The translations under genes were made by a program, and so were the position numbers. From Ignavibacteriota bacterium (lineage in GTDB: Bacteria; Bacteroidota; Ignavibacteria; Palsa-1295), in the NCBI GenBank assembly GCA_003151825.1, contig PLYO01000026.1, forward strand, positions 21,704 to 85,703: DNA of 64,000 nucleotides, in the 5' to 3' direction. The notes beneath the pieces are model-generated. The model saw only the letters and a list, made by a program, of their open reading frames with translations. It did no database searches and had not been told where the DNA came from. Positions 1-64,000 of this stretch are shown here, piece by piece. Within the stretch, counting starts at the first letter, position 1. Every line of letters starts with the position of its first letter.

Positions 1-387
1 GAAACGAGCCAAAACCCCGAAGGGGTGCCGTACCAATAGCCCAGGGTGAAGCGAAGCGGAACCCTGGGTACGATTGCGATTGAAAAAATATTAGCCCTGA
101 AAGGGCGATGTTTGCCGCCGGGGATTTACTCCGTACTTTCAGGACTATGGGAACCTAAAACGAACGCGAACCCAGCATTCCGCTCGCATCGTGGGCGATG
201 CTTGCTCCATGCTGGGCTGCGGGTACTCCGTCGCGCCGCGACTAAAATGTAATCGGATAGAGGCGACGGCGCATTGTGTACCCGCAAAAAAATAGTTCAT
301 CCGCCGCGGCGGACCATGCAACGCGCGATGTGGACGGCACAATCCGCTTGGGCGGGAAGAAGACGAACGAGGAAAGCACCGTTAGGT

Positions 388-514
388 GCGGCCCGTTTGT
401 AGAAGAGATTGTTTTTTTGGGACGAACAAGCTCCGTGAGGAGCGGCCAGTGAAAAGGCCGCTCCTCACGGAGCTTGGGATTTTAATTAGATAACGATTTC
501 TACAAACGGGCCAC
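388..514. repeat. MITE-like nested palindromic element, short copy: terminal inverted repeats flanking a perfect 20-bp-stem hairpin at 428-475
   Basis: The left arm GCGGCCCGTTTGTAGAAG (388-405) is the reverse complement of the right arm TTTCTACAAACGGGCCAC (497-514), with a 15-nt identical core. The internal hairpin is AAGCTCCGTGAGGAGCGGCC-agtgaaaa-GGCCGCTCCTCACGGAGCTT. A longer copy with the same ends and hairpin lies at 11850-12355. Confidence 0.6.
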
Positions 515-859
515 GGCTACCCCGTTGTCAGGCAGAAAAATCCCGAAAGCTTGTCCTGAGCCTGTCGAAGGGATGCCGTTGGTGCGGGGGGGAGTTTAAA
601 GTTCATGAACTGTGGCGTTTTTGAGCCGCTTTCGCCATTTGTGCCGCCAGAATTCATACTAAAACTTCTATATGAAAACTAATGCGCCGGAAATTGTCAA
701 TGAACAAGGACACGAACACTATTCTTATAGACACTGGTGCTCATCAAAGTACTTCCTAATATACGACACTTTTTCCGAGACGTCACGAAATCCGAAAAAA
801 GGGACACTTTCCTTCCTCAAATGCGTTTCATTATGGAAATTACGAAATTAGACTGATCC

Positions 860-2056
860 TTGTCAAAAGCAACTCCGCTATATATCGATTTATTCGCTGG
901 CTGCGGAGGGCTCTCGCTCGGCTTTTACAATAGCAACAAATGGCGGGGACTTCTCGCCATTGAAAAAAGTCCTCTCGCCTTCGAAACGTTTCAGTTTAAT
1001 CTTCTTGACAGAAAGCGCCACTTCGCATGGCCAGCTTGGTTCCCGAAACAAGCGAGCGATATTCGCACGGTTTTACGAGATCACAAAAACGAGCTTGCCG
1101 AACTTCGAGGAAAGATAGATCTCGTGACTGGTGGACCACCATGTCAAGGATTCTCGATGGCTGGGAAGAGGTTAATGACCGATAAAAGGAACAACTTAGT
1201 CCGGGATTATCTACGATTTGTTGAAATAGTTAAGCCTCGGCTAATTTTCTTCGAAAATGTTAAGGGTTTTACCATCCCGTTCGAGTCAGATAAAAAAAGT
1301 CCATCAAATTCCGTAATAAGCAGGCTTCGTGTTCTCGGTTACAATGTTGATTGGCGACTGATTGATTTTTCAGAATTTGGAATTCCTCAACGACGCCATC
1401 GGTTTATACTTGTGGGAACGCTAAATGGAAACGCTTCTAGTTTTTTTGAACAGATCGAAAAAAGAAAAAAAAGATTCTTGGGAGCTAAACGACTACCCAC
1501 TAATGCTTCAACAATTGATGGAATTGGGGATTTAGCGAGGCAGCATGGAGTTGTTGAACCGGAAAAACCCGCAAAATTTGCCTATGGGAACTATGGTGCA
1601 ATTACATCGAGGTATCAGAAGTATCTAAGCGAGAAAGTTGACCGCTCAATACGTCCCGATAGCCATCGATTTGCGAATCATACTGCCGAGAAAGAAGCAG
1701 TTATGAAGCTATTGCTTGCAACTTCTCGTAGGGGCAAGAAGGTTACCGAGGAAATCAGAGAGAAGTTTAAGATGAAGAAGCACAGCGTAACTATTCTCGA
1801 TCCTCATGATAAAGCACCAACTTTGACGACACTCCCCGACGATTGCTTGCATTACTCCGAACCTCGAATATTGACGGTAAGGGAATATGCAAGGCTTCAA
1901 AGTTTCCCCGACTGGTTCGAATTCAAGGGGAAGTACACTACAGGTGGGATACTTCGGAAAAAAGAAACTCCGCGATACACGCAAGTGGGGAATGCTATCC
2001 CACCGTTATTTGCTGAATTGGCTGGACGGGTCTTGTTTGAAATGAGCAATGAGTAA
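860..2056 (+). CDS. dcm: DNA (cytosine-5)-methyltransferase
   Basis: 398-aa ORF with a TTG start. All C5-MTase motifs are visible: I DLFAGCGGLSLGF, IV GGPPCQGFS, VI FFENV, VIII QRRHRFILVG, IX REYARLQSFPDWFEF, X QVGNAIPP. The stop overlaps the next start by 8 nt. Confidence 0.93.
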   Translation: MSKATPLYIDLFAGCGGLSLGFYNSNKWRGLLAIEKSPLAFETFQFNLLDRKRHFAWPAWFPKQASDIRTVLRDHKNELAELRGKIDLVTGGPPCQGFSMAGKRLMTDKRNNLVRDYLRFVEIVKPRLIFFENVKGFTIPFESDKKSPSNSVISRLRVLGYNVDWRLIDFSEFGIPQRRHRFILVGTLNGNASSFFEQIEKRKKRFLGAKRLPTNASTIDGIGDLARQHGVVEPEKPAKFAYGNYGAITSRYQKYLSEKVDRSIRPDSHRFANHTAEKEAVMKLLLATSRRGKKVTEEIREKFKMKKHSVTILDPHDKAPTLTTLPDDCLHYSEPRILTVREYARLQSFPDWFEFKGKYTTGGILRKKETPRYTQVGNAIPPLFAELAGRVLFEMSNE

Positions 2057-4328
2057 TAAGCTTAATTTTAAGGTAAGCTCAGGGCTAAAGGACATTATTG
2101 GCCGCGAGCTTATCACCGACGATTTTATTGCGATCTTTGAACTCGTTAAAAACGGGTTCGATGCTGGTGCCCGCAATGTGACCATTACCTTCAATGAAAT
2201 TTATGGAGAAAAGTCATCAATCGTGATTGAGGACGATGGAAAAGGAATGAGTTACGATGACTTGAAGGATAAATGGCTCTTTGTAGCGTACTCCGCTAAA
2301 CGAGAGGGAACTGAAGGGAATGAAGACAAGAATGATTACCGAAGCAATTTACGACCCGTCCGCGCATTTGCGGGCGCGAAGGGAATTGGGCGATTTTCAT
2401 GTGACCGGCTTGGGAAAGCTTTGATCCTAACTACGAAACGCCCTGGAAACGAGGCAACAACTGAGCGTATTCAGGTGGACTGGACCGATTTTGAAGGTCA
2501 TGCTCGGACGCTATTTGGGAATGTGCCGGTGACAAGAGTTGTGGTTCCTAAATCTTCACTTTCATATTCCCACGGGACCAAACTTGAAATTACTAATTTA
2601 AGGAGCAAATGGGAACGATCAAAATTACTCCGCCTAAAACGCTCACTTGAGAAGTTAATTAATCCGGTTGAAACTAACGATGATAAAAGTTTCTCCGTTA
2701 AGATTATCGCAAACGACGAATTAGAAGCAGATAAAAAACTTGGAAAAGATAATCCTGATAGAATAAATGGAATAATAAAGAATACAGTATTTGAGCGGCT
2801 AAAAATAAAGACCACAGAGATACACGTTGTAGTCTCTGAAGATGGCAGCACGGTTACCACTACACTAAGGGATCGAGGTGAAAAAATTTACTCGGTTACC
2901 GAGGTTAACACTTATAAAGTCCGCAACATTTCCATTTCACTTTTCAATCTCGATCCTCAGGCGAAGATGAATTTTACTCGTCTGATGGGAATAGAACCAG
3001 TGAATTTTGGCTCAGTCGTCATGTATAAGAATGGATTTAGGATTTATCCATTTGGGGAGAAGGGCGATGATTCATTCGGCCTAGACACACGCAAAGGACA
3101 AGGGTATGCCCGTTTTCTTGGGACGCGTGATCTAATTGGGAGGATTGAAATTCATGGCATAAATGAAAACCTGAAGGAGACATCGAGCCGCGTTGGAGGC
3201 CTTATCCGTAATGAGAGTTACGATGCTCTAATCGAACTCTTTTATGAGAAAGCTCTTCGTAGGTTGGAAAAGTATGTGGTCGATGTGATTCGATGGGGAG
3301 CAGAGTTAGAGGATCCAATTACAGGTGAGCGAAGAGAGATTCGACCATCGGACGTTAGGGAAGATATACTAAAAGTCTATGCGGGCCTAACATCGTCCAA
3401 AGATGTCATTGACTATGATTTCGCATTTGGTGTCGCCGAAAGTCGGCAAGAGAAAAGCTTAAGCAAGCTATTAAAAAATATTTCGAGAATCGCGGAAGAA
3501 AGCAATAATCCCAATTTTTCACGAGACGCACGCACAATTGCTAAACGTGTAGGAGAATTGCAGGTCGAAACATCCGCAAAAGGAAAGGCTCTTGCTAAAG
3601 CTGAGGATGAACTTCAACGGACAGTCGGTGAGAACTTATTCCTTCGTTCAGTTACAACAACTGACATAAAGGAAGTCCTCGGAATGCAACATCAGATAGG
3701 GCACTCTACCCAACGAATTGAGGATGAGCTCACAACACTAAGAGAATCCGTCGATAAAGGGATAGATGGTAAACGCCTTAAGTCTCACCTAGAAATTATT
3801 GCGCTTGAAAATAAGAAAATAGCTACTATAGCTCACTTCGTTACAAAAGCTAATTTCAACCTCAATTCCGTCTCTATTACTCAGGATTTGGTTTCATTTA
3901 TTATTCAATACGTAGAAAATGTTTATAAGGACTATCCTCACTTGAAAGTTAATCGAAAGTTACCAACGATTATCATTACTCAAAATGGTAGCCCAACATT
4001 CCGTCTAAAGTTTAGTCCTTTAGAAATCGTCATCATAATCGATAACCTATTGAGCAATGCTCAAAAGGCTGGTGCGCGCATGGTAAACATGGAAATTTCC
4101 GTGGGGAAAGGTGAATTCACGCTTCTTGTTTCAGATAATGGCAAAGGTATCCCGGAAGACAAACTTGATAAAATTTTTGACTTTGGGTATACAACTACAA
4201 ACGGTTCTGGCATCGGCCTTTATCATGTAAAGCAATTGGTTTCTAAGCTTCATGGGAGAGTGAAAGTATCATCCGACCCTTCAGGGACAAAATTCTTAAT
4301 CACCTTGAAAAATGACTCTACAGTATAA
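2049..4328 (+). CDS. Soluble dual-GHKL protein: N-terminal MORC/HATPase_c_3-like ATPase fused to a C-terminal histidine-kinase catalytic core
   Basis: 759-aa ORF. The N-terminal Bergerat fold shows N-box FELVKNGFDAGA, G1 IEDDGKGM and G2 GAKGIGRFS. The C-terminal histidine-kinase ATPase shows N-box DNLLSNAQKAGA, G1 SDNGKGI, F-box IFDFGYTT and G2 GSGIGL. It is preceded by a coiled-coil-like stretch and a His-bearing helix, GMQHQIGHSTQRIEDEL. No transmembrane segment is seen. Confidence 0.8.
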   Translation: MSNKLNFKVSSGLKDIIGRELITDDFIAIFELVKNGFDAGARNVTITFNEIYGEKSSIVIEDDGKGMSYDDLKDKWLFVAYSAKREGTEGNEDKNDYRSNLRPVRAFAGAKGIGRFSCDRLGKALILTTKRPGNEATTERIQVDWTDFEGHARTLFGNVPVTRVVVPKSSLSYSHGTKLEITNLRSKWERSKLLRLKRSLEKLINPVETNDDKSFSVKIIANDELEADKKLGKDNPDRINGIIKNTVFERLKIKTTEIHVVVSEDGSTVTTTLRDRGEKIYSVTEVNTYKVRNISISLFNLDPQAKMNFTRLMGIEPVNFGSVVMYKNGFRIYPFGEKGDDSFGLDTRKGQGYARFLGTRDLIGRIEIHGINENLKETSSRVGGLIRNESYDALIELFYEKALRRLEKYVVDVIRWGAELEDPITGERREIRPSDVREDILKVYAGLTSSKDVIDYDFAFGVAESRQEKSLSKLLKNISRIAEESNNPNFSRDARTIAKRVGELQVETSAKGKALAKAEDELQRTVGENLFLRSVTTTDIKEVLGMQHQIGHSTQRIEDELTTLRESVDKGIDGKRLKSHLEIIALENKKIATIAHFVTKANFNLNSVSITQDLVSFIIQYVENVYKDYPHLKVNRKLPTIIITQNGSPTFRLKFSPLEIVIIIDNLLSNAQKAGARMVNMEISVGKGEFTLLVSDNGKGIPEDKLDKIFDFGYTTTNGSGIGLYHVKQLVSKLHGRVKVSSDPSGTKFLITLKNDSTV

Positions 4329-5310
4329 TATCCTTTGGTTCGAAGACGACGAGGCAGTAATCAGCGCATTGTCCCCCCAAATTAGGGATCATGTCACTGG
4401 TTTAGGATTCGAATTCAATTTCGAAAAATACGACGATGATACATCATTGGAAGAAAGGGTTTCCAAACGTGATTACGATCTAATTTTGACAGACCTCAAC
4501 CTTCACGACGGCGCTCTCGGCGACACACTAATTAAGAAAATCCGGGAAGCTGATATTCTTACGGAAGTCCTTCTTTATTCATCGAACGGTGATGCAATAG
4601 AGAAGGCGCATCGCCGGAATGCAATGATTGAAAGAATATCATGGGCTGTCGGTTCCGGAAATGACTTGCTGGAAAAAATAAAGGGTATTATTTCACTCAC
4701 GGTTCGCAAGGTTCAGGATCTTAATAATATGAGAGGCCTTGTTGTAGCTGAGGCTATTAGCCTTGAAGCACAAATAAAAGACATTCTCGTTGACTACTTC
4801 TCAGCAATACCTGCCGGGGATCCTGACACCGAGAAAGTTATGGAAAGGATTTATAAATACAGGGTTGAATCCGCTGAAAAAACCCTCAAAAGGTTAGTTG
4901 AGAAGTTTAATGCGAAAATGCTGGTTGCCTTAATCGAGGATGACGCCCTCTTTACTGCTAACAATGTAATCGAAAGCATAGAAAGCATACTCAATGATAA
5001 ATCCAAAATTTTGAATGTAAGAATTAGTCGAGAATCTAATCCTGATGCTAAGAAAAGCTTAGAAGAATCTAAGGAGAAGATACAGGAACTCCAAAATAAT
5101 TTAAAGCTATTCAAGGATGAAATAATTGAAATTCGAAATACTTTAGCACACGTTAAAGAGGAGGTTCTTGAAGACGGTAGCACCGTGTTACAGAGTAGGA
5201 GGAAGGGGGCAACCCCGATTTTAGTGAATGATGAAACATATGTGAAAATGCGAACTGATATAGCAAAACATAAAAAGAATCTCGCCATAATTGCAGAGCA
5301 TCTTTCATGA
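4312..5310 (+). CDS. Receiver (REC)-like domain protein with a helical C-terminal HEPN-like domain (putative RNase effector)
   Basis: 332-aa ORF whose start overlaps the upstream stop by 17 nt. The N-terminus is CheY-like: NILWFEDDE supplies the acidic pair and DLILTDLNL supplies a candidate phospho-acceptor D61 (nt 4492-4494). The C-terminal ~200 aa are helical and contain IEIRNTLAHV (R275-x4-H280, nt 5134-5151), which matches the HEPN Rx4-6H signature. Confidence 0.7.
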   Translation: MTLQYNILWFEDDEAVISALSPQIRDHVTGLGFEFNFEKYDDDTSLEERVSKRDYDLILTDLNLHDGALGDTLIKKIREADILTEVLLYSSNGDAIEKAHRRNAMIERISWAVGSGNDLLEKIKGIISLTVRKVQDLNNMRGLVVAEAISLEAQIKDILVDYFSAIPAGDPDTEKVMERIYKYRVESAEKTLKRLVEKFNAKMLVALIEDDALFTANNVIESIESILNDKSKILNVRISRESNPDAKKSLEESKEKIQELQNNLKLFKDEIIEIRNTLAHVKEEVLEDGSTVLQSRRKGATPILVNDETYVKMRTDIAKHKKNLAIIAEHLS

Positions 5311-5355
5311 TTTCATGATCAAACTTGATTCCGCTTGACCATCCTTTAATAGAGA

Positions 5356-5378
5356 GGCGGGAACTCCCGCCTTTTATT
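5356..5378 (+). terminator. Rho-independent terminator closing the three-gene operon
   Basis: GGCGGGA-ac-TCCCGCC stem followed by TTTTATT, 46 nt after the stop at 5310. Confidence 0.7.
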
Positions 5379-5587
5379 AACGTCTTGCGTACCCTACATC
5401 AATTCTCGCCCCTCTTCTTCCATGAGCTTGTTGACCTAATGGCGCTGTTCCCATTCTTGGACGATGTGCCACACCGGCTTCGCATACGCGCTATCCCCAG
5501 CGCGCCGCGGCCTCCGCTGTTTGCGGAAGAATCGCGCGAAATAGCGGTTATTCTTTTCACCTATTGTGTGTTTAATCGCGCCAGAAT

Positions 5588-7477
5588 ATGAAGCTGCCTG
5601 CTATTATCGTCCTGAATCTCGGCCTTATTGGCCTGTTCTACTATCTTTCGAAGAAAAAGAACCTGCTCTCGTTTTTGGATGGCGGGAAATGGTGGCTGAC
5701 GTACCTTGCCATCGCCATCATTACGCTGATGGACGAGCTGACGAGCGTGTTTTATGTCGCGGCGGAGTCCTATTTGCTTGTCGGCATCGCGGCGTTTGTG
5801 TTTATCATTGCGACCTCGCTTTTTATCCGGTTTCTATCGAGCCGGATGGTGGAAATCGCGCATATTCTGGAGCATCACGGCGTGCGCGGCGGCGGAGTTT
5901 ATAGTTTCAGCTATCTGGTGCTCGGCCCGACGATTTCGTTCGCGGCGGTGGCTTCGATCCTCGTCGATTATATATTGACGGCGGCGATTTCGACGGTCTC
6001 GGCGGTGTATAATGGCAGTTCGTTTTTCTCGATCTCACCCATTCTCATCTACGCGATGTTTTTTGGATCGATCTGGGCGGTTGCGATGCTCAACATTATC
6101 GGCATCCGCGAAAATGCGCGGTTCACCTACATCATCTTCGTCGCAGCCGCAATGATTTTGCTGACGCTGATTCTTTCGGCGGTGATGGATCCCAGCCCCG
6201 GCCAATGGGCGCGCGCGACGGAGGGATTTCATCAAACCTTCACGGGACTCATCGGGCATGGTTTTGTCGGCGGGATCAACTTTTTTATTTTTGGATTCGC
6301 GGGCGTAATTCTTGCGTATTCCGGGATCGAGAGCGTGCTGCAAACGGCCGGGCTTGCCAAAAGCTGGCGGGATATTCGGAAGGCGTATATTTTTCTCGCG
6401 GTAACGGTTGGCATTGTGACGCCGCTTATCACCGCGCTCGTGCTGACGCGCACGGATATTAATATTGCCGCGCACGAAGACGATCTTATCACGTATTTTG
6501 CCGGCGTGGTCAATGGCCGCTTCTTCGCATACTTGGTTGGAGGTCTCGCAAGTTTTACGCTCATTATGGCGGTGAATACCGCATTCGTTGCATCGAGCGA
6601 ACTATTGGAGCGCGTCGCGCACCGCTATGGATTTCACTGGCTGATAAAAACAAACAAGGCCGATTCGCTCTACCGCATTCACATTATCAATGCGACGCTC
6701 TTCAGCGTCGTGATTGCAATCACGGCGGGCAGTCAGGAGATGCTTGCGCACATGTATGCCGTCGGCCTTGTGGCGAGTTTTACGATCAACATGGGCGCGC
6801 TTGTCTATTATCGCTATTCTCGCGGCAGCGAGGAAATTCCGGATTACCACACCTCGCGGACGGGAACGTTTATCATCTTCTTACTGCTGCTCGCGTGTTT
6901 CGGTTTTATCGCGTATCATAAGTGGCAGGGATTCTTGCTTTGGGCGATCGTGGTCACGATTTTTCAGATCATCGGCTTCCGCGTGGCGAAACGGCGCGCG
7001 CCGGAAATCGAGCAATTCCGGAAAACGGATAGCCCGATGGATCTTATCTTCCGCATTGCGGAATCGGAAGAGACTGAGGGCTTCCACATTTATTTCCGTA
7101 GTCCGAAGGATGTTACTCCGATTTCCGACGATCCGAACGTTGCGTATGTTACATTTTTTTCGCCGCGTTCCGGTTCCCCGCCGAAGCTCGGCAAGAACCA
7201 TTTTCTCCTGACTATTTTCAGGGAATCGGTGGCGCGGCGGTTGCTCTCGCTCATTTATATGCTGCAATACGATTTCGCCGACCGCAATATCGTCTTTCAT
7301 CTCGGCTGGCCCACGTCGAGCTGGCTCGACCGCTTTTCGACGGGCGTGATGGTCTTCTCGCTCATGCGGCTGCCACGGCGGTTCCCGGCCTATAGTTTCG
7401 TAATGGAATATGAAGGCTCCGAAAAACGGGCAGGCATCGCCGGCGATGCGGAGGAGGCGTTACATGCCGATTCGTGA
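5588..7477 (+). CDS. Polytopic membrane transporter, APC-superfamily-like, with a cytoplasmic C-terminal domain
   Basis: 629-aa ORF with about 12 hydrophobic helices followed by a ~170-aa soluble tail. The family call rests only on overall resemblance to amino-acid/polyamine permeases. Confidence 0.55.
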   Translation: MKLPAIIVLNLGLIGLFYYLSKKKNLLSFLDGGKWWLTYLAIAIITLMDELTSVFYVAAESYLLVGIAAFVFIIATSLFIRFLSSRMVEIAHILEHHGVRGGGVYSFSYLVLGPTISFAAVASILVDYILTAAISTVSAVYNGSSFFSISPILIYAMFFGSIWAVAMLNIIGIRENARFTYIIFVAAAMILLTLILSAVMDPSPGQWARATEGFHQTFTGLIGHGFVGGINFFIFGFAGVILAYSGIESVLQTAGLAKSWRDIRKAYIFLAVTVGIVTPLITALVLTRTDINIAAHEDDLITYFAGVVNGRFFAYLVGGLASFTLIMAVNTAFVASSELLERVAHRYGFHWLIKTNKADSLYRIHIINATLFSVVIAITAGSQEMLAHMYAVGLVASFTINMGALVYYRYSRGSEEIPDYHTSRTGTFIIFLLLLACFGFIAYHKWQGFLLWAIVVTIFQIIGFRVAKRRAPEIEQFRKTDSPMDLIFRIAESEETEGFHIYFRSPKDVTPISDDPNVAYVTFFSPRSGSPPKLGKNHFLLTIFRESVARRLLSLIYMLQYDFADRNIVFHLGWPTSSWLDRFSTGVMVFSLMRLPRRFPAYSFVMEYEGSEKRAGIAGDAEEALHADS

Positions 7478-8165
7478 TGTGGCGGCCATATTAGTCGCCG
7501 GAGGGTCTTCGACGAGATTTGGAAGCTCATCGTCGGCGATGAGTCGAAAACAGTTCGAGACAATCGGCGAATTGCCGATGTATCAATTAGTGGCGCGGAC
7601 GTTTTCGCGCGTCGAGCCGGTGCATACCATTGTCCTCGTTGGCCGCGCTGAGGACCTATCGGAAATGGAGCAAGGACTTCGAGCTATGAATCTGCCGGTG
7701 AAATGGAAAGTCGTCACAGGAGGGGAAACGCGGCAGGATTCGGTTGCGAACGGACTTCGCGCGATACGCGGCGAGCGCGAAATAAAAATCGGAATTGTGC
7801 ATGACGTGGCGCGCGCGCTTGTCGATCAGGCGCTCATTCTTTCTGTGATTCAAGCGATTCGCGAGCATGGCTCCGCCGTGGCATGTTTGGAAATTGTCGA
7901 TACGATCAAGCGCGCTGAGGGTCGCGAAATTATGGAGACCGTCCCTCGCGAAAACCTTTGGCGCGCGCAAACGCCGCAGGGCGCGAGGATTGAGCTTCTT
8001 CGCACTGCTTATGAATCGGCGCGCGAAGCGAATTTTCATGGCACGGATGAATCGCAGCTTCTGGAACGCATCGGCGAGCACCCTCGCCTCGTGACGGGTA
8101 GCGAGATGAATTTCAAGATTACGTATCCGAGCGATCTCGAACGGGCGCGTTTGGGTAGAGGATAA
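7464..8165 (+). CDS. ispD: 2-C-methyl-D-erythritol 4-phosphate cytidylyltransferase
   Basis: AAILVAGGSSTRFG P-loop-like motif, VHDVARAL and DTIKR motifs. An in-frame ATG at 7464 gives MPIRDVAAILVAGG. The upstream part of ORF 7410-8165 overlaps the transporter. Confidence 0.88.
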   Translation: MPIRDVAAILVAGGSSTRFGSSSSAMSRKQFETIGELPMYQLVARTFSRVEPVHTIVLVGRAEDLSEMEQGLRAMNLPVKWKVVTGGETRQDSVANGLRAIRGEREIKIGIVHDVARALVDQALILSVIQAIREHGSAVACLEIVDTIKRAEGREIMETVPRENLWRAQTPQGARIELLRTAYESAREANFHGTDESQLLERIGEHPRLVTGSEMNFKITYPSDLERARLGRG

Positions 8166-8202
8166 CGGGTACTTCGCCGCTTCGTGGCTAAGTGTCTTTT
8201 CC

Positions 8203-9747
8203 TTACCTCATCCTCACAAAATTTTGGCGACCGAGCAAATCCCCATTGCTCGCCCGCGCAAGCAGAGTGTATTCGCCGTCCACGAGGGCATCGGTATTTA
8301 TTGGAATAGGCTCTGCATTGCTGTTCGGCGGCATGGCAATTCGCATCACTTCGCGGCCCAATACATCCAGCACGCGGATTTCGGATGGCTGCACAGCGCC
8401 ACCCAAGAACAACGTCAGCGAATTGCCGCATGGATTTGGCGCAATAAAAAACGTGCCAGCGGATGCAACGGGACTAACGCTTGCTGCTTGTGCCTCGAAT
8501 GCGCCGATAGATCGTGCGGTGAGTGAATATGGCATGCCAAGATAATCCGTCACCGGTTCCTGCGTGGCGAATCCCTTGCCAATAGCCGGACTTCCGGCGC
8601 GAAGCGAAAAATCTCCATTCGATGTATCCGTAAAATCCGGGTCGCCGATGAGCGAGCCGGATACATTCACGCCGGGCAGTTCCAACCAGCTGATGGAATC
8701 GGGATCGGCGAACAAGTAATCGTGAAAAAGGTTATTCTTAAAATACTCTGTACTATAGTTGAAGGGATCCGATGCATTGAGATAGATATGGTTTACGCTA
8801 TAGGTGGTGAAGATGTTATTATAGACGTAGTTGCTGTCCAATGTGATGGTCGGCACGCTGGTGTTGAGCGATCGAAAGGCAAAGGAAGTCGTCTTAAAGC
8901 AGGTGTTATTGAAAATGAAGGCGTGATGACAGGAACTTAACCTAATTCCCGTCAAGCCGCCGATGAACACATTCGCATAAACCATAATGCTATCGGCTTC
9001 CCATGTCGCGCCGAGCGGACAAAAAAACTGCGGGCCGGTATCGCCGCCAACATCCACGCCATCCGCGATGCAATTGATAAAACGATTCTGCTCATAGACG
9101 ATATTCTTCGCGCCGCCTTTGCAGTGCGATCCATCACCCGGCATATTCTGGAACAGACAATGGCTGACCAGCCCATTACTATCGGCATTCAGGCTGATTC
9201 CATCGGTGATATTCGTTCCATCACGGAAGGTGCAGTTCAATACCTGAAAATTCGCTGTGCCATCGATCTTGAGACATGCGCCGGTATTTCCCTTCCCGGT
9301 ATTATTTAAATCGGAAAACGTGCAGTTTTCTATTATTATATCATGGTTCGAAGTGAAGCAGGCATACTGATAATCGAAGAAAAGCAGATGGAACACCTGC
9401 GCGCTATCGGCGCGGTCGTTGCCATAAAAATTAAGACCGGAGATTTTCAGATACTGCGCGGCCTGAAACGTATATTGCACATGAATCGAAACGGAATCAT
9501 TCTCATACGGCATAATCGTTATCCATCGATCGGGAGTCCCGATCAGGCTGTCGATCAAAGTGTTCGCATCGCTGTATGTGCCGGCGTGAACGAATACGGT
9601 ATCGCCCGGATGCACCGCCCGCGCATTGGCAGCGTCGCCAATATTGAGATACGTCTGTCCCGGCCCGACCTGCACAGCCTGCGCCCAGGACGCGGACGTA
9701 ACGAACGCCGTAAGTAGAGTGAGAAAGGCGATGCGGATATTATTCAT
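8203..9747 (-). CDS. Secreted right-handed parallel beta-helix repeat protein with a T9SS C-terminal sorting domain
   Basis: Signal peptide MNNIRIAFLTLLTAFVTSASWAQA. Repeated N/G/C-rich beta-helix turns (CTFSDLNN, LNCTFRDGTN, SHCLFQNM, IFNNTCF). C-terminus FFIAPNPCGNSLTLFL...GEYTLLA resembles a Por secretion tail. Confidence 0.75.
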   Translation of the reverse strand: MNNIRIAFLTLLTAFVTSASWAQAVQVGPGQTYLNIGDAANARAVHPGDTVFVHAGTYSDANTLIDSLIGTPDRWITIMPYENDSVSIHVQYTFQAAQYLKISGLNFYGNDRADSAQVFHLLFFDYQYACFTSNHDIIIENCTFSDLNNTGKGNTGACLKIDGTANFQVLNCTFRDGTNITDGISLNADSNGLVSHCLFQNMPGDGSHCKGGAKNIVYEQNRFINCIADGVDVGGDTGPQFFCPLGATWEADSIMVYANVFIGGLTGIRLSSCHHAFIFNNTCFKTTSFAFRSLNTSVPTITLDSNYVYNNIFTTYSVNHIYLNASDPFNYSTEYFKNNLFHDYLFADPDSISWLELPGVNVSGSLIGDPDFTDTSNGDFSLRAGSPAIGKGFATQEPVTDYLGMPYSLTARSIGAFEAQAASVSPVASAGTFFIAPNPCGNSLTLFLGGAVQPSEIRVLDVLGREVMRIAMPPNSNAEPIPINTDALVDGEYTLLARASNGDLLGRQNFVRMR

Positions 9748-9774
9748 GATAGCGCAAGTGTAATTGTATATCGG

Positions 9775-10701
9775 CTATTCTTCTTCAGTGGAATTCCCTG
9801 TTTCACCTTCGGACAAAAGGGGTGTCGCCTGTTTGCCGAGGTAGTTTTGGCGTGTCACAACCGGTTTGCCAGACTTGACTTCGAGTTGCAGCCGTGCGCT
9901 CCCGGCAATAGTGCCTCCTTCTTTTGCGGCATTTTTATTAGGGTTGAATCCCACGGCATCTTTATTCCGCGCGATCTCGGTTGTCGCGGCTTCTCCGAGC
10001 ATGGTGAAGATGAGTTCCAAATCGGTCATGTGGTCGCGGAGATTTTCGCGTTTCAGGCCCTTGAGATTTTTGTATTCCGCTGGCGTAAGCCCGAAGGTTG
10101 CCTTTGAAATTTCGGCCGTTAAAATGGCAAACTCTATCCCTTCTTTAACTCCTCGCGACTTCCATTCGTCCGTCAGTTCATCCCGGACGGCGACCGAGCG
10201 AACGCGTTTTTCGATCCAATCGGCGGAGTAACCTTTTTGTTTATAGAGGTCGCGCATTCGTTGTTGCGCCAGCTCGGGATTTTCAATTTCCTGAACGCGC
10301 TCGTAGCCAACTTTGGCAAGCCATTGCTTGAAGGGTTCAGCCTTGGGACTGGGTAGAGACTGTATTACCCGAAAAGCGCTTTCTGTATTGACCACTTCGG
10401 TCTCGTAAAGCTTCCCATCCGATGCTGGGATTTTCAGTTGTCGACAAAGTGTCGACAACTCGAAACCTGTCGCTTCTTTTTCGCGCCGCTTCATTCGGTA
10501 CCAATAATCGCGTGGATTTGGGCTGTCGGTCAAAGCGCCCACTATATCAACGACCGAGAAAAACCATTGCTCGTCCAGCCAAACGCGGCGAATCTGCTTC
10601 GCGCCAAAAACAACGATCTTCCCTTCCGATTCCGATTTTGCTTTTTTACTCATTGTGTAATTTAGGGTGCCCATCATCCAAATGACACGATACGAACTCA
10701 C
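9775..10701 (-). CDS. BRO-N domain / DNA-damage-inducible protein D (DinD)-like protein
   Basis: FGAKQIRRVWLDEQWFFSVVDIVGALTDSPNPRDYW is a typical BRO-N motif, followed by a DinD-like helical region. The maximal ORF start at 10701 overlaps the hprK stop (ATGA). An alternative ATG at 10653 gives MSKKAKSE. Confidence 0.75.
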   Translation of the reverse strand: MSSYRVIWMMGTLNYTMSKKAKSESEGKIVVFGAKQIRRVWLDEQWFFSVVDIVGALTDSPNPRDYWYRMKRREKEATGFELSTLCRQLKIPASDGKLYETEVVNTESAFRVIQSLPSPKAEPFKQWLAKVGYERVQEIENPELAQQRMRDLYKQKGYSADWIEKRVRSVAVRDELTDEWKSRGVKEGIEFAILTAEISKATFGLTPAEYKNLKGLKRENLRDHMTDLELIFTMLGEAATTEIARNKDAVGFNPNKNAAKEGGTIAGSARLQLEVKSGKPVVTRQNYLGKQATPLLSEGETGNSTEEE

Positions 10702-11735
10702 TCGAAATCATGCTCGAAATAGGGGATGACACGGTCTCCGCTGGCGGCGCGGTTCGCGCCGCGTTCGGCGAGCACTTGTTCGAGCTTCGCGGCAAATTCG
10801 CGGCTCGCGTCGTAGCCATAATGCTTGAGTAAATAATTCAGCGCGATGACCTCCGCGATCACCGTGATATTTTTTCCGGTGATGATGGGCAAACGCACAT
10901 GCGGAAGATCGACGCCTAAGATTTGCGCCGTCGATTCATCAAGGCCGGTGCGCGTGTAATCGCCGTCGGCGTGCCATTCCTCCAGTTCCACGACGACCTC
11001 CACGCGTTTCTGAAACCGAATCGCGCGGATGCCGAACATTTCGCGCACATTGATGAGGCCCAGCCCGCGGATTTCCATGAAATGCCGCACGAGATCGGTT
11101 CCCGCGCCCATGAGGATGTTCTCGCCTTTTTGTGTGACCATCACTACATCGTCGGCAACGAGCCGGTGGCCGCGCTCGATGAGATCGAGCGCCACTTCCG
11201 ATTTCCCGATGCCGCTGCGTCCGACAAAGAGCACACCCACGCCATAGACATCCACGAACGCGCCGTGGATGACGGCCTGCGGATTGAACTGATCCTCTAA
11301 AAAATCGCTGAGGAAATAAATCGCTTTCGTCGTCTCGAATTTCGAGACAAAGACGGGGATTTTCCGCTCGTCGCAAATATCTAAGAGTTCCCTGTCCAGT
11401 TCGCTGCCGCTCGTCAAGACGATGCACGGAATGGCAAATCCGGCGAGCGTCGAAAACGCCTTGATGCGATCCTCGATCGAAAGCGAGCGGAGATAGAAAA
11501 TTTCCGTATTGCCGAAGACCTGAACCCGGTGATACGTGAACAGCCCGACGTACCCCGCAAGCGCCAGGCCCGGACGGTGCAGGTTCTTTTCGGTAATGAG
11601 ATTATCGAGTCCCTCCGCGCCGGCCAGCAGCGTGAGGCGAAAACGATCCTTCGTCGATTCGAAAAAATGCCGTACTGTAATCGACTCGCGCTGGATCGGC
11701 TGCGTATTATGCCAGCCACGGGTTTCTGTTGCCAC
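10698..11735 (-). CDS. hprK: HPr kinase/phosphorylase
   Basis: Walker A GVGVLFVGRSGIGKSEVALDLIERGHRLVADD and the HprK signature EIRGLGLINVREMFG. Confidence 0.92.
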   Translation of the reverse strand: MATETRGWHNTQPIQRESITVRHFFESTKDRFRLTLLAGAEGLDNLITEKNLHRPGLALAGYVGLFTYHRVQVFGNTEIFYLRSLSIEDRIKAFSTLAGFAIPCIVLTSGSELDRELLDICDERKIPVFVSKFETTKAIYFLSDFLEDQFNPQAVIHGAFVDVYGVGVLFVGRSGIGKSEVALDLIERGHRLVADDVVMVTQKGENILMGAGTDLVRHFMEIRGLGLINVREMFGIRAIRFQKRVEVVVELEEWHADGDYTRTGLDESTAQILGVDLPHVRLPIITGKNITVIAEVIALNYLLKHYGYDASREFAAKLEQVLAERGANRAASGDRVIPYFEHDFE

Positions 11736-11849
11736 TATGAACGGGGATTTATGAGATATTTCTTACGTAATGAGATAAGAACAATAGAATCATGCTATGA
11801 ATGCCGCTTACAAGCCCAGAAAAATCGAAACGTGACAGCGCCGTTAGTC

Positions 11850-12355
11850 GTGGCCCGTTTATAGAAAAGCGAGTATAAAATAGAGGTTTTTCTCTCCCAG
11901 CATGAACGTCAAATAAACGCCCATGCAAATCATTTTAGTCCTGTCGTATAGTACACTACAACAGGCCACAATACATTGTCAAAGAACTACGTGGATGAGC
12001 GATCATCCACGGCACTCAATGTCTCCGAAGCTAAGGGTAGACCCGCCCCGGACTTCTTGATTGCCCCCAAGGCGCCATTTGATTTCATTGTGCAGGGATC
12101 ATACATGCCTGTACTGGCAGCGGTCTGTTTACACTCTCAACGCTCGCAAACAGTCATTACGCATAAAAATGATAAATGTTTCGCTTTCTTATAGAAATTT
12201 TGCTTTTTTATTAACAATTCCGTATTCTATCAGAAATCGCATATTTCCAATAGGACTTTTACAGAAGAACCAAGCTCCGGCAGGAGCGACCTACGGGCCG
12301 CTCCTGCCGGAGCTTAATGCCAAAAAATCAAAAACGATTTCTACAAACGGGCCAC
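11850..12355. mobile_element. MITE-like element, long copy (~506 bp), bounded by GTGGCCCGTTTATAGAAA / TTTCTACAAACGGGCCAC inverted repeats
   Basis: The ends at 11850-11867 and 12338-12355 are 17/18 reverse-complementary. A hairpin at 12272-12315 (AAGCTCCGGCAGGAGCG...CGCTCCTGCCGGAGCTT) is homologous to the one at 428-475, with compensatory stem changes. No convincing ORF lies inside. Confidence 0.5.
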
Positions 12356-12504
12356 GCCTAAAGGCGCTGCCAGGGAATTCAATGAAAAAAAGCAAATAAT
12401 GAGCTTAGAAAGCCGGATTAGGGCTAAATGTTGATAACTTCTGTCTTAAAGAAACACATTGTTGATAAAATCTTCGATTTATTACGATTTTTTGGGTTTA
12501 CCTC

Positions 12505-12533
12505 TTGACTTTCGATTAAAAATGTTGTATATT
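12505..12533 (+). promoter_or_regulatory. Near-consensus sigma70-type promoter
   Basis: TTGACT (12505-12510), exactly 17 nt of spacer, then TATATT (12528-12533). It lies upstream of the small ORF at 12608. Confidence 0.45.
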
Positions 12534-12607
12534 TGTCCACCGGATTTCGTGCATAGCTTGTTAACATCTTGTGAATGGGCTGCGCGAAGCATTTTTTAGG
12601 AGAGAAA

Positions 12608-12799
12608 ATGATTGCTACACTCGATCGTTTAATGACACTCAGCCAAAAGCTCCGCGACGCAGAGCGCACCCATGAGCGCGACCCGATTTACCTCGCGCTC
12701 GATCTCAACGAGATTCGCTTGCTCGAGCGGACCTTAGAGACCTATTTAGCCGAGCTCGACCCGGCGGAAGGGCTGACCTCGATCGCGTCCTACGACTGA
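12608..12799 (+). CDS. Small hypothetical protein (63 aa)
   Basis: The ATG is preceded by AGGAGAgaaa, a strong SD that is rare in this window, and by the promoter at 12505. The predicted product is helical (MIATLDRLMTLSQKLRDAERTHERD...). No family recognised. Confidence 0.4.
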   Translation: MIATLDRLMTLSQKLRDAERTHERDPIYLALDLNEIRLLERTLETYLAELDPAEGLTSIASYD

Positions 12800-12989
12800 C
12801 CAGGCTGCGCTCGGTCATACGTTTGCTTTGACGAGCTTGTCCGCTTGCCGTGAGTTTGCCTTCCTGCCCGTGTTCCTCTTGTGATGAACGGATTAGATGC
12901 CGCCTCGTGCGCGAACTATGGAATCAATTCGCGGCCACTGCGCTTAATTTAGCTCATCTTTGTCGTCCATTATTAGTCGCACGATCGTC

Positions 12990-14678
12990 ATGCCAGCAAC
13001 TTTAAGCCGCCGCAGTTTTTTCAATCTTCTCACACCCGCTTCCGGAGGGAACGGAAAACAGCCGTCGCGGAACGGCAAGCGCCAGTTCCAGCCGTTATCC
13101 GACCCTCTCCAGGCGTTCGTTCCGGACGCGAATAATCCGTGGAACGAATATCTCGCCGGCCATCTCCTGCGCCGCACCATGATGGCGCCGACGTGGTCGG
13201 ACATCGAAGCGCTTGTGAAACTCGGAGGGCCTGGTCCGGCCGTCGATCTTTTGCTTGGCGCCACGAGCACCCCGGCTGCGCCTTTGATGGCAAGCGATGC
13301 GACAGAAAACCCATATCCTCTTGCCCAGGCCGCCCAACAGCCGATCTTTGGGAAATGGGAATCTGACGCCGCAGCCCTTCGCGCCTGGTGGGAAGGCCTC
13401 CAAGTAACGGCGGCGAATTCCATTCAGGAGAAGATGGTCGCATTCTGGAGCGGGCATTTCACCTCGGCGTTCGTCACCGGCGATAACGAATATGTGCTTG
13501 CGCCATTGCTGTACATTCAGAATAATCTTTTCCGGACGTTCGGAAATACTCAGGGCGGCTCACAAAACGGCGCGCTTGGGAATTTTCAGGACTTGGTGAA
13601 AGCTGTGACGCTCGATGGCGCGATGCTTGTTTATTTGGGCGGAAACGTGAACGTGGCCAGCGCGCCGAATGAAAACTATGCACGTGAGCTGATGGAGCTA
13701 TTCACCTGCGGCATTAACGGGGGTTACAGCCAAGCTGATGTAGTAGCTGCCGCGCGAATCCTTACGGGATGGCAGGTTGGGCAATATACCGACGATGCAG
13801 CACCCAATGGAATTTTTCAATCGTATTTCACTCCGAGTTTGCATGACACGGGCGACAAAACGTATTTGGAAACCGATTTCCCTGCCATTGACGCCAGCAC
13901 GAACACGCAGCACCTCGTACAGGTAAACGAAATCGATATATTAGTCGACACGCTTTTTACACAGACCTCAACAACCTTTCAGGGTGTTACCACGAACACC
14001 ATCGCCACCTATATCTGCACGAAGCTCTATAAATTCTTCGTCTATTCGGATACCGATACGAGCGACCCGACGGAGCAAACCGTTATCAGTGAATTGGCGG
14101 GCATCTTTATTCAAAACAATTGGGAGATCGCGCCGGTGGTGAGCACCCTGCTGAAATCCCAGCACTTTTTCGATAACGCCAATATCGGCTGCCAGATTAA
14201 AACGCCGGCGGAATACGTGATCGGTCTCGCGCGGCAGATTGTGCCGGCGGACGCCCAGAAATCGTTCGCCATCGACGCCGATATGACGAACGACGGCGAG
14301 CAATTTTTCCAGCCGCCGAATGTATCCGGCTGGCCGGGCTATCACGACTGGCTTACAACAAATACGTATCCGCTTCGCACGAGCGCGCAAGCTCAGGTGC
14401 TTGTAAGTGCCATGAGCGCGCCGGACTTGCAGAAATTTTATCAGCAGTTCCCGGCGTATAATTCGGACGTAACGCTGCTTGCCACGCATATCGGACAGCT
14501 GCTGCTTCCGCGCCCGCTTTCGACGGCGCGGCAAACTACGTTCTGGCAAACGCTCGCTGGCGGCACCGATACAACTATGTGGCTCAATCTGGTGAATGCC
14601 GATCCAGAGGAGGCCGCCGCGAACACGCAGACGTTACTCCAAGCCATCATCGCGCTGCCGGATTTTCAATTATGTTAA
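12990..14678 (+). CDS. DUF1800 family protein
   Basis: FWSGHFTSAF and ELFTCG...YSQADVVAAARILTGW motifs typical of DUF1800. Tat-like N-terminus MPATLSRRSFFNLL. It sits upstream of its usual DUF1501 partner. Confidence 0.85.
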   Translation: MPATLSRRSFFNLLTPASGGNGKQPSRNGKRQFQPLSDPLQAFVPDANNPWNEYLAGHLLRRTMMAPTWSDIEALVKLGGPGPAVDLLLGATSTPAAPLMASDATENPYPLAQAAQQPIFGKWESDAAALRAWWEGLQVTAANSIQEKMVAFWSGHFTSAFVTGDNEYVLAPLLYIQNNLFRTFGNTQGGSQNGALGNFQDLVKAVTLDGAMLVYLGGNVNVASAPNENYARELMELFTCGINGGYSQADVVAAARILTGWQVGQYTDDAAPNGIFQSYFTPSLHDTGDKTYLETDFPAIDASTNTQHLVQVNEIDILVDTLFTQTSTTFQGVTTNTIATYICTKLYKFFVYSDTDTSDPTEQTVISELAGIFIQNNWEIAPVVSTLLKSQHFFDNANIGCQIKTPAEYVIGLARQIVPADAQKSFAIDADMTNDGEQFFQPPNVSGWPGYHDWLTTNTYPLRTSAQAQVLVSAMSAPDLQKFYQQFPAYNSDVTLLATHIGQLLLPRPLSTARQTTFWQTLAGGTDTTMWLNLVNADPEEAAANTQTLLQAIIALPDFQLC

Positions 14679-14684
14679 CAAGAA

Positions 14685-14765
14685 CCCCCGCCTTTTCAAG
14701 GCGGGGGCAGGGGGTGGTTGATCGGCGCAGAACCACCCCCCGCCCCCTCCTTGAAAAGGAGGGGG
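14685..14765. repeat. Cluster of three G5/C5-stemmed hairpins forming a larger palindrome
   Basis: Hairpin 1 is CCCCCGCC-ttttcaag-GCGGGGG. Hairpin 2 is GGGGGTGGTT-...-AACCACCCCC. Hairpin 3 is CCCCCTCC-ttgaaaa-GGAGGGGG. Hairpin 3 is the reverse complement of hairpin 1 apart from a compensated G:C to T:A change. Confidence 0.6.
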
Positions 14766-14778
14766 AGTTAAAAAAACA

Positions 14779-16425
14779 ATGAAACGACGAACCTTCCTCC
14801 AATCCTCGTTAGCGGCGACGGCTGTTGCACCGGTGCTGCTTGGCAAAACCTATGCGCGGCCTTCGACGCCGCTCAAGCTGCTGGCGCAGCTAAAGCCACA
14901 GGGCACTGCTAATAATAATATCCTGGTTCTCGTCCAGCTCTTTGGCGGCAATGACGGGCTGAACACCATTATTCCGTCGCAACAGGGCGTCGTCGATCCG
15001 AATTATTACACGCTTCGTCCGAATATCGGCATCGCGGAATCGGCGCTCACGAAATACAATTTCGGTGGGATTTATTTCAATCCCGGCCTTGCGAATGTTG
15101 GCAACAAAGGCGGTCTCTTCCAGATGTTCCAGGAAGGCTCGCTCGCCGTCATTCGCGGCATCGGCTACGACCCGCCGAATCTTTCTCATTTTTACTCGAC
15201 CGACGTGTGGCTTTCGGGAATCGTTCCGACAAGCGCGGATTATACCTTCAATACCGGCTGGCTCGGGCGAATGCTCGAACAGCAATATCCGGATTTCCCC
15301 GCGACGCTTCCGCAGGATCCACTCGCGATCAACTTAGGCGGATTTTCGCTCGCGCTCGACGGAAGTACTTCTAATATGGGCATCGTGGTCTATCCCGAAA
15401 GCGCCGGCTCGCAAATTCCCGGGCTTAGTTCCACCGACGATTCGTTGGACGCGAATGCCATCGGCACGCGATACGAGACGGAATTTGCCTTTGTGCAAGG
15501 CGTGGCGGAAATGTCGAACACCTACGCCGCTCGCGTCAAAAACGCCTACTCGGCTGGGATAACGAATCCGAATCTCAAGGGCACGTATGGGAGCGATACG
15601 CTTGCGCAGCAGATGAAAACCGTTGCCGCGCTTATCGCCGGAGGGTTGAATACAAGCGTGTATGTGGTTGGCACCGGCGGGTTCGATTTTCACGTCAACG
15701 AAGTGGACGAGGGTGATCCGACGCATGCAACGGGCGCGCATACCAACCTGCTCGGAACGGTAGCGGATGCCATTGCGCAATTTCAATCCGATATGGTTAA
15801 CTTGGGTTCGAGCACGGCGGACCGGGTCATCGGATTTACCGTGAGCGAATTCGGACGCCGCCCATACGACAACGGAAGCTTCGGCACCGATCACGGCGCG
15901 GCATCGGTGCAGTTTGCATTCGGCACTCAGATTAATGGCGGGGTATTTGGCGACCCGCCCGTTCTCTCTGGGAAAGGTTTTGACGCGAACGGAGATCTCG
16001 ATGTGCAAATAGATTTTCGCTCGGTTTATTCTGCGCTGCTTACCGATTGGTTTGGAATGTCGCTCACGGATGCCACGACCGTTCTTCAGGATCAAACGGC
16101 CGGTGACGGCGTTAATCCCTTACAGGGTCTCATCAAATCGTCTTCGGGCGTCAGCCCATCCGCTCCGGTTTCGCTTTCACTTTCGGTTTATCCGAATCCA
16201 ATGGCTTCGAACGGGAACATAACGCTCGCGCTGCCAAATGGTGGATACACCGAAATCGAAATGGCTTCAATGGATGGAAAAAACGTCCAGCAAATTCTCG
16301 CGCGGACGCTTGCCGCGGGCAGCTACACCATCCCGCTCACGACGGATGTGCCTTCGGGCGCGTATCTTCTTTCGCTCCGCTGTGGTGCCGATCGCGTGGC
16401 GCGGGTGGTGGAAGTAATTCGATAA
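14779..16425 (+). CDS. DUF1501 family protein with a twin-arginine signal and a T9SS-type C-terminal domain
   Basis: MKRRTFLQSSLAATAVAPVLL is a Tat motif. LFGGNDGLNTIIP and SEFGRRPYDNGSFGTDHGAAS are DUF1501 motifs. C-terminus LSVYPNPMASNGNITLALP...GAYLLSL resembles a Por secretion tail. Confidence 0.88.
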   Translation: MKRRTFLQSSLAATAVAPVLLGKTYARPSTPLKLLAQLKPQGTANNNILVLVQLFGGNDGLNTIIPSQQGVVDPNYYTLRPNIGIAESALTKYNFGGIYFNPGLANVGNKGGLFQMFQEGSLAVIRGIGYDPPNLSHFYSTDVWLSGIVPTSADYTFNTGWLGRMLEQQYPDFPATLPQDPLAINLGGFSLALDGSTSNMGIVVYPESAGSQIPGLSSTDDSLDANAIGTRYETEFAFVQGVAEMSNTYAARVKNAYSAGITNPNLKGTYGSDTLAQQMKTVAALIAGGLNTSVYVVGTGGFDFHVNEVDEGDPTHATGAHTNLLGTVADAIAQFQSDMVNLGSSTADRVIGFTVSEFGRRPYDNGSFGTDHGAASVQFAFGTQINGGVFGDPPVLSGKGFDANGDLDVQIDFRSVYSALLTDWFGMSLTDATTVLQDQTAGDGVNPLQGLIKSSSGVSPSAPVSLSLSVYPNPMASNGNITLALPNGGYTEIEMASMDGKNVQQILARTLAAGSYTIPLTTDVPSGAYLLSLRCGADRVARVVEVIR

Positions 16426-16450
16426 CTATACATGTTCGCTGGTGTATGTC

Positions 16451-16547
16451 GTCATTGCAAGAAGTCCTCTGGAGCGAAGCGGAAGAGGACGACGAAGCAA
16501 TCCCTCGGGGATTGCTTCGTCGCTCGTTCCTCGCTCCTCGCAATGAC
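16451..16547. repeat. Palindromic intergenic repeat, copy 1 (GTCATTGC...GACGAAGCAATCC...GGATTGCTTCGTC...GCAATGAC)
   Basis: 97-bp imperfect palindrome. Related copies lie at 36254-36355 and 59005-59129. Confidence 0.8.
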
Positions 16548-19500
16548 GTGCAATGGGCTATTGATTATTTTCACTTTAGGCCTTATTGTCTCCCCCTCAT
16601 TCGCCCAATTTCCTGCGGCCTGCGATAGCGAAAAACAGTGTGTCGGTAATGCGCTGACGATTTCGGTCACGAGCGGCAAAGGCGCTGAGTATGTGGATGT
16701 CGATACGTCCTACCTGCTCGATAATCTTGGGAACGCAATGACGTTCGAGGCGTGGATTGCACCTCAGCCGCAGCCGGGAAAAATTCAGTATATCGCCGGG
16801 CTGTGGGGACCGAATCAGGATGTGAACGACCAGTGGGTGCTCTATATTAAGGACAACCAAATTTTCTTTGCGCTTTCGAAAGATAATTCCTACAAAGGCG
16901 ATAGCGATAATACCATCGCGATTGCAAATGTGCCCGATCTCTATACCAACGGCTGGCGCCATGTAGCCGCCGAGTGGGACGCGGCTTCGACCGCAGCAAG
17001 AATTTATCTGGACGGCGCGCTTGTAGCTACGCAGACAAACCCGCTTTATCCACTGAATAAACTTCATGTGCCGGAAGACCCGCAATTGCCGATGCAAATC
17101 GGAAGCTGCAATGGGCTTTATGACGATACTGTCAATCGCCGAACGTTCCTCGGCCAGATAGATGAAGTACAGCTTTGGGATATTTCCTTGACCGCAAACC
17201 AGATTGCGTGTCAGCGTCTCCTTTCACTTCGAGGCAACGAGCCGGGACTGGTGCTCTATTATCGCTGTAACGAAGCGCCATCGATTCAATTCTTGTGCGA
17301 CGCGACCGGCAATAATCATATCGGCTTGCTTCGCAGCGGCGCGGCGTGTGACACGAGTAACCGCACGATTCCGCTGAACTATTCAATGCAGCCGCCAACC
17401 ATAAACGCGGTGCTCATTTGCACCGAAGATACCGATTTCACCTTCACGCTCACCGATACTTCTATTTGCGGGGATAATATCACGCTTAGTATCTATGGCC
17501 CCGATTCAGGTCTCTTCACGCTTTCGACAAAAAATATTTCGCTCACGCAAGGTGTGCCGCAATCGTTTACCGTTCATTTCCATACCGATCTTATCGGGCC
17601 TGTTTCGGCGGGCATTTCAATCCAAAACGTAAATAGCTGCGGCGATCCGCTCAACGTGCCGCTAAGCGTCGACCGTGCTACGCAGCTTAGTTATTCCGTC
17701 GATCGAATCGTGCTCGATACGCTTTATGTGGGTTGCCAAACGACAACCGTTTCTACCGAGACGCTCACCATCTGCAATCCCGGCCCCGGCCCGGTTACGC
17801 TGACGAATATTTTGCTCGACAGCAATCATTTTACCTGGAGTTCGCCCGGATTAACGTTCCCATACGTGCTTCCGGTTAACGGCTGCGTGACGATCACCGT
17901 GCAAATGAATCTCATCGATTCTTCGCATACGTTTTTAGATACCCTGCGCATATTCAGCAACGAGTTATGCCCCGGCAGCGGCGTGGTTCCCATTTCGGGC
18001 CGCGTGCAGGATGTGCTCGGCATTCTGCAAACGAACGGTAAAACACGGCTCGACTCGATGGCTTTCGGCGAGGTATGCCCCGGCTTTATCAGTGGAACGA
18101 TTAGCTTCGAATATCGCGCGCTCGGCAGTGACACGGTCGCAATCGATTCCATCAATTATAATCCGCCGAATTTTTTTGGCGCTGGAATCGGTCTGCCGTT
18201 GAAACTCGCTCCCAAACGAGCTAACCCGCCGACGTATGCGCGATTCAAGCCAAGCCAGCCCGGCTTAGTCACTGGGACGCTCACGGTTACGGCGAATTAT
18301 CACGGCTGCGAAATTGTAAAAACAGTTGCCCTAACTGGCACGGGCTATTCCGTCGATGTGGATTTTTTAACGCCGCAGCTTAACTATGGGAACGTTACGA
18401 TTGGGAAAACCGCTACGCTCTCCGCGGAAATTATCGATAGTGGCGCAGATGCGCGAAACATCGCTTCCTATTTGCAAATCGGCGATGTGTTTACCATTGT
18501 CGCCGGTCGCACCTACGATATTGCGCCCGGCCAGACCGAGCCGATCACCATTATCTTTCGCCCGCGCCAGCCGATTACGTATTACGACACGCTTTCGATT
18601 TTCGACGAGCAGTGTTACGAGGTGAAATCGATTCCTATTCAGGGAACGGGAATTTTTCAGGCGTTTTCGTTCAATCCATCGTATCTCGATCTCACGGGCG
18701 TCATTGGATGCTCCTCCGAAACCGGTCCGATCTCTATTCAAAATATATCGGGGCAAACACTGACGATCACAAGCTGTGTGCTGAACGATCCGACGGGAAA
18801 GTTCAGCGTCGGAGGCTTGAATATTCCCACGACCTTCACCAATAATGAGAGTTGGGATTTTACGGTGACCTACACGCCGAACGATGTCAATGTGGACCGG
18901 GCGGACGAAGCGTATATCGATCTCACACTTGCGGATGGTGAAGTGTATGAAATTATTTTGCGCGCGACGAGTCTCGCGCCGAGGCTGTATGTGACACCGC
19001 TCACGACCTACGGCGTCGTGGAAGTAGGATGGCAGACGCAGGATTCGATCCTGCTGCAAAACGCGAGCAATGTGTCGGAACTCCTTACGGGTTACACCAT
19101 GCCGTGGGGATACTCGCTCATAAGCGCGAACCCGCCGTTTCCGGCGACGCTGGCTCCGCGTGACTCGATGTGGCTCGTCGTGCAATTTAAGCCTCCGGCG
19201 GATTCCGAATACGACGGGAACTTTACTATACAGGTCGATTCGCCATGCGTGAATACGTATTCCGACGAACTTACGGGCACGGGCCAGGTGGTGAAGCTCG
19301 ATGTTCCGATCAGCTTTATGAATTACGGCATTGTCCGCCCGTGCGATTGCGCCACGCGCGAAATCCCGCTGGCCAATTATAGCCATGCCATTTCTATCAC
19401 GCTCGATTCGGTGTGGATTACCGGGGTGGGCGTCACGCCGCTCAAGCCTTCGACCTTTAGTTGGACGCTTAAATCGACGGGGAACGATGTGCTGCCGATC

Positions 19501-21465
19501 GTGATCGGGCCCGGAACGTTCGATACGCTCGAAGTGACGTTTTGCCCGAATATCCCCGCCATCAACGCGAATCTGATCAAGATCGACACGCTGAACATCG
19601 AAGCGCATACGCCCGGGTGGAACGATTCGTTTACAACTATTTTGAGCGGCGAGCGTGAGATGAATTTTCAGCCGAACGTGTCGCTGGTGCAATTCCCGGC
19701 CACGCGCGTGGATACGTCCGCAAAAGCACAGCCCGTCACGATTACGGTTCCCGGCGTGGCGACGAACCCCGATGGCGATTCCGTCGTGATCGATATGGTA
19801 AGTTTTCAGCCGGATCAGCACGTCTTTACAGCGGTTGCTTCCACCGGACTGCCATTGCCCTGGGTTATCCAGCGCGGGCAAAAAAACTTCTCGATCAAAG
19901 TCAATTTTTTGCCGCGCGCGCCAAAAATTTATACCGCGCGGATGCTCATTCATACCGTCTTCCCATGCAACAGTACGGACACGACCGTGCTCGTCGAAGG
20001 CGACGGTTTTGCGCCATACGTTGGATTGCAGATGGCATTCGACACTGCGCGCATTGGGCTGGATACGTTCCACCTCACGACCTGCGACACCCTCGTTTTG
20101 CCCATCATGCTGAACAAGGATATTCCGCAGGAATACATGAATGTTTATTACCATTTGGGATACGATACAACAGAACTTGAACTGCTGAATGGCTTATCGC
20201 CTTATACCGATTCCGTGGGTGGGTTCGATACTTCGGATGGAGCGAATGTTGCGCTTATCAATGGAATAAATATTAAAGCTGGAACTATTAGCACATTGAA
20301 ATTCAAGGTCATCGGAGGGCCGGCGGTCTTTCACATGACCTTAGACAATATCAATTTTGACAGCGATTCGCTTGTCTTTTTTAACATCCTTGGCTTACCC
20401 GATAGTTGTGTAATCGAGATCGATCAGCCCATGATTGCGGTTACAAAGTTGACCAATTTCGATACCGTCGATGTGAAGGATTGTAAAAGCGACACCATTA
20501 CGGTCTATAATACCGGCGTGATTCCTGTTCGGTTCGATTCGCTCTCGCTGCCCAAATGGCATTCCGTTACCGCTTCCTCGATTCCGCTTCCTGCGATGCT
20601 CGCGCCGGGGGATTCGGTGCAATTAACGGTAACGTTTTGCCCGAAAGATTCCTCCGTGTTCGATACAACCATTACGGCGTATTCGAACTCGCCATGCCTC
20701 GCCACCGATACCGGCACTCTGATGAGCGTTGGCTACGCGCCGCCGTTCCCATTCAGGATGCTGATGCTGCCGGACGTTTCCGCAACCGACTCCATTGGCT
20801 CGATCGGCGGACTCATTATGGACACCATCGAAGTTCCCATATTCATAAACCGCTCGATACCACTCACCCCGCTCGATGTGAAGTTTACACTAAATTACGA
20901 TGCGCGCGCGCTGGAATATCTAAGTGTCACTTCGCCCTATGCCCAAGCAACGGTCACCAATGTTCCCGGAACGCTTGGTTTTGTATTTTCAGGATCGCAG
21001 AATGTCGATAGCGGCGCGTTTGCACGCGTGAAATTTCTCATCACCGTGCCGGATAGCGCTACCTCGACGATGACGCTCTCGCCTGGGGTGTTCACCAGCG
21101 ATTCGATCATGTTCATCAGGCCACGCCCAACTGGCGATACGAGCATCGTCACCGTTGGGCCGCAATGCAATATTACTACTTTGATTTTTGTCGGCGGATC
21201 GAATTCGATCTCGCCTGTCCATCCGAATCCATCGTCCGCTATAGCCGGGATCGATCTTTCCTTTATGGAGGACGCAAATCCGGAACTCGATATTATCAAC
21301 AGTCTCGGAGAGACTGTGCTTAAGCCCATGGATGGCACCGCTGCGTACAAAGGCGGAAGTTATCATGTGACGTTCAATTCGCAAACCCTTGCACCGGGAG
21401 CCTATTCCATTATTTTCCGCGCCGGAGATTATTATGCTACCGAGCGGTTTGTCGTTATCCGGTAG
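16543..21465 (+). CDS. Giant T9SS cargo protein: LamG-like domain, multiple ASH/Ig-like (choice-of-anchor-D-like) repeats, two cohesin-like modules and a C-terminal sorting domain
   Basis: Start M38 of ORF 16432-21465 gives the signal peptide MTCNGLLIIFTLGLIVSPSFAQ. LamG-like region: FEAWIAP...WRHVAAEW...FLGQIDEVQLWD. There are at least 7 repeats of the pattern xYGxVxVGxxxxxxxxIxNxGxxxLxI. C-terminus PVHPNPSSAIAGIDLSF...GAYSIIF. Confidence 0.8.
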   Translation: MTCNGLLIIFTLGLIVSPSFAQFPAACDSEKQCVGNALTISVTSGKGAEYVDVDTSYLLDNLGNAMTFEAWIAPQPQPGKIQYIAGLWGPNQDVNDQWVLYIKDNQIFFALSKDNSYKGDSDNTIAIANVPDLYTNGWRHVAAEWDAASTAARIYLDGALVATQTNPLYPLNKLHVPEDPQLPMQIGSCNGLYDDTVNRRTFLGQIDEVQLWDISLTANQIACQRLLSLRGNEPGLVLYYRCNEAPSIQFLCDATGNNHIGLLRSGAACDTSNRTIPLNYSMQPPTINAVLICTEDTDFTFTLTDTSICGDNITLSIYGPDSGLFTLSTKNISLTQGVPQSFTVHFHTDLIGPVSAGISIQNVNSCGDPLNVPLSVDRATQLSYSVDRIVLDTLYVGCQTTTVSTETLTICNPGPGPVTLTNILLDSNHFTWSSPGLTFPYVLPVNGCVTITVQMNLIDSSHTFLDTLRIFSNELCPGSGVVPISGRVQDVLGILQTNGKTRLDSMAFGEVCPGFISGTISFEYRALGSDTVAIDSINYNPPNFFGAGIGLPLKLAPKRANPPTYARFKPSQPGLVTGTLTVTANYHGCEIVKTVALTGTGYSVDVDFLTPQLNYGNVTIGKTATLSAEIIDSGADARNIASYLQIGDVFTIVAGRTYDIAPGQTEPITIIFRPRQPITYYDTLSIFDEQCYEVKSIPIQGTGIFQAFSFNPSYLDLTGVIGCSSETGPISIQNISGQTLTITSCVLNDPTGKFSVGGLNIPTTFTNNESWDFTVTYTPNDVNVDRADEAYIDLTLADGEVYEIILRATSLAPRLYVTPLTTYGVVEVGWQTQDSILLQNASNVSELLTGYTMPWGYSLISANPPFPATLAPRDSMWLVVQFKPPADSEYDGNFTIQVDSPCVNTYSDELTGTGQVVKLDVPISFMNYGIVRPCDCATREIPLANYSHAISITLDSVWITGVGVTPLKPSTFSWTLKSTGNDVLPIVIGPGTFDTLEVTFCPNIPAINANLIKIDTLNIEAHTPGWNDSFTTILSGEREMNFQPNVSLVQFPATRVDTSAKAQPVTITVPGVATNPDGDSVVIDMVSFQPDQHVFTAVASTGLPLPWVIQRGQKNFSIKVNFLPRAPKIYTARMLIHTVFPCNSTDTTVLVEGDGFAPYVGLQMAFDTARIGLDTFHLTTCDTLVLPIMLNKDIPQEYMNVYYHLGYDTTELELLNGLSPYTDSVGGFDTSDGANVALINGINIKAGTISTLKFKVIGGPAVFHMTLDNINFDSDSLVFFNILGLPDSCVIEIDQPMIAVTKLTNFDTVDVKDCKSDTITVYNTGVIPVRFDSLSLPKWHSVTASSIPLPAMLAPGDSVQLTVTFCPKDSSVFDTTITAYSNSPCLATDTGTLMSVGYAPPFPFRMLMLPDVSATDSIGSIGGLIMDTIEVPIFINRSIPLTPLDVKFTLNYDARALEYLSVTSPYAQATVTNVPGTLGFVFSGSQNVDSGAFARVKFLITVPDSATSTMTLSPGVFTSDSIMFIRPRPTGDTSIVTVGPQCNITTLIFVGGSNSISPVHPNPSSAIAGIDLSFMEDANPELDIINSLGETVLKPMDGTAAYKGGSYHVTFNSQTLAPGAYSIIFRAGDYYATERFVVIR

Positions 21466-21474
21466 CCGCACTGA

Positions 21475-23532
21475 ATGAAAGTCCCATCGCTCATCGGATT
21501 TTTACTGTTCGCGACTAACGCGGGGCTGGTTGCTCCCGCTTATGCGCAGAGTGCCGCACCCGATCCGCTTGCCTCGCCATTTCATGCCGGCCTCCGATTG
21601 GGCTATCTTAGGAACTTTCAGCAAACAAGCTCGTTGATCGTTGCGGACTGCCCGCAATGCGGCACGTTTTCGAATGGATCGGGTAATGGCTTCGATGTGC
21701 AGTTGTTTGGCGAAGTTCCGTTCAATTTTTACCGGCGGCTCGATCTTACATTTGGGGCTGGCTTTGCTCAACGCGGCGGCGCATTCGGCCAAAGTGTTAC
21801 AGATGCAGAACAAGTCCTCACAAATACAAGTACAAATACAGCAGTAGATGTTCCATTTACCCGCTTGAATAGTTTTTCCGCGAGCCTTGCGTACATCGAT
21901 CTTTCGGGAGGCGTTCGCATCACTCCGCTTAAGAAAATTCCCGCATATTTTTCCGCCGATCTCGATGCTGATATTCCTGCGGGACACTCCGTCACTTACA
22001 CGCAGACAGAATCCATAATCTCACCCGGTCTCCTCTATCCGCAGAACCATTTGACAACACGTACGGATGGCGCTGGTGCGATTGATGGTGTAAACACGCT
22101 CTTCGGTGTTCGCGGCACGCTGGGATATGAGCTTCCATTTGGCCCTATTCTCACAGCATCGCCGGAACTTTCGTATTATCTGCCGATGAATTCGGTTTCG
22201 ACCTCGCGCCCATGGCGAGTTTCATCCGTAAGCGTGGGCATGGCGATCCGCTGGAACGAACCGGGCAAATCCGTCATCGAAGAACCTGCTCCCGCACCGC
22301 AAGCGCCCGCGAAGCCGCCCATCGTTGCCCGCGAAGATCCGAACCTGCTCGCGCCAAAACTAAGCGCCGCCGCGCTCGTGAGCCAGCCGTTGCATATCAT
22401 CGAAACGACCGTCACGGAAACGTTCCCGATCTTGCCCTACATCTTTTTCGACAGCGCGAGCGCTGTTCTTCCGGATCGATTCGCGCAAATGACATCCTCG
22501 AATGCAGCCCAATTCAAAGAAAGCGATCTTCCGCACCGCTCGCTCGAATCGTATTATCAAATTCTGAATGTGATCGGAAGTCGGTTGCAAACGAATCCCA
22601 TCGCCACGCTGACCATCAATGGCACGACGGACGGACGCGAAGGAATGGATGAAGGAAAAGAGCTTGCGGAACGAAGGGCTAATGCGGTTCGCGATTATTT
22701 CGTCAAGGTGTGGGGCATTGAGCCTACGCGGCTTATTATTACCACGAGCGACGTGCCGAAGAATCCATCGAGCACGCAATATGCCGAGGGATATGAGGAA
22801 AATCGGCGGGCTGAACTTTCCTCGGATAACGACCAAATTCTAAAACCGATCGTGCATGAGCGGTTTCGTGAAGAATCGGCACTTCCGAAAGCAATTCCCA
22901 TCGCGCTTTCTGCGACGAGTTCGATTGGCGTTCGGGATTGGCATCTTAGCATTGTGCTGCGCGGCAGTTCCATTTATGAAACGTCCGGCGAAGGCGCGCC
23001 GCCAGCATCGCTCGATTGGAAGCCGAGCGAAGGGCAAGTGGAATCGCTGGCGAAATCGCTTTCGGAGAAGGATTCCCTTGCACTTAATTTCGAAGCCACC
23101 GCGGCAAACGGCGCGCATTCCTCCGAACAGGCTGCGTTTCCGGCGTCGAAATCGCTCAATCCATTCGAGTTAAGCAGGCTCTCTCTCATCGTTTTCGATT
23201 TCGATCAATCCAGAATCGACGAGCAAAACCAGCGGATGATCGCGCAGTTCGTTGCAAAGTCATTTTATCCTGCTTCGTCCGCAACGATCACCGGCTCGAC
23301 GGATAATTTGGGCGAATTAGATCACAATCAAAAACTTTCGGAAGACCGCGCCTTTAACGTCCGCGATCTCATCCTGGCCGATAAGCCCGAAGCGAAGATC
23401 ACGAGCGCAAAGGGCATTGGCCCATCGAATTTGCTCTACGATAATCATTTGCCAGAGGGCCGCTACTATTGCCGCACCGTAAAAGTGGAAGTCGAAACGC
23501 CGCTCGATTCCATTCTTACGGGACAAAAATAG
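21475..23532 (+). CDS. OmpA family outer-membrane protein (N-terminal beta-barrel, two OmpA_C-like domains)
   Basis: Signal peptide MKVPSLIGFLLFATNAGLVAPAYAQ. OmpA-like motifs NGTTDGRE...ERRANAVRDYF...NRRAELS and GSTDNLG...LSEDRAFNVRDLI. It begins 9 nt after the giant protein gene. Confidence 0.85.
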   Translation: MKVPSLIGFLLFATNAGLVAPAYAQSAAPDPLASPFHAGLRLGYLRNFQQTSSLIVADCPQCGTFSNGSGNGFDVQLFGEVPFNFYRRLDLTFGAGFAQRGGAFGQSVTDAEQVLTNTSTNTAVDVPFTRLNSFSASLAYIDLSGGVRITPLKKIPAYFSADLDADIPAGHSVTYTQTESIISPGLLYPQNHLTTRTDGAGAIDGVNTLFGVRGTLGYELPFGPILTASPELSYYLPMNSVSTSRPWRVSSVSVGMAIRWNEPGKSVIEEPAPAPQAPAKPPIVAREDPNLLAPKLSAAALVSQPLHIIETTVTETFPILPYIFFDSASAVLPDRFAQMTSSNAAQFKESDLPHRSLESYYQILNVIGSRLQTNPIATLTINGTTDGREGMDEGKELAERRANAVRDYFVKVWGIEPTRLIITTSDVPKNPSSTQYAEGYEENRRAELSSDNDQILKPIVHERFREESALPKAIPIALSATSSIGVRDWHLSIVLRGSSIYETSGEGAPPASLDWKPSEGQVESLAKSLSEKDSLALNFEATAANGAHSSEQAAFPASKSLNPFELSRLSLIVFDFDQSRIDEQNQRMIAQFVAKSFYPASSATITGSTDNLGELDHNQKLSEDRAFNVRDLILADKPEAKITSAKGIGPSNLLYDNHLPEGRYYCRTVKVEVETPLDSILTGQK

Positions 23533-23536
23533 TTTC

Positions 23537-24034
23537 CTACACGAGCTTCACGTAATTCTTTTCAAGAATTGTATCGATCTTGAAAACGAGAATTTTCACG
23601 GCGTCGCTTAAGTCTTTTTCGTCCTTTTCCGTAAAACGATTTTTTACTGGAGCATCAATATCCAACACTCCAAAAAGATTGCCGTTTTTTAAAATAATCG
23701 GGAACACGATTTCCGATTGCGAGGCTGGATCGCACGCAATGTGGCTTGGAAATTCATTTACATCGGCAACACGAATAATTCTTCGCTCCGATGCTGCCGT
23801 CCCACAGACGCCTTTGCCCATGGGAATCACCGTGCAAGCAGGCTTGCCTCCGAACGGGCCCAACACGAGCTTCTCACCATCGAAAAGATAGAATCCGCAC
23901 CAATTTATATTATCAAGCGAATGGTAAAGGAACGCCGCCGCGTTCGAAAGCGCGGTGAGGAGGGGCTCGTCCACCCCAATGAGTGATTGCAGTTCCTCAC
24001 CGATCAAGCCTGTCTTTTCCCGAACGGCGTTCAT
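23537..24034 (-). CDS. GAF-domain free methionine-(R)-sulfoxide reductase (YebR/MsrC family)
   Basis: NWCGFYLF...LVLGPFGGKPACTVIPMGKGVCGTAA...HIACDPASQSEIVFPI is typical of the family. Confidence 0.8.
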   Translation of the reverse strand: MNAVREKTGLIGEELQSLIGVDEPLLTALSNAAAFLYHSLDNINWCGFYLFDGEKLVLGPFGGKPACTVIPMGKGVCGTAASERRIIRVADVNEFPSHIACDPASQSEIVFPIILKNGNLFGVLDIDAPVKNRFTEKDEKDLSDAVKILVFKIDTILEKNYVKLV

Positions 24035-24429
24035 GTTTCCGTTTCGTGAGAAATCCTAAGAATGCCGCGTATAGCTTCGCGTGCCTCTTCGCAGGATGCT
24101 TTGGCAAATGCTGCTTCTTGTGGCCCTGCTGATTCGTAAGGATAGCGAACATCAACCCCGAGTCGAGAGAGTTTGTTTAGTGAAGGGAGCAATCGTTCCA
24201 ATTCAGGATGTTGAGGTGTTAAAAGTCGAAGCAACTTCTGAAGATCGTGTATCTTCGGAAATTCCGTTTCTTCCTCGATCATGGTTGCTTTCAGAAGCTT
24301 CTCTACACATTGATGAGAAAGAAAACAAACGATGTCATAGTTCGGATTCTCCGCAACATGGCTTTCCCGTACCATGGAGCGGTAGTCGCCTTCCGCCTTG
24401 TGAACCCACTGTTGTGTGCTATCCTTCAT
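24031..24429 (-). CDS. HEPN domain protein (toxin partner of the MNT)
   Basis: 132 aa and helical, ending in GVDVRYPYE. It overlaps the upstream nucleotidyltransferase gene by 11 nt, the classical HEPN/MNT arrangement. Confidence 0.75.
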   Translation of the reverse strand: MKDSTQQWVHKAEGDYRSMVRESHVAENPNYDIVCFLSHQCVEKLLKATMIEEETEFPKIHDLQKLLRLLTPQHPELERLLPSLNKLSRLGVDVRYPYESAGPQEAAFAKASCEEAREAIRGILRISHETET

Positions 24430-24736
24430 ATAGGACTACCCCATGTTGTGCTACTTCTCGATAAAATGGATCGCCTAATTTAACGTATCGCTGAAGGTCG
24501 GTTTTTTTTCGAACCAGCAGGTCCATGGCGAATGGCGGCTCGACATCGAGACTAATCTCCGCTGCCTTCTCCCACCCTTTCCCGGTATGTTCCATCACGA
24601 CAAATAAATCCACATCCGAATCTTCCGTGGGCTGGCCGTTTGCATACGACCCAAACAGAATAATCTTCTCGGGCCGAAACCGCTCGGCGATCCGATTCGC
24701 GTAGTCCTGAATTTCCTGAAGCGAGGTCATTCTCAC
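24419..24736 (-). CDS. Minimal nucleotidyltransferase (MNT) antitoxin-type protein
   Basis: IILFGSYANGQPTEDSDVDLFVV is the GSx10-DxD polymerase-beta-type NTase motif. Confidence 0.85.
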   Translation of the reverse strand: MRMTSLQEIQDYANRIAERFRPEKIILFGSYANGQPTEDSDVDLFVVMEHTGKGWEKAAEISLDVEPPFAMDLLVRKKTDLQRYVKLGDPFYREVAQHGVVLYEG

Positions 24737-24798
24737 TGAACGCTGGCGAAAGTGATTGGGTTTGGTATAATTCTGAATTTGGGGTTATTGATCGCTTC

Positions 24799-24824
24799 CT
24801 AACTCTTAATTCTTCATTCTTAAC
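24799..24824. repeat. AT-rich AAGAAT-type repeat, left copy, upstream of hmgA
   Basis: CTAACTCTTAATTCTTCATTCTTAAC. Its reverse complement recurs at 25978-26004 (25 nt identical). A related motif lies at 46960-46991. Confidence 0.7.
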
Positions 24825-24836
24825 TTTTAATTGAAG

Positions 24837-25982
24837 ATGAATTGGCCAATTGTAAAAGGGAAAGCAACCCGGCAGGCCCACGTCGCGCTGCCGGAAGGAA
24901 CATTTGAAGAAGAGCACGGGCGTGAAGGCTTCTATGGCCGCGTCTCGCATCTTTATCACACGCATCCGCCGACGGGCTGGACGCGCATCGAAGGTCCGTT
25001 GCGGCCTCATGCGTTTTATCTCGATAAGGTCACGCCTTCGGACATGACCGATCCGCGCGGCACACCCGAGCCGGTGCTGTATAATGACGATCTCATCCTC
25101 TCGATCAGTCGCCGCTCGCAAGCCGCGCCCTTTTATTCGCGTAATGCGGATGGCGACGAGCTGTTCTTTATTCATCGCGGCATGGGAAAAATCGAGACCG
25201 ATTTCGGCGTGATCGCGTATGAGCCTGGTGATTATGTGGTTATCCCGCGAGCCACGACGTACCGGTTCGTCCCTGAAACGAACGATAATTTTATCGTCGT
25301 CGTCGAAGCGCATGGTTCCGAGATATTGCCGCCCACGCCGGAGCAAAAGGGACTGATCGGAATGCACGCGCTCTACGATATGTCCGCCATTACCATCCCG
25401 GAATTTATTCCTTATGAGAAAAAACAGGACACGAATGGGAAGGAATATGAAATCCGCATCAAACGGCTCGGTGAATACACATCTATATTCTATCCATTTG
25501 ATCCTATCGATTTGGTAGGATGGAAGGGCGATCTCACGGTCTTCAAAATCAACATGCGCGATATTCGTCCCGTGATGTCGCCGCGTGTGCATTTGCCGCC
25601 CTCCGCGCATACGACGTTTCTCGCAGAGAATTTCGTGATCTGTTCATTCCTGCCGCGCCCACTCGAGGAGGATCCCGAAACGCTTCGCGTTCCGTTTTTC
25701 CATCGCAATTCCGATTACGACGAAGTGCTTTTTTATCACGATGGCGATTTCTTCTCGCGCGACAATATCAAGGCGGCAATGATGACGCTGCATCCGCAAG
25801 GCATTCATCACGGCCCGCATCCGAAGGCGCTGAAAGCGAATCCGAACATCACGCGTACCAACGAATACGCCATGATGCTCGATGCGAAACATCCGTTGAA
25901 ACTTGCTCCCGCTGCGGAAGCTGCGGAATGGAAGGAATACTGGACGAGCTGGCAGGAGAAGAAGGAAACAATTAAGAGTTAA
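24837..25982 (+). CDS. hmgA: Homogentisate 1,2-dioxygenase (short bacterial form)
   Basis: 381 aa from the ATG at 24837. GREGFYGRVSHLYHTHPPT, cupin-like core and FFHRNSDYDEVLFYHDGDFFSR are consistent with the HGD family. Confidence 0.7.
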   Translation: MNWPIVKGKATRQAHVALPEGTFEEEHGREGFYGRVSHLYHTHPPTGWTRIEGPLRPHAFYLDKVTPSDMTDPRGTPEPVLYNDDLILSISRRSQAAPFYSRNADGDELFFIHRGMGKIETDFGVIAYEPGDYVVIPRATTYRFVPETNDNFIVVVEAHGSEILPPTPEQKGLIGMHALYDMSAITIPEFIPYEKKQDTNGKEYEIRIKRLGEYTSIFYPFDPIDLVGWKGDLTVFKINMRDIRPVMSPRVHLPPSAHTTFLAENFVICSFLPRPLEEDPETLRVPFFHRNSDYDEVLFYHDGDFFSRDNIKAAMMTLHPQGIHHGPHPKALKANPNITRTNEYAMMLDAKHPLKLAPAAEAAEWKEYWTSWQEKKETIKS

Positions 25983-26004
25983 GAATGAAGAATTAAGAGT
26001 TAAG
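25978..26004. repeat. AT-rich AAGAAT-type repeat, right copy, inverted and overlapping the hmgA stop
   Basis: GTTAAGAATGAAGAATTAAGAGTTAAG. The first 25 nt are the exact reverse complement of 24800-24824. Confidence 0.7.
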
Positions 26005-26039
26005 GATCTATCAATTCAAAATTCGCACATGGCGTTGGA

Positions 26040-26600
26040 TTATTTTGATTTTCCTTTCCACTCCACATCATCCACGCCTGCAAGTTGATTCGCCCGCCGC
26101 GCCAGCGTGAACAATAAGTCCGAAAGCCGATTGAGATATATCACATCGTGTTTCCCGATTTCTTCGTCTGCGGTAAGCGTGACAAGCCTTCGCTCTGCGC
26201 GGCGGCATACGGTGCGCGCAAAGTGAAGACGCGCGGCAAGCTCCGAGCCGCCGGGATGAATAAAATGCTTGAGCGGTGGAAGCTGGGCGATGTGTTCATC
26301 GATGGCACGCTCTAAGCGTGTCGCATCTTCTTCGGTAATGCGGGGAATTTTATAGTTCGATCTGGTTTCGAGCGGCGTGGCAAGATCGGCGCCGAGCACG
26401 AAGAGATTTTCCTGAATTTGCTGGAGTAATGGGTCTATCCAATCGTTCTCTCCCACCGCGCGGCAGAGGCCGATTACGGAATCCAGCTCATCGACGCTGC
26501 CATAGGCTTCGATACGAGCGGAATCTTTTGGGACACGTCCGCCGCCGAAGAGGCCGGTGGTGCCGTCATCTCCGGTTTTGGTGTAAATTTTCGTTGCCAT
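26040..26600 (-). CDS. ATP:cob(I)alamin adenosyltransferase, PduO type
   Basis: The N-terminus MATKIYTKTGDDGTTGLFGGGRVPKD...IEAYGSVDELDSVIG is the PduO/MMAB signature. Confidence 0.9.
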   Translation of the reverse strand: MATKIYTKTGDDGTTGLFGGGRVPKDSARIEAYGSVDELDSVIGLCRAVGENDWIDPLLQQIQENLFVLGADLATPLETRSNYKIPRITEEDATRLERAIDEHIAQLPPLKHFIHPGGSELAARLHFARTVCRRAERRLVTLTADEEIGKHDVIYLNRLSDLLFTLARRANQLAGVDDVEWKGKSK

Positions 26601-26833
26601 TATTCAATACCGATGGAATCCTGCACGAGCTGTTTCACCGCGTCGATTTTCTTTCGGAGCGCCGCGATTTCCGCCGGCACGATGGATTTCATCGTCGGCT
26701 TTTGGTAGTAAATTTCGAGCGCATTGAGTTCGATAAGCATGTCGGTGAGCACCGTCAGAGCGGTTCGCAAACGGCCTTTCATTTCGCCGCCGCGAAAGAG
26801 TTCATTTTCAAGTAGTGCGCGGTATTCGTTCAT
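26600..26833 (-). CDS. Small hypothetical protein, translationally coupled to the adenosyltransferase gene
   Basis: TAATG stop/start overlap with the downstream gene. Helical sequence MNEYRALLENELFRGG.... The start is uncertain because the ORF extends to 26905. Confidence 0.35.
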   Translation of the reverse strand: MNEYRALLENELFRGGEMKGRLRTALTVLTDMLIELNALEIYYQKPTMKSIVPAEIAALRKKIDAVKQLVQDSIGIE

Positions 26834-26837
26834 TCCG

Positions 26838-27098
26838 TTACGAGGCGAGAACGAAATCTTTCCAATTTCCATAATTGATTTGAGGAGAAGTGGTATAAAA
26901 CCCAATCGGCGCGAAGGGATTTATTCTCCGGTCGAGCGCGCGGCGGCGAGTGCGAAGCGTTATCATTTGCACCTGCGCCGCTTTTCGGACGATCGTCCTC
27001 GCATCGACTTCCGACATGGCATACACCGGCGAGACCGTCAGCAGGAACAGCAGCATGGCTGCTTCCATCAGGAGTTTCCGAAATCGCGAGATCAGCAT
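26838..27098 (-). CDS. Small hypothetical secreted protein (possibly a remnant)
   Basis: MLISRFRKLLMEAAMLLFLLTVSPVYA looks like a signal peptide. Only 86 aa, and no family recognised. Confidence 0.25.
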   Translation of the reverse strand: MLISRFRKLLMEAAMLLFLLTVSPVYAMSEVDARTIVRKAAQVQMITLRTRRRALDRRINPFAPIGFYTTSPQINYGNWKDFVLAS

Positions 27099-27136
27099 TA
27101 GGTAATACCAACGCGGCCTTAGGAAAGAACAATCCG

Positions 27137-28102
27137 ATGCAACCCCTCGACCGGAGTTCATTGTTTCTCACCATCATGATAAAACACAGCACTATTCTCT
27201 CACTCGTTCTTATATTGTTCACCGGCGCGGCGAGCGTATCGAGCGCGCAGAAAACTTCTGGCCCCCGCGTGCTCGTCGTCGATGCGCACCCGGATGACGA
27301 AGGCGCCTACGCTGCCGCGATATACAAAATCACCCATGACCTGCATGGGGTGGTCGATCTCGTGGTCATCACGAATGGAGAAGCGGGATATAAATATTCC
27401 ACGCTCGCCAATGCGTATTATCATCTCGATCTGACCGATGAAAAAGTGGGAAGAAAATATCTGCCGGGTATTCGTCATCAAGAATTGGAAAATGCAGGAA
27501 AAATTATCGGGCTGCATCACATTTATTTTTTCAACGAGCGCGATAATCGTTACACACTCGATCCGCACGAAGTGTTAGACAGCAACTGGAACATCCCACG
27601 CGTGAAATCGGAGCTTAATCATATTTTGGTTTCGGGCCATTACGATTTTGTATTCACGCTTTTGCCGAGCGATTCCACTCATGGGCATCATAAGGCCACA
27701 ACAATATTGGCTTTGACTGCCGTGCAGAATTTACCGAAGAACGTCCCTCATCCAATCGTGCTGTGTGCCAGTGGCACCGAGAAAGACAAGCCGCCGACGC
27801 CATTCACCATGCTTGCGGGGTTCCCGATTACGCGCGTGAGTGATGGCGCGCCAACCTATGCGTTCGACAAGCAGCAAAGCTTTGGTTTTCATCACGCACT
27901 CAATTACAAGATAATCGTGAATTGGGAAATCGCCGAGCATAAATCACAGGGAACCGAGCAGCTCGGAATGAATCGTGGCGATCTTGAGGAATATTATTAC
28001 TTCGACATCAATCCTCCCGATGGCCGCGCGAAAGCAAAAGCGCTGTTTGACCGGCTTGCCATCAATGATTATCCCGAGCTAACGTATCCCGGCATTAAGT
28101 GA
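27137..28102 (+). CDS. PIG-L/LmbE family deacetylase, secreted
   Basis: VLVVDAHPDDEGAY motif and a later DSTHGHHKAT motif. The likely true start at 27176 (MIKHSTILSLVLILFTGAASVSSAQ) gives a signal peptide. Confidence 0.8.
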   Translation: MQPLDRSSLFLTIMIKHSTILSLVLILFTGAASVSSAQKTSGPRVLVVDAHPDDEGAYAAAIYKITHDLHGVVDLVVITNGEAGYKYSTLANAYYHLDLTDEKVGRKYLPGIRHQELENAGKIIGLHHIYFFNERDNRYTLDPHEVLDSNWNIPRVKSELNHILVSGHYDFVFTLLPSDSTHGHHKATTILALTAVQNLPKNVPHPIVLCASGTEKDKPPTPFTMLAGFPITRVSDGAPTYAFDKQQSFGFHHALNYKIIVNWEIAEHKSQGTEQLGMNRGDLEEYYYFDINPPDGRAKAKALFDRLAINDYPELTYPGIK

Positions 28103-29502
28103 GCGCAGAAGTGTCCCAGTCGAATCCGTCTCTGGGCCGCGAAGCGTCCCTCGTTCGCAGTCTCGGACTTCGCGAAGCCACGGCGCTGAACATGATCGAC
28201 ATGGTCGGCATCGGGCCATTCGTGACGATGGCGCTCGTCATCGACATTATGAACGGCCCGCAGTGCATCGTCGCTTGGCTCTTAGGCGCGCTCCTCGCCG
28301 TGCTCGACGGGATGGTGTGGTCGGAACTCGGCGCGAAGTGGTCCGAAGCCGGTGGAAGTTTTGTTTTTCTTCGAAAGCTTTACGGCGAACAGACGTGGGG
28401 AAAATTATTCTCCTTCCTTTTTATTTGGCAGACGATTTTTCAGGCGCCGCTCGTCATTGCTTCGGGCGCAATTGGATTTGCCGAGCATGTGAATTACCTT
28501 CTTCCACTTACGCCACTCATGCGCAGAGTTGTTTCAGGCGCTCTCGTTATTCTGCTCACCATTGTTTTGTATAGGAAAATTTCAACGGCGGGACGCATTT
28601 CCGTCATGCTGTGGTCAGTGCTTATTCTCACGATTGGCTGGATTCTTTTTGCGGGCGCAACCCATTTCGATCCGCATCTGGCGTTTAGCTATCCTGCGGG
28701 CGCGTGGTCGCTTTCGCCGGTATTTTTTATTGTGCTTGGGCAAGCGATGGGGAAATCGGTTTATAGTTATTTGGGGTATTACAATGTCTGCCACTTGGGA
28801 GGGGAAATCCGGGAGCCGGAAAAAAATATCCCGCGCAGCATGATGCTTTCGATTGGCGGGATCGCCGTTATCTACCTTGGGATGCAGCTTTCTGTTTTGG
28901 GAACGATGCCGTGGCAATCGGCGCGGCATTCCGAATTTATTTTCAGCACGTTTTTCGAACATATTTATGGGACCGATGCTGCGAATGTTGCTACCGTTCT
29001 GATTTTAATAATTGCCGCTGCTTCCCTTTTCTCCGCCCTGTTAGGTTATTCCAGAATACCGTATGCCGCCGCTACCGAAGGAGCATTTTTTCGGGTCTTT
29101 GCAAGGGTGCATCCCACCAAACATTTTCCGAACGTGTCGCTGCTGGTGCTGGGCGCAATTGCGTTTGTGTTCAGCGTTTTTTTCGATCGCATGAGCGAGG
29201 TCATCAGCGCGATTCTTGCCATGCGAATTCTGATACAGTTTATCGGGCAGACGGTTGGGTTAATCCTCTGGCATCACAACCGCGAGCGGGTTCGTTCGCT
29301 GCCGTATCGAATGCCGCTCTTTCCACTCCCGGCCATTCTTTCGATTATGTTGTGGCTCTTCGTTTTTTATTTTACCGGACTGAAATTCATTGTGGGCGCA
29401 TCGTCGGTTATTGGAATAGGCGTGCTCATCTATTTCGCATGGGCGAAAATGAAGCGGGATTGGCCCTGGAGGGTTCCGGATGAGGGTATGGTCAAAAATT
29501 AA
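28099..29502 (+). CDS. APC family amino-acid permease
   Basis: 467 aa with 12 predicted helices. The N-terminal LNMIDMVGIGPFV motif is typical of APC transporters. GTG start overlapping the upstream stop. Confidence 0.8.
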   Translation: MSAEVSQSNPSLGREASLVRSLGLREATALNMIDMVGIGPFVTMALVIDIMNGPQCIVAWLLGALLAVLDGMVWSELGAKWSEAGGSFVFLRKLYGEQTWGKLFSFLFIWQTIFQAPLVIASGAIGFAEHVNYLLPLTPLMRRVVSGALVILLTIVLYRKISTAGRISVMLWSVLILTIGWILFAGATHFDPHLAFSYPAGAWSLSPVFFIVLGQAMGKSVYSYLGYYNVCHLGGEIREPEKNIPRSMMLSIGGIAVIYLGMQLSVLGTMPWQSARHSEFIFSTFFEHIYGTDAANVATVLILIIAAASLFSALLGYSRIPYAAATEGAFFRVFARVHPTKHFPNVSLLVLGAIAFVFSVFFDRMSEVISAILAMRILIQFIGQTVGLILWHHNRERVRSLPYRMPLFPLPAILSIMLWLFVFYFTGLKFIVGASSVIGIGVLIYFAWAKMKRDWPWRVPDEGMVKN

Positions 29503-29547
29503 TACCTATGGGACAATGAGCGAATTTCGAGCGTTCTCACCTCGTTA

Positions 29548-32500
29548 ATGGAGCGAATGTTTCTCAGCCGCGTAATCCGACTCTTTCTCTTCTTGCTGCT
29601 CTCGATGGGCAGTGTTTCCCATGCCTTCCAATTGCCGAAGAGCGTGTCGAAAATTGCATTGCCTTCGGCGATAAATCGCGCGGCAGCGGTAAGTAAACCG
29701 AGACCCGCACAACTGCATACCCCGGTCTCATCGCATGTCCATTTTCCCAAAAGAAAGTCACGTTCGCATCAGCCGCATGTGAAAGAATTTGGCCGCGCTG
29801 CGAAGGGCCATTCGATCGTTCGCTCGCATCGAACATCGGTCACGGCAAATTCTGGTACGGTTACGCTATCCGTGGATGTGGGCCGGCCCATTCAGGCGCT
29901 CTCGAAGGTCTCTGTGAAGAATGCGCCTCCGGGCATGAAATTTTCGAGTGTACGCTGGCCTTCCCTCGCGCGAGGTTTGCCATCGGGCGTTATGCTGCTT
30001 TCGGAGCAGGACGGGAGGCCGGAATACCCAATGCTCACATTCACTTTCACCATCCCCGCGAACGCGAGCGCGATTACTCCCACGCTGAAGCCGGTTTCGG
30101 CCATCCCGCTCGGGAATATTCATTTCCCGCCTTCGATGAAAAAAATAAAGGGTGTGCTGGAGCGTATTTATGACGCTAATTCCAACGCCGCGCCATCGTT
30201 AACTATCGGCAGGCCGCGCACCTTTCGTTCGTTAAGGATGGTGACCGTCAGTGTGCCGCTTGTTTCCTCGAACGGCGGCGCAGCCACGGCGCTCGAAAAA
30301 TTCACCGTTGGAATTAACTTTAGCCTTTCGGCTGCTCCGAGCGTGGCATCGTCCGCGACGCGCGATCCCGTTTTCGCCGATCTCGATTCACGTCTCGTTG
30401 CAAATACGTGGGATCTTTCTTCGTTCACGGTTCCATTGCGCGGGCCATTGCGCAAGCCCTTGCTTGCGAAGCCGTCCATTTCAAAGAGCTTAAAATCGGG
30501 GGCAGCGCCACTCGGCACCGATCCGCTCATTGGTTGGATCGATACAAACGCGGCATACATTCGCCTTGCCGTTACGCGCGATGGGCTGTATCGTGTAAAC
30601 GCGAGCGATCTCAATTTTCCGCCAAACCAAAATTTTACGCTCGCAACTTCGGGATGGACCGCCAAGAATGTGCGATGCTTCAATCATGGCGTCGAAGTTC
30701 CGCTTTGGATCGATACGGACGTCACCGGCAGCATCGCGGACATCGAATTTTATGGCCAGCATTTGCGCGGGTTTTCGCTGCCGACGGTTACGAATTCTTA
30801 CTTGTCGTACGATTATCATGTGCAGGAGGGGCTAAACTTCCAGTGGTCAGATACTAGCGTCAGGCTGTCCGAATATTACAATGTTGCAACGGATACCAAT
30901 GTCTATTGGCTAACTTCATCGGGTGACACATCGGCGCCACTTCGCTATGTGGCTAAATCACTAATTCCAACCAGCGCGCCTGTTGTATCTTCGGGGACTG
31001 TCCTGCTGCACCATGAAGAAGATAAAAATTATTATAAGGGCGATGCCGCCGAGGACCAAACGCAAACGGAGGAAATGACCGAATATGTACCTGGCGAGCG
31101 ATTTGAATGGGCCGAACTGCATGGCACACTCGACAATCCGGCGTTGTCGCATTTTACCGATACTTTTTACATTTCTCAGCTTCCTTCGGATACGGCCGGC
31201 AAGGTTGCTACGCTCAGTTTTTTATTCCGGGGAATGTCCTTTGAGACCAGCGACGTGGGGCACACCGTTCAAGCGGAAGTAGGAGGGATTCAGAGTCTTC
31301 AGTCTAACTTTTTGGGTTACATATATGATTCTCTCACAATGACCGTCCCGCTCTCGCATCTGGTGGCCGGGGCAAACGAGGTAAATATAAGCGCATTTAC
31401 CCTTGGAGATACTATCGATGAATTCTATCTCGACTACTATGAAGTAAGAATGGAGAACGGACTTGCGCCGAGCACGGATACGGGCATTGTAAAAGGGCAG
31501 TGGCTTTTTTCCATCTCCCCAACATCCGCCAAATTTCAATTGGGAATGACGGACGGCTCCGCGCATCTTTACAATCTGATGGATAATACCCGCATTCTCG
31601 ATCCCTCCAGCCAGTTTTTCGATTCTACTTCTTCCATTCAGCCTCACTATGCAGCCGCGACCACGGCTACACTTTTAAAATGCGACAACATACAGCCGTG
31701 GAATACCAAATCGGGAAACGTCCTTTCGTGGCAGATACTCAATCACACGAACCAGTGTGACTATCTCATCATTACGCACCCTGATTTTGAGCAGGCGGCG
31801 CAAAAGCTTGCGCTCTTTCAAGGCAATCAAGGGCTGAAGACGAAAATTGTCACGACGGACGAAATATTCAATGCGTTCGATTATGGGAGCAACGAACCGG
31901 AGGCTATCAGGCGCTATTTAAGTTACGCATATTACAATTATTCTGGCACACCCGTCTCGCTCGTTACACTTCTTGGCAATGCTTCGTGGGATCCGAAATT
32001 CAACTTACCCGGTGGCATTCAGAGGTCGTTCGTTCCAACGTATGGCCATCCCGTGAGCGATTCTTACTTTACGATTCCAGAATCCGATAGTAATTTGGAC
32101 AGCCTGCCGCTCATGATGATTGCGCGTATTCCCGTTGCCTCGGAAGCGGCCGCCGAGACCTATCTCACAAAACTACGGGAATATGAGACTGCCATTCCTG
32201 CGCCCTGGAACCGGCGGTTCCTCTTCATTGCCGGCGGAGACAGAGGATTGGAGCATGCGAGCTTCGACGACTATTATCAATCGTGGCTTAACCCTGCGCC
32301 ACCATTCGGAAATCTTGGCCTTATTGCCCCTCCAATGAACATTCAGGATACGATCATTGACCGGACCGATTTTTCGAGTGGGGTAGATGCCACGCATGTT
32401 GGCCAAATAGAAGACTTGTTACTCACCGGGCAATCGGTCATGTATTTCGGCGGGCATGGCGCGACCTTCACTTCCGATGTAGCATTCCCCGATGCCAGCA

Positions 32501-35500
32501 TCATACAAAACAAAGGCCTTTATCCTCTCCTTTTGACGCTTACCTGCCAAACGGGAGATTTTGCAGAGCCGAGTCAGGTCACTGTGAACCAGTCGTACAT
32601 CGAAGCGCCGGAGGCAGGGTCGGTGCAAGCGTATGGAACGACGGGATTTGGCGAAGAAGGTTATGACGGTCAGCTTACGAGCAATTGGATTACACTGATG
32701 GAATCCTTCGACAGCACTCACGATACCACGCGCCCGGAGACGATCAATATGCTCGAATTACTGACCGCCGCGAAGTTGAGCGTTGATTATGTCGGAGATG
32801 CGAGTGTGTCCCATAATGAGGCGCTGCAAAATTCCATGCTGGGCGATGCCGCAATGGGCTTTGTGCTTCGGCCGCAGCCGGAGCTTGCCGTTTATTCGAG
32901 CGAAGTGCATGGATATATCCCCGGCGACACCGCGCCACGGACCGTCTTTAGCGTGAGCGATAGCATCATAACCATCCGGGCGCTCATTCATAACTACGGC
33001 TATTCAACGGATCGTCCGGTGGTGATCGAAATTACCGATGCCGGGCCGAGCGGATTTCCAGCCTCCATTTTCGATACGCTGCTACATGGCATCAACGATA
33101 GCGCGTATGTCTCAGCTTCCTTCGTGCTGACGGCGCAGTCAATCGGGCTGCACCAAATTTCCGTCGCGATCGATCCCGGCCATCGGTTTCCGGAATTCTA
33201 TCGCGGCGATGATTCCACGAGCATTCAAATTAGCGTCAGCGGCCTCTCGACAACGGCGTTTTTTCCTTACGAAGGCGAGCGTGAGTTATGCGATATTGGC
33301 CCGGACAGCGTCCATTTTATCGTGCTCACCCCGCAGGGGAGCACTCCGAACGATGAAGTCGAGCTGGAGCTCGATACAACTCATGCGTTCTCGCATATTC
33401 TTGCCGACCGCAAGACGAGCATCGGTTCGGCTTACTATGTCACATTTGGCGTTACAATCCCCGCCGCTCCCGTGCCGGTTTCTTCGGTGTATTGGTGGCG
33501 CACCCGCGTCGTTCGCGCCAGTGGCGAGACCACGGATTGGCAACCTGCGACGTTCAGCACGGCCTCGGCGCCGCGATCGGAATTCAGCTATACTTCAACC
33601 GAGCAATTGGCATCGACCGTCGTCAATGGACTTGACATTAACTCGCGTGGGATGCTCTATCTTCCTCAGCAAGATACGATGCGCATCGAAGCCATTTCCC
33701 ACGGATTGGATGACTCCGTGCTCGGCCAAACCTTCGCACCTTACGCGCAAGTTTTCGTCAATGGCAGGTTCTTCTGGCAGGACAGCGGATATTTTAACGG
33801 CTCGCCTTTCGACAATGGCTTTGTGATTCTCATCTGGACGCCGGACGGCACCCAAATTGACACAGTCTATCAATTCGAGATGCCCTGGCAAAATATTGGC
33901 GATACATCGTTCGAGAACTCCATGGCGAAGACCTTCGATTCCGTCATTGCGGCCATCCCGCAAACGCGGCTCGTGATGGTACTGACCGTGGGATCGGTGG
34001 AGTTTTGGCAGTTTTTCTTCCCGGCGGTTCAGGGGCAGATGCAATCGCTCGGCTCCGCGAAGGGAATGTCACCTATGGCGTATCGTGGCAGTTACGCGCT
34101 CATCGGGACGAAAGGCAGCGCGCCGGGCACCGCAAAAGAAACGTTTGCCGGTGATGGCTCGGGCGGCGCCAACGCATTCGATACGATTATTACCGCCGGC
34201 ACCTCCGGTTTTGCCGAAACGCCCTATACTGCAGTCGCAAAAGATTATGGTGCGCTCAGCTGGACCGGCGATCCCATCGTTGCGGGAGACGATATTAATT
34301 TTATCGTGCTCGGTTCGCGCCGCGATGGGAGCGGTGTCGATGTGGTGGGTTCGTTCAAAGCTTCCGCTGGAAATTCTTTCAGTTTATCGAGTGTCGATCC
34401 TCGAATGTACGATCGTCTCGGCGTGCAAATGGGCTTTGTCCGTATGACGAGCACAACACAAAGCCCCGCGCTTTCTGGAATTGCACTGCAATACGATCCC
34501 GCGCCCGAATTTACGTTTGCCGGCGATTCCATTCAATGTATTCCCAAGCTTGTGAACGCCGGAGGGACGGTCATCGCAAACTATACAGCGACGACGCTCA
34601 CCTGCACGCCGGGCGATTCCGTGCTGGTGCTCCTTGTAAGGCAATCGCAAGGTAAGATTGACACCCCGGTGAAGTATCTCATTCCGCTAATAGCCGGACA
34701 TGGCACTCAATTGTTGAGTGATACCCTGCAAACCCTGAACGAGCTTGGCGCCGCGTCGCTCACGGCAGCCATCAATCCGAACGAAGCGCAAAACGAGCAG
34801 CTTCTTTTCAATAATACGTTGAATGGTTCCTATACCATCACGCGCGACACGATGTCGCCAACGGCAGAAATTCTTTTTGCCGATCCGACCGATAAGATTC
34901 CGCAGCAAATTCCCGATTGCTCTTCGGGAATGAATGCCAGCTATGTTTCCAGCCGCTCGATTATCACCATTCAAATGTTTAGTGGAAATCCCTTGCGCGA
35001 TACCTCGAGCAGTTCGATTACCGCTTATTTTGTGGACGAGAGTAATACTAAGTTGGATTTCACGGTCGCGGCTGGTAATGCACCCTCCGGCATTCAAGCC
35101 ACATTCCAGACATTGCGCGGCGGCCAGTTACAAGCGCAGCTCATCATCACGCCAGCAACGGATACGTTCGCCGCCGGCCAGTGGATCATGAAGGCCTTCA
35201 TTCGCGACGCGAGCGGCAATACGGATACGGTCGAGCAATGCTTTACCGTCAGCAACGTCAACGGTATCGAAGAGGTGATGAACTATCCGAATCCATTTAA
35301 AGAGACGACAGATTTCACCTTCATCTTAAAATCGGACGCGCCGGCGGATATAAAAATTGTGGTCTATACGATCGCGGGACGTAAAATTCGGACGCTCACC
35401 CCCAAGGTACTCCACGCCGGCTTCAATGCCGTCCCGTGGGATGGCCGCGACGAGCGCGGAAACGAAGTCGCGAATGGAACGTATCTTTACCGCGTCGTCA

Positions 35501-35565
35501 TCAATGGAACGAATGGCGATAAGGTCTCCGACGCGGTGACGCAAACGGCGGTGCGGGCACGATAA
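29548..35565 (+). CDS. Giant C25 (gingipain-like) cysteine peptidase family protein with a FlgD-Ig/T9SS-type C-terminal domain
   Basis: Signal peptide. C25-type region CDYLIITHPDFEQAAQKLALFQGNQGLKTKIVTTDEIFNAFDYGSNEPEAIRRYL. Candidate catalytic His in MYFGGHGA and Cys in LLLTLTCQTGDF. C-terminus NYPNPFKETTDFTF...IVVYTIAGRKIRTL...WDGRDERGNEVANGTYLYRV. Confidence 0.8.
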   Translation: MERMFLSRVIRLFLFLLLSMGSVSHAFQLPKSVSKIALPSAINRAAAVSKPRPAQLHTPVSSHVHFPKRKSRSHQPHVKEFGRAAKGHSIVRSHRTSVTANSGTVTLSVDVGRPIQALSKVSVKNAPPGMKFSSVRWPSLARGLPSGVMLLSEQDGRPEYPMLTFTFTIPANASAITPTLKPVSAIPLGNIHFPPSMKKIKGVLERIYDANSNAAPSLTIGRPRTFRSLRMVTVSVPLVSSNGGAATALEKFTVGINFSLSAAPSVASSATRDPVFADLDSRLVANTWDLSSFTVPLRGPLRKPLLAKPSISKSLKSGAAPLGTDPLIGWIDTNAAYIRLAVTRDGLYRVNASDLNFPPNQNFTLATSGWTAKNVRCFNHGVEVPLWIDTDVTGSIADIEFYGQHLRGFSLPTVTNSYLSYDYHVQEGLNFQWSDTSVRLSEYYNVATDTNVYWLTSSGDTSAPLRYVAKSLIPTSAPVVSSGTVLLHHEEDKNYYKGDAAEDQTQTEEMTEYVPGERFEWAELHGTLDNPALSHFTDTFYISQLPSDTAGKVATLSFLFRGMSFETSDVGHTVQAEVGGIQSLQSNFLGYIYDSLTMTVPLSHLVAGANEVNISAFTLGDTIDEFYLDYYEVRMENGLAPSTDTGIVKGQWLFSISPTSAKFQLGMTDGSAHLYNLMDNTRILDPSSQFFDSTSSIQPHYAAATTATLLKCDNIQPWNTKSGNVLSWQILNHTNQCDYLIITHPDFEQAAQKLALFQGNQGLKTKIVTTDEIFNAFDYGSNEPEAIRRYLSYAYYNYSGTPVSLVTLLGNASWDPKFNLPGGIQRSFVPTYGHPVSDSYFTIPESDSNLDSLPLMMIARIPVASEAAAETYLTKLREYETAIPAPWNRRFLFIAGGDRGLEHASFDDYYQSWLNPAPPFGNLGLIAPPMNIQDTIIDRTDFSSGVDATHVGQIEDLLLTGQSVMYFGGHGATFTSDVAFPDASIIQNKGLYPLLLTLTCQTGDFAEPSQVTVNQSYIEAPEAGSVQAYGTTGFGEEGYDGQLTSNWITLMESFDSTHDTTRPETINMLELLTAAKLSVDYVGDASVSHNEALQNSMLGDAAMGFVLRPQPELAVYSSEVHGYIPGDTAPRTVFSVSDSIITIRALIHNYGYSTDRPVVIEITDAGPSGFPASIFDTLLHGINDSAYVSASFVLTAQSIGLHQISVAIDPGHRFPEFYRGDDSTSIQISVSGLSTTAFFPYEGERELCDIGPDSVHFIVLTPQGSTPNDEVELELDTTHAFSHILADRKTSIGSAYYVTFGVTIPAAPVPVSSVYWWRTRVVRASGETTDWQPATFSTASAPRSEFSYTSTEQLASTVVNGLDINSRGMLYLPQQDTMRIEAISHGLDDSVLGQTFAPYAQVFVNGRFFWQDSGYFNGSPFDNGFVILIWTPDGTQIDTVYQFEMPWQNIGDTSFENSMAKTFDSVIAAIPQTRLVMVLTVGSVEFWQFFFPAVQGQMQSLGSAKGMSPMAYRGSYALIGTKGSAPGTAKETFAGDGSGGANAFDTIITAGTSGFAETPYTAVAKDYGALSWTGDPIVAGDDINFIVLGSRRDGSGVDVVGSFKASAGNSFSLSSVDPRMYDRLGVQMGFVRMTSTTQSPALSGIALQYDPAPEFTFAGDSIQCIPKLVNAGGTVIANYTATTLTCTPGDSVLVLLVRQSQGKIDTPVKYLIPLIAGHGTQLLSDTLQTLNELGAASLTAAINPNEAQNEQLLFNNTLNGSYTITRDTMSPTAEILFADPTDKIPQQIPDCSSGMNASYVSSRSIITIQMFSGNPLRDTSSSSITAYFVDESNTKLDFTVAAGNAPSGIQATFQTLRGGQLQAQLIITPATDTFAAGQWIMKAFIRDASGNTDTVEQCFTVSNVNGIEEVMNYPNPFKETTDFTFILKSDAPADIKIVVYTIAGRKIRTLTPKVLHAGFNAVPWDGRDERGNEVANGTYLYRVVINGTNGDKVSDAVTQTAVRAR

Positions 35566-36258
35566 TCAGAACCAAAATCTCGCCGAGAGCACTTCATTCG
35601 TGCTCCAAACGTCCTGCTCAGGAGTGTTTAGCGCTCCATACCCACTTAGTGGATTGCTAGTGCCGACCGTTATGAGCGGCGCGCCGAAACTATAATGAAT
35701 AAATTGCAGCTCTCCGCCAATACTGAAATGCTTCGAGACGAAATATTCCACGGTAAAAGCGCCTCCAAGATAGAAAACACCATAATGGATATCGGTATCC
35801 TGCACCGATGCCCTCGATTGGTGCATCTCGTATTCGGATGAGAGTATTCCGAGGCGCGCGCCAATACCAAATTGGAAAACGGAATCCACCTGCTTTGTAT
35901 AGAACACGCCGAATCCCGCGCGAACAATTTGTTGATCGGCATTGCGCTGAAACGTATCTTTTACCGGGCCCGACGAATCCACCGCCTGCTCCTGATACGA
36001 TTTGAAATACAAGCCGAGCTCCGGCTCGAAACGAATGTAAGGCCCGAATTGCATGGGCACAAAGAAATTTGTCATGCCGGCAGTGCCGAAATGTCCGCCA
36101 TCGTCACCCGGAACGGCGAACGGGGAATAGCTAAGTCCAACGCCGATGGTAATTTTTTCTTCCGTCTGGGCAAGCGCCGAACCCGAAATCAGCGCGAGTA
36201 TAATAAATAAGAAGAATGGTTTAGGGAATCTCTGAATAAGTCCTTCTGAGCATGTCAT
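35566..36258 (-). CDS. Outer-membrane beta-barrel protein (porin-family fold)
   Basis: The start ATG at 36258 lies inside the palindromic repeat and gives the signal peptide MTCSEGLIQRFPKPFFLFIILALISGSALAQ. The sequence has alternating beta-strand character and a terminal ARFWF. Confidence 0.7.
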   Translation of the reverse strand: MTCSEGLIQRFPKPFFLFIILALISGSALAQTEEKITIGVGLSYSPFAVPGDDGGHFGTAGMTNFFVPMQFGPYIRFEPELGLYFKSYQEQAVDSSGPVKDTFQRNADQQIVRAGFGVFYTKQVDSVFQFGIGARLGILSSEYEMHQSRASVQDTDIHYGVFYLGGAFTVEYFVSKHFSIGGELQFIHYSFGAPLITVGTSNPLSGYGALNTPEQDVWSTNEVLSARFWF

Positions 36259-36355
36259 TGCGAGGAGTCCCAGAGGGACGACGAAGCAATCCGTTGGGAT
36301 TTTGCTTAATCTCAAGGGATTGCTTCGTCGCTCCTTCGTCGCTCCTCGCAATGAC
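36254..36355. repeat. Palindromic intergenic repeat, copy 2
   Basis: GTCATTGCGAGGAG...GACGAAGCAATCC...GGATTGCTTCGTC...CTCCTCGCAATGAC. Same family as 16451-16547 and 59005-59129. Confidence 0.8.
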
Positions 36356-36399
36356 GGTCTTAAAAATGACATAATCAGAGTTTCCTTAGTCTTAAATAA

Positions 36400-37506
36400 T
36401 TAAAATTTTACAAAAGGATACGCAAGATAGAAAAACACGCCCACGCTTTTACCGCCTCGGGTCACCCGCCATTCGAGTCCGGGAGCCGGAAACTTAAAAA
36501 AATCTAACGTCTGACGAAACCAATTCCAACCCGGCGAACCATCGGGAAGAATCTTGACTATATCGTAGTCGAGCGCGAGCGTAATGACCCTGCTCTCTCC
36601 GGGATCGCCAATATTTCTCCCACTGTACCCGGCTGCAATATTGAGCCACGAGGGCCAGAATTTCCAGCCACTCAAGTCCGATATGTTCGCGCTGATCCAT
36701 AAATTCCATGCGCTATAATCGTCAATGGGAGTCTGGGAGCCGGCTTTCGGCTCACCTCCAAACCAGATCGATGGATAGTAATTGAATTTGGGCGACAAGT
36801 CTTGAAGTGTGCGGCTGTATTGCGAAGCGGCATAATACACGCAGCCCAGTGTCTGGGAGTACACTTCGAATGGCGACAGCGAGAACTCGGTGCCAAAGCC
36901 ATCGAGGACTTCGACGTAGGTTTGATACCCCAATCCGGCAATCGCCCCGTAAATCGGAGCAAGTTTTAAACTCACGCCCGAGGCGATGAGCGCTTGCTCC
37001 GAAACGTAGGAAATAAAATAGGCAGCGACGAAATGTCCGCCATAATTTGCTCCTAAGGATTCATCGAAATTATCTCGAATGCGGAAGGATTGCGACTGGC
37101 GCCAGAACGTTTCTTCCTGATAATAGTGGAGAGCGGCAAGAATGCCGACATAAGTGCCAAGGAAGGTGTATGCGGGAATCGGCTGAATTTCGGTGTATCT
37201 GCGCGGCGGATCGCCGGTCAACGTTACCATTTGGTGATCGGCCCAGCGATATTTCGACCACGGAATGAATTCCGAGGTGTCAAGCGTGTAGCGGTTGTTG
37301 GTGTCACCGATTCTTCTCAGTGAGTCCGGCAGCGCAAAGCGAATGGAATCATTATTTTGAAGGAATGCAAATTTAATTGGTAGTTGGAACGAGGAATCAT
37401 GGGACAAAAGCGGTGGACTATTGACAGCGAGTGGCGACGAGCGTACCACACTCGTCGCGAAAAGGCATAGGAATAGAAGAACGCCGAAATATCTAACAGG
37501 CTTCAT
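36400..37506 (-). CDS. Hypothetical secreted/outer-membrane protein
   Basis: Signal peptide MKPVRYFGVLLFLCLFATSVVRS. Aromatic-rich with a terminal YPFVKF. No family recognised with confidence. Confidence 0.6.
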   Translation of the reverse strand: MKPVRYFGVLLFLCLFATSVVRSSPLAVNSPPLLSHDSSFQLPIKFAFLQNNDSIRFALPDSLRRIGDTNNRYTLDTSEFIPWSKYRWADHQMVTLTGDPPRRYTEIQPIPAYTFLGTYVGILAALHYYQEETFWRQSQSFRIRDNFDESLGANYGGHFVAAYFISYVSEQALIASGVSLKLAPIYGAIAGLGYQTYVEVLDGFGTEFSLSPFEVYSQTLGCVYYAASQYSRTLQDLSPKFNYYPSIWFGGEPKAGSQTPIDDYSAWNLWISANISDLSGWKFWPSWLNIAAGYSGRNIGDPGESRVITLALDYDIVKILPDGSPGWNWFRQTLDFFKFPAPGLEWRVTRGGKSVGVFFYLAYPFVKF

Positions 37507-37555
37507 GTAAGAACGTGAACGAAATGAGGAAATCCAGGCGCGAAAACGTTGAACG

Positions 37556-38152
37556 TCAGAAGAAAATCCCGCCGTTTAAAATAAGGAACGCGCGGGAACC
37601 CATTACGGAAACGTTATTGTACGCGATTCCCAACTGACCGAAAAATCCCGATGTGCTGCCGCCGCGCAAACCCGCGCCCGCAGATAACATCCCGGCTTGA
37701 AACAAGTGATGGTTCGAACGGTCGCCAAACTGAGGACCACCCCCGGCGTTTGCATACAAAAACGGCGTCGTCGAAGACGAAATCGGCAACGGTGCGCCGA
37801 GATCGTATTCATACTCGATGACAAACGGCGTAAAGCCATCCACGGCAGCTTCATCCCCAGGATTTTGCGGAACCATCGTCGGGACGATTCCAGCCCAAAG
37901 TATTCCGTTGTGAAAAACCGACGTTCCTAACAGGATCTGAACGGTCCATAATAAGTCTCCTACATTCGTGGGCGAGGCTCCGAAGCCAGAACTGAGTTGA
38001 AAAAAAAGGTGCGGCTGCGTGTTAACCCCCCGCGCAGCCGCGAGAACGCTGTCACGAGTTTGGGCCGATGCTGGCGGAAGCTGCGTAAACAAAACGAGCA
38101 GCATCACGCCATTGACCCGCCATACATGGAAGCAGGTGTAGGGGTGTGTCAT
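37556..38152 (-). CDS. Small glycine-rich outer-membrane beta-barrel-like protein
   Basis: Hydrophobic leader ...MLLVLFTQLPPASAQ and a terminal NGGIFF. The start is ambiguous (38170, 38152 or 38104). Confidence 0.5.
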   Translation of the reverse strand: MTHPYTCFHVWRVNGVMLLVLFTQLPPASAQTRDSVLAAARGVNTQPHLFFQLSSGFGASPTNVGDLLWTVQILLGTSVFHNGILWAGIVPTMVPQNPGDEAAVDGFTPFVIEYEYDLGAPLPISSSTTPFLYANAGGGPQFGDRSNHHLFQAGMLSAGAGLRGGSTSGFFGQLGIAYNNVSVMGSRAFLILNGGIFF

Positions 38153-38182
38153 CCTAAAAATTTCGCGCAATTAACGTATGCT

Positions 38183-41100
38183 TCAACTCCTCTTTACTGG
38201 AAAGAATTTTCTTCGGGGTTGGTCAATTCTAAATACCTGAAACATGATCGGCAGCAGAATAAGATTGATAAACGCGGTGAGCAAAAGTCCGCTCACAATC
38301 ACGACCGCAAGCGGTTTTTGCGTTTCGGAGCCAATGCCGGTCGAGAGTGCTGCCGGCATAAGCCCGATCATCGCAAGCACCGCGACCATCACGATGGGCC
38401 GCACACGGCTCATGCAGGCATGTCGCAAAAGATCGCCTATATTATCGAATTCACCTCGATGGTGCTTGACATACGTGAGCAAAACGACTCCGTTCATAAT
38501 ACTCACCCCAAAGAGCGCAATAAACCCGATGCCCGCCGAAACCGAAAAATGCAGGCCTGTCACGAGCAATCCCAAAATGCCGCCAATCGTGACGAATGGA
38601 ACATTCGCAAGACTGAGCAGCGCATATCCCCACGAGTCAAACGTTGTGTAAAGCAAAATCAGAATGAGCAGCAAGCTGAGCGGCACGACAATCGCAAGCC
38701 GCTTCATCGCGCGCTGCTGGCTTTCGAACTCGCCTCCCCACACAGCGAACGTTCCCGCAGGGAATTTCACCTGTTTCTCCACGCTTGTGCGCGCTTCCGC
38801 GACCGCGCCGCCCAAATCGCGCCCGCGCACTCCAAACTTAATCGCAATGTAACGCCCGTTCGATTCGCGATAGACAAATGCCGCTCCGGGATGGATGCCG
38901 ATCCGGGAAATGGCGGAGAGCGGAATTTTCGCGCCGCTCGAAGTCGAAACCAAGAGCGAGCCGATCTTATCGGGATTATCGCGGAACTCCGGCGCAAGCC
39001 GGATGACTACATCGAAGTGTTTCTCACCTTCGTAAAATTGCGTTGCCACATTCCCGCCGATCGCGGATTCGATCAGGTTTTGCACGTCGCTCACGTTCAC
39101 GCCATATTGGCCGGCCTTCATTCGATCGACTTCGACTTCGAGCGTCGGCTGGCCGATCTCCGAAAAAACGCCAACGTCCGTTATACCGTTGGTGTGTTCC
39201 AAAATATCGCGCACTTCCTCCGCCTTTTTCTGAAGCACGACAAGATCAGGCCCAAAGACTTTTACGGCTAACTCCCCTTTTACTCCCGTGACCGCTTCTT
39301 CCACATTGTCCGAAATCGGCTGCGAAAAATTGAAGTCGATGCCCGGCATCGTGGCGAATTTTTCGTTCATATCGGCAATGAGCGCGTCTTTGGAAGAATG
39401 CTTTTTCCACTTGCCATCGGGCTTTAGATCGACGAAAAATTCCGCGTTGAAAAATCCGGTCGCATCGGTGCCATCGTCAGGCCGGCCTAATTGCAGCACA
39501 ACATTTTTTACCTCATCGTAGCTCGTGAGCAGATTCATGACATGCTTCGAGGTGGAATCGGCGCTCGAAGGACTTACGCTGATCGGCATCGTGGCCCGAA
39601 CCCAGAGCGCACCTTCGTTCAGATGCGGAAGAAATTCCGTACCAAGAAATTGACTGAGATATAAACTCACGAAGAGCGCCGCGACCGAAATACCAAAAAT
39701 AAGTTTGCCTTTGCGAAGCGAAGCGTCGAGCAGCTTTACATACACCCGATTCAGCCATTCGAAGATCGGACTCTTCTCGTGCAGCTCGCCTTTCAACAAA
39801 TCCTGCGCGAGCACCGGGACGAGCGTAAGCGAAAGCAGCATTGCACCGATGAGCGCAAAACCCAAGGTATAAGCCAGTGGCGAGAACATCCGTCCTTCGA
39901 TTTGCTGGAACGAAAAGATCGGGATCATCGCCGCGATGATGATGATAATCGAGAAAAAGATCGGCTTGCTCATCTCGGCTGCTGTCGATTCAATGAGTTC
40001 CTCGCGGCCCGCACCGCTCGTAACATGCTCCAATGCCAGCCGCGCGAAAATAGCCTCAACCATAATTACGGCGCCATCGATGATAACGCCAAAATCAATC
40101 GCGCCGAGCGAAAGCAAATTCGCCGACATGCCGCGCCAGTACATCAGCACAAAGGCAAAGAGCAGCGAAAGCGGCACGACCACAGCCGCAATAAATGCGC
40201 TCCGAATATTGCCTAAGAAAATAAAGAGCACCACAATCACGAGCAGCATCCCGACGACGAGGTTGTGCAAAACGGTATGCGTCGTAACTCCTACAAGGTC
40301 GGCGCGGTCGTAGTAGGGAATAATCTTTACATCTTTGGGAAGGATCGTTGCGTTAAGCTGTTTGACTTTTTCTTCCACGCGCTCGATGACCAACGAAGCA
40401 TTCTCGCCACGGCGCATGAGCACGATGCCTTCGACAGCATCGTCATTGCCCGGAATCGCGACTTTTCCGAGCCGCACGGCATGACCGATGCGAACCTCGC
40501 CAAGCTGGGCAATTTTTAGCGGCGTGCCGCCCAAGCTCGTCACGACGACATTCGAAATGTCATCCAAGCTTGCAAACAACCCAACACCTCGAAACACATA
40601 TCCCTGATCGCCCTGCTCGATGAGCGATCCCCCGGCATTCGCATTGTTAGCCGCGAGCGCATCGGAAACTTGCTTCAGCGTGACTCCATAATAAACAAGC
40701 TTTTGCGGATCGATTGCGATTTCATACTGCTTTGTCGGGCCGCCGAAGCTGGAAACATCCGTTACGCCTTCAACGGCTTTGAACTGCCGTTCGAGCACCC
40801 AATCTTCAATCTCCTTAAGTTCCATCGGCGAGCGCGTTTTACTTTGGAGCGTATAGCGATAAATTTCGCCCGTCGGTCCGCTTTGTGGTGAGAGCTGCGG
40901 CGAGACTCCATCCGGAAGTTGCACATCCTGCAATTTCTCCGTCACGTTGGTGCGCGCGAAAAATTCGTCAGCAGCATCGTCGAATGTGAGCGTCACCACC
41001 GATAGCCCGAAGAGCGAAATCGAGCGGAGATTGAGCAGGTGAGGAATGCCGTTCATCTCCGTCTCCGTCGGGACCGTCACGAATTTTTCCATTTCCTCCG

Positions 41101-41272
41101 CGCTGCGGCCTGGCCATTGGCTGATGATCTGTACGCTTGTGTTCGTCAGATCCGGGTACGCCTCAATCGGCAACTGCGTGAAGGCATAGATGCCGGCAAT
41201 CAGGAGCAGCACCGTCGTGAAATAAACGACGATCCGCTCCTTGAGGGCAAGTTCAACTATTTTCTTCAGCAT
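38183..41272 (-). CDS. czcA: CusA/CzcA family heavy-metal efflux RND transporter
   Basis: 1029 aa. The N-terminus LPIEAYPDLTNTSVQIISQWPGRSAEEMEKFVTVPTE is typical of HME-RND pumps, and the topology is 12 TM segments with two large loops. Confidence 0.9.
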   Translation of the reverse strand: MLKKIVELALKERIVVYFTTVLLLIAGIYAFTQLPIEAYPDLTNTSVQIISQWPGRSAEEMEKFVTVPTETEMNGIPHLLNLRSISLFGLSVVTLTFDDAADEFFARTNVTEKLQDVQLPDGVSPQLSPQSGPTGEIYRYTLQSKTRSPMELKEIEDWVLERQFKAVEGVTDVSSFGGPTKQYEIAIDPQKLVYYGVTLKQVSDALAANNANAGGSLIEQGDQGYVFRGVGLFASLDDISNVVVTSLGGTPLKIAQLGEVRIGHAVRLGKVAIPGNDDAVEGIVLMRRGENASLVIERVEEKVKQLNATILPKDVKIIPYYDRADLVGVTTHTVLHNLVVGMLLVIVVLFIFLGNIRSAFIAAVVVPLSLLFAFVLMYWRGMSANLLSLGAIDFGVIIDGAVIMVEAIFARLALEHVTSGAGREELIESTAAEMSKPIFFSIIIIIAAMIPIFSFQQIEGRMFSPLAYTLGFALIGAMLLSLTLVPVLAQDLLKGELHEKSPIFEWLNRVYVKLLDASLRKGKLIFGISVAALFVSLYLSQFLGTEFLPHLNEGALWVRATMPISVSPSSADSTSKHVMNLLTSYDEVKNVVLQLGRPDDGTDATGFFNAEFFVDLKPDGKWKKHSSKDALIADMNEKFATMPGIDFNFSQPISDNVEEAVTGVKGELAVKVFGPDLVVLQKKAEEVRDILEHTNGITDVGVFSEIGQPTLEVEVDRMKAGQYGVNVSDVQNLIESAIGGNVATQFYEGEKHFDVVIRLAPEFRDNPDKIGSLLVSTSSGAKIPLSAISRIGIHPGAAFVYRESNGRYIAIKFGVRGRDLGGAVAEARTSVEKQVKFPAGTFAVWGGEFESQQRAMKRLAIVVPLSLLLILILLYTTFDSWGYALLSLANVPFVTIGGILGLLVTGLHFSVSAGIGFIALFGVSIMNGVVLLTYVKHHRGEFDNIGDLLRHACMSRVRPIVMVAVLAMIGLMPAALSTGIGSETQKPLAVVIVSGLLLTAFINLILLPIMFQVFRIDQPRRKFFPVKRS

Positions 41273-42390
41273 TATTTTTGGTCCGATTGAAGTTCGTCGT
41301 TGAGGAAGAGCGCGCCCGCGCCAACGATGGTGTCACCCGCGTTAAGCCCACTCATGATTTGCACGCGATCCGATTCTGTTTCGCCCGTCATCACGTGCTC
41401 TTTGCGGAAGGTGTGGGGAGCGGTTTGAATGAAGGCATAGACCTTCCCATCGGCATCGTAAAACGCAGCCGATGCAGGGATATAAAGCCCCTGTCCCTCT
41501 GCGTGATAGACCGTTGCACCGACGAACATCGCTGGCTTGAGAAGCCCACCAGAATTCGGCAATGTACAGCGCACTTTTGTGGTGAACGTCGCCGGATCGA
41601 CCGTTGGCGAGATGTATTCAATCCGCGAACTGAACGGATGCTCTTCCATCCCCGCCGCTTTGAGCACTACGGAATCGCCGACGTTCAGCGAATGAAGATT
41701 ATCCGGATACGCATCGAGCGAAACCCACAGGCTCTCGGTGCTGCCGATCATGAAGGCCAGCGTTGAACCGTCGTTCCGAACTTGCGAACCCGGCTGCGCA
41801 AGCCGCTGGACAACCGCACCATCGATCGGCGCGGTGATCTGGAACGTCATCGTGTTCGAGTTCTCGTTACCGCCCAGAAGCTTCAATGCGCTGAGGCTCC
41901 GCTGATAGTCCGCTTTGGCCTGCGCTTCATCATTCTCCGCTTGTTGAACGTCTTGCTGGGAGGCAACTTTTGCGGCGAGAAGTTCCTGTTCGCGTTTGAG
42001 CGCCTTTTCGGTCAGCGTTGACTCCGCGCGCGCTTTTTGGAAATCCGAAATCGCGCTTGCAAAATCGCTGCTATAGACATCCGCAAGCACCTGTCCCTTT
42101 CGGACAATATCGCCCTGCGTTACATAAATATGACTGATGACGCCACCGACGAGCGGATAGACTTGCGTCACCTTGTTCGGGTCGAAGTCGATGTGCCCCG
42201 ATAGCAGGGTCATGATTTTTATCGGCTCCGTCTGGGCCTCGGCGAGCGGCAGCTGCGACGCCATCTTTTCGCTGACGACGATCACATCCTTCGTCGCCTT
42301 CGATTCTTCCGTAGGCTCCGGCGATTTGTTCGAGCAAGCGCCAAGCATCAGTAGCGTGGACAAAATAAATAAATAATTGATTTTTTTCAT
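41272..42390 (-). CDS. czcB: Efflux RND periplasmic adaptor subunit
   Basis: Lipoprotein-like leader LLMLGACS. Barrel-sandwich and coiled-coil hairpin (ALKREQELLAAKVASQQDVQQAENDEAQAKADYQRS). The start overlaps the pump gene by 1 nt. Confidence 0.88.
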   Translation of the reverse strand: MKKINYLFILSTLLMLGACSNKSPEPTEESKATKDVIVVSEKMASQLPLAEAQTEPIKIMTLLSGHIDFDPNKVTQVYPLVGGVISHIYVTQGDIVRKGQVLADVYSSDFASAISDFQKARAESTLTEKALKREQELLAAKVASQQDVQQAENDEAQAKADYQRSLSALKLLGGNENSNTMTFQITAPIDGAVVQRLAQPGSQVRNDGSTLAFMIGSTESLWVSLDAYPDNLHSLNVGDSVVLKAAGMEEHPFSSRIEYISPTVDPATFTTKVRCTLPNSGGLLKPAMFVGATVYHAEGQGLYIPASAAFYDADGKVYAFIQTAPHTFRKEHVMTGETESDRVQIMSGLNAGDTIVGAGALFLNDELQSDQK

Positions 42391-42394
42391 GGAA

Positions 42395-43663
42395 TTACCT
42401 TTCGAAAATTTCTACGCCAACGGCGCGTTCAAGGAGTGACTCATTTTTGGCAAGGGTGTAAAGCGAGCCGTAATAGCTCGCGATGGCATCGTGATAGACC
42501 TGCTCCGAACTGAGCAGATCGAGCAAGCCAATGCGGCCATCCGTATAATTACGGAGGGCATTATCGCGCACATCGGTGGCCATTTTCACGATGTCCGGCG
42601 GCAGCCCGCGAAAAACGCCGAGCGAGTTTCTGTATTTTTCATACGCCGCGTTGAAATCGCCGTGGACTCCGATACGTGCATTCTCGTAGTCGTATTCGGC
42701 TGCGCGTTCGTTCGATTCGGAACGATAAATATCGTCCTGATTCCGATTGAAGATCGGAATGGAGATACCGATTCCTCCGCCGTAGAGATTTGAAAAGTCC
42801 GGCCCGTTGCGGTCAAGTTCGATTCCGAAGGAAGGCGCGGGCCAAGCGTTCGATCGTGAAAGATCGGATTGATGCTCCGCAGCTTTCACGTTATGCTCGG
42901 ATGCGCTGAGATCGGCACGCTGCTCGTAGGCCACTCGTTCGAGCGAATCCTTTGGCATGAGATCGCCAGACGATTGGAAATCATACTGGACTTTGATCGG
43001 CGCGGTCGTGTCGAATCCCATCGTCTGCTTGAGCGAGTTCATCGCGTCCATCAGGCTCTGCTCGGCGTCGCTGACGGCCTGACGGTAGGTCAGCTCGGTC
43101 AGTTCGAGCTTCGTCAGATCCTCTTCGGCAATGGCTCCGGAATGAAGCTGTGCTTTCGATGCCTCGATGAGTTTTGCGAAGAGATCGTAATTCTGCCGAG
43201 CGAGACCGATATTGATCTCAGCATAAGCCGCGTCGATATAGCTATCCTTGACCGCTGCTTTCGTTTGAAAAACCTGATAATCATAGGTGTGTCGCGCGGC
43301 TTCGGTCGATTCTCTCGCGGTCAGGATATGATTGCTCCTCTGGCCGGCAATCGGGATCGTCTGGTCTATGCGATAGGAAGTCGTAGCCTGCGAATTATCG
43401 ATTGGCTTTTGAAATACGCCGTAGCTTGCGGCATTGACCGATAGCTCCGGATTTGGATAGAGATGCGCGCCAATGGTATCGGCTTCGGCAGCGTGCAGAC
43501 GATAGCGATCGCCCGCAAGCACGGCAGATCGGGTAAGCGCGATTTGGCGCGCGGCACCCAAGCTTAGCGCCAGCGTGTCCGTTTGGCCATGCGCCGCGCT
43601 ACCAAAGCCGATAAGCGCTATCGGCATGGCAGCAAAAATTAAAATGATATGACGATATGACAT
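42395..43663 (-). CDS. czcC: TolC family outer-membrane efflux protein
   Basis: Two TolC-type repeats. The likely start at 43663 (MSYRHIILIFAAMPIALIGFGSAAHGQ) gives a signal peptide. First gene of the czcCBA-like operon. Confidence 0.85.
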   Translation of the reverse strand: MSYRHIILIFAAMPIALIGFGSAAHGQTDTLALSLGAARQIALTRSAVLAGDRYRLHAAEADTIGAHLYPNPELSVNAASYGVFQKPIDNSQATTSYRIDQTIPIAGQRSNHILTARESTEAARHTYDYQVFQTKAAVKDSYIDAAYAEINIGLARQNYDLFAKLIEASKAQLHSGAIAEEDLTKLELTELTYRQAVSDAEQSLMDAMNSLKQTMGFDTTAPIKVQYDFQSSGDLMPKDSLERVAYEQRADLSASEHNVKAAEHQSDLSRSNAWPAPSFGIELDRNGPDFSNLYGGGIGISIPIFNRNQDDIYRSESNERAAEYDYENARIGVHGDFNAAYEKYRNSLGVFRGLPPDIVKMATDVRDNALRNYTDGRIGLLDLLSSEQVYHDAIASYYGSLYTLAKNESLLERAVGVEIFER

Positions 43664-43732
43664 GTCCTGGATTACTCCGGTAATACCCTGGAAAAATATG
43701 CACGCGCCGATACAATGGATTACATTGCGCGA

Positions 43733-43820
43733 TGTAGCCGTGATCAAAAGGTCACGGCTGCGGAGCATTAGAATTCGAAATACACCGTGACCTAAAGGTC
43801 ACGGCTACGAGTGTAGCCGG
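43733..43820. repeat. Tandem hairpins built on the GGTCACGGCT / AGCCGTGA motif upstream of the efflux operon
   Basis: AGCCGTGA-tcaaaagg-TCACGGCT (43736-43759), CCGTGACC-taaa-GGTCACGG (43785-43804), and GGCTAC-gagt-GTAGCC (43803-43818). Confidence 0.55.
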
Positions 43821-43828
43821 GGGAGCGG

Positions 43829-44263
43829 CTAAATCAGCAGGCGAGAATATGCGATCGTTCGGTCGAGCGTAGTGATGGCGCTCTCCTCGTCGATCTTCGT
43901 CTGTGTATAATAGGACTGGATATCGAAGTTCAGCGTGTCCGTCGATGCGCCATCGAGCACGCCGGGACTATCGACATCCTCAATGATCGTGGTACCGAGA
44001 AATCTGGGCACTACGTGCCGGTGGACATTCGATGCGCCGCCATCGTACCTGGCAGCCGCATAATAATTGACGTGAGGTTGGAGCGCGTCCGGAATGACGC
44101 TTGTCGAATCGGTTGCCGAATCGAGAATAAGAGGGTTGTCGTCAAAACGAATATCGCCGATGATGGCGGCACAGAGAATATCCGCGTTAATCGTATCGGC
44201 AAAAAAGACGAGGACGGTAAGGAGCGCGCCTAATTGCGCGAAATGGGCGCCCACGCGCTGCAT
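43829..44263 (-). CDS. Hypothetical protein
   Basis: ORF with a hydrophobic N-terminus from M39 (MQRVGAHFAQLGALLTVLVFFA). No recognisable family, and coding status is uncertain. Confidence 0.3.
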   Translation of the reverse strand: MQRVGAHFAQLGALLTVLVFFADTINADILCAAIIGDIRFDDNPLILDSATDSTSVIPDALQPHVNYYAAARYDGGASNVHRHVVPRFLGTTIIEDVDSPGVLDGASTDTLNFDIQSYYTQTKIDEESAITTLDRTIAYSRLLI

Positions 44264-44485
44264 CCTGCGCAGTTCGCGCGCTGGCCGGCCGGTAGCAATA
44301 TGACGAAAGGCGGCAATCAAACTAAACGTGGCAAACCGTACTTTCCCGGCTGAGGTTCCGCTCCGTACCCCTCTCAAATCCCGATTTTCCGCAGAAAATC
44401 GATAAGAAGCAAAAAAGCGGGAACCAGACCTTCCGTATATTGGATGTGCTATGCTTTCAGCATTCCATTTAAATTAAATTCAGTA

Positions 44486-44683
44486 ATGAAAGTGACTAAA
44501 CCGACCATCGACACCCGCGAAGCGCTCAACCGTCTTGCGCAACCGGTATTTTTCGATCATCTCGAACGCCAGAGCGCCTTCGAAATCGTCATGCGCGATG
44601 GCAGCGCGCTTCAAAAGGCCAGCGCCGAGCAAGCCGCAACCATGTGGCCCATCGAAGGGCTGAAGAAGAAAGTGGCGGCGTAG
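44486..44683 (+). CDS. Small hypothetical protein (65 aa)
   Basis: ORF from MKVTKPTIDTREALNRL.... No family recognised. Confidence 0.3.
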   Translation: MKVTKPTIDTREALNRLAQPVFFDHLERQSAFEIVMRDGSALQKASAEQAATMWPIEGLKKKVAA

Positions 44684-44731
44684 GGCTCAATCCAATCGAA
44701 CCCGATTTGGGTACTTGGGGTTAAAATAATC

Positions 44732-44929
44732 ATGGACCGCATCAGTATCGAATTCTCGAACGAAGAATTGCGCGAAATCCATCGTGCTGCGGAAAGCGTG
44801 GGCACGACGGACGAGGATTTCATCAAAACGAGTGTAAAATCCAAACTCCCACTCCATCTGCAATCCGACGACGAGATTGGCGCACGAATTCGAGAAGAGA
44901 ATCAGGAACTTTATAAACGATTGAGTTAA
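44732..44929 (+). CDS. Ribbon-helix-helix-type antitoxin (Phd-like partner of Doc)
   Basis: 65 aa. RISIEFSNEELREIHRAAESVG is RHH-like. The stop overlaps the doc start (TAATG). Confidence 0.65.
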   Translation: MDRISIEFSNEELREIHRAAESVGTTDEDFIKTSVKSKLPLHLQSDDEIGARIREENQELYKRLS

Positions 44930-45374
44930 TGCGCTATCCGGACATTGAATATGTCTTGCGCGAACAAAAGAAAATTGTTGACGATGCCGGAGGCCTCCAT
45001 GGCGTCCGTGACAGGAACATGCTTCTCTCCGTGCTGGGACAACCCTTGCAGACTTTTGGCGGTCAGGATCTCTATCCCGATGCGATCGCTAAAGCTGCCG
45101 CGCTCGGTTATTCCTTATTCGAAATCATCCTTTCGTCGATGGCAATAAACGGATCGGTCATGCCATGATGGAATGGGTACTTCGTGCTAACCGATTTGAA
45201 ATGATGAAGGAAATTGACGATCAGGAGCAAACTATTTTATCCGTTGCCGCCGGCGAATGGAATTTAGATCGTCTTACCGCATGGCTTCGCGAGCGCGTTA
45301 AAGAAGTCCAAGCATTTACTCGCACTGCGTCAAAAACGATGCCATCGCATCCCCCAATTGCTGCGGGGCTTTGA
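44929..45374 (+). pseudogene. doc: Fic/Doc family toxin (death-on-curing), disrupted by a 1-nt frameshift near 45115-45120
   Basis: Frame 1 encodes MRYPDIEYVLREQKKIVDDAGGLHGVRDRNMLLSVLGQPLQTFGGQDLYPDAIAKAAALGYSL. The Fic motif NHPFVDGNKRIGHAMMEWVLRAN continues in the adjacent frame (nt 45123 onward). Confidence 0.8.
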
Positions 45375-46140
45375 ACGGAAGTTCGAGATGATCGCAGCCG
45401 GGAAAGTCGATAAATTTTTTATTCGAGACCGGCGCGGCTTGAAGAAGTTCCTGGAGTTCGCCGGAAAAAATATACTTCTCGCTTGCGCCATGAAGTATGA
45501 GTAGATTTTTCGCGCGAAAATCTCGGATGTGTTTCCACGGTTCCAGCTTGTCGGAAACAATGGGCTTTACCACTCTGCTCGGATTTTCTGCTTCGAAGCG
45601 AGCCGCCAGCGAATCCTGCCTCGCATACGGGCTTTCGGCGATAACACCAATAATTTCCGATGTCATCGACGCTTCGACAAGCGCCAGCGAAGCGCCCATC
45701 GACCTTCCGTATATTACAATCTTCTTCGCCGCATATTTCGATTTCGCATACGAGACCGCCGCATCGAAATCAGTGAGGTATTCCGGATGGCCGATGGCGT
45801 TCGAATCGTAGGCAAACGCATCGCTCGTTCCGAATCCGCGATAATCGAAGAGCAGCACGGGAACCTGAAAATTCTGCACGATAAATTGCGCGAGAGGAAC
45901 ATCGTAACTCATGTTGCCCGCGTCTCCGCCGGCCAGCACAATGAGAAGATGCAACGTATCGACTGCCGGCTTGCAATACCATCCGGTTAAGCGAACGTTA
46001 TCCTTCGCGTGGAGATTGAGGCTATCGTAGGTCATTCCCGCTTGCGAGGGAACTGCAACGTAATCTTTATACGGATGAATGGCGAAAACTTCCGTTGAAC
46101 AACAAACGAGGAAAACGACGAGAATGAGGTACCGAATCAT
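45316..46140 (-). CDS. Alpha/beta hydrolase (secreted esterase-like)
   Basis: Signal peptide MIRYLILVVFLVCCSTEVFA. LLFDYRGFGTSD and the nucleophile elbow IYGRSMGAS. Confidence 0.8.
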   Translation of the reverse strand: MIRYLILVVFLVCCSTEVFAIHPYKDYVAVPSQAGMTYDSLNLHAKDNVRLTGWYCKPAVDTLHLLIVLAGGDAGNMSYDVPLAQFIVQNFQVPVLLFDYRGFGTSDAFAYDSNAIGHPEYLTDFDAAVSYAKSKYAAKKIVIYGRSMGASLALVEASMTSEIIGVIAESPYARQDSLAARFEAENPSRVVKPIVSDKLEPWKHIRDFRAKNLLILHGASEKYIFSGELQELLQAAPVSNKKFIDFPGCDHLELPFKAPQQLGDAMASFLTQCE

Positions 46141-46182
46141 GGAATGTGAAAATTATCTTTGACTATATCGTATTTTTGTGCT

Positions 46183-46965
46183 ATGTCATTCCTTGAATCG
46201 TTATTTTCGTTACGCGGTAAAACGGCCATTGTAACCGGCGCATCGCGTGGCTTGGGCCGTGCAGCGGCTATCGCGCTGGCGGGCGCGGGGGCAAACATGG
46301 CGCTGGTTGGCAGAGATGAGGCTGCGCTAGCTGAAGTTCAGCAGGCAATTCAGTCCCATGGGACCCATGGGTCCGATAGGCCACATGGGATTGTTGCTGA
46401 TGTCACGGATCCAGGGAAAATGATGGAGACTATAACTTCGGCTGTCGAACGCTGGGGCAGCGTGGATATTCTCGTCAATAATGCCGGCATTATCCGGCGC
46501 GCTCCGGCGGCGGATTACAGTGCACATGACTGGAACGAAGTTATCGACACCGACCTGAATGCCGTCTTCCAATGGTCGCAAGCCGTGGGGAAAATTATGA
46601 TCGAGCAGGGCAACGGAAAAATTATCAATATTGCATCGCTCTTATCGTTTCAGGGAGGGTTGAATGTCGCCGCGTATGCTGCCGCGAAGGGTGGCGTTGC
46701 GCAGCTCACAAAAGCGCTTTCGAATGAGTGGGCGAAATATGGTGTTAATGTAAATGCCATCGCGCCGGGCTATATGCTTACCAACGCCACTGCGGCACTC
46801 AGAGCAAATTCCGAGCGCAGCGCGCAAATCTTCTCACGCATTCCCGCCGGACGTTGGGGCGAGCCGGAAGATCTTGCCGGTGCCATCATTTATCTTGCAT
46901 CGGCGGCATCGGATTATGTGAATGGCCATGTGCTCGTCGTCGATGGAGGATGGCTGGCTAATTAA
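46183..46965 (+). CDS. kduD: 2-dehydro-3-deoxy-D-gluconate 5-dehydrogenase (SDR)
   Basis: TGASRGLG cofactor motif, the YAAAKGG catalytic motif, and the KduD-typical C-terminus RIPAGRWGEPEDLAGAIIYLASAASDYVNGHVLVVDGGWLAN. Confidence 0.88.
   Translation: MSFLESLFSLRGKTAIVTGASRGLGRAAAIALAGAGANMALVGRDEAALAEVQQAIQSHGTHGSDRPHGIVADVTDPGKMMETITSAVERWGSVDILVNNAGIIRRAPAADYSAHDWNEVIDTDLNAVFQWSQAVGKIMIEQGNGKIINIASLLSFQGGLNVAAYAAAKGGVAQLTKALSNEWAKYGVNVNAIAPGYMLTNATAALRANSERSAQIFSRIPAGRWGEPEDLAGAIIYLASAASDYVNGHVLVVDGGWLAN
46354..46390. repeat. 9-nt tandem repeat (C[C/G]ATGGGNC) x4 inside kduD
   Basis: ccatgggac ccatgggtc cgataggcc acatgggat, translated as SHGTHGSDRPHG. The same unit recurs at 50818-50853. 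Confidence 0.7.
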
Positions 46966-46991
46966 GAATTAGGAGTTAAGAATTAAGAATT

Positions 46992-47780
46992 ATGGACTGG
47001 TTATTTCGAAATACCGCCGCATCTAAAGGCCGCAATATTTCAATCACGCCGGAAACCTCGGCATTCAAAGTCTTGTATGCCGGTCGCGTTATTCTCGATA
47101 AAGAGATTAGGAGCGTCACCGGCCAAAATCCGGGCCGAGAAACAACGATGCTCTGCCTGCATGGTAATGGGCAAATTAAAGCGGGCGGCAAAACATTCAA
47201 TCTCAGCCGATTCGACGGAATTTATATTTCGCGTGGGGAATCATTCGAAGTATCAACCGATAGTTCATTCGATCTCATCGAGGCCTCCGCGCCGACGCAA
47301 CAATCTCATCCCACAAAGCTCGTGAGATACGAGCAGGATGTAAAACCAAATGAATCGCTTGCGCTCAAGGTCGGGCAAGAACCCTATTACCGCGATTTGA
47401 ATAAAGTGCTCTGCGAGAATATCGAAGGCTCGCGCATTCTTTTAGGATTTACCATGTCAAAACCCGGCAACTGGACGAGCTGGCCACCACACGAACACGC
47501 CACCACTCGCGAGGAACTTTATCTGTTTTTCGACATGCCGCGTCCCGGTTTTGCCACGCAATTTATTTACACGAATCTCGAAAACCCGGAATTCGTGCAG
47601 CCGGTGTATGAGAACGACGCCGTGACCATTGTAAAAGGTTACCATCCGAACGTCGCCGCGCCGGGTTATCCCGTCAATTTCGTCTGGATACTCTGCTCGC
47701 TCGAAGATGGCGCCTGGCGCACGCTCGCCGATGTGAACGTGCAGCCGGGCTTCGAGGCGATCCCGACGGGATTGAAATAG
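46992..47780 (+). CDS. KduI/IolB family 5-deoxy-glucuronate / 4-deoxy-L-threo-5-hexosulose-uronate isomerase
   Basis: GNWTSWPPHEH...REELYLFFDMPRPGFATQFIYT...VKGYHPNVAAPGYPVNFVWIL matches the IolB/KduI cupin. It is adjacent to kduD. Confidence 0.8.
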   Translation: MDWLFRNTAASKGRNISITPETSAFKVLYAGRVILDKEIRSVTGQNPGRETTMLCLHGNGQIKAGGKTFNLSRFDGIYISRGESFEVSTDSSFDLIEASAPTQQSHPTKLVRYEQDVKPNESLALKVGQEPYYRDLNKVLCENIEGSRILLGFTMSKPGNWTSWPPHEHATTREELYLFFDMPRPGFATQFIYTNLENPEFVQPVYENDAVTIVKGYHPNVAAPGYPVNFVWILCSLEDGAWRTLADVNVQPGFEAIPTGLK

Positions 47781-47863
47781 TAAACGGCGTATCTCATTCG
47801 AAGCCGCGCAGTCAGTGAGCTATTTTCGTAGTTTGGACGTTCTCATTGCCGCAACTGACCGTT

Positions 47864-49360
47864 ATGGCCGCAAAGATATTTATTAGCTACTCCAGACAAG
47901 ATCAGCGCGAAGCAATGGCGTTGAGCGAGTTGCTGCGCGCCGAGGGCTTGACGGTCTGGATCGATCAGGATGCGATCCAAACCGCTTCCATCTGGTCGGG
48001 CGAGATCGTCGATAATCTTAAAAATTGCGATCTCTTTATTGTCCTTCTGTCTGGGCACTCTGCAACCTCTCATAATGTCAGCAAGGAGCTTGCGCTCGCC
48101 TCCGAAAATAAGAAGATTATTTTTCCCATCGAACTGGAGCGGGTTGGACTGCCCTCGCCGATGGAGTACGCACTTGCCGGCATTCATCGCGGCTCGTGGA
48201 AGGATAAGGAAGCGATCGTTCGCGGCGTCAAAAGGCACATTGCAGAGGCGACGGTCCACGCGGAAAACGTCCTGTTACCGGCAAAGCCCCAGCGAAGGCT
48301 CCTGTGGACCGTAGCCGGCGCGGTTGTACTTGTCATTGCCGTTCTCCTCTATGCGTTTGTTTTTCGAGGCAAAGAGGAGGCCAATGTGGGAGCCAAAGCC
48401 CAGATCGCAACGCTGCCATTCACGGTGGTAAACTTCGATCAGGACAGTGTGCAAAATCTCGACGTGTTTGCCGATGCCATTATTTCCCGGCTCTCGACAA
48501 GCGATGAATTGCAGGTTGTGGACAGGTCGCGTGCATCCTCGTTCAAGTCCAGCACGCTAAATCCGATAGCGATTGCAAAAGAACTCCACTCGAGATTCAT
48601 CATCGATGGCACCGTCAGAAAAATGCGCGATCAGCTAACCGTTTGCGTGCGGCTTTATGACACCAAGATGGGTGCGGACATTTGGAGCAACGAATATGCC
48701 GGTGGGATGCGCGAACTCCTCACTATCCGAGACTCTCTTTCCGACGACGTAACCAATGTTGCGAACGGGGTGATGTCGGCGGAGAAAAGATTGATGAATG
48801 CGGAGCAGCGCCTGAAGGACCACCCCAACGATGCGATGGCATACGAAAATCTGGGAGGGCTTTTATCCTATTCGAACAAGGACAGAGCTGCAACGTTCTT
48901 CAAGAGGGCTATCGAATTGGACTCCGTCAACGAAAGATTCTATCTCGATCTGATGATCGGCTATGATCGCATGCACGATGTGGTGCGCTCTCGGGAAGTA
49001 GCGAGGCGAAGTCTTCCGATTTTTGAAAAGGCGATTGCGCTGCATCCCGATTCCATTGGGTTGAGGATTGAATATGCGTTGGCGCTCGATTATGGCGGCA
49101 ACCACGATCGCGGGGTAAACTATAGCATCGACCTTGTGAAGCAACTGCCACGCTGGCGAGCTTCTGAAACCGCAGCCGAACTCGTGTATTACAATGCCGC
49201 CTGTGTCCTTGCGAAGAATAATACCAAGCTCGATCTTGCCTTAGATTATTTAGACTCGGCCACTCGCTCTGGTAATTACCGGGACGCCGGAACCAGCGAT
49301 CCTGATCTGGATAATTTGAGGAATATGCCGCGATACAGGCAGATTATGCATGAGAAATAG
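47864..49360 (+). CDS. Membrane-anchored TIR domain protein with a periplasmic TolB-N-like module and TPR repeats
   Basis: The N-terminus KIFISYSRQDQREAMALSELLRAEGLTVWIDQDAI...LFIVLLSGHSATSHNVSKELALA is TIR_2-like. One TM helix is present (LLWTVAGAVVLVIAVLLYAFVF), followed by TPR-like helices through to the C-terminus. Confidence 0.8.
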   Translation: MAAKIFISYSRQDQREAMALSELLRAEGLTVWIDQDAIQTASIWSGEIVDNLKNCDLFIVLLSGHSATSHNVSKELALASENKKIIFPIELERVGLPSPMEYALAGIHRGSWKDKEAIVRGVKRHIAEATVHAENVLLPAKPQRRLLWTVAGAVVLVIAVLLYAFVFRGKEEANVGAKAQIATLPFTVVNFDQDSVQNLDVFADAIISRLSTSDELQVVDRSRASSFKSSTLNPIAIAKELHSRFIIDGTVRKMRDQLTVCVRLYDTKMGADIWSNEYAGGMRELLTIRDSLSDDVTNVANGVMSAEKRLMNAEQRLKDHPNDAMAYENLGGLLSYSNKDRAATFFKRAIELDSVNERFYLDLMIGYDRMHDVVRSREVARRSLPIFEKAIALHPDSIGLRIEYALALDYGGNHDRGVNYSIDLVKQLPRWRASETAAELVYYNAACVLAKNNTKLDLALDYLDSATRSGNYRDAGTSDPDLDNLRNMPRYRQIMHEK

Positions 49361-49362
49361 AC

Positions 49363-50016
49363 ATGACTAAAGCAGCCGTCATTCAGCGTATTCTCGACGA
49401 GAAAGTCTTCGCCGTGCTTCGACTTCAGCATACGGAAGAGATCGAGCGCGTGGTTTCGTCCATTGTGAACGGCGGCATTTCCATCGTCGAGATTACGATG
49501 AATTCGAAGAATGCCGAGGACTGTATTTATCGCGTGAGTAAAGCGTTCCCGGATTGTCTCATCGGAGCGGGAACCGTAATCGGCGTGGAAGCGGCGACGC
49601 GCGCCATCGAGAGCGGCGCGAAATTTCTCGTCAGCCCCGTAACCGATCTCGACATGCTTGCCGTGGCGAGCGCGGTTGGCGTCGTTTCCATGGCCGGCGC
49701 GCTCACGCCGACCGAAGCGTGGCAAGCTTCACAGGCTGGCTCGGATTTCGTAAAATTATTTCCACTTGCGGAGCTTGGCCCGAAATATATTCGCGCCATG
49801 CGCGGACCACTGCCGAATATTCGTTTCGTTCCCACTAATGGCGTGACCGTCGAAAATGTGCCGGAGTGGTTCGATGCCGGTGCTGCGGCTGTTGGCGTCG
49901 GAACGCCGCTTGTGAGCGACCGCGATTTGGAAAGCGGCGATTTTAGTATAATCGAGGAACGCGCTCGAAAAATTATCGCCTCCGTTCAACAATTCAAGAA
50001 TGGCAAAAAGAAGTAA
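49363..50016 (+). CDS. eda: KDPG/KHG aldolase
   Basis: VFAVLRL...ISIVEITMNS...GAGTVIGVEAATRAIESGAKFLVSP...VKLFP is the class I Eda aldolase pattern. Confidence 0.88.
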   Translation: MTKAAVIQRILDEKVFAVLRLQHTEEIERVVSSIVNGGISIVEITMNSKNAEDCIYRVSKAFPDCLIGAGTVIGVEAATRAIESGAKFLVSPVTDLDMLAVASAVGVVSMAGALTPTEAWQASQAGSDFVKLFPLAELGPKYIRAMRGPLPNIRFVPTNGVTVENVPEWFDAGAAAVGVGTPLVSDRDLESGDFSIIEERARKIIASVQQFKNGKKK

Positions 50017-51031
50017 GAACAATTCTATAAAACCGCGCGCGCTTATCCGCACGGTCAGCGAATCATTCATCGAGCGCTATCGGCCAGAATCGCAATCCGC
50101 GGATTGGGGTCAATCGCTGGCTATGTATGGGTTGCTTCGCGGGCTTTCCGTCGATGAAAATCCAAAGGTGCGTGCGTATGTGCGCCGGTGGCTGGCGTTT
50201 CATCTTGCCGAGCGCGTTCCGGTCCATTACTTCTGTGGATCGTGGAGCTTTGCGCTGCTCTATCCCGATGTTGTCCGCGAGTTCCCGGAATTCCGAATGC
50301 AGCTTAAAGATACCGCTCTCCGAATTTACGAATTTATCCGCGACAAGGCTCTTCGCAACGGCGAAGGAATTTTGCTGCACAATATCGATCTCCCGAATAT
50401 TTATATCGACAGTGTTTATTACTCTTCCGCTCTGCTCGCGAAGATCGGGCCATTTCTCGGAGTGCCGTGGGAAGATGAAGCGGTGAAGCAAATCGTCCTG
50501 CACCTCGACCGCTTGCAGGACGGCAATAAGCCATTCTTCATCCATTGCGAAGAGAATCATGGCGGCAAGCGTTCCGAAGGAAGCTGGGCGCGCGGCAATG
50601 GGTGGGTGATGATGACATTGGCGGAGATGTTGCCACTCTTAGATAAAAAAACCGCGCGGTATAAAAATCTTCTCTCGATTTTTCAGCAGCTTGCTTCCGC
50701 AATTGCCGAGCGCCAAACGAAGCGTGGGTTGTGGCGAACAATTTTGGATGACCCCGCAGCCTACGAGGAGGTATCCGCTTCGGCGATGTTTCTGTTTGCG
50801 TTTCTCAAATCTCAAAGAATGGGACTCATAGGGCCCATGGGACCGATGGGTCTCACCGAAAATGCAGTTCGCGGTCTCTGGGATTCAGTTGACAAAGATG
50901 GCCGCGTGCTGGGAGTCTCCGAAGGCACCTGGCCGGGAACCGTGGAGTATTACAAATCCCTCTCCACCGGCGAATGGTGGTGGGGGACGGGCGCGTTCCT
51001 GCTGGCGATGACGGAGTTAGCCTCCGGATAA
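50000..51031 (+). CDS. GH105/GH88-type unsaturated rhamnogalacturonyl/glucuronyl hydrolase
   Basis: The WARGNGWVMMTLAEMLPLL motif and (alpha/alpha)6 character match YteR/YesR-like enzymes. Confidence 0.8.
   Translation: MAKRSKNNSIKPRALIRTVSESFIERYRPESQSADWGQSLAMYGLLRGLSVDENPKVRAYVRRWLAFHLAERVPVHYFCGSWSFALLYPDVVREFPEFRMQLKDTALRIYEFIRDKALRNGEGILLHNIDLPNIYIDSVYYSSALLAKIGPFLGVPWEDEAVKQIVLHLDRLQDGNKPFFIHCEENHGGKRSEGSWARGNGWVMMTLAEMLPLLDKKTARYKNLLSIFQQLASAIAERQTKRGLWRTILDDPAAYEEVSASAMFLFAFLKSQRMGLIGPMGPMGLTENAVRGLWDSVDKDGRVLGVSEGTWPGTVEYYKSLSTGEWWWGTGAFLLAMTELASG
50818..50853. repeat. 9-nt tandem repeat (C[C/G]ATGGGNC) x3-4 inside the GH105 gene
   Basis: tcatagggc ccatgggac cgatgggtc, translated as MGLIGPMGPMGL. 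It has the same orientation as the kduD copy but is read in a different frame. Confidence 0.7.
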
Positions 51032-51154
51032 CTTTGGTCGAATGAATTATTATCCACGGGCAAAACAACAGCTTTTCCGAACTCTTCTTCCCGTTTTACG
51101 CTTCCACGTTTTCACCTGTGGTTCAGGTCTTGGTTTCGATCTTTTTTTCAAGAA

Positions 51155-52906
51155 ATGTACTCAATTCCTCAAATTAGGCGACCGCTCGCCATTATTCTAT
51201 TTCTAATAGGTGGCTTCGCGCCTGCATGGGCGCAGGAGACCGCCGCAAACGACATCGTCATCCAGACGATGAAGTCGGAGCTTGCCCGCGAGCAGGCCGC
51301 GCTTGCCGGGCAGCCCATGCCGCCGTATTACATGAGCTATAACGTCGGCGACGAGCAAAACGTGAGCATGGTGGCAAGCTATGGCGCGATCACGAAATCG
51401 GATTCGTCGCGACGCCGGATGCTGCTTGTCGATCTTCGCGTCGGCGATTACTCGCTCGACAACACCCACCAAATCCGGGCCTCGAACGACATGTTTGCCC
51501 GAAACGGCGCCCGCGCTATTCCTTATGAGGACAATGCCGGATCGCTCAAGCTGGCGCTTTGGCGGGCTACGAACGAAAGTTACAATAGCGCGACCGAGCG
51601 GCTTCAGCAAGTCCGGACAAACAAGACCATCAAAGTCACTGAAGAAGATACCTCCGGCGATTTCAGCAAGGCCGATGCGGCAAATCACTACTTCGAGCCG
51701 GAAATCGAAATGGCAAGTTATTTCCGTAATAGGAAGGAATGGGAAGCTCGTCTCGATCGGTATTCCGCGCTCTTTGCGGGTCAGAAAGATATTTTCGAGG
51801 CCAGAACCATGCTCGATGCAAGTATTGTCCGAAAATATTTCGTCTCGACCGAAGGTGGCGAGATTGCGTCGAACCAACTCTATGTGCGCGTCATGGTCAT
51901 GGCTACGGCAAAGGCCGATGACGGGATGGAGCTGCCGCTCTACAAAAGTTACTTCGCCTATCGGCCCGAAGACCTTCCGCCGGACGATTCCATCGTGCGC
52001 GATGTAAAGGCGATGATCGCTACGCTCCAGTTAATGCGGAATGCGCCTGTGGTCAGCCCGTATGCCGGCCCGGCCATTTTATCCGGCGGTCCGGCGGGCG
52101 TGTTCTTTCACGAGATTTTCGGTCACCGCGTCGAAGCGCGCCGCGAAAAAGACGAGAACGAAGGCCAGACCTTCAAGAAAAAAGTCGGGCAATTGGTGTT
52201 GCCGTCATTCATGGATGTTTTTGACGATCCCAATCTGGAAACCTACAACAATACGGATTTGCTCGGGCATTACAAGTACGACGATGAAGGCGTAAAAGGC
52301 CAGCGCGTCGATATTGTCGAAAACGGTGTGCTGAAAAATTTTCTGATGGCACGCTCCCCGATCGAAGGGTTCCCACACTCGAACGGTCATGGCCGTGCGG
52401 AGCCGGGTAAACTTCCTGAAGCGCGGCAATCGAATTTAGTCGTGGTAGCGAAAGAGACCGTGCCCGTCGATTCGCTTCGCTCGATGCTCATCGCCGAATG
52501 CAAAAAACAGGATAAGCCTTACGGACTGTGGTTCAAGGAAGTCGAAGGAGGCTTTACACTGACGGGACGGACGATCCCGAATGCCTTCAATGTGCTGCCT
52601 ATCCTCGTCTATCGCGTGTATGCCGATGGCAAGCCGGACGAACTGGTGCGCGGCGCCGATCTGATCGGCACGCCGCTCGCCACCTTCGAGCGCATCATCG
52701 CGGCCGGCAACGACAGCGAAACCTTCAACGGCATGTGCGGCGCGGAGTCCGGATGGGTTCCCGTTTCGGCGTCCAGCCCCAGTTTGCTTGTGCGCGAGAT
52801 CGAAGTGCAAAAGAAAGAAAAATCACAAGAGCGGCTGCCCATCCTCCCGGCGCCGGATGCTCTCACGATAAATCAGGGAAAGAAAGATGCAATTGGCACC
52901 AACTAA
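51155..52906 (+). CDS. Secreted TldD-like metallopeptidase (peptidase U62)
   Basis: Signal peptide. FFHEIFGHRVEA is the HExxxH-type motif. YKYDDEGVKGQRVDIVENGVLKNFL and SNGHGR are also present. Confidence 0.82.
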   Translation: MYSIPQIRRPLAIILFLIGGFAPAWAQETAANDIVIQTMKSELAREQAALAGQPMPPYYMSYNVGDEQNVSMVASYGAITKSDSSRRRMLLVDLRVGDYSLDNTHQIRASNDMFARNGARAIPYEDNAGSLKLALWRATNESYNSATERLQQVRTNKTIKVTEEDTSGDFSKADAANHYFEPEIEMASYFRNRKEWEARLDRYSALFAGQKDIFEARTMLDASIVRKYFVSTEGGEIASNQLYVRVMVMATAKADDGMELPLYKSYFAYRPEDLPPDDSIVRDVKAMIATLQLMRNAPVVSPYAGPAILSGGPAGVFFHEIFGHRVEARREKDENEGQTFKKKVGQLVLPSFMDVFDDPNLETYNNTDLLGHYKYDDEGVKGQRVDIVENGVLKNFLMARSPIEGFPHSNGHGRAEPGKLPEARQSNLVVVAKETVPVDSLRSMLIAECKKQDKPYGLWFKEVEGGFTLTGRTIPNAFNVLPILVYRVYADGKPDELVRGADLIGTPLATFERIIAAGNDSETFNGMCGAESGWVPVSASSPSLLVREIEVQKKEKSQERLPILPAPDALTINQGKKDAIGTN

Positions 52907-54686
52907 AATATTTCTTGTAGCAGCAGGTTTCATCCTGTTTTCCGGGCAACCTGCAAACGCGCAAGTCTCCGATAAGACTATTTCCACCGTCGAGCGCGCG
53001 ATGGCCGATGAGCTTGGCCGTGCAAAAGCAGATTTGCATTTGCAGGGACTTGTCGATCCCTTCTTCATCGCTTATACGGTGGCCGATCAGCAAAAGTTGG
53101 ACATATCCGCGTCGAACGGATCGCTCACAAAGTCCAACGATCATCACGAGCGCAAGGAAACCGTCCGGCTGCTGCTGAACAATTATCAGTTCAACGACGA
53201 GAATTTCTCGGACAATACCGGTCTCTTTAGTTACAGCAGCGCGCCGGATAACACACTTCCGCTCGATGACGATTATACCGGAATCCGCCGCGTGCTTTGG
53301 CTTTCGACGGACGATCTGTTCAAAGAAGCCAACGAAAATTTCTCGAAAAAGAAGGCCGCGCTCGAACACAAACAGCTTTCGCCGGAGTTGCGCGATCTCC
53401 CCGATTTTTCGAAAGCTCCATCCATTCAAATTGCCGAGCCGCCCGTCACACTCCATTTCGATCGCGCCGCGCTCGAAACAATGGTGAAGGATTTGAGCGG
53501 AAGCTTCAGCACGCATCCGGAGATTCAGACGTCGAGCGTTTCGCTTAGCATCACAAACTCCTACGAATGGATCGCGAACACCGAGGGTACGCGCGTCAGG
53601 AAGCCCGTGACGCTCTGCGAAATTCATCTGAACGTCTCCACGCAGGCCACTTCCGATGGAGAGCCGCTCATACTCTCGCGCACCTTCGTTGCGGCTACGC
53701 CGGAGAGGCTGCCATCCGAAACGGAACTGCATTCGAGAGTCGAAGAACTTTCCAGCGAACTCATTGCCTTGCAAAAGGCTCCGCTCTTCGATAAAGAATA
53801 TACCGGCCCCATCCTATTTGAAAATGAAGCCGCTGCCGATTTCCTCTCCGAAAATCTCGTATCGCGTTTGTTCGCTGCGCGCGAAGATATTTTCGGTAAC
53901 GACGTCTCTGCGATTTTCTCATCCGGCAAACGTGCTTCGCTCAAGGAAAAGCTAAATACAAGAATACTTCCCACCACCGTTTCGCTGCATGATATTTCAC
54001 TCACGAAATCGAAAAACGGGATCGAGTATCTCGGTTATTATCCGTTCGACGATGAAGGCGTCGCGCCGCCGGCGGATTTGACGATGGTGGATAAAGGCAT
54101 CTTGAAGACGCTTTACATGACGCGCACGCCCACCAAGGAAATTTTGGATCCCAACGGCCACGCCCGCTCGCTGGCAGGCGGGATGCCGGGATTAACAGAG
54201 AACGTGCCCGCGCCCGGCATCGTCGAATACATCGATTCGAAACCGATCAAACTTTCCGCAATGAAACAGGAACTTTTGGATCGAGCCAAAGACGATGGCT
54301 ATGATTTTGGCCTCGTCGTTCGCGCGATCGATAATGGCGCGCCGCCGGAAGACGCCGGATTCAGCATTCAGGATTTGCTCGCCAACGGGAAGATGATCAT
54401 TCCCGCGCTCATTTATAAAGTGTATGCGGATGGCCGCGAAGAATTAGTGCGTGGCGCGGAAATCGGGCTTCCTTCCATCCGCGATTTGCGTGAAATGATT
54501 GCTTCGAAAGAAAGCGTGACACGCAACATACTCATCTCCGCCGGCTCCGGCGGCTTGTTCAGCTTTAGCTCGAAAGTCCCAGCCACGCTGATTGCGCCGG
54601 AAGACATTCTCGCTCCCGAACTCGAAGTGCAGAAGAAAAAAGCGGAGGCCTATCCCTCGCTGCCGGTCGTGGCACGGCCGGAATAA
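52887..54686 (+). CDS. Secreted PmbA/TldE-like partner protein (peptidase U62, no HExxxH)
   Basis: Signal peptide MQLAPTKIFLVAAGFILFSGQPANAQ. YPFDDEGVAPPADLTMVDKGILKTLYM and PNGHAR are present. It overlaps the upstream gene by 20 nt. Confidence 0.78.
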   Translation: MQLAPTKIFLVAAGFILFSGQPANAQVSDKTISTVERAMADELGRAKADLHLQGLVDPFFIAYTVADQQKLDISASNGSLTKSNDHHERKETVRLLLNNYQFNDENFSDNTGLFSYSSAPDNTLPLDDDYTGIRRVLWLSTDDLFKEANENFSKKKAALEHKQLSPELRDLPDFSKAPSIQIAEPPVTLHFDRAALETMVKDLSGSFSTHPEIQTSSVSLSITNSYEWIANTEGTRVRKPVTLCEIHLNVSTQATSDGEPLILSRTFVAATPERLPSETELHSRVEELSSELIALQKAPLFDKEYTGPILFENEAAADFLSENLVSRLFAAREDIFGNDVSAIFSSGKRASLKEKLNTRILPTTVSLHDISLTKSKNGIEYLGYYPFDDEGVAPPADLTMVDKGILKTLYMTRTPTKEILDPNGHARSLAGGMPGLTENVPAPGIVEYIDSKPIKLSAMKQELLDRAKDDGYDFGLVVRAIDNGAPPEDAGFSIQDLLANGKMIIPALIYKVYADGREELVRGAEIGLPSIRDLREMIASKESVTRNILISAGSGGLFSFSSKVPATLIAPEDILAPELEVQKKKAEAYPSLPVVARPE

Positions 54687-54703
54687 CTGCATTCAAGCTC
54701 TGC

Positions 54704-57133
54704 CTAAAATCCCTTCCCAAACTGGAAGTGTGTCTGCCAGCCGCTGGGGGCGCCGAAGACACCGACCGGGTCGAAGCCATAGCCAAAGTCGATCCCTATC
54801 AGCCCGACGGCCGGGACCTGCACGCGCGCGCCCACTCCCAGCGAGCGTTTGAGATCGAAAAGGTCGGCATGGGAAAAATCGGCCCAGACGTTGCCGGCTT
54901 CCGCGAAGGAGAGAAAATAAATCGGGATCGGCTCGAGACTAACGAGAAACCGTAGCTCGGCAACGTAATGCGCATACGCATCGCCGCCCGGAGCATAGAT
55001 ACTGTTCTGGGCAGTCCCACTCTGTACGCCTACGCGCGCATCGGGATAGCCGCGCAGCGGAATCGTATAGACTCCCGTAACCAACCCGCTGCCGCCCATC
55101 ACAAAAAGCTCGGTCGGCGGCACGAACGGAGCGCCGCCGATGCCTCCCATCTGCCCGATGTCGGCCAGCGTCATGAGTACAACTTTGTGTTGTCCTCCGG
55201 CATCGAGCATCGGCGTGTAAAACTTCATCGTAATGCCATTGCGATAGTAGTTCGCGGGTTGATTCGGAGCAATGGAGGCAAGCGGCAGATATGCGAAGCG
55301 CGTCAGGAGCGCAAACTCGGAGCCGATTCCCGGAAAAATGGGATTGTCCGTCGAAGTGCGCGAGATCACTTCCTGGATGGCGGTCTCATCGTGAATGCCA
55401 GCCGTATAGATGCCGCCGCCATTCTGGATGTTCGAATGCAACGCCGAAAGCGTCCAGTCGATGCGGAAAAAGTCGTCCGGCCACTTGAGCCGCCGGCCTA
55501 ACGAAAGAGATGCGCCCGTTTGGACGGACGTATAAATATACGCGGAACTGGAGGTATAAACCTGGAACCCGAGCGAAGTCGGGTGCTGATTCAGCCACGG
55601 CTCGTTAAAACTGAGCGAGAGCGACCGGTAATTCGACTGTCCGGCCTGCGCCGAGACGGAAACCACTTCCCCGCCGCCGCCATGCAATGGATCGGTGATG
55701 TCGAAATTGTTGAACGAAACACCGACGGAACCCGTGAACCCGAGCGTGCCGCCATAGCCAATGGAGGCATTGAATGTGTCGCTCGATTTCTCTTCCACAT
55801 TGTAGGTAATATCGACATCGGTCACGTCGGGCTGAGGGTATAATTCGGGCTGGAGTTTTTCCTGATTGAAATAATTGAGCGCCGCAAGCTGCCGCATCGA
55901 GCGGATAACTGCCGCGCGGCTGAATGCGTCGCCCGGGCGCGTGAACAGCTCGCGCCGTATCACGTAGTCTTTCGTCTTCGTGTTGCCCTTAATATCGACA
56001 TACCGGAAGTAATGCTCCTTCCCCTCTTGGACGCGAATGAGAATATCGACCGAATCCCCCGGCACGACCGTCTCTTCTTTCGAAAGATTGGCCAAATAAC
56101 CGCGATCGTAATAAAGCGAGCCGACATCGGTAAAGTCCTGCGTCGGGCCGTGCAGGTTCGTCTCCATGCGCACGATGTCATAGACATCGCCTTTGTGGAA
56201 ACCTAAGTGATCGCGAACTTCATCGGGCGTAAAAACTTCCGCGCCGACCACCGCGATGTTTCTTACGAAATATTGCGGACCTTCATAGACATGAATGAGA
56301 ATATTGAGGTTGTTCTCGCCGGTGGTCCAAACGGAATCGCTCAGGATGGTCGCGTCGCGATAGCCTTTCGAGTGATAATAGTCAACGATTTTTTTCTTAT
56401 CGTCTTCGTATTTATGTTCGTCGAAATCGCCGCTCGAAAAGATATTCCACCATTTTTTTTCCTTTGTGTCGTCCGTAGCCCCGCGCAAATCGCCGGCAGC
56501 GACATGCACGTTTCCTTCGAAATCAATGTGGCGGACGACCATTTCCTTCCCTTCGTTGATTGCGATCAGAAGATCGATTCTCGTGGAATCCAGTCGTCTC
56601 GCTGAATCGCTCGCGGCGGTCTGCTGAATGGAAATCGTGGCGAAATGATAGCCTTCCTTTTCGTAGAGCGCCTTGATGCGGGTCTTCCCGGCCTCGAGTT
56701 CCCAGGGGCGGACATAATCGCCCTCGCGCAGCGAAAGCGCTTTGTCGACGTCTGCCGTCTTTATCTCTTTATTGCCGTCGATGGTATATTTATTCAGGTG
56801 GGGCAGTTCGGTAACACGTAAGCTCAAGAACAGCCCCGTGACGCTATCGGGCTGCATCACCTGCTTCTCGATGATGACATCCACGTTAGAAAAAATCCCC
56901 ATATTCCAAAGCTGCTTGAGCGCTGCGCGGATCGCGTCGCTTGGCAGCGTAAGCTGCTCGCCTTTATAGAGACCGCTCTGGCTGATGATCGTCTGCGCAT
57001 CGCCCGTGCGGTTGCCGACGATGGAGATGCCAAGAATAGTATAATGGCGCTCCGCAGCCGGTGAGCCGGGGAGTTGAGCCTGAGCAATGCCGGACGAGAT
57101 GAGAAGAACGAGTGCGAAAAAAAGTGAGCGCAT
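54704..57133 (-). CDS. bamA: Outer-membrane protein assembly factor BamA
   Basis: The start at 57133 gives the signal MRSLFFALVLLISSGIAQA. POTRA repeats are followed by an Omp85 barrel ending HFQFGKGF. Confidence 0.9.
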   Translation of the reverse strand: MRSLFFALVLLISSGIAQAQLPGSPAAERHYTILGISIVGNRTGDAQTIISQSGLYKGEQLTLPSDAIRAALKQLWNMGIFSNVDVIIEKQVMQPDSVTGLFLSLRVTELPHLNKYTIDGNKEIKTADVDKALSLREGDYVRPWELEAGKTRIKALYEKEGYHFATISIQQTAASDSARRLDSTRIDLLIAINEGKEMVVRHIDFEGNVHVAAGDLRGATDDTKEKKWWNIFSSGDFDEHKYEDDKKKIVDYYHSKGYRDATILSDSVWTTGENNLNILIHVYEGPQYFVRNIAVVGAEVFTPDEVRDHLGFHKGDVYDIVRMETNLHGPTQDFTDVGSLYYDRGYLANLSKEETVVPGDSVDILIRVQEGKEHYFRYVDIKGNTKTKDYVIRRELFTRPGDAFSRAAVIRSMRQLAALNYFNQEKLQPELYPQPDVTDVDITYNVEEKSSDTFNASIGYGGTLGFTGSVGVSFNNFDITDPLHGGGGEVVSVSAQAGQSNYRSLSLSFNEPWLNQHPTSLGFQVYTSSSAYIYTSVQTGASLSLGRRLKWPDDFFRIDWTLSALHSNIQNGGGIYTAGIHDETAIQEVISRTSTDNPIFPGIGSEFALLTRFAYLPLASIAPNQPANYYRNGITMKFYTPMLDAGGQHKVVLMTLADIGQMGGIGGAPFVPPTELFVMGGSGLVTGVYTIPLRGYPDARVGVQSGTAQNSIYAPGGDAYAHYVAELRFLVSLEPIPIYFLSFAEAGNVWADFSHADLFDLKRSLGVGARVQVPAVGLIGIDFGYGFDPVGVFGAPSGWQTHFQFGKGF

Positions 57134-57250
57134 GCAAGAAAAAAGCGTGACCTTTGGGTTTGTCGGCGGAGGCGCGAAAAAAGTGTCTATCTTTATTATA
57201 ACCCACAATAGATGCCGATTGTCTCAACTTTTTTGGCTTATTGGGGTGTT

Positions 57251-58999
57251 ATGAACCAATTATCATATCAACACCCCTTTTTTATGCAATTTAAGTATTA
57301 CCAGAATCGGCCGGAAAAACTAACGAAGGAATTCGTCGAACAGGAATTTTCGAAGCTCATCGCCCGCATTCCGGCCGCCGAGCAATCCGGCTCACCGAAG
57401 GAATGGCTCGATCTCTACGGCGATTGGAACGCGATCGGCGCCTATATTTCCGGCGAGACCAGCCGCATCCACTACAAACATGCCCAGGACATGGCGAACG
57501 CGGCATGGACGGAAGACGATAAATATCTTCGCGAACAACTTACTCCCGCTTCGGAAAAAGGCAATGCCGCGATGCTCGAAGCATTCCTGAAAAGCCGCTA
57601 CCGAGCGGCGGTTGGAAAACGCTACGGCCCGTATCTAATCGACGCGCTTCTGACTTGTGTCGAGCCGCTCGCGCCGATCAATTCCGAGCTTCGCGTTCGC
57701 ACGGACGATCTGGCCGATCAATATAGCAAGATTGTCAGCGCGGGTGAGGTCGAGGTCATGGGCAAGACGATGACGCTCGCTCGAGCGCGCGGGCTCCAGA
57801 GCGATTCCGACGCCGAGACCCGAAAGGACGCATGGCTCAAATACCGCGGATGGTTCCTCGAACATCACGACGAGCTTGCTCGGATATTCGACGGCATGGT
57901 AAAGCTGCGCGACGAAATGGGCCGGAAGCTCGGTCATGACAATTTTATTCCGCTCGGCTATCTTGGAATGCGCCGAACGGACTATGGCCAAGCGGAAGCG
58001 AAGGCATTCCGCGATTCCGTGCGTGAATATGCCACGCCGCTTATTGAGCGATTATATCGTGAGCAAGCCGCTGCGCTTGGAACGCCGACCCTCAAGCCGT
58101 GGGATGCCGGTTACCATCCGGAGTTTTCGCTCCCGACCGGAATCGCTCCGATCGAGCTACAGCTCGATAGCGCTCAGCATCTGTTCGATGAAATTTCGCC
58201 GCGACTTGGCGCCCATTTTAGCCGGATGCGCCGCGAGGGACTCATTGATCTCGAAAACCGCAAAGGAAAACAGGCCGGAGCATTTTGCACGTCGATGCCG
58301 GATGAAGGCCGGGTCGCGATTCTGTGTAATTCCACTGGCGACGAAGGCGATGTCGGCACGCTCGTTCACGAGATGGGCCATGCCTTTCAAGCGTGGGAAA
58401 GCCAGAAGATCGAAGCCGTCGATCTTCAATGGCCCACGAGCGATGGCGCGGAAATTCATTCGATGGGAATGGAATTCCTTAGCATTCCGCATCTCTCATG
58501 GTTTTTTAAGCCGGACGAAGCAAGCAAATTCCGCCGCCATCATATTTATGACGCCGTCATGCTCATGTGCTACATTGCGGTCGTCGATGAGTTCCAGCAT
58601 TGGGTATATGAAAATCCGAATGTCACGCCCTCCGATCGAGATAACGCGTGGTCCGAGATATGGGATAAATACATTCCCGGACTGGATTTCAGCGGCATCG
58701 AAGAATACAAATACGCGCGCTGGTATGCGCAGGGTCATATCTTCCAGACTCCCTTTTACTACATCGACTACGCCATCGCGCAAACCGCCGCGATGCAGCT
58801 TGGAATGATGGACGAGGAAAACCACGAGAAGGCGCTCGATACGTATCTCAAGCTGTGCGAGCTGGGCGGACAAGTGGGCATTCTCAATATCTTCCGCAGC
58901 GCGGGACTTCGTTCACCGTTCGATCCCAACACGATGCGCGATCTTATGGAGTACGCCGCAAAGGAACTCGGAGTCGAAGAAATGGTGGAAGCAGCGTGA
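57251..58999 (+). CDS. M3 family oligoendopeptidase (PepF-like)
   Basis: Zinc motif VHEMGHAFQ with a downstream E. About 580 aa. The start is uncertain (57212, 57251 or 57284). Confidence 0.85.
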   Translation: MNQLSYQHPFFMQFKYYQNRPEKLTKEFVEQEFSKLIARIPAAEQSGSPKEWLDLYGDWNAIGAYISGETSRIHYKHAQDMANAAWTEDDKYLREQLTPASEKGNAAMLEAFLKSRYRAAVGKRYGPYLIDALLTCVEPLAPINSELRVRTDDLADQYSKIVSAGEVEVMGKTMTLARARGLQSDSDAETRKDAWLKYRGWFLEHHDELARIFDGMVKLRDEMGRKLGHDNFIPLGYLGMRRTDYGQAEAKAFRDSVREYATPLIERLYREQAAALGTPTLKPWDAGYHPEFSLPTGIAPIELQLDSAQHLFDEISPRLGAHFSRMRREGLIDLENRKGKQAGAFCTSMPDEGRVAILCNSTGDEGDVGTLVHEMGHAFQAWESQKIEAVDLQWPTSDGAEIHSMGMEFLSIPHLSWFFKPDEASKFRRHHIYDAVMLMCYIAVVDEFQHWVYENPNVTPSDRDNAWSEIWDKYIPGLDFSGIEEYKYARWYAQGHIFQTPFYYIDYAIAQTAAMQLGMMDEENHEKALDTYLKLCELGGQVGILNIFRSAGLRSPFDPNTMRDLMEYAAKELGVEEMVEAA

Positions 59000-59004
59000 T
59001 GAAC

Positions 59005-59129
59005 GTCATTGCGAGGAGTGTTCGGCGACCGAAGGGAGCCGAACGCGACGAAGCAATCTTCTCGTCAAATTAACGGATTGCTTCGTCGAACGAATCTCCC
59101 TTCGGTCGATTCGTTCTCCTCGCAATGAC
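59005..59129. repeat. Palindromic intergenic repeat, copy 3 (longest, 125 bp)
   Basis: GTCATTGCGAGGAG...GACGAAGCAATC...GATTGCTTCGTC...CTCCTCGCAATGAC. It starts 6 nt after the peptidase stop. Confidence 0.8.
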
Positions 59130-59196
59130 TGGAAAAAATAAAATCCAAAAATCGTCCGTGTAATCCGCTTTAATCCGCGTAATCCAGGTTCTGACA

Positions 59197-59667
59197 ATGG
59201 TCGGTATCGGCTATGATGTTCACCGCCTCGCCGCCGGCGAAACGCTCGTCTTAGGCGGCGTCACGCTCGAATCGCGGTTGGGAACCGTCGCGCATTCCGA
59301 TGGCGATGTCCTCATCCACGCCATCATGGATGCGCTTCTCGGCGTGCTGGCGCTTGGCGATATTGGTCTTCATTTTCCCGACAACGCCGCAGAATGGCGC
59401 GGCGCGGATTCCATTTCGCTCTTGAAACGAGTCCACCAACTCATTCGAAACGAAGGCGCACACATTGTAAATATAGATTCCACCGTTGTCCTCGAATCGC
59501 CGCGATTGCGCCCGCACATCGACGCGATGAGAGCGCGAATTGCCGAAGCACTCGGTCTCGACATCAAGCGCGTTTCCGTCAAAGCCACGACCAACGAACG
59601 CTTGGGTTTTATCGGACGCGAAGAGGGAGTTGTAGCTTACGCTGTGGCGCAGGTGGAGTACGATTAG
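59197..59667 (+). CDS. ispF: 2-C-methyl-D-erythritol 2,4-cyclodiphosphate synthase
   Basis: MVGIGYDVHRL...LGGV...AHSDGDVLIHAIMDALLG is the IspF signature. Confidence 0.93.
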   Translation: MVGIGYDVHRLAAGETLVLGGVTLESRLGTVAHSDGDVLIHAIMDALLGVLALGDIGLHFPDNAAEWRGADSISLLKRVHQLIRNEGAHIVNIDSTVVLESPRLRPHIDAMRARIAEALGLDIKRVSVKATTNERLGFIGREEGVVAYAVAQVEYD

Positions 59668-60857
59668 AGCGACGGCGCTGAGTCGGTCAGCGCGTGACGA
59701 TCCCGGCTGATGCCAAAGGCCAGCACCACCGCAACCATCGCCATCATCGCGCCCGCGTAGCCGATCCAGTTCGGATGCAGGCCTCCGATAAGCCAGCCGC
59801 CTAAGATCGGCGTGATTGCGCGCGAAAAACTTTCGAGCGAGGAAGAAACTCCCAGCGCGCCGCCCTTGCGCTTCGGCGGCGCAAGCTGTGTAATGAGGCT
59901 CGAAATAGTTGGCCGCGTCACGCCGGTTCCGAATGAGAAGAGAATAGCGATTGCAACAAGCCCCGGCGTCGTCCGCGCAAACGCGAGACCCACCAGACCG
60001 AGAACCATCGAAATCAGCCCTATCCGCAAACAGAATACTTCCCCAATTTTTCGCACGAGAGGTCGAATCACCACTCCCTGCCACAGCACACCGAGCAACC
60101 CGACAAATCCGAGGAACAGGCCAACTTGCTCGGTCGTAAAATTTAGTTCAGTCATTGCGAACAGGGAAAACATCGAAACATACAGCGAAAACGGCAGCGC
60201 GAAAAAGAGGAACGTCAACAGCAGCTTTCGCAAATCTTTGTCTCGAAGATATTCGATGACGCGGACGTAGTAATTTAGTCCAGTCTTTGCATTCTCATCG
60301 CGGACATGGTGATGCTCCTTCAAATAAAAGGTCGTGAGCGATGTGCTGCATAGCGCAAAAAACGCCGCGAGAAATGCGGGGGTCGAATAGCCGTAATGTG
60401 TAGCAAGAAATCCACCGATAGGCATTCCAACTATGAAGCTAAGCCCAAATCCCATTCCAATAATACCCATCGCCGCAGCTCGATCTTCCGGTGCTGTGAC
60501 ATCAGCAATATAGGCCTGAGCAATCGTGAGATTTCCACCGCTAATCCCATCGATAATTCTTGATAAAAACATTAATGGCAGAGAATTTGCAAAAGCAAGA
60601 AGTATGAAACCGGCCATCGAACCAAGTTGAGAATAGATCAGTAGCGGACGCCGCCCGAAACGGTCGCTCATCCCGCCCAAAACCGGCCCGGCAAAAAACT
60701 GACAGATCGAATAGCTTGCGACTAAGAAACCGATCATCTCGTCGGAAGCTGCGAAAGTTTTGGCATAATACGGCAACAACGGCAGAATCATTGTGAAGCC
60801 GAGCAGATCGACAAACACCACGACCGCGATCGGTATCAGCGCCTTGTTCTTGAACAT
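59664..60857 (-). CDS. MFS transporter (DHA1/TetA-like)
   Basis: Start at 60857 (MFKNKALIPIAVVVFVDLLGFTMILPLLPYYA). Motif A GGMSDRFGRRPLL and 12 TM helices. Confidence 0.85.
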   Translation of the reverse strand: MFKNKALIPIAVVVFVDLLGFTMILPLLPYYAKTFAASDEMIGFLVASYSICQFFAGPVLGGMSDRFGRRPLLIYSQLGSMAGFILLAFANSLPLMFLSRIIDGISGGNLTIAQAYIADVTAPEDRAAAMGIIGMGFGLSFIVGMPIGGFLATHYGYSTPAFLAAFFALCSTSLTTFYLKEHHHVRDENAKTGLNYYVRVIEYLRDKDLRKLLLTFLFFALPFSLYVSMFSLFAMTELNFTTEQVGLFLGFVGLLGVLWQGVVIRPLVRKIGEVFCLRIGLISMVLGLVGLAFARTTPGLVAIAILFSFGTGVTRPTISSLITQLAPPKRKGGALGVSSSLESFSRAITPILGGWLIGGLHPNWIGYAGAMMAMVAVVLAFGISRDRHALTDSAPSL

Positions 60858-61066
60858 CGTGCCATGAAACAGAAGCGATGGGAGTTTCGTCCTACGACGA
60901 AAGAGGCATATAACCGTAGTGGCCGGGTTCCCCGGCCTTCGAATGGGCATAACGATCGGCTGATCTTTCGCATGGCAGGCGCGGGAACCGCGCCACTACA
61001 ATCATGGTATCCGAACTGAATTACGTTTTTTTTTGTGATAATACTATAGATTAACAAACCATATCG

Positions 61067-62104
61067 ATGTCTCATACACACCTTCATCGCCACGAAGTTC
61101 ATCCTGTTATTGTCATCGGCTCCGGTCCGGCGGGCTTGACGGCCGCGCTATACGCGGGCCGCGCTAATCTTGCGCCGATCGTCTTCGAGGGCGATCAGCC
61201 CGGCGGGCAGCTTACGATCACGACCGAAGTCGAAAATTATCCCGGCTTCGAAAACGGGATTCAGGGGCCGGAAATGATGGAAGTTTTGCGCCGGCAAGCG
61301 ACTCGCTTCGGCGCCGTCTGCAAATTCGAGACCGTCACCTCGGTCGATTTTTCAAAGCGGCCGTTCACGGTTCATGCCGGAGAAAAAAAGTATCATGCCG
61401 ATACCGTTATCATTTCCACCGGCGCGCGGGCGAAGATGCTCGATCTTCCGTCGGAGGAACTATACATGGGCTATGGCGTGAGCGCCTGCGCCACCTGTGA
61501 CGGATTTTTCTTCAAAAATCAGGATGTGCTCATCGTCGGCGGCGGCGATACGGCGATGGAAGAGGCGAATTATCTCACGCATTTTTGTAACTCGGTCACG
61601 CTCGTGCATCGCCGCGATCATTTCCGCGCTTCAAAGATCATGTTCGAGCGCGCGAAGGCAAACGCCAAAATTCATTGGCGCATCAATCAGGAAATCATCG
61701 AAGTCCTGGGAACCATGGACGACAAAGGCCGCAAGATGGTCAATGGAGCAATTCTGCGGAATACCGTTTCCGGCGCGACCGAACAGGTTGCAACGAACGG
61801 CGTGTTCGTTGCTATCGGACACTCGCCGAACACGGAACTGTTTCGAGGACTCATCGACATGAACGAGGTCGGATATATCGAAACGAAGGGCAAAACATCC
61901 TTCACGAACATTCCCGGCGTCTTTGCCTGCGGCGATTGCCAGGATCACGTCTATCGCCAGGCCGTGACTGCGGCCGGAACCGGCTGCGTGGCCGCCATCG
62001 ACGCGGAACGGTTCCTTGCCGCCAACCCGCTCCTCTACGGCTACGAACCCTCCCACGACCCAACGGATGCGATTATGGAAGAGGAAATCCCGCATCAACT
62101 GTAA
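61067..62104 (+). CDS. trxB: Thioredoxin-disulfide reductase
   Basis: VIGSGPAGLTAALYAGRA FAD motif, redox CATCDG, GGGDTAMEEA NADPH motif, and GVFACGDC. Confidence 0.93.
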   Translation: MSHTHLHRHEVHPVIVIGSGPAGLTAALYAGRANLAPIVFEGDQPGGQLTITTEVENYPGFENGIQGPEMMEVLRRQATRFGAVCKFETVTSVDFSKRPFTVHAGEKKYHADTVIISTGARAKMLDLPSEELYMGYGVSACATCDGFFFKNQDVLIVGGGDTAMEEANYLTHFCNSVTLVHRRDHFRASKIMFERAKANAKIHWRINQEIIEVLGTMDDKGRKMVNGAILRNTVSGATEQVATNGVFVAIGHSPNTELFRGLIDMNEVGYIETKGKTSFTNIPGVFACGDCQDHVYRQAVTAAGTGCVAAIDAERFLAANPLLYGYEPSHDPTDAIMEEEIPHQL

Positions 62105-62153
62105 TGCAATACCATCCCTTGTGGTTAGAGTATAATAATTTGCACATCGTCAC

Positions 62154-63215
62154 GTGAAGTCCTCCGTTCTGAAATATTTTGCCATTGCCATCGTAACGAT
62201 GGGCCTGCTCTATCTTGCGTTTCGCGGTCAGGATTTGGGTCGGATGGTGGATGCAAGCCGCCACGCGCGAGTTATCCCGCTTCTGGGCGGGTTGCTGATC
62301 ATGTTTCTCTCGCATGGGGTGCGGGCGTGGCGATGGCGGATTGTCCTGCGGCCGCTCAAGCGGCGAACGAGTTTGTGGCTGGCGTTCAAAGCGACGATCG
62401 CGGGCTATGCGATGAACAATCTCATCCCGCGTTCGGGCGAGCTGGTGCGGCCGTATGTGATGGCGCGCGGCGAGAGCATTCCCATGGCGGGTACGCTTGC
62501 CAGCGTGGTCGTCGAGCGGCTTGCGGACGTGCTGGCGCTTGCGGCGCTCATTGTTTTTTCGCTGCTCTCGTTTCAATCGCGGGTGACGAATGTGTTCCCG
62601 ATGTTCACTGGCTCGGCGCTCATCGCGCTCGCGGCGATGCTCCTCCTGATCGTTGGACTTATGCTTGTTTTTTTCAGCGAGCGAAGGACCGAGCAATTAG
62701 TTACCATGATTGCTCGTCCCTTGCCAGACCATTGGGGACGAAAGATAGAACAGATTGCGCGCGATTTTTCGCGTGGGTTGAGAGGCTTGGAAAAATCCGC
62801 CATTGTACCCCTCATTCTTGGGACTGTGGGTATCTGGGTTTTGTATGGAATTTCGATGTACGTTTCGCTCCAGGCATTTCCCGATTCGGCAATGGCGGCT
62901 CTTACATTGCGCGATGCGTTTCTTTTGCTTACGCTTTCCGGCATTGCGTTCACCATCCCCACTCCCGGCGCGACGGGATCGTATCACGCGCTCATCACGA
63001 CCGGGCTTTCGATGATCTTCGGCGTGCCTCCGAGCATTGCGCTCGCGTATGCTGTCGCGACTCATGCGCTGAGCTACATTTCAATTACCTTGCTTGGCCT
63101 TGGCTTTCTGGCGAAAGAGGGGGTATCTTTTAGTTCCGCAAGGAACCTGAAAGAGAGCGAACAATCCCTTCCTCCTTCATCCTTCATCCCTCATCCTTCT
63201 CCCGAGCGTGGTTGA
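62154..63215 (+). CDS. Flippase-like / lysylphosphatidylglycerol-synthase TM-region family membrane protein (UPF0104)
   Basis: GTG start and about 8 TM helices. The R-x-RW pattern SHGVRAWRWRIVLRPL is typical of the family. Confidence 0.7.
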   Translation: MKSSVLKYFAIAIVTMGLLYLAFRGQDLGRMVDASRHARVIPLLGGLLIMFLSHGVRAWRWRIVLRPLKRRTSLWLAFKATIAGYAMNNLIPRSGELVRPYVMARGESIPMAGTLASVVVERLADVLALAALIVFSLLSFQSRVTNVFPMFTGSALIALAAMLLLIVGLMLVFFSERRTEQLVTMIARPLPDHWGRKIEQIARDFSRGLRGLEKSAIVPLILGTVGIWVLYGISMYVSLQAFPDSAMAALTLRDAFLLLTLSGIAFTIPTPGATGSYHALITTGLSMIFGVPPSIALAYAVATHALSYISITLLGLGFLAKEGVSFSSARNLKESEQSLPPSSFIPHPSPERG

Positions 63216-64000
63216 CATTCATTGCCATATTGTTCCCGGCGTCGATGACGGCGCGGTATCGCTCGAAATGTCGCTCGTGATGATCGAGGAGGCACGGCGC
63301 TTGGGCGTCACCTCGATCTTAACGACGCCACACATTCGCGGACGCATGGATGACGTTGCGAGGCATGAATACCATAAAAAGGAATTTCAGAAAGTGCTGG
63401 ATGCGAAGCCTGACATGGACCTTCATCTGGGCGGGGAAGTGCGCGTCACTCCGGATACGCATTCGGTCACGGACCGCGCGGAATTCACGGCGGACGAGAA
63501 ATCGAAGTATATTTTGCTCGAACTCGAATTCGAGCAAGTTCCGCCGTACTTCAGTCAATTGCTATTCGAATACCGTCTGCGAGGCATCACGCCGATTGTC
63601 GCGCATCCGGAGCGAAATGTTGGCGTACTTCGACATCCGGAGTATGCGCTGGAATTCGTCCGGCAAGGCGCACGATTGCAAGTTACGACCGGCTCGCTGA
63701 TTGGCGAACTCGGCGATGCGTTTCAGGAATGCTCGCTCAAGCTCTTGGAATGCGGCCTCGTCAGCTTTCTGGCAAGCGATGCGCATAATCTTACGACCCG
63801 TCCGTTCACGAATTGGCCGGCAGCTTACGAGTACGCTCGGAGCTTCAGCGAACGCGGCGATTGTATCATTCCCGTCAGCGCCGATGACCTTTGCACCAAC
63901 AATCCGGGCGCTGTGTGTGCCGGAATGCCGCTACCACCAATAGAATTGGATGAAAAGGCCATTACAAGGGTCAGACAGCGGCTTTCTAAAAATAACGGGC
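63208..64000 (+). CDS. CpsB/CapC (YwqE-like) PHP-family protein-tyrosine phosphatase, 3' partial (runs off the window)
   Basis: Hand translation from the GTG at 63208 gives VVDIHCHIVPGVDDGAVSLEMSLVMIEEARRLGVTSILTTPHIR...VAHPERN...LASDAHN. There is no stop before 64000, so it is absent from the ORF track. Confidence 0.85.
   Translation, partial: MVDIHCHIVPGVDDGAVSLEMSLVMIEEARRLGVTSILTTPHIRGRMDDVARHEYHKKEFQKVLDAKPDMDLHLGGEVRVTPDTHSVTDRAEFTADEKSKYILLELEFEQVPPYFSQLLFEYRLRGITPIVAHPERNVGVLRHPEYALEFVRQGARLQVTTGSLIGELGDAFQECSLKLLECGLVSFLASDAHNLTTRPFTNWPAAYEYARSFSERGDCIIPVSADDLCTNNPGAVCAGMPLPPIELDEKAITRVRQRLSKNNG

Follow-up and report, generated by a model that had tools for sequence, protein, structure and literature searches.

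What do three overlapping genes on the + strand at 860-5310, encoding a C5 methyltransferase, a 759-aa fusion of a HATPase_c_3 domain to a histidine kinase, and a 332-aa protein that joins a receiver (REC) to a helical domain, do together, and has this combination been described before? We analysed the locus in a 64,000-nucleotide stretch of DNA from an Ignavibacteriota bacterium, the whole of which is called the window below.

The three open reading frames lie exactly where the original prediction had placed them (Table 1), and the overlaps between genes 1 and 2 (ATGAGTAA, 8 nt, 2049-2056) and between genes 2 and 3 (17 nt, 4312-4328) were read directly. Overlapping start and stop codons were also seen in relatives of the cassette. 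Gene 1 starts with TTG, immediately 3' of an in-frame TGA, and there are only three open reading frames between position 860 and the terminator. The terminator, which had likewise been predicted, is real, consisting of a hairpin and a T-rich tail with a folding energy of -19.6 kcal/mol (z = -3.7; 0 of 200 shuffled sequences folded as well); it was not listed by a consensus scanner. At the other end of the operon, GC content drops from approximately 0.50 to 0.44 across the leader, within which the operon promoter would lie; a sigma-70 scan of the + strand of the leader gave no convincing match.

The three-gene operon is horizontally acquired. It forms a low-GC insert of approximately 4.8 kb (41-44% GC, versus 52-56% in the flanks), and in this window it is solitary among housekeeping genes, outside any defence island. 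As to signatures of integration, no tRNA and no flanking direct repeats were found, and the window contained no Rfam matches. Open reading frames and Pfam searches across 860-5400 identified no encoded nuclease, Vsr, DNA-binding output or second receiver, in agreement with the earlier statement that no restriction endonuclease, vsr or DNA-binding output was recognisable.

Table 1. Features of the cassette and their positions in the window.
Feature	Positions	Strand	Evidence or remarks
Leader, presumed promoter region and start of low-GC insert	620-859	+	AT-rich from ~640
Gene 1, C5 cytosine DNA methyltransferase, 398 aa	860-2056	+	PF00145 E = 5e-55; TIGR00675 5.7e-48; PADLOC MTase_II 1.9e-74
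Gene 2, soluble paraMORC-like GHKL ATPase fused to histidine-kinase core, 759 aa	2049-4328	+	HATPase_c_3 7e-27, HATPase_c 2e-27
Gene 2, N-terminal Bergerat ATPase, residues 27-177	2127-2579	+	HATPase_c_3 7e-27
Gene 2, middle region, residues ~200-524, no recognised fold, then poorly conserved coiled linker	2646-3620	+	Strong conservation
Gene 2, DHp-like helical hairpin; candidate phospho-His H548, codon 3690-3692	3621-4022	+	H548 invariant
Gene 2, histidine-kinase catalytic (CA) domain, residues 659-755	4023-4313	+	HATPase_c 2e-27; N, G1, F, G2 boxes invariant
Gene 3, 332 aa	4312-5310	+	Receiver + C-terminal helical domain
Gene 3, receiver domain, residues 1-133; phospho-acceptor D61, codon 4492-4494	4312-4710	+	PF00072, AlphaFold, Foldseek
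Gene 3, C-terminal helical domain, residues 134-332, probable HEPN RNase	4711-5310	+	R275-N-T-L-A-H280 at 5134-5151
Intrinsic terminator closing the operon	5356-5378	+	GGCGGG-AACT-CCCGCC 5356-5371, then TTTTATT 5372-5378

We investigated the distribution of the cassette through 69 loci that encode a gene 3 relative on contigs taken from one genome per species. All three genes were found in the same order and on the same strand in 60 loci, the others being cut by contig ends (seven) or decayed (two). The full triad was identified in 60 of the 62 loci with enough upstream sequence, bearing out the expectation that the genes would co-occur in other genomes, and additionally in six of six contexts found by other routes. 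Thus, the triad is essentially obligate. Catalytic residues are intact and invariant in all three of its proteins. The loci are distributed over many bacterial phyla and one archaeon, and are widespread in Bacteroidota, Bacillota (including Bacillus subtilis-group strains), Patescibacteria and Campylobacterota. One copy lies at approximately 211.6-216.0 kb of CP098738.1 from Bacillus halotolerans. Neighbours of the triad elsewhere include type I and type III restriction-modification (R-M) systems, McrBC, AbiLi, SoFic, MADS genes and AAA_21, and some loci are Tn7-like cargo. The system is nearly absent from plasmids (three distant matches) and from phages (one partial match), ruling out a plasmid or phage module. 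Distant branches swap the fused output for a separate HNH nuclease or another downstream protein, a modularity typical of immune systems: a Deinococcus and a Stenotrophomonas locus both encode the kinase and a short REC protein, accompanied in the former by an N6A methylase and an HNH nuclease, and in the latter by a C5 methylase and a separate 226-aa protein that matches no Pfam family.

Gene 1 is a C5 methyltransferase, as had been claimed, with motifs I (FAGCGG), IV (PPCQGFS), VI (ENV), VIII (QRRHR) and X (GNAIPP) readable in its translation alongside the PF00145 match, and a homologue stands immediately upstream of the kinase in 60 of the 69 loci. The methylase is probably active in vivo, judging from the genes for repair of m5C deamination, Vsr and HhH-GPD, that recur beside the triad in eight loci. 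Its sequence does not co-vary with that of the kinase or the receiver (rho = -0.06 and -0.15, respectively), and its least conserved part is the target-recognition region, which together would be awkward if the kinase itself read a specific unmethylated sequence.

For gene 2, the original prediction of two Bergerat ATPases, one MORC-like at the N-terminus and one of kinase type at the C-terminus, agrees with the two HATPase matches, and no Pfam sensor or membrane domain was matched, in keeping with the predicted lack of a membrane sensor. Relatives of this protein number thousands, the best 120 being full length with 45-78% identity. The N-terminal ATPase motifs are intact and invariant in the family (E31/N35/D38, D62xGxG66 and G109AKGxG114), the family weakly matches MutL and PMS1 in the PDB, and the domain sits in a methylase neighbourhood, as do MORC/paraMORC GHKL ATPases (PMC2292703). 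No Pfam family was matched by the middle region in gene 2 or in 24 relatives; its invariant positions are NGFR328-331, R348, Q351, R355, G358, R360, G364-R365, E377, S380-R381 and GG383-384. Across the DHp and CA domains, the family profile aligns with HK853, ThkA, SrrB and VicK (E = 1e-12 to 1e-13), placing H548 on their phospho-His. No Pfam HisKA or HEF_HK model recognises the DHp region, and the residue following H548 is Q or H, a position at which classical HisKA requires E or D to be active as a kinase. Neither a nuclease motif or family nor a TPR family was found in gene 2 and the 24 relatives, and the only PADLOC models matched by gene 2 were REase_II (PDLC03419, residues 1-208) and MzaB.

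The receiver-like domain with D61 that had been proposed for gene 3 is well founded. In the AlphaFold model, residues 1-133 adopt a (beta-alpha)5 fold, which Foldseek aligned with solved receivers at a TM of approximately 0.74, and D61 is invariant in 131 diverse relatives, with D56, Y89 and S90 conserved and the usual Lys after beta-5 not conserved. Response_reg (PF00072) matches residues 8-97 slightly below its gathering score (E = 1.6e-6; 28.7 versus 30.2 bits), and is matched by 115 of the 131 relatives. Kinase and receiver identities co-vary across loci (Spearman rho = 0.53, p = 1e-4), and from these sequence comparisons we conclude that the two proteins co-evolve as a cognate pair.

The second half of gene 3 had been predicted to be HEPN-like on account of the sequence IRNTLAH (residues 274-280). 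The motif is present, and its R275 and H280 are invariant in the 131 relatives, as are R141, G142 and R314 (131 clusters, 24-41% identity), with N276 and A279 at least 90% conserved. The HEPN fold, however, was not matched by Foldseek, and the Pfam matches remained subthreshold; all the other domain assignments of the original prediction were confirmed. The Rx4-6H motif with a polar N after the Arg, a feature of HEPN domains (PMC3710099), is present as R275-N-T-L-A-H280. Published descriptions of the fold have helix 3 ending in this motif, a loop leading from it into helix 4, an insert separating helices 2 and 3, and a conserved acidic residue upstream (PMC3710099). The AlphaFold model consists of helices at 137-164 and 171-197, an insert at 201-240, a long helix at 244-279 ending in the motif, a beta-hairpin and a helix at 307-331; the position of the motif agrees with the published description (PMC3710099), the beta-hairpin is as in Csx1, and E152 is at least 90% conserved in alignment A1. 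Subthreshold matches to HEPN Pfam families were found in 13 of the 131 relatives (HEPN_Swt1 in six, Apea in three, HepT in two, RiboL-PSP and Abi_2 in one each) and to MAE_28990 in three of 32, none reaching the gathering score in gene 3 or its relatives, and the PADLOC Cas13a profile matches the output domain at E = 0.007.

A domain-only AlphaFold model of residues 128-332 (pLDDT 75, pTM 0.46) retrieved no HEPN entry from the PDB or BFVD with Foldseek, the best matches (E = 0.15 and 0.03, respectively) being generic helical bundles; the full-length model retrieved receivers only, and nothing relevant emerged when PDB sequences were searched with a profile of the C-terminal domain. The output-domain profile matches 493 clusters at 50% identity (E <= 1e-10), and the best 150 matches in an exhaustive search of representatives were all REC + domain proteins, none of which linked the domain to a HEPN family already annotated. 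Taken together, the R-N-x-x-A-H motif, its position at a helix end and the subthreshold HEPN-clan matches make a HEPN RNase the probable identity of this domain.

We compared the cassette with known systems, beginning with the claim that it did not correspond to a described one. This is only partly right. Genes 2 and 3 match no named system in PADLOC, but a sister architecture, whose Pfam definitions the cassette fails, was published in 2021, a kinase-like putative restriction enzyme in 2008 and paraMORC-HEPN fusions in 2013; the cassette is a variant beside the sister architecture, and to call it an undescribed combination overstates the case. MADS, Mza, Druantia and DISARM were dropped, as they showed only generic methylase or GHKL similarity.

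The sister architecture was identified in silico by Bellieny-Rabelo, Pretorius and Moleleki (2021, Genome Biol Evol 13:evab024; PMC8011034), who found a C5 methylase linked to a HATPase_c_3-HEF_HK-HATPase_c protein and Response_reg_2 in 644 regions, with E. coli UTI89 (NC_007946.1, 4,836,000-4,841,692) as an example. They likened the family to a two-component system whose R-M-linked role would be regulatory, naming no output domain and mentioning neither HEPN, phage nor abortive infection (PMC8011034). Both architectures run from a C5 methylase through a soluble HATPase_c_3...DHp...HATPase_c protein to a receiver-containing protein, in R-M-rich neighbourhoods often adjoined by Vsr or HNH_2. 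Three regions of gene 2 are shared with the UTI89 HEF_HK protein: the CA domain, the N-terminal GHKL domain (34% identity, E = 1e-14) and a portion of the middle domain (E = 6e-7). In contrast, HEF_HK (PF19191) is matched by the UTI89 protein at 1.5e-25 but not by gene 2 at E <= 1 or by any of 24 relatives at E <= 0.1, and Response_reg_2 (PF19192) is matched by the UTI89 partner at 1.8e-29 but not by gene 3 at E <= 1, and is outside the 25 most frequent families in the 131 relatives. Gene 3 has no detectable similarity to the 555-aa UTI89 partner, and the UTI89 proteins are larger (986/555 aa, versus 759/332 aa here). With PF19191 and PF19192 unmatched, membership in the 2021 family is ruled out.

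On architecture, the cassette resembles Detocs (DtcA/DtcB/DtcC), in which a histidine kinase and a REC-effector defend against phage, protection is lost when the His, the Asp or the effector is mutated, and the effector domain is swappable (Rousset et al. 2023). Both are stand-alone cassettes of a kinase and a receiver fused to a C-terminal domain, which is an effector in Detocs and a probable one (HEPN) here. However, DtcA has an N-terminal TPR sensor where gene 2 has a GHKL ATPase, Detocs needs the stand-alone buffer receiver DtcB, which is missing here, and it has no methylase and uses PNP, REase, TOPRIM or TM effector domains, not HEPN. Membership in Detocs is ruled out by the lack of a TPR sensor and a buffer receiver. 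A further likeness is to the paraMORC-Ymh(HEPN) single-chain fusions found in R-M contexts (Anantharaman 2013, PMC3710099; R.NmeAIP in PMC2441816), for which an analogy with PrrC and RloC was proposed (PMC2441816, PMC3710099). They too place a paraMORC-type GHKL ATPase and a HEPN RNase (putative in our case) beside a DNA methylase, but in one polypeptide, where the domains of our cassette would be joined by a His-Asp phosphorelay, and PF09509 (Ymh) is not matched here. We found no experimental description of any member of the cassette in the literature, and could not match the cassette to the predicted HATPase + REC system that a figure legend of the DefensePredictor paper mentions.

On balance, we favour the view that the cassette is a mobile, self-contained, three-gene phosphorelay module linked to methylation, with an immune function, an addiction function or both, and consider this somewhat better than an even proposition. 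The C5 methyltransferase would modify host DNA and so mark self. The N-terminal MutL/paraMORC-type ATPase and middle domain of the 759-aa protein would together sense DNA state in the cytoplasm, with unmodified incoming DNA as the likeliest signal, possibly read jointly with the methylase, and would respond by autophosphorylation at His548. The phosphoryl group would pass to Asp61 of the 332-aa partner, and the phosphorylated receiver would dimerise, assembling the Rx4H active site of the HEPN-like domain, which may then cleave RNA and arrest the cell, through abortive infection or post-segregational killing. In this scheme, we infer the signal sensed, the sign of the regulation, the RNase activity and the phage or plasmid phenotype.

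A regulatory reading is that published for the sister HEF_HK/Response_reg_2 family (PMC8011034): the triad would be a cytoplasmic two-component system that tunes methylation or R-M, or couples epigenetic state to expression, with the C-terminal domain of gene 3 as a non-catalytic output that binds RNA or protein. The lack of Foldseek confirmation for the HEPN fold and of defence genes beside the window copy would be in keeping with it. We nevertheless regard it as unlikely. No DNA-binding or known regulatory output domain was found in the 131 gene 3 relatives, and what is invariant in the output domain, namely the R and H of Rx4H together with further arginines, has the pattern of a catalytic site. 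Moreover, distant branches place an HNH nuclease or another separate protein at the output position, and the mobile, patchy distribution across phyla and one archaeon is more readily reconciled with a selfish or immune module than with a regulator acting on host genes.

Another alternative is a purely selfish addiction module, with the methylase as antidote and the kinase-RNase pair as a poison triggered by decay of methylation, and with no anti-phage role. R-M systems are known to behave as post-segregational killing modules, and the solitary, mobile, low-GC character of the cassette and its presence as Tn7-like cargo at some loci would suit this behaviour. The mechanism would be the same as in our preferred reading, the two are indistinguishable from sequence data, and the roles are not mutually exclusive; the triad is, however, rare on plasmids, the usual home of addiction modules, and often stands beside other defence genes, and we think an exclusively selfish role decidedly improbable. 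Least credible, and very hard to sustain, is that gene 2 supplies the restriction endonuclease in a type II-like R-M pair to which gene 3 is an accessory. A GHKL + histidine-kinase protein, R.EcoUTORF4938P, was noted as a putative restriction enzyme by Orlowski and Bujnicki (2008, PMC2441816), REBASE listed such GHKL-kinase proteins in the same way (PMC2441816), and the N-terminal 200 residues of gene 2 resemble BbrUII/HgiDII-family and other GHKL-containing restriction enzymes, the former likewise combining an N-terminal HATPase_c_3 domain with a C5 methylase partner. The match to the BbrUII/HgiDII family (NF050001) is, however, confined to the GHKL domain (residues 29-219) and reaches 85 bits, versus a cut-off of 550, which rules out membership. 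Against an endonuclease also stand the missing nuclease motifs and families in the 24 relatives, the C-terminal half, where a complete histidine-kinase core that includes a conserved phospho-His takes the place of the restriction enzyme C-domain, and the obligate cognate receiver directly after gene 2.

If the phosphorelay module proposed here is real, it would use a classical phosphorelay to couple discrimination of self from non-self by DNA methylation to abortive infection through cleavage of RNA, a new sensing principle in bacterial immunity. More tentatively, it might amount to restriction without DNA cleavage, in which the methylase defines self, a MutL/MORC-derived ATPase detects unmodified DNA, and a His-Asp phosphorelay activates a HEPN RNase as the receiver drives dimerisation, the swappable methylase perhaps serving as the sequence-recognition subunit. 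This would constitute a second independent defensive two-component family besides Detocs, and the first defensive two-component system to transduce epigenetic non-self recognition by phosphotransfer. Prokaryotic paraMORC ATPases, whose link to R-M systems dates from 2008 and whose bacterial members were still called poorly understood in 2021 (PMC8011034), would also gain an assigned function through the module. Resolving the REBASE label of putative restriction enzymes on these kinases would clean up R-M annotation. The family is large and tractable, with 493 output-domain clusters, thousands of gene 2 relatives and members in tractable Bacillus strains, making the hypothesis directly testable. 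Finally, the recognisable Rx4H output in this branch suggests an effector-type reading for the whole superfamily, including HEF_HK/Response_reg_2.

We recovered the three-gene cassette, with its coordinates and plus-strand orientation, where the original prediction had placed it, and both gene overlaps (read directly from the sequence) and the terminator claimed there (fold of -19.6 kcal/mol, z = -3.7 against shuffles) were seen. The cassette has a G+C content of 41-44%, compared to 52-56% on its right flank, pointing to a compact insert of approximately 4.8 kb; a search for marks of an integration site turned up no direct repeats on its flanks, nor any tRNA or Rfam element. The neighbouring genes in the window are ordinary, encoding an amino-acid permease, IspD, a beta-helix protein, a Bro-N protein and HPr kinase. 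Thus, the cassette is solitary in the source genome, and lies outside any defence island.

Coordinates of the cassette and of associated features in the window
Feature	Position	Strand	Detail
Gene 1	860-2056	+	ORF
Gene 2	2049-4328	+	ORF
Gene 3	4312-5310	+	ORF
Gene 1/gene 2 overlap	2049-2056		ATGAGTAA
Gene 2/gene 3 overlap	4312-4328		17 nt
Terminator	5356-5371		stem GGCGGG/CCCGCC, 4-nt loop; TTTTATT after
Region without convincing gene	1-640		~640 bases, 5' of cassette
Short GC-rich hairpins, then T-runs	94-106, 299-314, 430-443	-
Nested palindrome	383-519		immediately 5' of cassette
Inner arms	427-447 / 456-476		21 nt, perfect
Outer arms	383-404 / 498-519		22 nt, 86% complementary
Related hairpin	12272-12315		intergenic; AAGCTCCGGCAGGAGCGRCC in both orientations
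Bro-N protein gene	9775-10701	-	308 aa

In the region 5' of the cassette, only two ORFs are listed, of 65-68 aa and overlapping on opposite strands, alongside several short hairpins; this region may represent the scar or boundary of an insertion site. The nested palindrome and its relatives (5 matches at no more than 3 mismatches, versus 0.01 expected by chance) resemble a family of REP-like or bidirectional-terminator elements in the source genome. The Bro-N (BRO family N-terminal) protein, a type usually associated with phage or mobile elements, is encoded between the secreted beta-helix protein and HPr kinase.

We identified 59 relatives of gene 3 in a word-indexed search, and an exhaustive profile search returned 810 clusters (50% identity) at E <= 1e-3, 493 of them at E <= 1e-10, with the receiver and C-terminal domain architecture present in all of the best 150 of the 810. 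Relatives of gene 2 number in the thousands, the best 120 all being full length, with 45-78% identity, and including sequences from Bacillus subtilis, B. halotolerans, Paenibacillus, Brevibacillus, Patescibacteria and Bacteroidales. When each species was represented by a single genome, a scan yielded 70 loci, from Bacteroidota, Bacillota, Patescibacteria, Campylobacterota and SUP05/Thiodubiliella symbionts, and further from Treponema, Verrucomicrobia, Calditrichota, Sericytochromatia and a Candidatus Methanoperedens archaeon. A gene 3 relative is encoded in 69 of the 70 (tblastn), and co-occurrence of the three genes, on which the original prediction depended, was borne out: methylase, kinase and receiver genes lie in the same order and strand in 60/69 loci, seven are cut by a contig end with the kinase still visible in all, and two are visibly decayed. 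The triad was additionally found in six contexts reached through other routes. An intact copy lies in B. halotolerans (CP098738.1, ~211,582-216,029). Kinase and receiver covary in their identity to the window proteins (Spearman 0.53, p = 1e-4), whereas the methylase covaries with neither (-0.06 and -0.15), indicating that kinase and receiver behave as a cognate pair, with the methylase exchanged independently. The target-recognition region is the least conserved part of the methylase.

Gene 1 encodes a C5 cytosine methyltransferase (PF00145, 5e-55; TIGR00675 match), with every catalytic motif readable in its translation. The two Bergerat folds originally ascribed to gene 2 were both recovered, as HATPase_c_3 at the N-terminus (residues 27-177, 7e-27) and HATPase_c at the C-terminus (residues 659-755, 2e-27). 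In an alignment of 24 gene 2 relatives (41-78% identity), the GHKL motifs E31/N35/D38, D62xGxG and GAKGxG and the N, G1, F and G2 boxes are invariant, and the middle region, which matched no Pfam family, is very strongly conserved (NGFR, a RKxQGxxRxLGTRDLIGRIE block, and SRDGG). The family profile matches the solved histidine kinases HK853, ThkA, SrrB and VicK over DHp and CA (E = 1e-12 to 1e-13), and H548, the single invariant histidine, within a helical segment, aligns exactly with their phospho-accepting histidines. The Pfam DHp models (HisKA and variants, HEF_HK) recognised this segment in none of the 24 proteins, and H548 is followed by Q or H, a position that is usually acidic after a phospho-histidine. 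Over its first 200 residues, gene 2 is similar to the BbrUII/HgiDII family of type II restriction enzymes, which contain GHKL domains; membership of that family was rejected, as the score of 85 bits falls short of the curated cut-off (550).

For gene 3, the receiver-like domain was upheld, its fold being clear in the predicted structure despite a sequence match just below threshold (28.7 vs 30.2 bits). In the AlphaFold model (pLDDT 81), the domain folds as (beta-alpha)5 and superposes on solved receivers with a TM of ~0.74, and PF00072 is matched by 115 of 131 relatives. Across these 131 cluster representatives (24-41% identity), only D61, Y89, R141, G142, R275, H280 and R314 are invariant in the whole protein, with conservation of 90% or more at N276 and A279. 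The family does not conserve the Lys found after beta-5 in typical receivers.

The C-terminal 200 residues, which are helical with a small beta-hairpin, probably form a HEPN domain. Gene 3 shows the published features of HEPN domains: an Rx4-6H motif in which a polar residue follows the Arg, located where helix 3 ends, ahead of the loop to helix 4; an insert separating helices 2 and 3; and, often, an acidic residue upstream (Anantharaman et al. 2013, PMC3710099). In the model, R275-N-T-L-A-H280 closes a long helix (244-279), followed by a hairpin, as occurs after the motif-bearing helix of Csx1, and a final helix. When the relatives were scanned singly against Pfam, HEPN-clan families were the only biologically coherent subthreshold matches besides receivers (HEPN_Swt1 in 6/131, HEPN_Apea in 3/131, HepT-like in 2/131, and HEPN_RiboL-PSP and Abi_2 each in 1/131; HEPN_MAE_28990 in 3/32 in an earlier scan), and gene 3 weakly matched the PADLOC Cas13a profile. 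The HEPN assignment of the original prediction therefore gains from the invariance and helix-end position of the motif, but none of the HEPN Pfam matches reached gathering score, and neither Foldseek of a model of the C-terminal domain only (pLDDT 75, pTM 0.46) against PDB and BFVD, nor a profile search of PDB sequences with this domain, returned any relevant match.

Related architectures have been described from sequence. R.EcoUTORF4938P, a REBASE "putative restriction enzyme", has an N-terminal GHKL and a C-terminal histidine-kinase-like domain, and R.NmeAIP combines GHKL with Hypoth_Ymh (Orlowski & Bujnicki 2008, PMC2441816); Ymh was later shown to be a HEPN family, occurring in R-M neighbourhoods as a fusion to paraMORC ATPases, and an analogy to PrrC/RloC was proposed (PMC3710099). 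Bellieny-Rabelo et al. (2021, PMC8011034) linked HEF_HK kinases to Response_reg_2 in 644 regions of 628 strains, with C5 methylase genes conserved upstream, and proposed a cytoplasmic two-component-like system with an R-M-tied regulatory role, with no mention of HEPN, phage or abortive infection. We rejected the cassette as a member of this family, as both defining Pfam models failed. A member in Escherichia coli UTI89 (NC_007946.1, 4,836,000-4,841,692) comprises a methylase, a 986-aa HATPase_c_3, HEF_HK and HATPase_c protein, and a 555-aa Response_reg_2 protein; similarity of its kinase to gene 2 extends over the GHKL and CA domains and part of the middle domain, whereas the 555-aa partner has no similarity to gene 3. 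The cassette thus represents a sister branch of an architecture already described computationally; the combination, originally considered undescribed, is new to the extent that it fails the 2021 models. The UTI89 triad lies inside a pathogenicity island with hlyCABD, cnf1 and cdiA/cdiI, where IS remnants and a TraG pseudogene adjoin it. Experimental precedent for a defensive kinase and REC-effector comes from Detocs (Rousset et al. 2023), which differs from the cassette by its TPR sensor, its buffer receiver and the lack of a methylase. We found no experimental work in the literature on any member of the cassette's family.

Flanking genes in the 60-odd loci are heterogeneous, and often of defence or mobility type, including type I and type III R-M, McrBC, AbiLi, SoFic and MADS components, reverse transcriptase, AAA_21/AAA_5 ATPases and TnsE, from Tn7-like elements. 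Two m5C-deamination repair functions recur directly beside the triad, HhH-GPD glycosylases in 6 loci and Vsr in 2, which argues for the predicted methylase activity. An HNH_2 nuclease gene likewise adjoins the triad in five Bacteroidales/Paludibacter loci, and may be an optional fourth component; it (259 aa) lies immediately 3' of the receiver gene on the plus strand in L029, L033, L035 and L053, and is also recorded in L060. HNH_2 is the commonest nuclease domain beside the HEF_HK/Response_reg_2 family (PMC8011034). A lambda-phosphatase-like Metallophos protein (calcineurin-like, 229 aa) occurs in five Campylobacterota/SUP05 loci (L036, L039, L051, L064 and L069, ~6860-7680 in each), directly 3' of the receiver gene on the same strand, and could be an accessory phosphatase resetting or buffering the relay, in a role analogous to DtcB of Detocs.

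Two distant branches keep the kinase architecture with other modules changed: on a Deinococcus plasmid, the kinase is accompanied by a methylase of N6A type, a receiver-like protein of 215 aa and an HNH nuclease, and on a Stenotrophomonas rhizophila plasmid (L012, CP031730.1) by a C5 methylase, a receiver-like protein of 212 aa and a separate protein of 226 aa, with an adjoining TnsA gene. Such module swapping is typical of immune systems. The 226-aa protein (8779-9459, +), which follows the receiver protein, matched no Pfam family; by eye, its SHGS...SCGT motifs recall a caspase/CHAT-type His-Cys dyad, and a convergent 216-aa ORF (9460-10110, -) appears SIR2-like, also by eye. In L001 (GCA_009612815.1), where ORF6N-domain proteins flank the triad, genes for another HATPase_c_3 protein (764 aa) and for an Mrr_cat-SNF2/DEAD helicase fusion (562 aa) come after the triad (9045-13008), in the classical paraMORC and helicase/nuclease arrangement, here beside a kinase-type paraMORC.

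For the cassette, a methylation-linked phosphorelay module is the best-supported reading. A DNA-related signal would be sensed by the ATPase end of gene 2, which is paraMORC-derived, H548 would be phosphorylated and pass its phosphate to D61, and receiver dimerisation would assemble the HEPN active site, HEPN RNases being dimeric with composite active sites; RNA cleavage would then stop the cell. It seems more likely that recognition or "self-marking" would fall to the methylase, perhaps within a complex formed through translational coupling, than that the kinase reads a fixed sequence, since the methylase is swapped without matching kinase change and is an N6A enzyme in one branch. The outcome may be defence, addiction or both. 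The overall reading first proposed is partly supported: the three-gene cassette, receiver and kinase stand, and the HEPN domain is probable. The cassette family is large and conserved, with a plausible and testable mechanism.

Follow-up and report, generated by a model that had tools for sequence, protein, structure and literature searches.

A methylase-linked two-component cassette with a putative REC-HEPN-like response regulator in an Ignavibacteriota genome

A class of methylase-linked two-component cassettes has been described bioinformatically, with no output domain given (Bellieny-Rabelo, Pretorius & Moleleki 2021, Genome Biol Evol, PMC8011034). In these Response_reg_2 (PF19192)/HEF_HK (PF19191) systems, a C5 methylase gene lies upstream, followed by genes for a soluble kinase-like protein and a receiver-like protein. 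The kinase-like protein is composed of an N-terminal HATPase_c_3 domain, a DHp-like helix containing a core His, and a HATPase_c domain at its C-terminus, and the receiver-like protein has no other known domain. The systems are linked to paraMORC ATPases, are enriched near restriction-modification (R-M) genes such as HNH_2, and have a wide phyletic spread. The region after the receiver is given no function in that work, HEPN is unmentioned, and a regulatory role is proposed.

Phage defence by a kinase and a receiver-effector, dependent on phospho-His and phospho-Asp residues, is reported for Detocs (Rousset et al. 2023, bioRxiv 10.1101/2023.01.24.525353). Detocs is composed of DtcA (a TPR-kinase, with sensing by TPR repeats), DtcB (a stand-alone buffer receiver), and DtcC (a receiver-effector), with no methylase. 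A cell-arresting effector replaces the DNA-binding output of the response regulator, and the effectors are interchangeable (PNP, REase, TOPRIM, and TM), HEPN not being among those given in the text consulted.

Two further groups of proteins are relevant. One is made up of the Abi2/Swt1 and RiboL-PSP HEPN RNases, which sit within Abi and R-M systems (Anantharaman et al. 2013, PMC3710099). In that survey, the HEPN Rx4-6H motif is placed where core helix 3 ends and the loop to helix 4 begins, a variable insert separates helices 2 and 3, and the signature tied to active RNases is the complete Rx4H motif whose Arg is followed by Asn. The survey contains no receiver-HEPN fusion and no kinase partner ('receiver' appears once, in another context). 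Type II restriction enzymes of the BbrUII/HgiDII family and the paraMORC GHKL ATPases of R-M systems (Iyer, Abhiman & Aravind 2008, PMC2292703) carry an N-terminal GHKL domain homologous to that of the kinase described below and are likewise paired with a C5 methylase.

We analysed a 64,000-nucleotide stretch of contig PLYO01000026.1 of an Ignavibacteriota bacterium (the window). Three overlapping genes form an operon in the order C5 DNA methylase, GHKL(paraMORC-like)-histidine kinase, and REC-HEPN-like response regulator (Table 1). The overlap of the methylase stop with the kinase start is 8 nt, and that of the kinase stop with the regulator start is 17 nt, the latter suggesting translational coupling. 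The three genes, and no others, occupy a low-GC island; the annotated genes 3' of it have housekeeping functions (amino-acid permease, IspD, and HPr kinase). Gene order and kinase architecture are those of the PF19191/PF19192 systems. Neither model matches the window proteins at E<=1, or 10 further family or sister proteins at E<=0.01, on the assumption that the Pfam copy used, whose newest entries are from 2025, includes these two models, released in about 2020-21. Compared with PF19192, the window receiver is nearer to canonical Response_reg and does not have the beta5 Lys that PMC8011034 reports as conserved.

Table 1 Positions of the cassette features in the window
Feature	Position	Strand	Basis
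Cassette island	500..5500	.	GC 0.39-0.45 vs 0.53-0.56 in flanking segments; borders approximate
C5 cytosine DNA methyltransferase, 398 aa, first cassette gene	860..2056	+	Pfam DNA_methylase E=5e-55; NCBIfam dcm 5.7e-48; PADLOC MTase_II 1.9e-74
Soluble sensor kinase, 759 aa	2049..4328	+	Pfam HATPase_c_3 7.3e-27 (res 27-177), HATPase_c 2e-27 (res 659-755)
N-terminal GHKL (HATPase_c_3) ATPase domain, proposed sensor module	2127..2579	+	Bergerat-fold motifs intact: N35, D38, D62xGxG66, G112xG114
H548 codon (LGMQHQIGH), putative autophosphorylation site in predicted DHp helix	3690..3692	+	Position and conservation
HK-type catalytic ATP-binding domain	4023..4313	+	HATPase_c 2e-27; N box N666, N670; G1 D696xGxG700; G2 G719xGxG723
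REC-HEPN-like response regulator gene, 332 aa + stop, ATG start	4312..5310	+	ORF call, AF2 model
Receiver domain, res 1-134	4312..4713	+	AF2 model, Foldseek, profile vs PDB response regulators, residue counts
D61 codon, predicted phospho-acceptor Asp at C-terminal end of beta3	4492..4494	+	Invariant, 137/137
C-terminal helical domain, putative HEPN RNase, res 135-332	4714..5307	+	AF2 models
R141-G142 within QDxNNxRGLVxAE, start of first C-terminal-domain helix	4732..4737	+	137/137; also invariant in a further alignment
RNTLAH, Rx4H motif whose Arg is followed by Asn, at the C-terminal end of helix 244-279	5134..5151	+	Conservation counts
Second basic/His pair, last helix: R314, H320	5251..5271	+	R314 135/137; H320 His 98, Tyr 34 of 137

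The regulator belongs to a family of 907 representatives at 50% identity, and residue counts were taken over 137 homologues that are mutually at most ~50% identical. In the AF2 model, the N-terminal 134 residues adopt a (beta-alpha)5 receiver fold, with five strand-helix units in residues 4-134 (pLDDT 82.5; beta1 4-10, beta3 57-61, beta4 85-90, beta5 109-113, and alpha5 117-134). Foldseek superposes this part on solved receiver domains with a target-normalised TM of ~0.75 and an rmsd of 2.6-3.5 A. The Pfam Response_reg model (PF00072) scores the window protein at E=1.6e-6 (28.7 bits, just below the 30.2-bit cut-off) and matches 119 of the 137 family members (best 4.8e-12), and the family profile matches PDB response regulators down to 5e-8. 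The acidic pair E11/D12 is preserved, position 11 being E or D in 136/137 homologues and position 12 being D in 110 and N in 25, and the position of S90 is S or T in 136/137. The N-terminal domain is a genuine CheY-type receiver. The earlier note had read residues 1-120 as CheY-like, and its open reading frame and residue numbering (E11-D12-D13, D61 in DLILTDLNL, VLLYSS at 86-91, and R275-N276-T-L-A-H280) are correct.

The same note could find no obvious beta5 Lys, and this residue is absent from the window receiver, which has S115 at the equivalent column and R108 at the start of beta5. Across the family, the column is Arg in 103/137 and Lys in 7/137. A basic residue is present at either of two sites in 130/137, and in the subgroup of the window protein R108 substitutes. 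Without the canonical Lys, the phosphochemistry of the receiver could be atypical.

The C-terminal domain, described earlier as all-helical from residue ~135 to 332, is mostly so: in the AF2 model, helices 137-164, 171-197, 201-209, 216-240, and 244-279 are followed by a beta-hairpin (281-295), a strand (303-305), and a last helix (307-331). Residues ~165-240 are the least conserved part, variable in length and of lower pLDDT. Conservation of the motif residues among homologues is confirmed: R275 and H280 are invariant (137/137), N276 is kept in 134 (D in the other three), and A279 is kept in 132. The form RNxxAH is present in 64/64 full-length homologues from the genomes of different species. 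The same pattern, RN..AH, arises in 0.13% of shuffles of the regulator protein; together with the family invariance, this indicates that the motif is beyond chance.

The output of the response regulator is most likely a HEPN-type RNase, a prediction that is supported by the following sequence comparisons and is short of proof. Helix 244-279 ends in the motif, the hairpin and loop come next before the last helix, and a variable helical insert (165-240) lies upstream. Judged on the secondary structure of the AF2 models, this arrangement fits the published HEPN definition (PMC3710099). Features in common with Abi2/Swt1 and RiboL-PSP HEPN domains are a mostly helical build, the motif in its R-N-x-x-A-H form, the R-M association and, to judge from the modelled secondary structure, the insert before the motif helix. 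In an independent set of 38 C-terminal domains from the family, the three Pfam families with the most matching members all belong to the HEPN clan (RiboL-PSP, 5/38, best E=1.3e-5; Swt1, 5/38; MAE_28990, 2/38). In one family member, residues 186-301 align to RiboL-PSP profile positions 34-162 of 191. Other weak HEPN-type profile matches of the family are to Swt1, Apea, Abi_2, and HepT, and the weak PADLOC matches are mostly to HEPN models (Cas13-ApeA, CARF_HEPN, Csx1/Csm6, RTasHEPN, and Cas13a/b/c).

The HEPN-like reading is partly supported. The motif invariance, its position at a helix end, and the weak HEPN-clan matches of the family stand for it, but no HEPN profile matches the window protein significantly (the best is a PADLOC Cas13a fragment, E=0.007), its similarity to Abi2/Swt1 and RiboL-PSP HEPN domains being sub-threshold, and structure comparison does not recognise the HEPN four-helix bundle, whose absence the earlier note named as a refutation. 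Foldseek searches of the C-terminal model (pLDDT 83) against PDB and BFVD give no match at E<=0.001 and no HEPN protein in the top 50; the best matches are designed or generic helical bundles (E>=0.015). Searches of PDB with sequence profiles of the domain yield no significant match, and hhalign against a HepT profile aligns only the motif, in register, with a probability of 0.2-3%.

The kinase begins with a paraMORC/MutL-type GHKL ATPase and ends with an HK catalytic domain; between them follow, in this order, a conserved middle region, a coiled coil, and a DHp-like helix that carries an invariant His. Over its N-terminal ~200 aa, the kinase shows homology to type II restriction enzymes of the BbrUII/HgiDII family (NCBIfam 4.4e-24; PADLOC REase_II 6.7e-17). 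The homology ends at about residue 210-220 and scores 85 bits against the 550-bit family cut-off; unlike those enzymes, the kinase has a histidine-kinase C-terminal half with no detectable nuclease domain. H548 lies in a helical stretch that precedes the CA domain and is invariant, as are the residues of the N, G1, and G2 boxes, in a four-sequence alignment of distant orthologues (42-49% identity). No Pfam DHp family (HisKA-type) matches the DHp region; therefore, H548 and the DHp helix are assigned by position and conservation. In the methylase, the motifs PPCQGFS (with the catalytic Cys), ENV, QRR, and GNA(I)PP are visible, and the catalytic motifs are intact in all three cassette proteins. 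Pfam, PADLOC, and NCBIfam profiles detect no nuclease domain in any of the three, and neither the kinase nor the regulator is covered by a PADLOC system model, the C-terminal part of the kinase and the regulator being without a match.

The trio of methylase, kinase, and REC-HEPN is kept in ~70 loci, which come from many phyla of bacteria and some of archaea. The kinase gene is immediately 5' of the REC-HEPN gene in 69/70 related loci, a methylase homologue is upstream in 55/60 and anywhere in the locus in 59/60, and gene order is identical in the six of six loci retrieved by exact protein look-up. Neighbours at related loci include AbiH, HNH_2, McrB-like AAA_5, paraMORC+Mrr-SNF2, and extra methylases. 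The distribution of the cassette is island-like and horizontally spread, often adjoining other defence genes. On plasmids, homologous GHKL-kinases are paired with receivers that bear other outputs or have an HNH nuclease after them; such swapped outputs are expected of an interchangeable effector.

We consider it somewhat probable that the cassette is a three-gene, methylation-linked two-component conflict system of which the REC-HEPN gene encodes the effector. The conserved three-gene unit holds no other effector candidate, which counts for the REC-HEPN protein in this role. The earlier proposal, in which a HEPN-like RNase module takes the place of a DNA-binding output behind the receiver and the regulator is the probable effector, is the best-supported explanation, with RNase activity and phospho-gating as its inferred parts. 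The best reading of the whole is a two-component system, defensive or addictive, that is linked to methylation and has a putative phosphorylation-activated RNase, and to judge from its genes the cassette looks like restriction-modification-style defence, with phosphorelay signalling and an attack on RNA in place of DNA cutting.

HEPN RNases work as dimers. In the proposed mechanism, the C5 methylase would mark host DNA, and the N-terminal paraMORC-type GHKL ATPase module of the kinase would serve as an intracellular sensor. The most plausible signal would be unmethylated or foreign DNA, a suggestion that comes purely from the methylase linkage and the homology to restriction enzymes. The activated kinase would autophosphorylate H548 and pass its phosphoryl group on to receiver residue D61. 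Phosphorylation may promote receiver-mediated dimerisation, which would join two HEPN-like domains and bring the R275-N276-x3-H280 motifs into a composite, metal-independent RNase site. RNA cleavage would then arrest the infected cell (abortive infection) or a cell that lost the methylase.

Like Detocs, the cassette has a sensor kinase and a response regulator whose DNA-binding output is replaced, here by a putative effector that would arrest the cell. The cassette differs in its GHKL/paraMORC sensor and in an obligatory C5 methylase as the remaining one of its three genes, and it has no TPR domain and no stand-alone receiver. The earlier note called a phosphorylation-gated RNase an unusual output. 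With the cassette type described in 2021 and with phosphorylation-gated defence effectors established by Detocs, the output is less unprecedented than first implied.

Only tentatively do we go further and propose an R-M-like self/non-self system whose restriction arm is a His-Asp phosphorelay, in which the paraMORC-type GHKL domain reads DNA methylation, the kinase phosphorylates the receiver-HEPN protein, and RNA is degraded. If so, DNA methylation state would be transduced by two-component signalling, and the cassette would represent a widespread (bacterial and archaeal), unnamed abortive-infection system.

The same machine could be mainly a selfish addiction module, in which loss of the island or dilution of the methylase leaves host DNA unmethylated, the kinase is activated, and the RNase arrests or kills the segregant (post-segregational killing, as in type II R-M). 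The tight linkage of the methylase (59/60 loci), the compact, horizontally spread low-GC island, and the presence of relatives on conjugative plasmids beside TA genes are consistent with this, as is the established selfish behaviour of R-M systems, discussed in PMC8011034. However, the neighbours are often other defence genes, and we regard a mainly addictive role as unlikely; it is compatible with defence, and no result here separates the two roles.

A regulatory two-component system controlling R-M or other genes, with the helical C-terminal domain as a non-catalytic protein- or nucleic-acid-binding output and the conserved R, N, and H serving in binding, is improbable to a similar degree. 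This is the published reading of the related Response_reg_2/HEF_HK pairs, non-catalytic HEPN families exist (MtlR and NT-associated HEPN; PMC3710099), and the lack of a structural HEPN match in PDB and BFVD is in its favour. However, Pfam profiles match no DNA-binding domain in the regulator family, the invariant motif is the complete form associated with active RNases (PMC3710099), and nucleases replace the output or are added in sister systems. In addition, the downstream neighbours vary, so the three-gene unit has no conserved target gene beyond itself.

HPt domains carry their His mid-helix in an HxxKG context. Least likely is a C-terminal domain that is no HEPN homologue and has converged on the R-N-x-x-A-H patch (a phosphoryl-handling, HPt-like four-helix bundle using H280, for example, or a novel enzyme), which would accord with the negative fold search and the insignificant HepT comparison, but no HxxKG context surrounds H280, no Hpt family is among the profile matches of the C-terminal domains, the weak matches converge on many independent HEPN models and no other clan (one at E=1.3e-5), and the modelled topology fits HEPN. 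The family differs from Abi2/Swt1 and RiboL-PSP HEPN domains in its extra invariant R141-G142 and R314; these lie outside the canonical HEPN description and suggest a more elaborate site, a point for the non-HEPN alternative. For the favoured HEPN-type output, R141-G142 may be part of the active site or of a dimer interface. The beta-hairpin directly after the motif is a feature of the cassette family that the PMC3710099 survey describes for Csx1 only.

The regulator is encoded in a cassette with a C5 cytosine DNA methylase and a histidine kinase. The three genes form a low-GC island (GC 0.39–0.45 versus 0.53–0.56 on both sides), downstream of which lie genes for an amino-acid permease, IspD, and HPr kinase. 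Over the first 12 kb of the window, scans for Rfam families and tRNAs find nothing; a scan for promoters and terminators stays at background level. Just upstream of the island, a perfect 20-bp inverted repeat (window 428–475; aagctccgtgaggagcggcc ... ggccgctcctcacggagctt) with an 8-nt loop is flanked on both sides by T-rich runs and may be a bidirectional terminator or an island boundary. A gene for a Bro-N domain protein (window 9775–10701, minus strand; Pfam 1.7e-8) is located among housekeeping genes, ~4.5 kb downstream of the cassette, and two ORF6N-domain genes are present near the cassette of one related locus (L001).

Genes of the cassette and their positions in the window
Feature	Position	Strand	Remarks
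C5 cytosine DNA methylase	860–2056	+	first gene; Pfam 5e-55
Kinase, 759-aa soluble protein	2049–4328	+	second gene
Regulator	4312–5310	+	last of three overlapping genes; ATG start, 332 residues

The N-terminus of the kinase is a MORC/MutL-type GHKL domain (HATPase_c_3, 7e-27) homologous to the N-terminus of type II restriction enzymes of the BbrUII/HgiDII family (NCBIfam 4.4e-24; PADLOC 6.7e-17), the homology being limited to about the first 210–220 residues. The C-terminal part of the kinase is the catalytic domain of a histidine kinase (HATPase_c, 2e-27). When the kinase is aligned with three distant orthologues, the Bergerat motifs of the N-terminal GHKL domain and the N, G1, and G2 boxes are intact, and H548 ('QHQI'), the putative phospho-His, is invariant in the helical stretch ahead of the CA domain. 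Judged from their sequences, the methylase, the kinase, and the regulator all look catalytically competent.

Exact protein look-up gives six loci (assembly GCA_009612815.1, a Paceibacterota bin, Alkaliphilus, a gut metagenome, and other metagenome assemblies); every one of them has the order methylase, GHKL-kinase, receiver-X, with genes that overlap or abut. A scan of one genome per species yields 72 loci, distributed over Bacteroidota, Bacillota, Patescibacteria, Campylobacterota, Pseudomonadota, Desulfobacterota, Sericytochromatia, and Lentisphaerae, as well as Methanoperedens, Bathyarchaeota, and Thermoplasmata. Using HMMs built from the cassette proteins to count genes at related loci, we find the kinase directly upstream of the regulator in 69 of the 70 loci with sequence available, and the methylase upstream in 55 of 60 and anywhere in the locus in 59 of 60. 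The motif R[ND]x[LMFYI][AGS]H is present in each of the 64 full-length regulator ORFs; the seven ORFs that lack it are cut short by a contig end or a frameshift. No universally conserved fourth gene is found at the related loci, and the receiver-fused domain is the only candidate effector in the conserved three-gene unit. Frequent among the neighbours are other defence genes (AbiH, HNH_2, McrB-like AAA_5, extra methylases, and paraMORC with Mrr-SNF2). That the cassette proteins constitute an addiction module, a reading to be weighed against this setting, is unlikely.

Several genes accompany subsets of the loci. In Campylobacterota and SUP05 members (L041, L053, L059, L065, L067, and L068), the last 3–24 nt of the regulator gene before its stop codon are shared with the start of a metallophosphatase-like gene (IIYGDIHG... 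motif), which may be a fourth component, for example a phosphatase or a nucleotide-signal enzyme. An HNH_2-type nuclease follows the regulator immediately in L029, L037, L039, L054, L057, and L011 (L011:8894–9721). A HhH-GPD/EndoIII-like glycosylase, which may repair T:G mismatches arising from 5mC deamination, is encoded downstream on the opposite strand in L015, L016, L030, L031, and L001 (L001:12993–13673). In four proteobacterial loci (L066, L076, L080, and L081), the regulator is followed by a small HAD-like ORF.

The cassette combines known kinds of systems: defensive two-component systems, R-M-associated paraMORC/TCS-like cassettes, and HEPN effectors. Neither a receiver–HEPN fusion nor a kinase-fused paraMORC is described by Anantharaman et al. 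2013 (PMC3710099) or Iyer et al. 2008 (PMC2292703). The same class of cassette has been reported, from comparative genomics alone, by Bellieny-Rabelo et al. 2021 (PMC8011034), who suggested a regulatory link to R-M systems and did not mention HEPN. Their Pfam models (PF19192 and PF19191) match neither the window's proteins at E<=1 nor ten further family or sister proteins at E<=0.01. The window's family therefore appears, at the level of sequence profiles, to be a sister family or an unrecognised extension of theirs rather than a filed member. PADLOC has no system model covering the kinase–regulator pair, and the regulator family is missing from the defence-system models searched. The family is not assigned to the PADLOC candidate PDC-M60B: its model is matched weakly by 5 of 137 family members (best E=5.2e-5) but not by the window protein or by four tested Bacillota members, and their kinases likewise lack matches to PDC-M60 models. 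Among the unvalidated predictions of a machine-learning survey from 2026 is a system with HATPase and REC domains, which may or may not be the cassette.

The regulator ORF is present as the earlier note described it, and the positions quoted there (E11-D12-D13; D61 in DLILTDLNL; VLLYSS at residues 86–91; RNTLAH at nt 5134–5151) are all correct. A database search retrieves 59 mostly full-length homologues of ~300–350 aa, and an exhaustive search with a C-terminal-domain profile retrieves 907 cluster representatives (50% identity) at E<=1e-3, 531 of them at E<=1e-10. In all of the best 150 of the 907, the C-terminal domain is preceded by a ~115-residue N-terminal segment. The family ranges over Bacteroidota, Bacillota, Patescibacteria, Campylobacterota, Pseudomonadota, and some archaea. 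Its members go by 'CheY-like chemotaxis protein', 'response regulator', and 'hypothetical protein' in the sources; one receiver–HEPN homologue (P0011, 349 aa) is called 'ribosomal protein S3' in one source, an evident misannotation.

The N-terminus of the regulator is certainly a receiver domain. In an AlphaFold2 model computed with 55 homologues (mean pLDDT 82.5, pTM 0.73), residues 4–134 form a canonical (βα)5 unit, and Foldseek aligns the model with many solved receiver domains (target-normalised TM ~0.75, rmsd ~3 Å). The Pfam Response_reg profile matches 119 of 137 family members; the window protein itself scores 28.7 bits (E=1.6e-6), just under the curated cut-off of 30.2 bits. A family profile matches PDB response regulators down to 5e-8. 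Together with the conserved D61, these results bear out the assignment. The acidic pair, the phospho-acceptor Asp, and the β4 Ser/Thr are conserved. The β5 Lys is not, as had been remarked from the sequence: the equivalent column is Arg in 103 of 137 members, and the window's subgroup instead carries R108 at the start of β5. The receiver is thus slightly atypical.

In the alignment of 137 representatives, D61, Y89, R141, G142, R275, and H280 are invariant; N276 (134), A279 (132), R314 (135), S/T90 (136), G70, and R78 are nearly so. R275 and H280, put forward earlier as HEPN active-site residues, are therefore conserved among the homologues. A loose Rx4-6H pattern occurs in 63% of shuffles of the regulator and RN..AH in 0.13%, so the motif is informative only in the specific RN..AH form and through its invariance. 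It is against this invariance that a purely regulatory two-component system with a non-catalytic output has to be set, and such a system is as improbable in our estimate as the addiction module. An HPt-like role of the motif His was considered and judged unlikely. Two further features lie outside the canonical HEPN description. The domain opens with QDxNNxRGLVxAE, in which R141-G142 (window 4732–4737) is invariant, and its last helix carries another pair of the form R-x5-H/Y (window 5251–5271), with R314 in 135 of 137 members and position 320 occupied by His in 98 and Tyr in 34.

Two AlphaFold2 models, one of the full-length protein and one of the C-terminal domain only (pLDDT 83.3), agree on helices at residues 137–164, 171–197, 201–209, 216–240, and 244–279, followed by a β-hairpin (281–295), a short strand (303–305), and a last helix (307–331). 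The domain, expected from sequence to be all-helical from residue ~135 to 332, is thus mainly helical, with the hairpin and the strand as exceptions. RNTLAH forms the last turn of helix 244–279. In HEPN domains, the Rx4-6H motif is located where core helix 3 ends and the loop to helix 4 starts, helices 2 and 3 are often separated by an insert, the Arg of the motif is typically followed by N, D, or H, and in Csx1 a β-hairpin comes directly after the motif (PMC3710099). The predicted topology and the motif fit HEPN, since they agree with this published description.

Profile evidence for HEPN is weak for the window protein and converges at the level of the family. [quoted passage not shown] Weak Pfam matches are to Swt1 (4), Apea (3), Abi_2 (2), and HepT (1) among 31 C-terminal domains, and to Swt1 (7), Apea (3), RiboL-PSP (2), and Abi_2 (1) among 137 full proteins. 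An independent sample, 38 C-terminal domains from species genomes, most often matches RiboL-PSP (5, best E=1.3e-5), Swt1 (5), and MAE_28990 (2), three families that all belong to the HEPN clan. Weak PADLOC matches are mostly to HEPN-bearing models (Cas13-ApeA, CARF_HEPN, Csx1/Csm6, RTasHEPN, and Cas13a/b/c). In one family member, ~115 residues align with positions 34–162 of the RiboL-PSP-HEPN model (191 positions in all), a similarity that reaches beyond the motif.

Structure-based searches do not return HEPN. With the full regulator model, Foldseek returns receiver domains alone; with the C-terminal model, it gives no significant match and no HEPN structure in the PDB or BFVD. PDB sequence and profile searches (full protein, C-terminal alignment A2, family alignment A4, and motif-centred alignment A5) find nothing beyond receivers, apart from one CRISPR-associated chain at E=0.81. 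In hhalign against a HepT (DUF86) profile rebuilt from a seed sequence (90–94% identical to real HepT proteins, all annotated PF01934), RNTLAH falls in register with RNIAVH, at negligible probability and without statistical support; HepT is probably too distant a family for this comparison. Because the family-level profiles and the topology stand against these null searches, a HEPN-like RNase domain is rated as probable. Of the receiver–HEPN RNase proposed in the earlier note, the receiver is secure and the RNase domain probable, its fold being unmatched by Foldseek. A helical domain of non-HEPN type, the least likely of the alternatives, agrees with the null searches and has the HEPN-clan matches against it.

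The proposed mechanism, the best supported of the readings, is testable and fairly specific. The methylase would mark self DNA, and the GHKL module of the kinase would sense an intracellular signal. Unmethylated DNA is the most plausible one, because the GHKL module is of restriction-enzyme ancestry and the methylase is an obligatory partner. The kinase would then autophosphorylate on H548 and pass the phosphoryl group to D61. HEPN RNases act as dimers, and receiver-driven dimerisation would assemble the HEPN-like domains into an active RNase, leading to cell arrest. We infer the steps from signal to RNase activity, including the phospho-gating of the regulator, from knowledge of two-component signalling and HEPN dimers and from the Detocs precedent. 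Experiments on Detocs show that defence is lost when either the His of the kinase or the Asp of the receiver is mutated, and its effector domains are interchangeable (bioRxiv 10.1101/2023.01.24.525353).

If correct, the mechanism would join three well-studied themes: epigenetic self-marking by a methylase, two-component phosphotransfer, and abortive infection by a HEPN RNase. The principle known from Detocs would then apply to a second class of sensor, unrelated to the first, and the orphan 'TCS-like/paraMORC/R-M' gene pairs of 2021 would gain a concrete output. The cassette would also be a simple and genetically tractable case of an RNase turned on by Asp phosphorylation, and could help to find out what the MORC-like GHKL modules of prokaryotes sense.

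The part behind the receiver behaves as an exchangeable effector, since homologous plasmid-borne GHKL-kinases partner receivers with other outputs, or a receiver followed by an HNH nuclease. A tblastn search of plasmids with the regulator finds nothing, and a putAbiC membrane protein retrieved from plasmids by tblastn with the consensus motif segment is rejected as a chance match. In Campylobacter jejuni plasmid p15597A-2 (L013:5001–9454), the receiver is joined to an unrelated β-rich domain of ~200 aa, and dcm is encoded on the other strand. Deinococcus gobiensis plasmid P2 (L014:3544–8511) encodes an Eco57I-type (N6-type) methylase, a short receiver protein, and an HNH nuclease. A Stenotrophomonas rhizophila plasmid (L012:3745–8459) carries a 212-aa receiver-like ORF and a 226-aa ORF unannotated in the plasmid gene table.
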